Below the pieces are notes generated by a model. That model saw only the letters and a list, made by a program, of their open reading frames with translations. It did not search any database and was not told the origin of the DNA. From the IMG/VR virus record IMGVR_UViG_3300034198_030405: 20,000 bases of DNA, one strand, 5' to 3'. The position numbers and the translations under genes were made by a program. This document shows positions 1 to 20,000 of this stretch, one piece after another. Every line of letters starts with the position of its first letter. The first letter of the stretch is position 1. The stretch comes from an uncultured virus (IMG/VR IMGVR_UViG_3300034198_030405) (Duplodnaviria > Heunggongvirae > Uroviricota > Caudoviricetes).

Positions 1-32
1 GAATGCAAAGCAAATCAAGACTGTGAATAATT

Positions 33-200
33 ATGGAAATCTTTGCTGAAATATTTACATACGTGCTTGAAGAAAAAGTTAAAAAGCCCAAGCATGATGC
101 ATGTTATCGCAAAGCCAAGAGCAAATACAAAGTATTTCCAAGTGCATATGCAAGTGGATACATTGCAAAATGTCGCAAACGTGGAGGCAAATTAAAATGA
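33..200 (+). CDS. Small basic protein, 55 aa (MEIFAEIFTYVLEEKVKKPKHDACYRKAKSKYKVFPSAYASGYIAKCRKRGGKLK), not in the ORF track
   Basis: Translated by hand: ATG 33 to TGA 198-200. The DACY..K..YKV.PSAYASG...KCRK motif is one I recognise from T4-like phage proteins. ATGA overlap with the next ORF. Confidence 0.8.
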   Translation: MEIFAEIFTYVLEEKVKKPKHDACYRKAKSKYKVFPSAYASGYIAKCRKRGGKLK

Positions 201-514
201 TCAAATCTTACAAAAGAATTGAACCATATAGACTAGGAGATAAGAATTATAAAGTAAAGCGAACCTATGATGGCCGCTTTGCTGTCTATGATTATACAAA
301 AAAAGATTACATAGTTGCAACATTTGATGCAGACGAAGAATCTGAAGCTTATGAATCAGCAGAAAATCGCAACAAAGAAAATGATGCGAATTTTATGCAG
401 CACTTAAAAAATATAGCTGATTTAAAAAAGCAAGCTCATAGCTTCACACCTGAATCGTTTTTTCGGTATATGGATGGTTTGATTGTAGAAAACATGAAGA
501 CATTCATGCGTTAA
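197..514 (+). CDS. Hypothetical phage protein, probable start MIKSYK at 197 rather than 101
   Basis: ATGA overlap with the stop of 33..200 and GGAGG at 183-187. The 101-196 extension overlaps the upstream gene. Confidence 0.65.
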   Translation: MIKSYKRIEPYRLGDKNYKVKRTYDGRFAVYDYTKKDYIVATFDADEESEAYESAENRNKENDANFMQHLKNIADLKKQAHSFTPESFFRYMDGLIVENMKTFMR

Positions 515-599
515 TGAGTGCACTGAAAATAATATTAAAAAGAATTAACCTGCAACAGCAACAATGCATAAATGCCTTGCATAGCGAATAAATAAATGT

Positions 600-986
600 A
601 TGCCAGCTTTTAATTTTGAACTCCGCGATGCAACTGCATATAATCCACAGCCACTTAATGCAACCCTTTCTGCATCTAATGGTACCATTGTCGTAAATTC
701 TTTTGGAACCATTAATAGTAAACGAGTTGTAGCGGTTTTATACAATAATAATTTCACCAATGCAGATACCACCAAGGTGACACTTTCTGCAGCATATGGC
801 TTGAGCATTACTGTAAACAGGAGTTTCCAGGGTCAAACCATTGCTCTCGAATTCCCTGATCGTACAAGTTCCCTCGTGACTGTAACAACTGCATTTGGAG
901 TATCCAAAGTTCAGAATGTATCAGCAGCAAATACGGATAATATAAGCCCCAACACACGTAGATTGTGGGCACTTGAAATGAATTAA
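600..986 (+). CDS. Hypothetical Asn/Thr/Ser-rich beta-rich protein, possibly virion-associated
   Basis: 128 aa ORF with AATAAATA (587-594) 5 nt before the ATG. Confidence 0.7.
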   Translation: MPAFNFELRDATAYNPQPLNATLSASNGTIVVNSFGTINSKRVVAVLYNNNFTNADTTKVTLSAAYGLSITVNRSFQGQTIALEFPDRTSSLVTVTTAFGVSKVQNVSAANTDNISPNTRRLWALEMN

Positions 987-1021
987 ACACCAAATTGATT
1001 ATTCAAATCTTCGTATGACAT

Positions 1022-1369
1022 TTAAGCGAGGTGGAAGCTGCAAAGGTTACTCATTAATATTGCAGCAGGAACCAATAAACTGACAAGATTCCAATTCTTG
1101 CATGAAAAATATCTAGCAGTTCCCGGCTTAGCACTTGAACATTTGTGACGCGCTCTAAATGACTTACGCTTCTTAGGATTAGATTTTTTGATTCTCAGAT
1201 TGGGATCACCATAATGAATGCGCTTAAGCTTACCACCAACACGCGCACAGCGCATGTATTTTTTATCATCTCTAGTTGATGATTGTTGCCCTGTTACCTT
1301 GGTGCAGCGTACACCTTTCTTCGCTTCGAGCAACAGCTGTTCAAATATAATGTTAAACTGACTAATCAT
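1022..1369 (-). CDS. Small basic Cys/His protein of T4-like phages (GDPNLRIKKSNPKKRKSFRARHKC motif), start MISQF
   Basis: Motif recognised from cyanophage-type T4-like proteins. Perfect TATAAATA (1375-1382) lies 5 nt before ATG 1369; the longer start at 1447 would run through a terminator. Confidence 0.8.
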   Translation of the reverse strand: MISQFNIIFEQLLLEAKKGVRCTKVTGQQSSTRDDKKYMRCARVGGKLKRIHYGDPNLRIKKSNPKKRKSFRARHKCSSAKPGTARYFSCKNWNLVSLLVPAAILMSNLCSFHLA

Positions 1370-1382
1370 GTTTATATTTATA

Positions 1383-1417
1383 CAAAAAGAGCGCTGGAGT
1401 AGCAATCCTCCAGCGCC
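1383..1417 (-). terminator. Rho-independent terminator (copy 2) after the methyltransferase
   Basis: Minus strand GCGCTGGAG-GATTGCTA-CTCCAGCGC (9 bp stem) followed by TCTTTTT. Confidence 0.85.
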
Positions 1418-1471
1418 AATATGATTTTCTGCTTCAATCTGAAGCACACGATCCTTTTCGTAAGCATAAAG

Positions 1472-2401
1472 CTATCTAACATAAACAAATAGCCATTCAG
1501 CATTTTGCTTAGCTTTATTAGTAAAGTGTGAAAATGTCTTGCCTAATTTTGTTGTTTGAATTAATCTGTATCCCTGCAGCTCAAATGCAGATTGTACATG
1601 ATGCTTGTAGGTGCTGTTTATAACTACGCCCCAAATATTTGCAACGCTATTACCAATCATGCAGTTAAGAAATTCTTGATAATCATTTGTATCCCTAAAC
1701 TTTTTTTTACTATATTGTTCAATGTTATAGTATGGCGGACACGTGAAGCATGCGTCATTTTTTGTATAAATTTTTGTGCAGTCGTTATTGGAAACAGAGT
1801 GATGCGCATTACAAAAATTAATAATTTTTTCAGCACCAATACATGATGCTTCCCATGCATCATTGTAATGATAGTTAATATTTAGTGCACCAAGTATTCT
1901 GTGGCCCCACCCACCGCAGGGATCATAAACATCTTTTATATTGTATTGCTGTATAAATTTACGCAACCATAATGGAGAGAAATGCGAAAAACCGCTACAA
2001 ATACCAGATATCTTAAACCCTCGAAGTATTTCAGCATTGGTAAATTCGTTTTTGTTTAAATATTTTTTTCTATTAGCAATTAATTTATCTCTAATTTCTA
2101 GATGTTGCCATAGCCGGCGCTCATTATGATAAAAATGTGGCTGAAAGTTTAAAACAATTTTATTGTTACGAGGAGTTGCGTCATAAGTTCCATCAGATAT
2201 TTTATACATATTTAATTCCCGCTGAAGCTGCTGTTCTGTATAACACAATGCCAGACAATCATCATTGCTTCTATCATTTGAAATCCACCTGTATATAGTA
2301 GCAGCAGAAATAATACCCTGCATTAAATCAATGATTGCTTGCTTAGGCATTGATTTGGCCATGAGCATAACTTGCTGCTTTAATTCAGTTAATTTGATCA
2401 T
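1472..2401 (-). CDS. Putative amino (N4C/N6A) DNA methyltransferase with N-terminal HTH-like segment
   Basis: SAM-binding motif I VYDPCGGWGHR and motif IV-like FTCPPYY. The N-terminus has an HTH-like ISAATIYRW segment. Confidence 0.75.
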   Translation of the reverse strand: MIKLTELKQQVMLMAKSMPKQAIIDLMQGIISAATIYRWISNDRSNDDCLALCYTEQQLQRELNMYKISDGTYDATPRNNKIVLNFQPHFYHNERRLWQHLEIRDKLIANRKKYLNKNEFTNAEILRGFKISGICSGFSHFSPLWLRKFIQQYNIKDVYDPCGGWGHRILGALNINYHYNDAWEASCIGAEKIINFCNAHHSVSNNDCTKIYTKNDACFTCPPYYNIEQYSKKKFRDTNDYQEFLNCMIGNSVANIWGVVINSTYKHHVQSAFELQGYRLIQTTKLGKTFSHFTNKAKQNAEWLFVYVR

Positions 2402-3185
2402 GTAATGTGTTTGATATTTTTGTATCTGTTTCTTGAAATTTAGCGTTTTTGGTTAAATTTTCTATTTCCCATAGAGGCTGGTAATTAGAGAAATGGCATA
2501 TATCTTTGAGATGTTCTGGTGTAAGTTGTTGCAAGCAGCAAAGCGGTTTAATGTGATCTAGATGCCAGCATTGCTCTCCTCTGCCATGATTGTCCCAGGT
2601 CATTCCTGGTCTAAATTGTTTTTCAATGTGTTGTTTGAACTCTTCAATTGTACAGCCTAAATATACAATTGATGGATGATGTTTGGAGCAATTAGCATAT
2701 TTGATGGCCTGTCTAATATGTTCTCTAATGTTGCATTTCATTTTATGCAATGGATCGGTGTTGTATTTTTCGCGTAAATGTGGTTTACTTTCAACATAGT
2801 GCTTTTGTGCTCTTTGTTTGTATTGCTCCTTGTTATCTAACCGGTGCTGCTTAATGCGAATATTATTTTGTTCTTTTTTATTTGTGCTCAAACTTTTATA
2901 CCACTGTTTCCAGTATCTAGCTGTATCACCTGATTCAGCTCGCATTTTTCTATACTCTCTTTTGCGATCATTGACATCAACATCCTGCTTTGTTTTTTTG
3001 TAACTCTCATTGGACATCTTTTTGATCTTGTTGCGTAGCTCTGGATTTATCCAATATTTTACAGTTTCAGGCCACACGTTAAATTTTGCTTTTACAGACC
3101 ATATACCGTGCATATTTGCATATTCAATTATCTCTCTCTTTTGCTCTTCGGTCCATGTTTTGTTCTTTCTAAATTGCAACGACAT
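2385..3185 (-). CDS. HNH endonuclease (homing-endonuclease-like) with N-terminal HTH and Lys/Arg-rich linker
   Basis: C-terminal LGCTIEEFKQHIEKQF..GMTWDNHG...WHLDHIKPL...CHFSNYQPLW..EN..K signature. TATAAATA at 3191-3198. Confidence 0.85.
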   Translation of the reverse strand: MSLQFRKNKTWTEEQKREIIEYANMHGIWSVKAKFNVWPETVKYWINPELRNKIKKMSNESYKKTKQDVDVNDRKREYRKMRAESGDTARYWKQWYKSLSTNKKEQNNIRIKQHRLDNKEQYKQRAQKHYVESKPHLREKYNTDPLHKMKCNIREHIRQAIKYANCSKHHPSIVYLGCTIEEFKQHIEKQFRPGMTWDNHGRGEQCWHLDHIKPLCCLQQLTPEHLKDICHFSNYQPLWEIENLTKNAKFQETDTKISNTLHDQIN

Positions 3186-3242
3186 GCTATTATTTATATG
3201 AAAGTCTTATTTTTGCAAGATAATTTTTTTGGCGTTTGTGTA

Positions 3243-3277
3243 TAAAAAAAGCGCTGGAGTAGCAATCCTCCAGCGCC
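3243..3277 (-). terminator. Rho-independent terminator (copy 1) downstream of the major capsid gene
   Basis: Same 9 bp GC hairpin followed by T7, about 22 nt after the g23 stop. Confidence 0.9.
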
Positions 3278-3299
3278 GATTAATGCTTTGTTCCTTCAA

Positions 3300-4769
3300 T
3301 TAGAAGTAGACTGTCTGTGACGCAGGTGTGAATGCCACACCAAGACCCTGAACAATGATTACGTGATAGTACAGATTAGCACCGAAGATGTTATCAACAA
3401 CGCCATAACGTGTAAGCAAGCCTACACGTGGAGCGAAGTCGTTTGGACCAATGGTACGCTGCACCATGACAGGAATGTACGGACAATAGATAATACCAGT
3501 GTCATAAAATTCGCTGCCTTTGTAACCAAGTAGTGCATACTCAACGCCTGCGGTTTGACCGGTATAACCGTTGTCACCATAGACATTGCTGTTTTGCACT
3601 TCAGTACGAGTGTCGCGGTACACATTGAATCTTCCACCAAGGCTTCCTACCTTAGCAACCCCAGTTGCCTGGGTGTTAACGTTGCCTTGGACAGGTGCCC
3701 ACTGAAACTCAGGAAGCATTTCAAGGATTGCACACACACGAGGTGTTGCAACGATGAAATTAGCCGAACCGCGACGATTACGTACTGCGATGCGATTTGC
3801 TTCGATGATGAGTCTCTGGTAGAAGTCACGGTTGCGCTCTACCATCCAGCGACCATCTGCTGAAGCTGGGCTCCAGACAGAATAGCCAACGCCGTATGGC
3901 TGACTGAGTGCGGTTTGGACCATTCGGATAATCATTTCACGGTCGATTTCAGCCTGGATTTCATATGCCATAGCATTTGTAATCTCAGCATCAATATCGA
4001 TACCGTTCATGTTCTTCAGATCCTGTTCCAACTCAACAGACCAACGAGCGCCCAGACGGCGAGTACCGGCTTCAACTGCTGTCTTTTCAAAACTAACTTC
4101 GACTGTTGGGATGTTGCTATTGATTTCGAAATTCTTCAAAATCTCTGCGACACCACGGTCCTGGTTAGCGAAAGTCCAGTAGCTATTACCGGAGAGTACA
4201 GTTGCGGAAGTACCGGTGAAGCGGGTGTCAATGAACTGGTATCCCATTTCATTTTGTCCGTTGCCGGTTCCGTAACTAACTCCTTGCTGACTGTGCGTGC
4301 CTGATGTACCTTGTGTAGATCCGTCAATGCTGTTTGCGTTACCAAGTGTGTTTGTACCATACTTGTAGCGAAGAGCAAAGGCGAGTCCGACAGGGCCGCT
4401 CATTGGCTGCACACCGCATATCTCGTTACTGATAAGTTCAGGGAACGTACGACGAATCATCGGAATCAAAATCTTTGGAAGACGAGCATCATTTGTAGCA
4501 TAGCTGTCGGAAGAGGAAATTCCGGTAGGAGGGGAGTATTGACCACCCGCTGCACTACCAAAAGAACCGCCTTGACCGCCAACGTTTGCTTCGTTCAAGC
4601 ACCATGCTTCTTGGTTTTCCAAGAGCATTGCGGTATTTAAACGAGTGTGTTCGTTTTCGATGGCTGCGACGTTCTTGGAGGTGTAATCCAATACTGGACC
4701 CCACTTTTCAAGAAGCACCTTAGCGCGATTTTGATCGATATAAGCCTGTGTAGGTTTGATTCTATTCAT
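3300..4769 (-). CDS. g23: T4-like major capsid protein gp23
   Basis: Motifs LLEKW.PVL, LENQE, IRR..P.LI...ICGVQPM.GP.GL.FALR, EKTAVEA..RRL.A.WS.EL.QDL, EIQAEIDRE, YCPYIP, F.PRVG..TRYG. Upstream AAGGA SD-like sequence. Likely gp21 cleavage at LNE60/A61. Confidence 0.98.
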   Translation of the reverse strand: MNRIKPTQAYIDQNRAKVLLEKWGPVLDYTSKNVAAIENEHTRLNTAMLLENQEAWCLNEANVGGQGGSFGSAAGGQYSPPTGISSSDSYATNDARLPKILIPMIRRTFPELISNEICGVQPMSGPVGLAFALRYKYGTNTLGNANSIDGSTQGTSGTHSQQGVSYGTGNGQNEMGYQFIDTRFTGTSATVLSGNSYWTFANQDRGVAEILKNFEINSNIPTVEVSFEKTAVEAGTRRLGARWSVELEQDLKNMNGIDIDAEITNAMAYEIQAEIDREMIIRMVQTALSQPYGVGYSVWSPASADGRWMVERNRDFYQRLIIEANRIAVRNRRGSANFIVATPRVCAILEMLPEFQWAPVQGNVNTQATGVAKVGSLGGRFNVYRDTRTEVQNSNVYGDNGYTGQTAGVEYALLGYKGSEFYDTGIIYCPYIPVMVQRTIGPNDFAPRVGLLTRYGVVDNIFGANLYYHVIIVQGLGVAFTPASQTVYF

Positions 4770-4842
4770 AAATATTCCTTTTTTCTTATTCTCGATCTCA
4801 GGTATTTTTGTACCTCATTTTTGTGATTCCACTAGTACTATA

Positions 4843-5730
4843 TTAGTACTTGGAAAGTTCTTGGAGATACGGGCTGCATGTCTGTGATGTGAATTGTGAG
4901 GACTCCTCAACAATTCTACTGTCAGCAGGGGCATCATCTGTTGCGACGATGTCATGCATTGCCTGTTCTCTGAGAAAGTCAACTTGGTCACGCTCGGTCC
5001 TGTCAAACAGGCCGATGGTGTAATCGATGTTTTCTGCAATGAATGTTGCAGACTTGCCATCAAGAACACGCTTGACATATTCACGCTTTTTAATTGGAAG
5101 AGTAGATGTCTTCTCCGTAAGGATCAGATCTGCTTGTGATTTAACAAGCTTTTCTTCCAACAACCGAGCGCGGCGTTGTACTTTCTCAAGCTCTGTATGA
5201 GCTTCATTAATTTGGTTTTTGCCATCAATCACTGCTGTTCTTATCGACTCACCCATGAGAGCGGAATCAATGGCAAGATGTTGGCGAAGATTTTCTAAAA
5301 CATGCTGAGCTTTACGCTCAATCACTGCTTTGTTTATGAATTCTTGTGGAATTGCTTGTTCCAAATATACTTCAAGATATCTGCTCATTGATTTAACGAG
5401 GCTTTTCTTGAACTGTGCTGCTTCATTTGCAAGGGCTGTTTTGTACTTTTTAACAACTCTGTTGAGCTTAACAGCATTATTTGTATCAATTGCTTCTGCA
5501 AGTTTAAGAAGCTTGCCAGTATGATTTCCATCAATTGTCTCAAGAAGCGATTGTAGCTTATCTGCATATTCTGCATCCTGACTCACAAGCGCTGCTTCAA
5601 TATTAAGAGTAGACTTTTCGTCTACCGCTTTATCGAAAGCTTCTTGGACTGCTACTAAGGATTCCTCTGAAAGAATGCCTTCGGTGGCTTCTTTAATTAT
5701 GTCTACGAAGTTGTTGTTGGTATTTCCCAT
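4843..5730 (-). CDS. g22: Prohead core scaffolding protein gp22
   Basis: Acidic, helical 295 aa protein located between the protease and g23. Confidence 0.85.
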   Translation of the reverse strand: MGNTNNNFVDIIKEATEGILSEESLVAVQEAFDKAVDEKSTLNIEAALVSQDAEYADKLQSLLETIDGNHTGKLLKLAEAIDTNNAVKLNRVVKKYKTALANEAAQFKKSLVKSMSRYLEVYLEQAIPQEFINKAVIERKAQHVLENLRQHLAIDSALMGESIRTAVIDGKNQINEAHTELEKVQRRARLLEEKLVKSQADLILTEKTSTLPIKKREYVKRVLDGKSATFIAENIDYTIGLFDRTERDQVDFLREQAMHDIVATDDAPADSRIVEESSQFTSQTCSPYLQELSKY

Positions 5731-5731
5731 A

Positions 5732-5878
5732 TCAGAAAAGCGTTGTGGTTTTTACGGCAGAGGCAATCTTATGCTTAACATTGGCTTCGACGATTGCTTG
5801 TATATATTTAGTTGCGCTGTGGTAATTTTTATTATTTACCGCACTGATAAATTTAATTATTTGCTGTTTATTACGCAT
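5732..5878 (-). CDS. Small 48 aa protein (MRNKQQIIKFISAVNNKNYHSATKYIQAIVEANVKHKIASAVKTTTLF), possible prohead core protein; not in the ORF track
   Basis: Translated by hand. Fills the g21-g22 gap, stops 1 nt before the g22 ATG, and has AATAAATA at 5886-5893. Confidence 0.7.
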   Translation of the reverse strand: MRNKQQIIKFISAVNNKNYHSATKYIQAIVEANVKHKIASAVKTTTLF

Positions 5879-5888
5879 ACGAATGTAT

Positions 5889-6554
5889 TTATTTAATCAG
5901 GTTAATGAATTTAATGATGTGTTCACGCAAAAATACATCTAAATTTTTCTTCGGTAAACGTGAGATGTTTCGCTCAAAACTATCATAGGATTCTTGATAC
6001 TTGCCATCAGTCGCAACTACCCACTGCTTGCTCTCAAGTATACCATTAACAAACGCTTTTGGATATGAAGGATCCGCAACGCAATCAATTGCCACCAATC
6101 GCATTTCTTTAACAACGGAGGTGCCATTGCTTTCAGAAACCAATTGACCAAGAGCTCTTGAGCTCATGCCAACTTTCACACCATCATTGATGAGAGCTCT
6201 GACAATTAGACCGCATGGTGTTGAAAGAACTTTGCTCTTGCCATAAAATACATTGCCTTCCTGCCATAAATCAGTAACAATGTGACATGCACGTTCCAAA
6301 TCTACATCAGCGGTAGTTGGATGATTGAGCTCTCCCATTGCACGTCCCGTTTTAATCATTTCAGATGTATATCGTGTAACTTCACGAGTCATCTCCTCCA
6401 ATGGGTATAGCCGCTTGTTTCTATTTACACCATTTGCCATCATATATGGACCTTTGATAAAAAGAGTTGCAGGTGCATTACGATCCTTTTCTTCAAGAAT
6501 GTATTCAAACTCTTCCTGTGGAGCTGGTTTTTCTACTAGCAATTTAAACGCCAT
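5889..6554 (-). CDS. g21: Prohead protease gp21, probable start MAFKLL at 6554
   Basis: N.N.R.YP, RAMGELNHP (catalytic His), G.SSRALG (catalytic Ser), D.VADPS.P.AFVNGILES. Perfect TATAAATA at 6560-6567. Confidence 0.95.
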   Translation of the reverse strand: MAFKLLVEKPAPQEEFEYILEEKDRNAPATLFIKGPYMMANGVNRNKRLYPLEEMTREVTRYTSEMIKTGRAMGELNHPTTADVDLERACHIVTDLWQEGNVFYGKSKVLSTPCGLIVRALINDGVKVGMSSRALGQLVSESNGTSVVKEMRLVAIDCVADPSYPKAFVNGILESKQWVVATDGKYQESYDSFERNISRLPKKNLDVFLREHIIKFINLIK

Positions 6555-6559
6555 ATTCG

Positions 6560-6567
6560 TATTTATA
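6560..6567 (-). promoter_or_regulatory. T4-type late promoter TATAAATA (representative; perfect copies also at 1375-1382 and 3191-3198)
   Basis: Exact match to the T4 gp55 late promoter consensus, 5 nt before the ATG; variants precede most genes. Confidence 0.8.
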
Positions 6568-6640
6568 TTAGTAAGCATAAATTATACGCTTTATATCATA
6601 CATCATAGACTTTTTATGCTTGAAACATAACATACTAGCA

Positions 6641-7846
6641 CTATCCTACAAGAAACATTACAGGTTCTACTGCACCCATGCCTGGAGCCGAGCCGCTAAA
6701 CAGCTGTTCTTCGAGGCGTTTCTTTTCTTCAATGCCTTGTGTCATCATATCAGATGAAAAGACCTGGCCACCAAACAGCGGCAGCTGCCCATACTTACCT
6801 CTTACATATCCTACTGAAATTTTAGTAAGAGCAAGTGCGTATTCGTATACCCAAAACTCCTTGATTAAATCACGCAGCGGTCTTTCAACATATGCTGAAA
6901 TTACACCATAGAATCTGCTATTTGCAGTCGGCTGAGGATACATTACCATGTACTGAGTGCGGTCATCAAATTTCATCTCACGCTTAGTTGCGAGCATTTT
7001 TTCTCTTACATCAAGCCAATTTTTCAGTGTGTACCAAGACACAAGATCAAAGCCATAATTACCCATGGCATATGAAAAGTAGGTTTGTTGAGCAAGAGTT
7101 TGCTCAATGGTAAATAAAGTATTAATGCCTGTGGTACTACCTTCCTCAAAATCTGTAACAGACATTACTTTGCGGTAATCCATAACATCATAATCAAACA
7201 TGTTATTATATTGCTCTACTGCTGTAGTGGTACACTCACCTTGTATAGTAAGCTTATTATTGGTGCGCTGTGTTTGCTTAAAAGCACCTGTGAGAGAGAT
7301 GTTGAGAGTTGCTTTAAATGATGTTAAGATATTTGTACGGGTAAGCTCATCAAGTAATTGAAACTCAAAGAGACCAGATTCAGTAAAGTGTGCAGATAGA
7401 TTTGGAATTTGAGCAAAATAAGATACCGGTACTGCGCTTATACAAACATATTCTGCTGGAGGGGGCTCTATATATGGTGATGTTGATCTTGAAGTGGTCT
7501 GTGCTTCAAGTTTACGATCGATTGTTAAATTAGAATTTGATAAGGTGTAAAGTAAATCTAATCTTATGCCTTTATTCTTTTCATATAAATTTGAATCAAA
7601 GATCAAATACTCTTGCGTATATCCTGCATATCTTGTAAAAAGTTCACATGCAATGCTTATGTTTTCAAAAATTTGATCTTGATGTACTTCAATAGTAATT
7701 AATGGTGCACCCAATGCACGCACAATTCTGTCTGAGAGTCTACAAAATGAATCAATCCGACTATTGAGGTTGGTAGACTGGAACGCAGAAATTGGTGTAA
7801 TTGTGCAAGTATTAGCCATAGATATGTACATGAAAAAACATGTCAC
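6641..7846 (-). CDS. g13: Neck protein gp13-like; start uncertain (7846, 7831 or 7819)
   Basis: R.LGAP.I.IEV..DQI at the N-terminus; WV.EYALAL.K...G..RGKY....L.GG and a C-terminal P..F..G. Confidence 0.85.
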   Translation of the reverse strand: MTCFFMYISMANTCTITPISAFQSTNLNSRIDSFCRLSDRIVRALGAPLITIEVHQDQIFENISIACELFTRYAGYTQEYLIFDSNLYEKNKGIRLDLLYTLSNSNLTIDRKLEAQTTSRSTSPYIEPPPAEYVCISAVPVSYFAQIPNLSAHFTESGLFEFQLLDELTRTNILTSFKATLNISLTGAFKQTQRTNNKLTIQGECTTTAVEQYNNMFDYDVMDYRKVMSVTDFEEGSTTGINTLFTIEQTLAQQTYFSYAMGNYGFDLVSWYTLKNWLDVREKMLATKREMKFDDRTQYMVMYPQPTANSRFYGVISAYVERPLRDLIKEFWVYEYALALTKISVGYVRGKYGQLPLFGGQVFSSDMMTQGIEEKKRLEEQLFSGSAPGMGAVEPVMFLVG

Positions 7847-7941
7847 ACATATTTAGGCTCTGATAAGTATCGGAAGCATCATATTCACAAACATGAGAAA
7901 AATATTAATACTCAAATTTTGTGCCCCTGCAGAACTATAGG

Positions 7942-9729
7942 CTATTCACCTGCTTCAGGTGGTGCTGCTGCTGCTGCTTCTGGTGGCGCTTCAACTTCTG
8001 GCGGTGCCTCTACAGCTGCAGGCCCGCCTGCAAATTCAGGTGGAATACCTGCTGGGCCTGCACCACCGGCAGGGGGAGCACCCCCAGTCTCGCCACCTGC
8101 ACCACCACCACCACCACCTGCACCACCACCCATCATAAGTTTCCAATATGGACCAGAGTTAGTGATCTGATTAAGCTCCCATTCCAATTCTTTATCTGCG
8201 CGTAGATACTCTCTATTAGCTTTGATATCAATGTCACTCCAGCTGAGTAATTTTTTCTGCAAATATGTTTGAGAAATTGTTGCATTTGAAGCAAGGTTAT
8301 TAAAGTTGCTCACTTTAATTTCCAATCTCTGACTCTGGCGTAGCTCATAATAATTAGTAGGCGGATTAAATTCTACATCCAAATAATAATCTTTGAGATT
8401 CCATTTATCCCACAGCCCCTTGAGGTGTAGATGAGTAAAGAAACCTCTTTTGAGGCCCGTAGCAAACAACTGCTGCATTCTAATGACAAATCTTGCGAAT
8501 TTTAATTCTTCACGCAAAATTGAACTGTCGGCAGAAATTTGTGATTGTGGATCAAGTCTATTGACTGGTACTTTGAGTGCTTCGTATAGTTTTTTGACAA
8601 AATACATTAAGTCTGTCAATTCACCAAGATTCTGACCGCCAGGCAATTGTGTTACATTTGTACCTTCAGATCCAGCTCTCTTGGCAAACCAAAAACTATC
8701 CAGCATGCTCTGTGGGTTAAATTTTCTAACCACATCGTTCTGATCAACATCAAAAGTCTTGCTGCTCCAATATTGCTGAATAAGCTTGCGTAGATAAGCT
8801 TCTGCCTTGGGTGGTGCCATGTTGCCTACATCAACATTAAAAATAAGACGCTCTGGCGCACGCACCAAACGATAAATTACAATGGCATCTTCAATGAGAG
8901 ACAATTGACGATATGCACGGCGGGCGTTTTCAATGAAAGGCAGGCGCACTGTTTTATTTTGATTCCAAATGCCGCTGTTAATGTATACAACCTGATTCTC
9001 CTGCATAGGAATCATCTTCTCTTCAATTTTTTTCTTAGGATTAGTTGCATCAAAAATTGGCTTTCTATATAGAAAGCCTTTAACAATCATGTTTTGAATA
9101 TTGTTGTAAACTGGATCTACTAATTCCGTAGGCATTCTAATTGTGCCTAATACACCCTGCTCGGGATATTTTTTGTGAATGATGTGTTCAAAAAATAACT
9201 CCCCTTCAATTAAAAGTTCTCGAAAATATGCCCAGCCTTTATTTTCGAGATCATAGAACTGAATGTATTTCTGAAATTCTAGCTGCAGCTGTTCATGATC
9301 AACTGCGTCCATTGTGAAGTTTCTAAGCCTTATATTGACAATGTTGTTTTGTGAATCGCGATTAATCATTTCATCACAAACTTCATCCAATGCATTGGAT
9401 ACTTCTGCAAATGCCGCCATTACTCTGTAATCCTGCATGCGTGAACCTTTATCTTGTTGCACATTTGCATACATGAGATCCCCAAAGTTCACATCTTTGA
9501 ATTCACCATATCCTGCAGAGAACAGGTTAGATTGTGATACAGAATTTCTGGCAAGTGCTTCGTTTCTGCGAATACCGGTTTCTTCAAATGTTTTGAATTT
9601 AGGATTTTCTTTTTCTGTAAAATCCAGAACATTAAAACCAGAATATGGCAGCTTAGAAGAAATGTAGGTCATTAACTGCCTACCAAATGTTTGCTGCACA
9701 TTGGATTGATTACTATAAGAAGAGTCCAT
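7942..9729 (-). CDS. g20: Portal vertex protein gp20 with a Gly/Pro/Ala-rich C-terminal tail
   Basis: QL.LIEDAIVIYR..RAPER.IF.VDVGNM.P.KAE.Y, SML..FW..R.G..GT.V..LPGGQNLGE..D..YF.KKLY.AL.VP..R, I.REELKF..F..R. Confidence 0.97.
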   Translation of the reverse strand: MDSSYSNQSNVQQTFGRQLMTYISSKLPYSGFNVLDFTEKENPKFKTFEETGIRRNEALARNSVSQSNLFSAGYGEFKDVNFGDLMYANVQQDKGSRMQDYRVMAAFAEVSNALDEVCDEMINRDSQNNIVNIRLRNFTMDAVDHEQLQLEFQKYIQFYDLENKGWAYFRELLIEGELFFEHIIHKKYPEQGVLGTIRMPTELVDPVYNNIQNMIVKGFLYRKPIFDATNPKKKIEEKMIPMQENQVVYINSGIWNQNKTVRLPFIENARRAYRQLSLIEDAIVIYRLVRAPERLIFNVDVGNMAPPKAEAYLRKLIQQYWSSKTFDVDQNDVVRKFNPQSMLDSFWFAKRAGSEGTNVTQLPGGQNLGELTDLMYFVKKLYEALKVPVNRLDPQSQISADSSILREELKFARFVIRMQQLFATGLKRGFFTHLHLKGLWDKWNLKDYYLDVEFNPPTNYYELRQSQRLEIKVSNFNNLASNATISQTYLQKKLLSWSDIDIKANREYLRADKELEWELNQITNSGPYWKLMMGGGAGGGGGGAGGETGGAPPAGGAGPAGIPPEFAGGPAAVEAPPEVEAPPEAAAAAPPEAGE

Positions 9730-9760
9730 TCTAGTTATTTAGTTGCTTAACAGCGAACAG

Positions 9761-10912
9761 CTACACAACATTAATAAAAACACTTTGATTGGCGCTATAA
9801 GATGTGTCATATCCTGCCTCATTGATGACTGCAACGGTAAATTTACCTGCTGCAGAAAGTGTAGGCAGTGTAACTGTCATTACATTATCGTTAATAATGC
9901 TATAACTGTTAATTAAAAAACACGAAATAGGCGGGTAATATGCAAAGTTGAGTGCAGTCAATGACTTGTAAAATAATGCATTGCTGCTGCTAAGTGCTAC
10001 AGCAGATGTATTAGTGAATCTCTTGCCTAATAAAGTAATGGCTCCACCTGATACAAATGAATTAATGGTATAATTTGATGTAATGTTTTCACCGATGCCC
10101 GTTCTTGTTGCATAATATATATTGGTAATAGTTGGAGCAGCAGATATACTCACTGTTTCCACAAAACCTCCTATATTTGATGCGCTCAATGTTGCATACT
10201 CATCCAGCGTTGAGTATATGAAATTATATGGATTACCAGATAGTTGTCTGGTAGCATAAAAATTAGCATCAATGAAGAATATATTTTTTACTTTATTTGT
10301 TGGTGCTTCTGGGAATAACCAGCCTTTAATTGTAAAGCTTGTATCTGCAGTTACTCTATAAACATCTGTTGGTGTTTGGTCACCTGGATAAGCTAAACTA
10401 ATGGACCCACTCCAATCAACTTCTGTTCGTATTTCGTAAGTTTTGCTCAAATTATAAGATGCAGGAATTTTCCAGCTTATGATGAGATATGGATTTACAT
10501 ATGATGCAAAGTTGGAAATAATTTGTTCTAAATCTGTTTGATACTTAGCAATGATGCTCATGTTTACTGATACATTCACCGGTACAGGTGAAAATACCTG
10601 ATTAGAAAACGCAGCATACTCATTATTTGTGTCTGAAGCAGGGTAGTAGAATCCATCAAGCTTGTTAAAAACACGAGATGGATCTCTTGCAATTTGTGTA
10701 ATATGCAGAGATACAGCAGGCAATGTAATATTTTTGCCCTTGTTTATAATATCATACAGCACCCGCTGCTTGGGTGCATATATATACCGCACATTGATTT
10801 GATCTTTTGTTCCACGCGAGCCTGTGAATCTCTTAATCACACAATCATCAAATGCAGCAATGAATTGTGTGATTAGATCTTCAATCTCAAAATGAAATGC
10901 CTGGTTTTCCAT
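9761..10912 (-). CDS. g15: Tail sheath stabiliser/terminator gp15-like with C-terminal Ig-like extension
   Basis: YAPKQR, LP..S..I..I..D..R..NK and PVP.N......I.AK...D..QI......FNP-like (YVNP) motifs. The C-terminal part resembles an IPT/TIG domain (APTITNI, ITLLG.RF, D..MTVTLP, V.VIN.AG). Confidence 0.8.
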   Translation of the reverse strand: MENQAFHFEIEDLITQFIAAFDDCVIKRFTGSRGTKDQINVRYIYAPKQRVLYDIINKGKNITLPAVSLHITQIARDPSRVFNKLDGFYYPASDTNNEYAAFSNQVFSPVPVNVSVNMSIIAKYQTDLEQIISNFASYVNPYLIISWKIPASYNLSKTYEIRTEVDWSGSISLAYPGDQTPTDVYRVTADTSFTIKGWLFPEAPTNKVKNIFFIDANFYATRQLSGNPYNFIYSTLDEYATLSASNIGGFVETVSISAAPTITNIYYATRTGIGENITSNYTINSFVSGGAITLLGKRFTNTSAVALSSSNALFYKSLTALNFAYYPPISCFLINSYSIINDNVMTVTLPTLSAAGKFTVAVINEAGYDTSYSANQSVFINVV

Positions 10913-10927
10913 GCAGTTATTTATGCA

Positions 10928-12163
10928 TCATGCAAGCAATGCCGATACAGGTACACCCTTATCAGCAAGTTTGAATGGTCTACCTTCAGGCGATAATAGT
11001 ACATGATTGATAGGCAGACCTGCAGCTGCAGCAATGGTAGCATTAAAATCAGCTGGTGATATAATGTTTTCTACTGCTTTCATTCCCTTGTCATCAGACT
11101 TACCGTAAACTTGCCCACCTTTGATGCCTGCACCAATGAGTACACCACAAAATGCACCGGGGTGATGGTCGCGTCCATCATTAATGTTGATTATAGGTGT
11201 GCGTCCAAAGTCAGTAGCAATGACAATGAGTGTCTTGTTAAGTAGTCCACTTGACTGCAAATCATTAATGAGCGCATTTAGCGCTTGATCTAAAATGGCT
11301 AATTTTGTTTCTAAAGAATCAAAATTATCAACATGTGTATCCCACCCGCCATCAGAGACTTCAATGAATTTGCATCCACCTTTTTCAATGAGACGTTTTG
11401 CTAAGCAGCAGCCTTGACCAAAGCGATTGTTGCCATATCTTTCTCTAGCCATTGCATCTTCCTTGGATAAATCAAACACATCAATTTCAGTACTGTTGAG
11501 CAGGCGAATAGTTTGGTCATAAAATTCTGCATAACTTTTTTGTAATGGGTTCACAACCTTATTTGAGTCCCTTTCAAGTTGTTGCAAAATATATACTCGC
11601 TTGGAAAATTCTGATGCATCTTTAATTTTTGTGTTATCTAAACCTCTTACTGGATCAGCAATGGGAATGGGTGAATATTTTTTAGGCATCCAACCTGCAC
11701 CAGGATGATCAGCAGTACCTGAGATAAGTACATTCTCGGGAATGATTTTTTTCTCATGTGTATCTGTAAGATTGCACATCCATGCACCCAAATTTGGATG
11801 CACTATGGTACCAATTTTCTTAAATGAAGTTCTTTGAATGTATTGTGCACCAGCATGGTCTCCTGTTGTGACCATCATGCTACGAACAATGGACATTTTA
11901 TCACCATGCTTAGCAAGCTTAGACAAATGTTCAGAAATTTGATGACCGGCATTAGTAGTGATGGCATTAAATTTCCCCTTGACATCGGCATTAATTTTTG
12001 GGTCAAATGTATCCAAATGACTCATGCCTCCATTCATAAAAAGATAAATGATATGCTCTGCTTTACTGGCTGCGGGTGAAGCAGCAATGTTAGGAAGAAC
12101 TGTTACGCCCAAGCCTGCTGAAGCAAGATTGAGTACAAAGTTGCGACGTGTTAATGTTTCCAT
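10928..12163 (-). CDS. DUF1501 family protein (Planctomycetes/Verrucomicrobia type) with Tat signal
   Basis: N-terminal TRRNFV twin-arginine motif; IIYLFMNGGMSHLDTFDPK, YG.N.FGQGC.LA.RL.E.G..F.EV, GWDTH, DFGRTP.IN...GRDH.P. Confidence 0.9.
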   Translation of the reverse strand: METLTRRNFVLNLASAGLGVTVLPNIAASPAASKAEHIIYLFMNGGMSHLDTFDPKINADVKGKFNAITTNAGHQISEHLSKLAKHGDKMSIVRSMMVTTGDHAGAQYIQRTSFKKIGTIVHPNLGAWMCNLTDTHEKKIIPENVLISGTADHPGAGWMPKKYSPIPIADPVRGLDNTKIKDASEFSKRVYILQQLERDSNKVVNPLQKSYAEFYDQTIRLLNSTEIDVFDLSKEDAMARERYGNNRFGQGCCLAKRLIEKGGCKFIEVSDGGWDTHVDNFDSLETKLAILDQALNALINDLQSSGLLNKTLIVIATDFGRTPIININDGRDHHPGAFCGVLIGAGIKGGQVYGKSDDKGMKAVENIISPADFNATIAAAAGLPINHVLLSPEGRPFKLADKGVPVSALLA

Positions 12164-12167
12164 AATG

Positions 12168-13946
12168 TTATTTATTAAATTTAAATTCAGAACTGTTAAT
12201 TAGGGCCCAAATAATATCATCATTTTGACACCCTGCAAAGTTTGCCTTTTCAGCTATACTAGGCCTTCTTGATAGAATGGATTTAAAAATAATGTCAATG
12301 GTCTCTGCAGGTGATTTGCCAGAAACATTCTTTGCAAGTTGTGTGTTTGCATTAGCTGCAATGTCAATAAGCTGCCCATTCATAAAAGATATAACCTGTG
12401 TGACACTACCCTCTTTGCTGCTGGAATCGATAAGCTCTCGATCTCCTCTGCCCAACTGCTCTAAAATAGTATTAACATTACTGGTGTCGTTGACTTCGGA
12501 TGCACGCATTAAATTATAGTTTTTATACTTTGACACACCATCATATTTTCCACCAATTGCTTTTTGATAATCTGCATATTTGGTGCGAATATATTCTAGA
12601 GTCACATCATTTGACTGCATGAGCATAATTTTAGCATATGCATCATGAAAGGTTAATTTGAAGTTTTCCGGCGATTCAATGGCAATTGCAACAACTGAAT
12701 CCCAAAGTTGCTCTGCACTTAATCTATATTTTACTGGGCCAATGAATATAAACTTAGTAGAGTTCATATTAGCACCATCATACAACTCTCGTTGAAATAA
12801 TTTGGTATTATACAATACATATAGAAATTGTCTGCTATCATAATTTAATTTGATCATGATATCAGCTAAAACATTCATTAAATCACTTTGCAGCAAATCA
12901 CTATCATGAATATTGTCATACTGCCCAATGATGTACTTTCCAAATACCCATTTCCAATATCTATTGACAATGTTTTTAGTAAAGGTGGGATGATTGGCAT
13001 TCACCATCCATTCAACTGCATCTTTGCGCATATCATCCTTATTTTTGATGGTTGTCTTTCCGCTCAGTACCACTGGCTCAACAACATCAAATGGCTTACC
13101 ATCTGTATACTGATAGTCATGCGGCAATTTGAGCTGCTTATTAGCTTCAATTGTCAAGTCAGAACGCATGGCTCTAATAAAATTATTAATCTGATTGTTG
13201 AGACCTCTATTTTTTATTGGATCAGCTTTGATGAGTTCATCCATTTGTAGTCTTAATACTTTTATTTTTTCGTTAAATTCTTTACTATCTTTGCTGCGCA
13301 ATTCTACTTGATTGAATAGCGCTGCCATTCCATAAAATTGTTTTTGTGTAAAATCCTGGAATGGATCATCATGGCACTGTGCGCAACTAATGTTGATGCC
13401 TAAAAATACTTTGCTAGTGGCAATGAGGTTATCCATGGGCATACCCAAGTCTCTGTAATAATATCCTACCGCAGGTGAGGTAAAATAATTACCACTTGAA
13501 AGAAGTAAATCAGATACAAATTGATTGTACGGCTTGTTTGATGCTAGCTGGTCTTTGATATAGTCAATGTATACAGCACCATGAAAGTTATTGACATTGT
13601 TGAGTCTATCACGCAATCTTAATGATTCTGCCCAAAAATTAAACATGTGCGAAACATGCCCGGGATGTCTGATGAGATATTGAATCAAACCACTGCGTTT
13701 ATTTGCATCATTAACATTGCTAAACATTTGATATTCCTCAAATGTAGGATTGCGTCCTATGATGGCGAGATATGCTCGACGTACAAAAGCATCATCATTA
13801 ATGAATTGCAGAGGTGTAATTTTTGATACAACATACTGCTTATCTAGGACAGCGTCAATTTTTTTGCTATAACTGCTGAGCTGTTCAACAGTTGCACCAA
13901 ATGTCAACGTGCACATTCCTACTAAAACCGCAATTAATTTTTTCAT
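12168..13946 (-). CDS. DUF1549 + DUF1553 (PSD1-type) domain protein with Sec signal and CxxCH motif
   Basis: Signal MKKLIAVLVGMCTLTFGA; D..FVRR.YL.IIGR.PT, NKPY.QFV..LL, FLG..I.CAQCHDDPF, P.F..N.VNR.W...FG, RL.AEQLWDS, S..Q....MNG, DI.WALINS.EF.F. Confidence 0.9.
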   Translation of the reverse strand: MKKLIAVLVGMCTLTFGATVEQLSSYSKKIDAVLDKQYVVSKITPLQFINDDAFVRRAYLAIIGRNPTFEEYQMFSNVNDANKRSGLIQYLIRHPGHVSHMFNFWAESLRLRDRLNNVNNFHGAVYIDYIKDQLASNKPYNQFVSDLLLSSGNYFTSPAVGYYYRDLGMPMDNLIATSKVFLGINISCAQCHDDPFQDFTQKQFYGMAALFNQVELRSKDSKEFNEKIKVLRLQMDELIKADPIKNRGLNNQINNFIRAMRSDLTIEANKQLKLPHDYQYTDGKPFDVVEPVVLSGKTTIKNKDDMRKDAVEWMVNANHPTFTKNIVNRYWKWVFGKYIIGQYDNIHDSDLLQSDLMNVLADIMIKLNYDSRQFLYVLYNTKLFQRELYDGANMNSTKFIFIGPVKYRLSAEQLWDSVVAIAIESPENFKLTFHDAYAKIMLMQSNDVTLEYIRTKYADYQKAIGGKYDGVSKYKNYNLMRASEVNDTSNVNTILEQLGRGDRELIDSSSKEGSVTQVISFMNGQLIDIAANANTQLAKNVSGKSPAETIDIIFKSILSRRPSIAEKANFAGCQNDDIIWALINSSEFKFNK

Positions 13947-13951
13947 AATTA

Positions 13952-14719
13952 TTATTTATTCTTTTTATGCAATCTAAAATCAAAGTCATCTTGAAACTGA
14001 GATGTTGCTGCTTTATATGATTGTTTAGTTTCATCACTAGCATCATCTGTAAACTGCCAATACAATGACATAGGCACTGGCGACTTGAACCCAAACATCT
14101 CAAAAACTTGGCGCTGCGTTTGCATAACTTGTTTATCTTTCCAGTTGTGGCCTATTACTATGATGCCTGCTTCTTTATTTTCGAGTAAGTTGCTCTCACC
14201 CAAACAGCTCCATCTATTTTCTAACCATGTGAGTCGTTCTATGAGTTTTTGGTATATTGAATTAGTCTGTCCCCACCTCACACTTGTAAAAAATACAACT
14301 GCATTTGCTTCAAATATCTTGTTAGCAATTTTATAAATTTCATCATCTCTATGTTTAGCTTCCCAACATCTTATTAACCCAGTTGGATTTTTTGATGAAC
14401 TTTTTAATAGAGCATCTTTTGCACCGCAAATATTCCCAGACGCTAAACTAACATTACCGGAACAGCACCTAATATTGAGCTTATCTGCTTCAATGATGTT
14501 AATAGTTTGATCTGGAAGCATGTCTTTTATATGATATGCAAGTTGTGTAGATTTTGCTTTTTGTTCGGAACCAGACCATCTGTTGCTAGTTGTTACGAAC
14601 AAAACATTATTTTTTGATCTTAAAGAGTCAGCAAACTCATTCATCTCATTTTGCATTTGCGAAGTAGTGTGCAATTTTTTTTCCGAAATAATAGAATTAA
14701 AAGTATTGTTGAAGCTCAT
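13952..14719 (-). CDS. Flavodoxin-like / NADPH-dependent FMN reductase (iron-sulfur flavoprotein-like)
   Basis: TTSNR...KST FMN loop, Cys cluster CCSGNVS...NICG...RCW, DD..., VVF.TSVRWG...S.YQKLIERL, K.AG.IV.GHN. Confidence 0.8.
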   Translation of the reverse strand: MSFNNTFNSIISEKKLHTTSQMQNEMNEFADSLRSKNNVLFVTTSNRWSGSEQKAKSTQLAYHIKDMLPDQTINIIEADKLNIRCCSGNVSLASGNICGAKDALLKSSSKNPTGLIRCWEAKHRDDEIYKIANKIFEANAVVFFTSVRWGQTNSIYQKLIERLTWLENRWSCLGESNLLENKEAGIIVIGHNWKDKQVMQTQRQVFEMFGFKSPVPMSLYWQFTDDASDETKQSYKAATSQFQDDFDFRLHKKNK

Positions 14720-14746
14720 ATTTGTATTTAGAGAATAAATAGATAC

Positions 14747-15073
14747 ATGCCAGTACCTACAACAAACAATGGAGTTACATATTACAACCTCAATACATGT
14801 AAGTCTTTCAGCGTTGCATTAGACACCAATTTAAAAGCTCTTCCCTTTCAGGTGTGTTCAGAAGTCATTATAAAAAATACAACTGGGCAAGGCATTGCTG
14901 TATACGATCAAAACAATTTTGCTGTGTCAAATGCATTTCGCTTGTCAGCAGATCAAGAATTTACATTTAGAGGTCTTACCAACAGCTCACAAGTAAGCGC
15001 ACAAACAACCGCAGGTGCTGGTCAGCTGTCCATAAGAACACAGTTCTTTTCATTCTCTAATCAAGGCGTTTAA
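14747..15073 (+). CDS. Hypothetical beta-rich protein
   Basis: 108 aa ORF; AATAAATA (14734-14741) 5 nt before the ATG; stop overlaps the convergent DUF1501 stop. Confidence 0.75.
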   Translation: MPVPTTNNGVTYYNLNTCKSFSVALDTNLKALPFQVCSEVIIKNTTGQGIAVYDQNNFAVSNAFRLSADQEFTFRGLTNSSQVSAQTTAGAGQLSIRTQFFSFSNQGV

Positions 15074-16326
15074 ACAATGATTTGCTCAATGGGCTGAGCT
15101 TCATAGACAATTTCTACAGGGCGCAAATCAGGTGTCATGAGGGTCTTTCTAGGATTAATGCCCATGAGATGGTACATTGTAGCAGCTAACTGACCGGGGG
15201 TAACTGGATCTGTATCTGGTTCCGATGCTAATGCATCACTGGTTCCATATGCAAATCCTGCCTTGGTTCCGCCCCCAGCAAGTACAGAAGAGAATACACG
15301 AGGCCAATGATCGCGGCCATTGGTTTGATTGATTTTAGGTGTGCGTCCAAATTCAGATGTAACTAAGACTAATGTAGAATCAAGCAATCCGCGTTGCCTT
15401 AAGTCTGCAATAAGTGCAGCAAAAGCTTTATCAAAACTAACCATGTTTTGCTCAAATGCACTCTTGATGTTGCTATGATGATCCCAGCTACCATATGTTA
15501 CGGTGACCATTCGAACACCTGCTTCAACCAATCTACGTGCAAGCAGCAATCGCTGACCAGCAGCATTTTTTCCATATGTCTCTCTTACTGAATCTGTTTC
15601 TTTTGATATCTCAAATGCTTCACGAGCCTGGGTAGAAGAAATCATATTATAAGCATCATTATAAAACGAATCAGATGCTTTAATTGCATCAGCACGTGAT
15701 TCTCTTGTTTTAAAATAATCATCTACAATGCCGAGCATTTTTTTGCGTCGCTCAAACATCTCATTTGTCACACCAGTGGGCAGTTTTAGATCCCTGACTA
15801 CAAACGATGGATCCTCTGGATTTGAGCCTAGTGCAAATGGTCCGAAACGGGTTGATAAGTAACCAGTGCCATTCTCGGGAGCAAATTGATTTGGCACGAG
15901 CACATACGCGGGTAGATTGTTTCTACTGCCGAGCTCATGATTAATAACGCTTCCAAAAGAAGGGTAAGATAATGCTGGAGATGGCTTGTAGCCTGTGAGC
16001 ATATTATGTACTCCGCGCTCATGAGCAGCTTCACCATGTGTCATGGATCTTATGACTGTCAATTCATTGCTAATATTTGCCGTATTTTGCAGCAAAGAGC
16101 CAAAATAAACTCCATCAATTTTAGTCTTAATACCTCCAAAAGGTCCCCTGTAATCAGACGATCCATTGGGTTTATAGTCCCATGCATCCTGATGTGCAAT
16201 GCCGCCAGGTAGGAAAATTTGAATTACAGATGTTGCTTTTGCTGCATTTGTAGATTGCGCTCTGAGTAAAGCAGGAAGTGATGCACCTGCTGCAGCACCT
16301 ACTCGAATAAATTCTCTGCGGTTCAT
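15070..16326 (-). CDS. Second DUF1501 family protein with Tat signal, probable start MNRREF at 16326
   Basis: NRREFI twin-arginine motif; VIQIFLPGGIAHQDAWDYKP, YG...AGQR.LLARRLVEAGVR.VTV, WDHH, SEFGRTPKIN...GRDHWP. TAAATA 5 nt upstream. Confidence 0.9.
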   Translation of the reverse strand: MNRREFIRVGAAAGASLPALLRAQSTNAAKATSVIQIFLPGGIAHQDAWDYKPNGSSDYRGPFGGIKTKIDGVYFGSLLQNTANISNELTVIRSMTHGEAAHERGVHNMLTGYKPSPALSYPSFGSVINHELGSRNNLPAYVLVPNQFAPENGTGYLSTRFGPFALGSNPEDPSFVVRDLKLPTGVTNEMFERRKKMLGIVDDYFKTRESRADAIKASDSFYNDAYNMISSTQAREAFEISKETDSVRETYGKNAAGQRLLLARRLVEAGVRMVTVTYGSWDHHSNIKSAFEQNMVSFDKAFAALIADLRQRGLLDSTLVLVTSEFGRTPKINQTNGRDHWPRVFSSVLAGGGTKAGFAYGTSDALASEPDTDPVTPGQLAATMYHLMGINPRKTLMTPDLRPVEIVYEAQPIEQIIV

Positions 16327-16355
16327 ATGTGTATTTAACCAGTGTATATTACATT

Positions 16356-16685
16356 TCAATTGCTCTTATTATCGTCAAAGAACTTTATCGGATTTTTAGC
16401 AAATCTAGCAGCAATTTTTATTAAACCATTAATGAGTTCTGGGCTAACTACACCCACCACGCCATATACAATGGCTTTGGTTAAGCTAGCAAGTTCAGTC
16501 TGTTCAAGCACAAACCATGCAATGCCAGAGCAAAGAGATGCAGCAAGTATTCTTTTAAAAATTTCATAAGCTGAATGTCTTATTCCACTGCAAAGTATTC
16601 TTGCTCCCATGCCCGAAGCACCGACAATGAGGATAATCCACCCACCGCTTAAAAATTCATTAATTAAATTTTTGTGATCGCTCAT
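16356..16685 (-). CDS. Putative holin-like membrane protein
   Basis: 109 aa with about 3 hydrophobic segments and a charged C-terminus; late box at 16692-16699. Confidence 0.55.
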   Translation of the reverse strand: MSDHKNLINEFLSGGWIILIVGASGMGARILCSGIRHSAYEIFKRILAASLCSGIAWFVLEQTELASLTKAIVYGVVGVVSPELINGLIKIAARFAKNPIKFFDDNKSN

Positions 16686-16777
16686 TATTAATATTTATTT
16701 TTTGAGCTAGCTTAAAATGAAAAAATAAAAAAAATATAATAATGCTGCCATTATTATATTTTTTAGTGTAGAAGTTT

Positions 16778-16939
16778 TTAATGTATGGGTTTGACGGCAC
16801 TATCATCGTCATCGTCATCATCATCGTCAAATTCTTCGTGCTTAGGGGCAAAACTACATTCTAGGATGAATATAATTGTAATGACACCAACAACCCAGCC
16901 GCAGAAGAAAGCGCCTATTAAAGATATATAATTAATCAT
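16778..16939 (-). CDS. 53 aa single-TM protein with a poly-Asp tail (MINYISLIGAFFCGWVVGVITIIFILECSFAPKHEEF-D9-SAVKPIH); not in the ORF track
   Basis: Translated by hand: ATG 16939 to TAA 16778; the GAY repeat encodes 9 Asp. Confidence 0.6.
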   Translation of the reverse strand: MINYISLIGAFFCGWVVGVITIIFILECSFAPKHEEFDDDDDDDDDSAVKPIH

Positions 16940-16978
16940 AAGTTAAGAAGGATAAAATAAAATATACTAAATTATTCA

Positions 16979-17200
16979 TTACAAATCAATATCATCAGAA
17001 CCTAATTCCTCCTTCATTGCATTCATCATGTCATTGAGTGCATATACAGCTTCTTCTTTTGTCATAGACTCATGCCAATAATCATCAATTAAAAGAATAT
17101 CGGGTAAGTCCATGTAGCTCAGATTGAAGCTACTATTACATTTTTTATCCCATGCTTTGATGAATGACTCTAGAGTGATGTGTGTATCTGTGTTGTTCAT
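16979..17200 (-). CDS. Hypothetical acidic protein
   Basis: 73 aa ORF, packed 7 nt after the preceding ORF. Confidence 0.65.
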   Translation of the reverse strand: MNNTDTHITLESFIKAWDKKCNSSFNLSYMDLPDILLIDDYWHESMTKEEAVYALNDMMNAMKEELGSDDIDL

Positions 17201-17207
17201 ATTTAAA

Positions 17208-17495
17208 TTATGTTTTGGGTGATTCTTTTTGCATTTCTTCAGATCCTGTTTTTAGAAATGCGGACTGTGCAAACGTCGGTTCAAAATCCTGCCCGTCATT
17301 AATGACTGCTAAACCTGTAATGTCTATGAGGTCCTTGCGAAGAAGACTCAGCAGCGTCTCTGCAATTAGAGCCTTGGCGACCCAATCTTCAATAATGATG
17401 CGCTCAGAGCTGCGAATTTCATTGCGGTCAAAATCATCTACAATCTTAGTGTAGAGATCGGGATCAGATTCATATAATTTACTGTTCATTTGCAT
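17208..17495 (-). CDS. Hypothetical acidic protein
   Basis: 95 aa ORF with protein-like composition. Confidence 0.65.
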   Translation of the reverse strand: MQMNSKLYESDPDLYTKIVDDFDRNEIRSSERIIIEDWVAKALIAETLLSLLRKDLIDITGLAVINDGQDFEPTFAQSAFLKTGSEEMQKESPKT

Positions 17496-17776
17496 TTAAT
17501 GTATGATGAGTCAATAGGCTATCAACTAAAAATATATGTCATAGTAAAATTTAAATAAAAACTTATCTTTTATAAGAGTGTTATACCGCTGGCTGTAATG
17601 CACGACTTCTTTTTAGATGCACATTTAGCATAAATAATTGTATGAATTTTTTTTGCAGTTACTACTTTTTTAAGAAATTTTTGCTGTTGTGTAGTTAATA
17701 TGGATATTCTACTTCTAGTTTCAGGTTTATTGGGTGTTGCTTTTGGTCTCTACCTTATAGTAACAGCTAGATGAAA

Positions 17777-17853
17777 TGATTTTTATGGACGGTAACGCTC
17801 CGTCTTTTCTCAGACCACAACTGAGGGCGATGACTTTCGTACGACGAGAGGAT
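17777..17853 (-). pseudogene. Degenerate tRNA-His(GTG)-like element
   Basis: Anticodon arm CTCAG-TTGTGGT-CTGAG and T-arm GACGG-AGCGTTA-CCGTC are intact, but the acceptor stem does not pair and there is no CCA. Ends approximate. Confidence 0.55.
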
Positions 17854-17861
17854 TTTAAAAA

Positions 17862-17935
17862 TGGTACCTGGTGTGGAAATCGAATACCTATTGAGGCTTT
17901 AGAAGAGCCTATCTTATCCATTAAACGAACCAGGC
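17862..17935 (-). tRNA. tRNA-Arg(TCT) with disrupted T-stem
   Basis: Acceptor GCCTGGT/ACCAGGT-ACCA and anticodon arm AGGCT-CTTCTAA-AGCCT; the T-stem pairs poorly. Confidence 0.7.
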
Positions 17936-17994
17936 ATTTGTTGTTTAACAAAACTATTATAATATGTTTACTATTTAAAAACAACTAATAAAAT

Positions 17995-18060
17995 TGGCGG
18001 CCCGTTAACTTCACCTGAAATTTGGAATCTCAGATGCCTAGGATTAACCAGCGACGGGCC
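17995..18060 (-). ncRNA. T-armless tRNA-like RNA with a CCA (Trp) loop
   Basis: Perfect 7 bp acceptor GGCCCGT/ACGGGCC-GCCA, 4 bp D-like stem, 8-9 bp stem with loop TTCCAAA, no T-arm. Confidence 0.5.
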
Positions 18061-18089
18061 AAGCGCTGGAGACGCACGCGTACTAGAAT

Positions 18090-18176
18090 TGGAGGACATA
18101 CAGAGTATCGCACTCTGCGTAGGAATTTAATCCACGTGGTTTTGCAGACCACTGCGTTCACTAGCTCGCTATTTGA
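18090..18176 (-). tRNA. tRNA-Cys(GCA)-like with long variable arm and degenerate 5' acceptor strand
   Basis: GTGGT-CTGCAAA-ACCAC; variable region GTGGATTAAATTCCTAC; T-arm CAGAG-TGCGATA-CTCTG; 3' TATGTCC-TCCA only partly pairs with the 5' strand. Confidence 0.6.
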
Positions 18177-18189
18177 AAATTGAAAATTT

Positions 18190-18330
18190 AGCGCCACACG
18201 GGGTAGCAAAGCCCGCTGGCGCTCGCAGAACATTCGCAAAGCTTGTGCAAGCGCGCTTACTATCAGAGCCGTCAGAGGTACTCGGCTTGCAAGATCGACC
18301 TCTGAGATTGCGGTTGATTGAATGTTCTGA
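18190..18330 (-). ncRNA. Unidentified GC-rich structured RNA inside the tRNA array
   Basis: 10 bp closing stem (18226-18235 / 18320-18329), 8 bp inner stem (18272-18279 / 18298-18305), and a 3' hairpin (18190-18196 / 18217-18223). Confidence 0.55.
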
Positions 18331-18333
18331 AAT

Positions 18334-18409
18334 TGGTGCCCGAGGTGAGACTCAAACTCACGATAGTCTGCGTGTAAGGCAGATACTTTAGTCACTAAGT
18401 TACTCAGGC
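18334..18409 (-). tRNA. tRNA-Val(TAC)
   Basis: GCCTGAG/CTCGGGC-ACCA; TCTGC-CTTACAC-GCAGA; T-arm GTGAG-TTTGAGT-CTCAC. Confidence 0.85.
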
Positions 18410-18417
18410 ATTTAAAA

Positions 18418-18579
18418 TTATTTTTTCTTCTTGAACCAACATATGATTTTTTTGATTAAATCCAGCGAGATAATTGGAATGAACCCTTCTCTATAGCCGT
18501 ATTTCTCAGCATTTTTTATATCTTGTGCCTTTTGCAAATGATTACTTTGTTCATTCCAGCTTTCGTTATTTTTATTCAT
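18418..18579 (-). CDS. Small hypothetical protein (MNKNNESW..., 53 aa) within the tRNA array
   Basis: The ORF lies between two tRNAs; the longer start at 18618 falls inside tRNA-Met. Confidence 0.5.
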   Translation of the reverse strand: MNKNNESWNEQSNHLQKAQDIKNAEKYGYREGFIPIISLDLIKKIICWFKKKK

Positions 18580-18586
18580 ATGAAAT

Positions 18587-18673
18587 TGGTTGCGGGGGCT
18601 GGACTCGAACCAGCACAAGCAATAATGTCTTCTGGTTATGAGCCAGACGTGTTAACCGTTACACTACCCCGCG
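18587..18673 (-). tRNA. tRNA-Met(CAT), initiator-like, with enlarged variable region
   Basis: 5' CGCGGGG with C1:A72 mismatch; TCTGG-CTCATAA-CCAGA; 16 nt variable region; GCTGG-TTCGAGT-CCAGC; ACCA end. Confidence 0.85.
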
Positions 18674-18715
18674 TTTAAAATTTAAATTAGACCACTTACT
18701 TACAATTTTGAAATT

Positions 18716-18750
18716 TGGCTCCCAAGCGTGGGGTTGAACCACGTTCAACT
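18716..18750 (-). pseudogene. tRNA 3' half remnant
   Basis: CGTGG-TTCAACC-CCACG-CTTGGGA-GCCA with no matching 5' half upstream. Confidence 0.55.
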
Positions 18751-18758
18751 GTTTAAAT

Positions 18759-18833
18759 TGGTGAACCTTAACGGTAATGCTCCGTTTTCTAGAAGTTAAA
18801 AGCTTCTTGCTTCACTGTTAAAGCTTAAGGTTC
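18759..18833 (-). tRNA. tRNA-Lys(TTT) with non-canonical T-loop
   Basis: GAACCTT/AAGGTTC-ACCA; AGAAG-CTTTTAA-CTTCT; AACGG-AGCATTA-CCGTT. Confidence 0.85.
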
Positions 18834-18850
18834 TTCTGTTAAAAGGAAAT

Positions 18851-18902
18851 TGGTCGCTCCCATGGGATTTGCACCCGTATCATTACAAGTGCCTACGGAG
18901 CA
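18851..18902 (-). pseudogene. Internally deleted mini-tRNA (~52 nt)
   Basis: GCTCC/GGAGC acceptor with GACCA end and T-arm GGG-TGCAAAT-CCC; D-arm absent; vestigial CA-CTTGTAA-TG loop. Confidence 0.5.
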
Positions 18903-18946
18903 TTAAAATTAATGCTTAGATTTTCAATATACCTGATGTATATCGA

Positions 18947-19324
18947 TTAACGCTGAAACGCTCTGCCTAGTATAGGCTTTTGTTGTGGAGCAGCTACATT
19001 ACCTGTAGTAAGCTTTTCAACCTCTTGTTTAAATGCGTCTAAGCTTTTAAATTGCTTTTGATCTAAACTAGCAAGCAATTCACTATTATTCGGCGTTGGT
19101 GATTTAAACGACGTACCTAAAATTTTATTTGCATCACCCTTTACTGAGACAGTAACGATACCATTATACACTGCTATACGTGCAACATCTTGTCCATTTA
19201 CAGCAACATTATATTGGTCTGCATTGCCTGGTGATTTACCTTGTTGCATTAATTCAACAGCTTCTTTAAAGAGTACCTTATTGATATATTTTTCAGCGAG
19301 AATATCTCGGTCTTTACGTGTCAT
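18947..19324 (-). CDS. Hypothetical protein with late promoter, inside the tRNA array
   Basis: 125 aa ORF; CATAAATA at 19331-19338. Confidence 0.75.
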   Translation of the reverse strand: MTRKDRDILAEKYINKVLFKEAVELMQQGKSPGNADQYNVAVNGQDVARIAVYNGIVTVSVKGDANKILGTSFKSPTPNNSELLASLDQKQFKSLDAFKQEVEKLTTGNVAAPQQKPILGRAFQR

Positions 19325-19377
19325 ATGTTTTATTTATGCAAAATGTTATAATTTTGTTATTAACAATAACAAAAATT

Positions 19378-19454
19378 TGGTGCCCGTAGAAGGATTCGAA
19401 CCCTCAACATTATGATCCTAAGTCATACGCCTCTACCAATTGGGCTATACGGGC
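19378..19454 (-). tRNA. tRNA-Leu(TAG) with short variable loop
   Basis: GCCCGTA/TACGGGC-ACCA; TATGA-CTTAGGA-TCATA; GGTTCGAATCC. Confidence 0.9.
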
Positions 19455-19462
19455 ATTTAAAC

Positions 19463-19542
19463 TGGCGAGCATGGCAGGAATTGCACCCGCATGTTTCTAA
19501 TTAACCTTTCAACGCGTTCGTAGCGCGAGGGTATACATGCTC
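19463..19542 (-). tRNA. D-armless tRNA-Arg(ACG)-like RNA with long extra region
   Basis: GAGCATG/CATGCTC-GCCA; CGCG-CTACGAA-CGCG; T-arm GCGGG-TGCAATT-CCTGC; no D-arm. Confidence 0.6.
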
Positions 19543-19550
19543 ATTTAAAA

Positions 19551-19626
19551 TGGCATCCGGTGTAGGAATCGAACCTACCCACTCAGATTTGGAGTCTAAG
19601 TCGCCAGCCTTGGAACATTACCGGAT
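19551..19626 (-). tRNA. tRNA-Trp(CCA)
   Basis: ATCCGGT/ACCGGAT-GCCA; TTAGA-CTCCAAA-TCTGA; GTAGG-TTCGATT-CCTAC. Confidence 0.9.
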
Positions 19627-19632
19627 ATAAAT

Positions 19633-19706
19633 TGGTCTTTCTGGCAGGAATTGAACCTGCGTCGCTGCCTTATCAAGACAGAGCTAAACCACTCAGCTAC
19701 AGAAGG
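19633..19706 (-). tRNA. tRNA-Ile(GAT)
   Basis: CCTTCTG/CAGAAAG-ACCA (1 mismatch); CTGTC-TTGATAA-GGCAG; GCAGG-TTCAATT-CCTGC. Confidence 0.8.
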
Positions 19707-19714
19707 TTTAAAAT

Positions 19715-19789
19715 TAGTACCTCTAGTTGGATTTGCACCAACGTCTATGGTTTATCGGTCCATTGCTAAAGCTACTCAGCTACAGAGGC
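19715..19789 (-). tRNA. Second tRNA-Ile(GAT)-like copy, partly degenerate
   Basis: Shares CTGTAGCTGAGT..TTTAGC with the adjacent Ile tRNA; loop CCGATAA (C33), A:A mismatch closing the anticodon stem, ends ACTA. Confidence 0.6.
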
Positions 19790-19798
19790 ATTTGAAAT

Positions 19799-19875
19799 TG
19801 GTCGGGTGAGTGGGTAACGCTCCCACATATACTCGGATCCAAACCGAGTTCGTTTACTTGTCCAGACACCACCCG
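19799..19875 (-). tRNA. tRNA-Pro(TGG) with non-canonical T-loop
   Basis: CGGGTGG/TCACCCG-ACCA; CTCGG-TTTGGAT-CCGAG; GTGGG-AGCGTTA-CCCAC. Confidence 0.85.
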
Positions 19876-20000
19876 AATAAAAATTGAATTGTAGGATGGT
19901 CGCGAGGTTTTACCCGAAACGCCACACCATCAGTCTTTCGGCCACACACTAACATTGCTGTTCTACAAAAAAGCGAGGAGAGCTGCGGTCCTGCCCCGCA

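Follow-up and report, generated by a model that had tools for sequence, protein, structure and literature searches.

Introduction

Kamneva et al. (2012, PMC3542564) described a "conserved genetic module" in Planctomycetes, Verrucomicrobia and Lentisphaerae, in which DUF1501 genes occur together with PSCyt1, PSCyt2 and PSD1 genes. PSCyt genes are present in freshwater Verrucomicrobia, and the cellular paralogues are often fused to carbohydrate-binding modules and encoded beside sulfatases (He et al., 2017, PMC5615132). In the sections of both papers that treat these families, the function of DUF1501 and PSCyt is termed unknown.

The stretch of DNA analysed here, referred to as the window, comprises 20,000 nucleotides of an uncultured virus (IMG/VR record IMGVR_UViG_3300034198_030405). 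Its source is a T4-like myovirus from freshwater, uncultured and with a genome of about 200 kb, that has no close cultured relative. The T4-type portal gene gp20 (7942..9729, minus strand; Pfam Portal_T4, 1.1e-95) shows best identities of only 29–32%, to cyanophages, in a tblastn search of 50,697 phage records. A PSCyt2/PSD1 (DUF1549/DUF1553) gene, an adjoining DUF1501 gene and a second, lone DUF1501 gene lie close to this portal gene. Features shared with the cellular module, as set out in the relevant sections of Kamneva et al. (2012) and He et al. (2017), are the two Pfam families, their order (PSCyt/PSD1 gene, then DUF1501), the putative twin-arginine signal on DUF1501, and the apparent signal peptide and the CxxCH motif on its partner. 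In contrast to the 21 to 106 or more DUF1501 matches per genome in four PVC genomes, the phage has one pair and one lone DUF1501 gene. Its module is also minimal, lacking PSCyt1 as well as any carbohydrate-binding or protein-interaction domain, unlike the PVC module of those sections. The phage copies form clades of their own, at most 47% (A-type, best 80 of at least 585 relatives) and 62% (B-type) identical to the sampled cellular proteins.

No paper on phage copies of this set was found in literature searches, in agreement with the original prediction, which knew of no such phage gene set. The cyanophage genes pstS and phoA serve nutrient acquisition in the periplasm as auxiliary metabolic genes of phages. 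The present module resembles them in being a host-derived, exported set of a large aquatic phage of T4-like type, which some near-identical genomes have and others lack. It differs in protein family, in its two-subunit design and in its PVC-type rather than cyanobacterial origin.

Organization of the locus

The A-type DUF1501 gene (10928..12163, minus strand) encodes 411 amino acids and matches Pfam PF07394 over profile positions 1–389 of 390 (E = 2e-95, 320.7 bits, cut-off 27). Adjacent and co-oriented is the PSCyt2/PSD1 gene (12168..13946, minus strand; 592 amino acids), whose stop codon is separated from the DUF1501-A ATG by a gap of 4 nt. In its product a PSCyt2 domain (PF07583, residues 29–215; 6.2e-34, 118.2 bits, cut-off 29.8) precedes a PSD1 domain (PF07587, residues 307–570; 4.9e-23, 82.2 bits, cut-off 28.5). 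Directly downstream of the module is the gene for the tail-sheath stabiliser gp15 (9761..10912, minus strand; Pfam T4-gp15_tss, 9e-20; phrog_227), followed by the portal gene. Pfam matches and coordinates thus bear out the predicted arrangement of a Sec-signal, CAQCH-containing gene and a Tat-type DUF1501 gene upstream of gp15 and portal.

The B-type DUF1501 gene (15070..16326, minus strand) is equally secure (PF07394, 1.1e-109, 367.7 bits, cut-off 27, positions 1–390 of 390) and is, as predicted, divergent, with 29% identity to DUF1501-A. It likely starts at the ATG at 16326, giving 418 amino acids; the listed reading frame opens at a TTG at 16359. The protein also matches Pfam Phosphodiest weakly (3.4e-4), and its gene has no adjoining PSCyt partner, its usual cellular neighbour. 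The next gene (16356..16685, minus strand) encodes a holin-like protein of 109 amino acids with three hydrophobic segments by hydropathy. This protein has no Pfam or PHROGs match, and ESM Atlas clusters with Phage_holin_3_3 or Phage_holin_3_1 (scores 0.91–0.93) serve as a lead only. Pfam searches found no endolysin within the window.

Two further genes lie between the exported ones. The predicted flavodoxin-like gene (13952..14719, minus strand; 255 amino acids, no signal peptide) falls below the Pfam threshold for FMN_red (E = 6.8e-5, 22.9 bits, cut-off 24), but an Atlas lead points the same way: its nearest clusters are 77–100% viral, and FMN_red occurs in 15–89% of the members of three of the four listed. 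An FMN-reductase/flavodoxin fold is likely. The family is phage-typical and stands outside the PVC module; among the relatives it is found only in L007, L008 and L039. On the opposite strand a 108-amino-acid reading frame (14747..15073, plus strand) has zero matches in Pfam, PHROGs and NCBIfam; it is kept in L004, L007, L008, L013, L014 and L020 with dN/dS of 0.05–0.14.

Export signals were judged by eye from the translations. At the N-terminus of both DUF1501 proteins stands a twin-arginine motif (MET-L-T-R-R-N-F-V and M-N-R-R-E-F-I) that leads into a hydrophobic stretch, and R6 and R7 show no variation across 97 A-type sequences. The PSCyt2/PSD1 N-terminus, MKKLIAVLVGMCTLTFGA, resembles a Sec signal. 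These readings are in keeping with the predicted Tat-like export of both DUF1501 proteins and Sec-like export of the partner.

Phage ownership and selection

The order PSCyt2/PSD1, DUF1501-A, gp15, portal recurs in seven related viral contigs (L004, L005, L007, L008, L013, L014 and L020), and three truncated contigs (L021–L023) retain DUF1501-A, gp15 and portal, so that the suggested search for T4-like contigs of the same synteny was productive. Two relatives lie in records with direct terminal repeats rated 100% complete by CheckV, L008 (224,703 bp) and L006 (184,542 bp), each with two DUF1501 genes and one PSCyt2 gene. In IMG/VR as a whole, 138 of 161 pattern matches encode relatives. Of the 36 viral loci in the first scan, a script counted 31 with the pair in the same order; it overlooks L035 and L036, in which the two genes share a 4-nt overlap, and contig ends cut three more.

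The DNA between 10912 and 16356 does not result from a chimeric junction, which would have refuted the original prediction. A 53-kb contig of run X1, possibly the window's own source, covers 10800–16700 with one difference; X2, which belongs to another study, has a 4.1-kb contig that covers 10800–14374 with 63 differences; and X6, from a third study, bridges 10800–11387 and 16301–16637. The G+C content is 34–43% across the module and 33–48% in 1-kb windows, the module having a composition like that of its flanks. For the three exported genes dN/dS is 0.03–0.12 (seven pairwise comparisons), as against 0.01–0.17 for gp15, gp23 and the protease; purifying selection on them is as strong as on structural genes. 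With the gene-start motif described below, these results sustain the claim of phage ownership, and we are confident that the module is phage-borne, intact, selected and of PVC type.

One relative, L039, has lost the pair. The record that contains it measures 203,774 bp, with completeness rated at 96%, and its flanking proteins are 99–100% identical to those of the window. The missing 2617 nt run exactly between two copies of the 11-nt direct repeat CATTAATGATG, the left at 13793..13803 (minus strand; PSCyt2/PSD1 codons 48–51) and the right at 11176..11186 (minus strand; DUF1501-A, around codons 326–329). The L039 genome has no second PSCyt2 gene. The pair is therefore dispensable.

Cellular relatives and likely host

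A sample of 600 stretches gave at least 585 cellular relatives of DUF1501-A. The best 80 of these have identities of 33–47%, and all their records naming a phylum are from Verrucomicrobiota or Planctomycetota; four say only "bacterium". A PSCyt2/PSD1 gene lies directly upstream in 59 of 70 A-type cellular loci, as in the phage. Relatives of the B-type at 56–62% identity occur in 4 of 301 sampled genomes of the Verrucomicrobia, the phylum of G007, the genome that holds locus L115. Trees against PVC paralogues place the sampled phage DUF1501 genes in three well-supported clades, the B clade being sister to two PVC cellular genes.

Since the family is PVC-specific, the predicted PVC-superphylum host is likely, and the phage most likely infects Verrucomicrobiota or Planctomycetota. 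This assignment is drawn entirely from gene phylogeny, and the G+C content counts against it, that of three cellular loci checked being 54–63%, well above the phage's 33–48%.

A gene-start motif

The hexamer TAAATA stands 5–6 nt ahead of the ATG in all six module genes, among them the four for which it had been claimed, and likewise before gp15, portal and three other reading frames. The box of DUF1501-A (12169..12174, minus strand), 5 nt before the ATG, overlaps the preceding gene's stop codon. Similar boxes on the minus strand are at 13953–13958, 14725–14730, 16332–16337, 16692–16697, 10918–10923 and 9736–9741, and one on the plus strand (14736–14741) lies back to back with the divergent box at 14725–14730. 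Within the window TAAATA precedes 11 of 22 gene starts and only 4 of the remaining 920 ATGs (Fisher p = 7.5e-17); across the whole window the 6-mer is not enriched (31 found, 25.9 expected). It is thus a real gene-start signal. The further claim that the capsid genes have the same box holds for portal and gp15. It fails for gp23, which has AGGA instead, and for the reading frame at 4843–5730, and it holds for the protease only if the start is at 6554. In L006 the motif is absent before the DnaB, gp32 and exonuclease genes, and in L028 before the RNR gene.

The T4 late promoter consensus is TATAAATA. The boxes share its core TAAATA, often as ATAAATA, and precede structural-type genes. They may be late promoters; the full 8-mer has only 3 occurrences in the window, with 2.08 expected. 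They differ in their fixed distance to the ATG, with no Shine-Dalgarno sequence in between. At this spacing the mRNAs would be leaderless if the box is a promoter; otherwise it would be a translation or coupling signal.

Predicted structures and a probable complex

The AF2 model of DUF1501-A (pLDDT 89.7) matches 183 PDB chains at Foldseek E ≤ 0.001, and all those listed belong to the alkaline-phosphatase superfamily, the fold that the model assigns to DUF1501. Its best neighbours by VIA are ENPP6 (Z 20.8, rmsd 2.9 over 246 residues) and PafA (Z 20.6 over 276), with sulfatases at Z of about 18–19 (choline sulfatase, 18.8). The fold does not reveal the substrate class, because the NPP and PafA values (about 20–21) are so close to those of the sulfatases. 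The core fold is common to NPPs, PafA and S1 sulfatases, and conserved Asp and His residues of DUF1501 could bind metal; invariant in 97 A-type sequences, besides the two arginines, are S48, D51, D54, H103, H122, D275, H277 and H333. The differences are considerable: sequence identity is 9–16%, a helical insertion (about residues 183–262) is peculiar to DUF1501, the C/S-x-P-x-R formylglycine sulfatase signature ([CS].P.R) is absent from both DUF1501 proteins, and no conserved Ser, Thr or Cys nucleophile occupies the canonical position of the fold. DUF1501-B of the window has Ala in place of the A-type Ser/Thr (GGIAHQD). We know of no NPP, PafA or S1 sulfatase that needs a CxxCH partner.

The partner is modelled as an all-alpha protein (pLDDT 87.4, pTM 0.89) with no PDB match at Foldseek E ≤ 0.001; by VIA, residues 410–592 come closest to a phycobilisome-linker domain, with a Z of 5.6. 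Its single CxxCH motif, CAQCH at residues 188–192 (codons at 13371..13385, minus strand), is invariant in 72 of 72 aligned homologues, as is M169. Together with the Sec-type signal, these residues suggest that the protein may bind haem.

Co-folding of the two proteins, as had been proposed, gave a score of 0.75 (runs 0.74–0.77), compared with 0.01 for the best of three controls, and passed a mark that 116 of 157 solved complexes attain, along with 2 of 215 mismatched pairs. At least 93% of contacts are common to the runs, with partner pLDDT of at least 87, and the result does not reflect a memorised structure, because the PDB has no homologue of the partner. The 61 interface residues take in 9 of 29 invariant PSCyt2/PSD1 residues (p = 0.0018), M169, C188, Q190 and C191 being at the interface on this side and H103, H277 and H333 on the DUF1501-A side; invariant residues of DUF1501 are not enriched there (6 of 34, p = 0.46). 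The output gives interface residues rather than contacting residue pairs at the active site. Most of the predicted partner contacts come from the helical insertion. A heterodimer, with DUF1501-A as its predicted catalytic subunit, is a probable arrangement on these models.

Proposed function and alternatives

In the reading that we prefer, the Sec-exported PSCyt2/PSD1 protein would receive a c-type haem at C188, C191 and H192, with M169 as distal ligand, and in the periplasm would bind the Tat-exported, metal-loaded DUF1501-A, the predicted fold of which is closest to NPP-type phosphodiesterases and the PafA phosphatase. With the haem motif at the mouth of the DUF1501 metal site, the two would make up a two-subunit periplasmic metallo-enzyme, which would probably cleave organic substrates of phospho- or sulfo-ester type, perhaps with redox assistance. 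The phage copy would be an auxiliary metabolic set that keeps or adds a host activity during host shutdown, for example by scavenging P, S or C for progeny production, and it would be condition-dependent rather than essential. Taken whole, from PVC-type set to heterodimeric periplasmic metallo-enzyme with an auxiliary metabolic role, this account has a little less than an even chance of being right. Nutrient scavenging by the pair is a more tentative proposal, and the presumed late-type expression beside structural genes, unexpected for a nutrient-acquisition gene, counts against it.

The original prediction had proposed envelope remodelling or lysis. On that account, which we think unlikely, the exported proteins would act late on glycans or lipids of the host envelope, as LtaS, EptA and YejM do, aiding lysis and release or blocking superinfection rather than feeding metabolism. 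The neighbourhood part of the proposal stood, the holin-like gene, whose product has three hydrophobic segments, being directly upstream of DUF1501-B in the window and in L007, L008, L013, L014 and L039, and the gene-start motif is common to module and structural genes. LtaS and YejM are among the Foldseek matches of DUF1501. The pair adjoins glycosyltransferases and an RmlD-like gene in L019 and lies near PfkB, cytidylyltransferase, methyltransferase and cupin genes in L028, and amidases occur in L015 and L028. The contexts in other phages are nevertheless varied and include no fixed lysis neighbour; in L006 the pair lies between gp32/DnaB and a 5'-3' exonuclease, and in L035 between Pol III alpha/ClpB and reading frames without a known family. 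LtaS, EptA and YejM are membrane-anchored, whereas DUF1501 has no hydrophobic segment besides its signal by hydropathy. The tens of paralogues in cells, and the fusions to carbohydrate-binding modules and sulfatase neighbours in the relevant sections of He et al. (2017, PMC5615132), fit substrate-diverse catabolism better, and the deletion in L039 also speaks against an envelope or lysis role.

Alternatively, the haem protein might exchange electrons with the DUF1501 metal centre in an oxidoreductase that serves periplasmic redox balance or respiration during infection, a theme that the cytoplasmic FMN-reductase-like gene would share. We regard this as improbable, although the invariant CxxCH and Met169 at the predicted interface would suit it. 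Maturation of c-type cytochromes goes with Sec export of the CxxCH protein, as here. Tat export of the partner is consistent with cytoplasmic loading of a cofactor, as argued in the pertinent section of Kamneva et al. (2012, PMC3542564), and PSCyt genes are enriched in oxic-layer genomes in the survey portion of He et al. (2017, PMC5615132). Against this, the FMN-reductase-like gene has neither a signal peptide nor a wide distribution among the relatives, the modelled DUF1501 fold is one of hydrolases and transferases, and haem is shown for no PSCyt protein in the sections of those two papers on these genes. That the genes are host DNA, taken up by chance or joined in error during assembly and of no use to the phage, might be read from the near-identical L039 genome without the pair, from zero PHROGs matches to the exported genes and from the lack of any tblastn match to them in the 50,697 GenBank phage records, but is extremely improbable, being already contradicted by dN/dS of 0.03–0.12, 138 viral stretches in three well-supported phage clades, complete terminal-repeat genomes that carry the genes, independent contigs bridging the junctions, flank-like composition and use of the phage's own gene-start motif.

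A bolder form of the metallo-enzyme account, which we consider doubtful as a whole, would join an obligate periplasmic heterodimer acting as an undescribed haem-assisted enzyme to at least three acquisitions by large aquatic phages and to leaderless late transcripts. The active site would be formed by both chains, the haem (Cys188/Cys191/His192/Met169) standing against the alkaline-phosphatase-fold metal centre. Such an enzyme, ester-cleaving or oxidising, would account for the hundreds of orphan paralogues of the PVC bacteria, and the transcripts would start at the ATG, 5–6 nt after TAAATA.

Significance

The largest orphan families in Planctomycetes and Verrucomicrobia include DUF1501 and the PSCyt/PSD proteins, of which the phage gives a stripped-down, single-copy, strongly selected version. 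It offers a structural hypothesis that can be tested, a heterodimer whose interface contains the CxxCH motif, and L039, near-identical but for the deletion, is a natural knock-out. Leaderless late transcription would be systematic in this phage if the TAAATA boxes act as promoters. The module further suggests PVC hosts for a deep, uncultured lineage of T4-like phages that is common in freshwater metagenomes.

Gene content and family assignments

The module adjoins a block of T4-like genes on the minus strand, which encode the major capsid protein gp23 (3300-4769), the prohead protease (5889-6578), the portal protein gp20 (7942-9729) and the tail-sheath stabiliser gp15 (9761-10912). The best cultured relatives of the portal protein are those of cyanomyoviruses, at only about 30% identity. 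The G+C content of the gp23 gene is 0.44-0.48, compared with 0.33-0.40 in its surroundings. The original prediction of two DUF1501 genes and a DUF1549/DUF1553 (PSCyt2/PSD1) gene is borne out by Pfam. DUF1501-A (10928-12163, minus strand; E 2e-95) lies just upstream of gp15; the PSCyt2/PSD1 gene (12168-13946, minus strand; 6.2e-34 and 4.9e-23) comes next, 4 nt from DUF1501-A, and DUF1501-B (15070-16326, minus strand; 1.1e-109) lies further upstream. The two DUF1501 proteins are 29% identical.

The other three genes of the module are less easily assigned. An ORF resembling FMN reductases (13952-14719, minus strand) has a Pfam match of 6.8e-5, which is under the cut-off, and its protein found only one match in the PDB, with an E-value of 0.49. 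The 108-aa ORF (14747-15073, plus strand) belongs to no family; it is convergent with DUF1501-B, with a 4-nt overlap at 15070-15073. The 109-aa protein (16356-16685, minus strand) has three hydrophobic segments and look-alikes of holin superfamily III in the ESM Atlas. None of the six module genes had a match in PHROGs or NCBIfam, and DUF1501-A had none by tblastn in 50,697 GenBank phage records. Further along, six tRNA genes (Val-TAC, Met-CAT, Leu-TAG, Trp-CCA and two Ile-GAT) occupy 18334-19789 on the minus strand; tRNA-Val is overlapped by an ORF at 18030-18395, which may be spurious or shorter.

Genuine phage genes

The module is neither a chimera nor contamination. The search of IMG/VR for the same synteny was productive: the order PSCyt2/PSD1, DUF1501-A, gp15, portal recurs in seven other viral loci (L004, L005, L007, L008, L013, L014 and L020), and DUF1501-A, gp15, portal is retained in three truncated contigs (L021-L023). 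Each of two records with direct terminal repeats, those of L008 (224,703 bp, rated 100% complete) and L006 (184,542 bp, likewise rated complete), carries two DUF1501 genes and a single PSCyt2 gene. Nor is there a chimeric junction between 10912 and 16356, since metagenomic contigs run across the junctions. Run X1, which may itself be the source of the window DNA, has a 53-kb contig that spans 10800-16700 with a single difference. In a run of another study, X2, 10800-14374 is spanned with 63 differences by a contig of 4.1 kb, and a third study contributes X6, with sequence running across 10800-11387 and 16301-16637. Recurring synteny, complete terminal-repeat genomes and junctions bridged in independent contigs all agree with the original view that these genes are the phage's own.

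Eight runs contained at least one third of the sampled words, and these are labelled as freshwater or lake metagenomes or plain "metagenome", or are unlabelled. The idea that runs with about 55-59% of the words represent a deletion variant proved wrong for X2, the one examined, in which the pair is present and the sequence differs beyond 14731. At window 14731-15007, in the area where the 108-aa ORF begins, an X2 contig carries 2308 other nucleotides in place of 275 nt. Only 36 nt of DUF1501-B (15403-15438) were aligned in X2 contigs, from which its absence from the strain does not follow. There seems to be a variable region upstream of the pair.

The gene-start box

The sequence TAAATA, starting 11-12 nt ahead of the ATG, is found at 11 of 22 gene starts and at 4 of 920 other ATGs (Fisher p 7.5e-17). 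It precedes all six module genes, including the four for which it was originally noted. The accompanying statement that capsid genes have it too applies to gp15 and portal but not to gp23, which has a Shine-Dalgarno-like AGGA instead and is alone in this among the large structural genes. In related phages TAAATA is present ahead of 11 of 25 ORFs in L008; ahead of DUF1501-B and tail-fibre-like genes in L006, but not at DnaB, gp32 or the exonuclease; and ahead of PSCyt2/PSD1 and the amidase gene in L028, but not at the RNR gene. In view of these counts and this pattern, TAAATA is a genuine gene-start signal with a late-type distribution.

Only 5-6 nt separate the box from the ATG, with no Shine-Dalgarno sequence in between, which implies either leaderless transcripts, following the geometry of T4 late promoters, or a translational or coupling signal; the two readings fit equally well. 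The box of DUF1501-A overlaps the stop codon of the upstream gene. Three of the four other boxed ATGs fall within annotated ORFs, of which they might be alternative start codons. Because the full TATAAATA stands at the usual distance upstream of internal minus-strand ATGs at 6554 and 1369, the protease, listed from 6578, probably starts at 6554, and for a 141-aa ORF annotated with a GTG start at 1447 the likely start is 1369. TAAATA is also seen before ATG 4628, within gp23, and ATG 17642 on the plus strand. At 14725-14741 two boxes stand back to back on opposite strands (TATTTA-GAGAA-TAAATA), one for the FMN-reductase-like gene and one for the 108-aa ORF, which diverge from here.

Selection and a natural deletion

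By the Nei-Gojobori method, dN/dS for DUF1501-A, PSCyt2/PSD1 and DUF1501-B was 0.03-0.12 in seven phage pairs, with several dS values close to saturation. The FMN-reductase-like gene gave 0.04-0.06 and the 108-aa ORF 0.05-0.14, and the comparison set of gp15, gp23 and protease gave 0.01-0.17. Values in which tblastn had paired paralogues were discarded (L004-L005 for B, window-L039 for A, and all B values of the L028 pairs), and the coverage filter left no values for portal.

The phage genome L039 (203,774 bp, rated 96% complete) lacks the pair, and its flanking proteins are 99-100% identical to those of the window. A stretch of 2617 nt is missing exactly between two 11-nt direct repeats, CATTAATGATG, at window 13793-13803 and 11176-11186. 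What is left (L039:11405-11806) is a relic of 133 aa, in which the signal peptide and first ~50 residues of PSCyt2/PSD1 are fused in frame to the last 83 of DUF1501-A. There is no other PSCyt2 gene in this genome, and the B-type gene is its only other DUF1501 match. The deletion between repeats, with its fusion relic, indicates that the pair belonged to the ancestral state and is dispensable, at least under some conditions.

Distribution among phages

When IMG/VR was scanned with a single protein, 38 loci were recovered; a second scan, with an alignment of 97 sequences, gave 138 relatives out of 161 pattern matches, from which the best 80 were kept. The pair was found in at least five phage contexts. 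In the window type it adjoins gp15 and portal; in L006 it lies between gp32/DnaB and a 5'-3' exonuclease; in L015 it adjoins amidase and YopX genes; in L019 it is near glycosyltransferases, an RmlD-like gene, GTP cyclohydrolase I, PTPS and PhoH; in L028 near PfkB, a cytidylyltransferase and a cupin, with RNR more distant; and in L035 near Pol III alpha and ClpB. The partner gene was absent within 1.5 kb upstream in 12 of 46 loci of the second scan. In G006 (the record of L161), a phage genome of 222 kb that belongs to the second A-type clade, PSCyt2 (49295-49849) and DUF1501 (58633-59775) are ~9 kb apart. Very divergent extra DUF1501 genes (28-34% identity, on a long tree branch) stand in tandem with the A-type gene in L031 (11233-12540) and in L159 and L160 (1191-2465).

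Cellular relatives and descent

Cellular relatives number at least 585; the best 80 are 33-47% identical to DUF1501-A and, in agreement with the PVC affinity originally proposed, are all from Verrucomicrobiota or Planctomycetota where a phylum is named, four being described only as "bacterium". A PSCyt2/PSD1 gene is directly upstream in 59 of 70 A-type cellular loci. In a quick IQ-TREE tree of 129 rows, 33 phage A-type rows formed one clade (SH-aLRT 100) and 12 B-type phage rows a separate one (100), sister to genes of a Planctomycetales MAG and a Verrucomicrobia single cell (99). A FastTree of 172 rows, with 46 more viral ones and without the long-branch rows L031_11350, L087_6773 and L110_210, gave three phage clades: B (12 rows), A-I, which includes the window (38 rows, support 96), and A-II (41 rows, support 99). 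L049 was excluded for an in-frame stop. The three phage clades would imply that the genes entered phages, or were exchanged with cells in either direction, no fewer than three times, the trees being unrooted. A specific marine Opitutia donor was considered but not adopted; the sister of the window's A-type clade is an open fork in IQ-TREE and has a support of only 29 in FastTree.

Cellular B-type genes have ordinary contexts (QueG, MeaB, MutL, TsaE). In all three loci examined (L072:5789-8464, L115:2688-5096 and L098:4009-5544) the next gene encodes a large protein with a pre-peptidase C-terminal (PPC) domain and not a PSCyt/PSD1 protein; the phage DUF1501-B has no PPC-domain neighbour. DUF1501 proteins may thus have another type of partner in the PPC-domain protein. 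A B-type relative of 56-62% identity was present in 4 of 301 genomes sampled from the phylum of the L115 genome (G007, titled Verrucomicrobia). Four PVC genomes had 21, 46, 56 and at least 106 DUF1501 matches.

Export signals and conserved residues

Inspected by eye, both DUF1501 proteins have an N-terminal twin-arginine motif followed by a hydrophobic stretch, and R6 and R7 are invariant across 97 aligned A-type sequences. The N-terminus of PSCyt2/PSD1, with Lys-Lys and a hydrophobic segment, is of the Sec type, also by eye. Its single CxxCH motif (CAQCH, residues 188-192) is invariant in 72 of 72 homologues, as is Met169. Among the 97 A-type sequences S48, D51, D54, H103, H122, D275, H277 and H333 of DUF1501-A are invariant and are candidates for a metal site. 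At the N-terminal motif DUF1501-B has GGIAHQD in the window copy and four close phage relatives, and Ser in five other phage B copies; at this position every pattern-matched A-type sequence has Ser or Thr, the pattern having missed 24 phage rows and one cellular row. The window DUF1501-B is nevertheless under purifying selection (dN/dS 0.07-0.09).

Predicted structures and a predicted complex

The AF2 model of DUF1501-A (pLDDT 89.7) has an alkaline-phosphatase-superfamily fold. Foldseek matched it to sulfatases, LtaS, sulfamidase and YejM (E 1e-8 to 1e-5). With VIA-align the highest scores were for ENPP6 (Z 20.8, rmsd 2.9, 246 aligned), PafA (20.6), and ENPP7 and Xac NPP (about 20), with sulfatases slightly lower at about 18-19; the DUF1501 proteins have no formylglycine signature. 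The PSCyt2/PSD1 model (pLDDT 87.4, pTM 0.89) is all-alpha, and against the PDB a sequence search gave nothing usable and Foldseek nothing at E<=0.001. A phycobilisome-linker domain was dismissed as a relative of its C-terminal third because the VIA Z of 5.6 is below what helical proteins attain by chance.

Co-folding of the mature PSCyt2/PSD1 and DUF1501-A chains, suggested in the original prediction, gave a score of 0.75 (runs 0.74-0.77), the best of three controls reaching 0.01, and the models support binding of the two proteins to each other. In calibration, 116 of 157 solved complexes attained this mark, compared with 2 of 215 mismatched pairs; since the alignments were custom-made, the calibration is only rough here. 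The runs share at least 93% of contacts, with partner pLDDT of at least 87. The predicted interface includes 9 of 29 invariant PSCyt2/PSD1 residues (p 0.0018), among them M169, C188, Q190 and C191. On the DUF1501 side it includes residues 99-105, 277-278 and 332-335, with H103, H277 and H333 among them; the invariant DUF1501 residues as a set are not enriched (6 of 34). We infer that the two chains would form a heterodimer in the periplasm, with the Cys/His/Met cluster, and perhaps with it a c-type haem, placed at the metal site of DUF1501. For the chain with the haem motif, export by the Sec route would suit cytochrome-c maturation; for the DUF1501 chain, export by the Tat route would suit a subunit that folds and acquires its metal in the cytoplasm.

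Role for the phage

In the original prediction the module was not known as a described phage gene set. In the titles, abstracts and passages covered by the literature searches, among them passages of Kamneva 2012 (PMC3542564), He 2017 (PMC5615132) and Wecker 2009 (PMC2754498), no description of DUF1501 or PSCyt2/PSD1 genes in phages was found.

Modification of the envelope or a receptor, linked to lysis, would suit the late-type start motif on the module genes and the holin-like neighbour. This reading is less likely than the preferred one. Catabolism is favoured by the movement of the pair between genomic contexts in different phages, by the tens of DUF1501 paralogues per cell genome, and by the carbohydrate-binding fusions and sulfatase neighbours reported for the cellular family (He 2017, PMC5615132). 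A redox role of the pair appears equally improbable.

Phosphate-acquisition genes of cyanophages are variable among near-identical genomes, as the pair is. The reading that we prefer, tentatively and as somewhat short of an even chance, is that the pair would provide the phage with an auxiliary enzyme that processes esters in the periplasm, its closest likeness being a phospho- or sulfo-ester hydrolase, and, with a lower probability, would sustain one activity of the host for nutrient supply.
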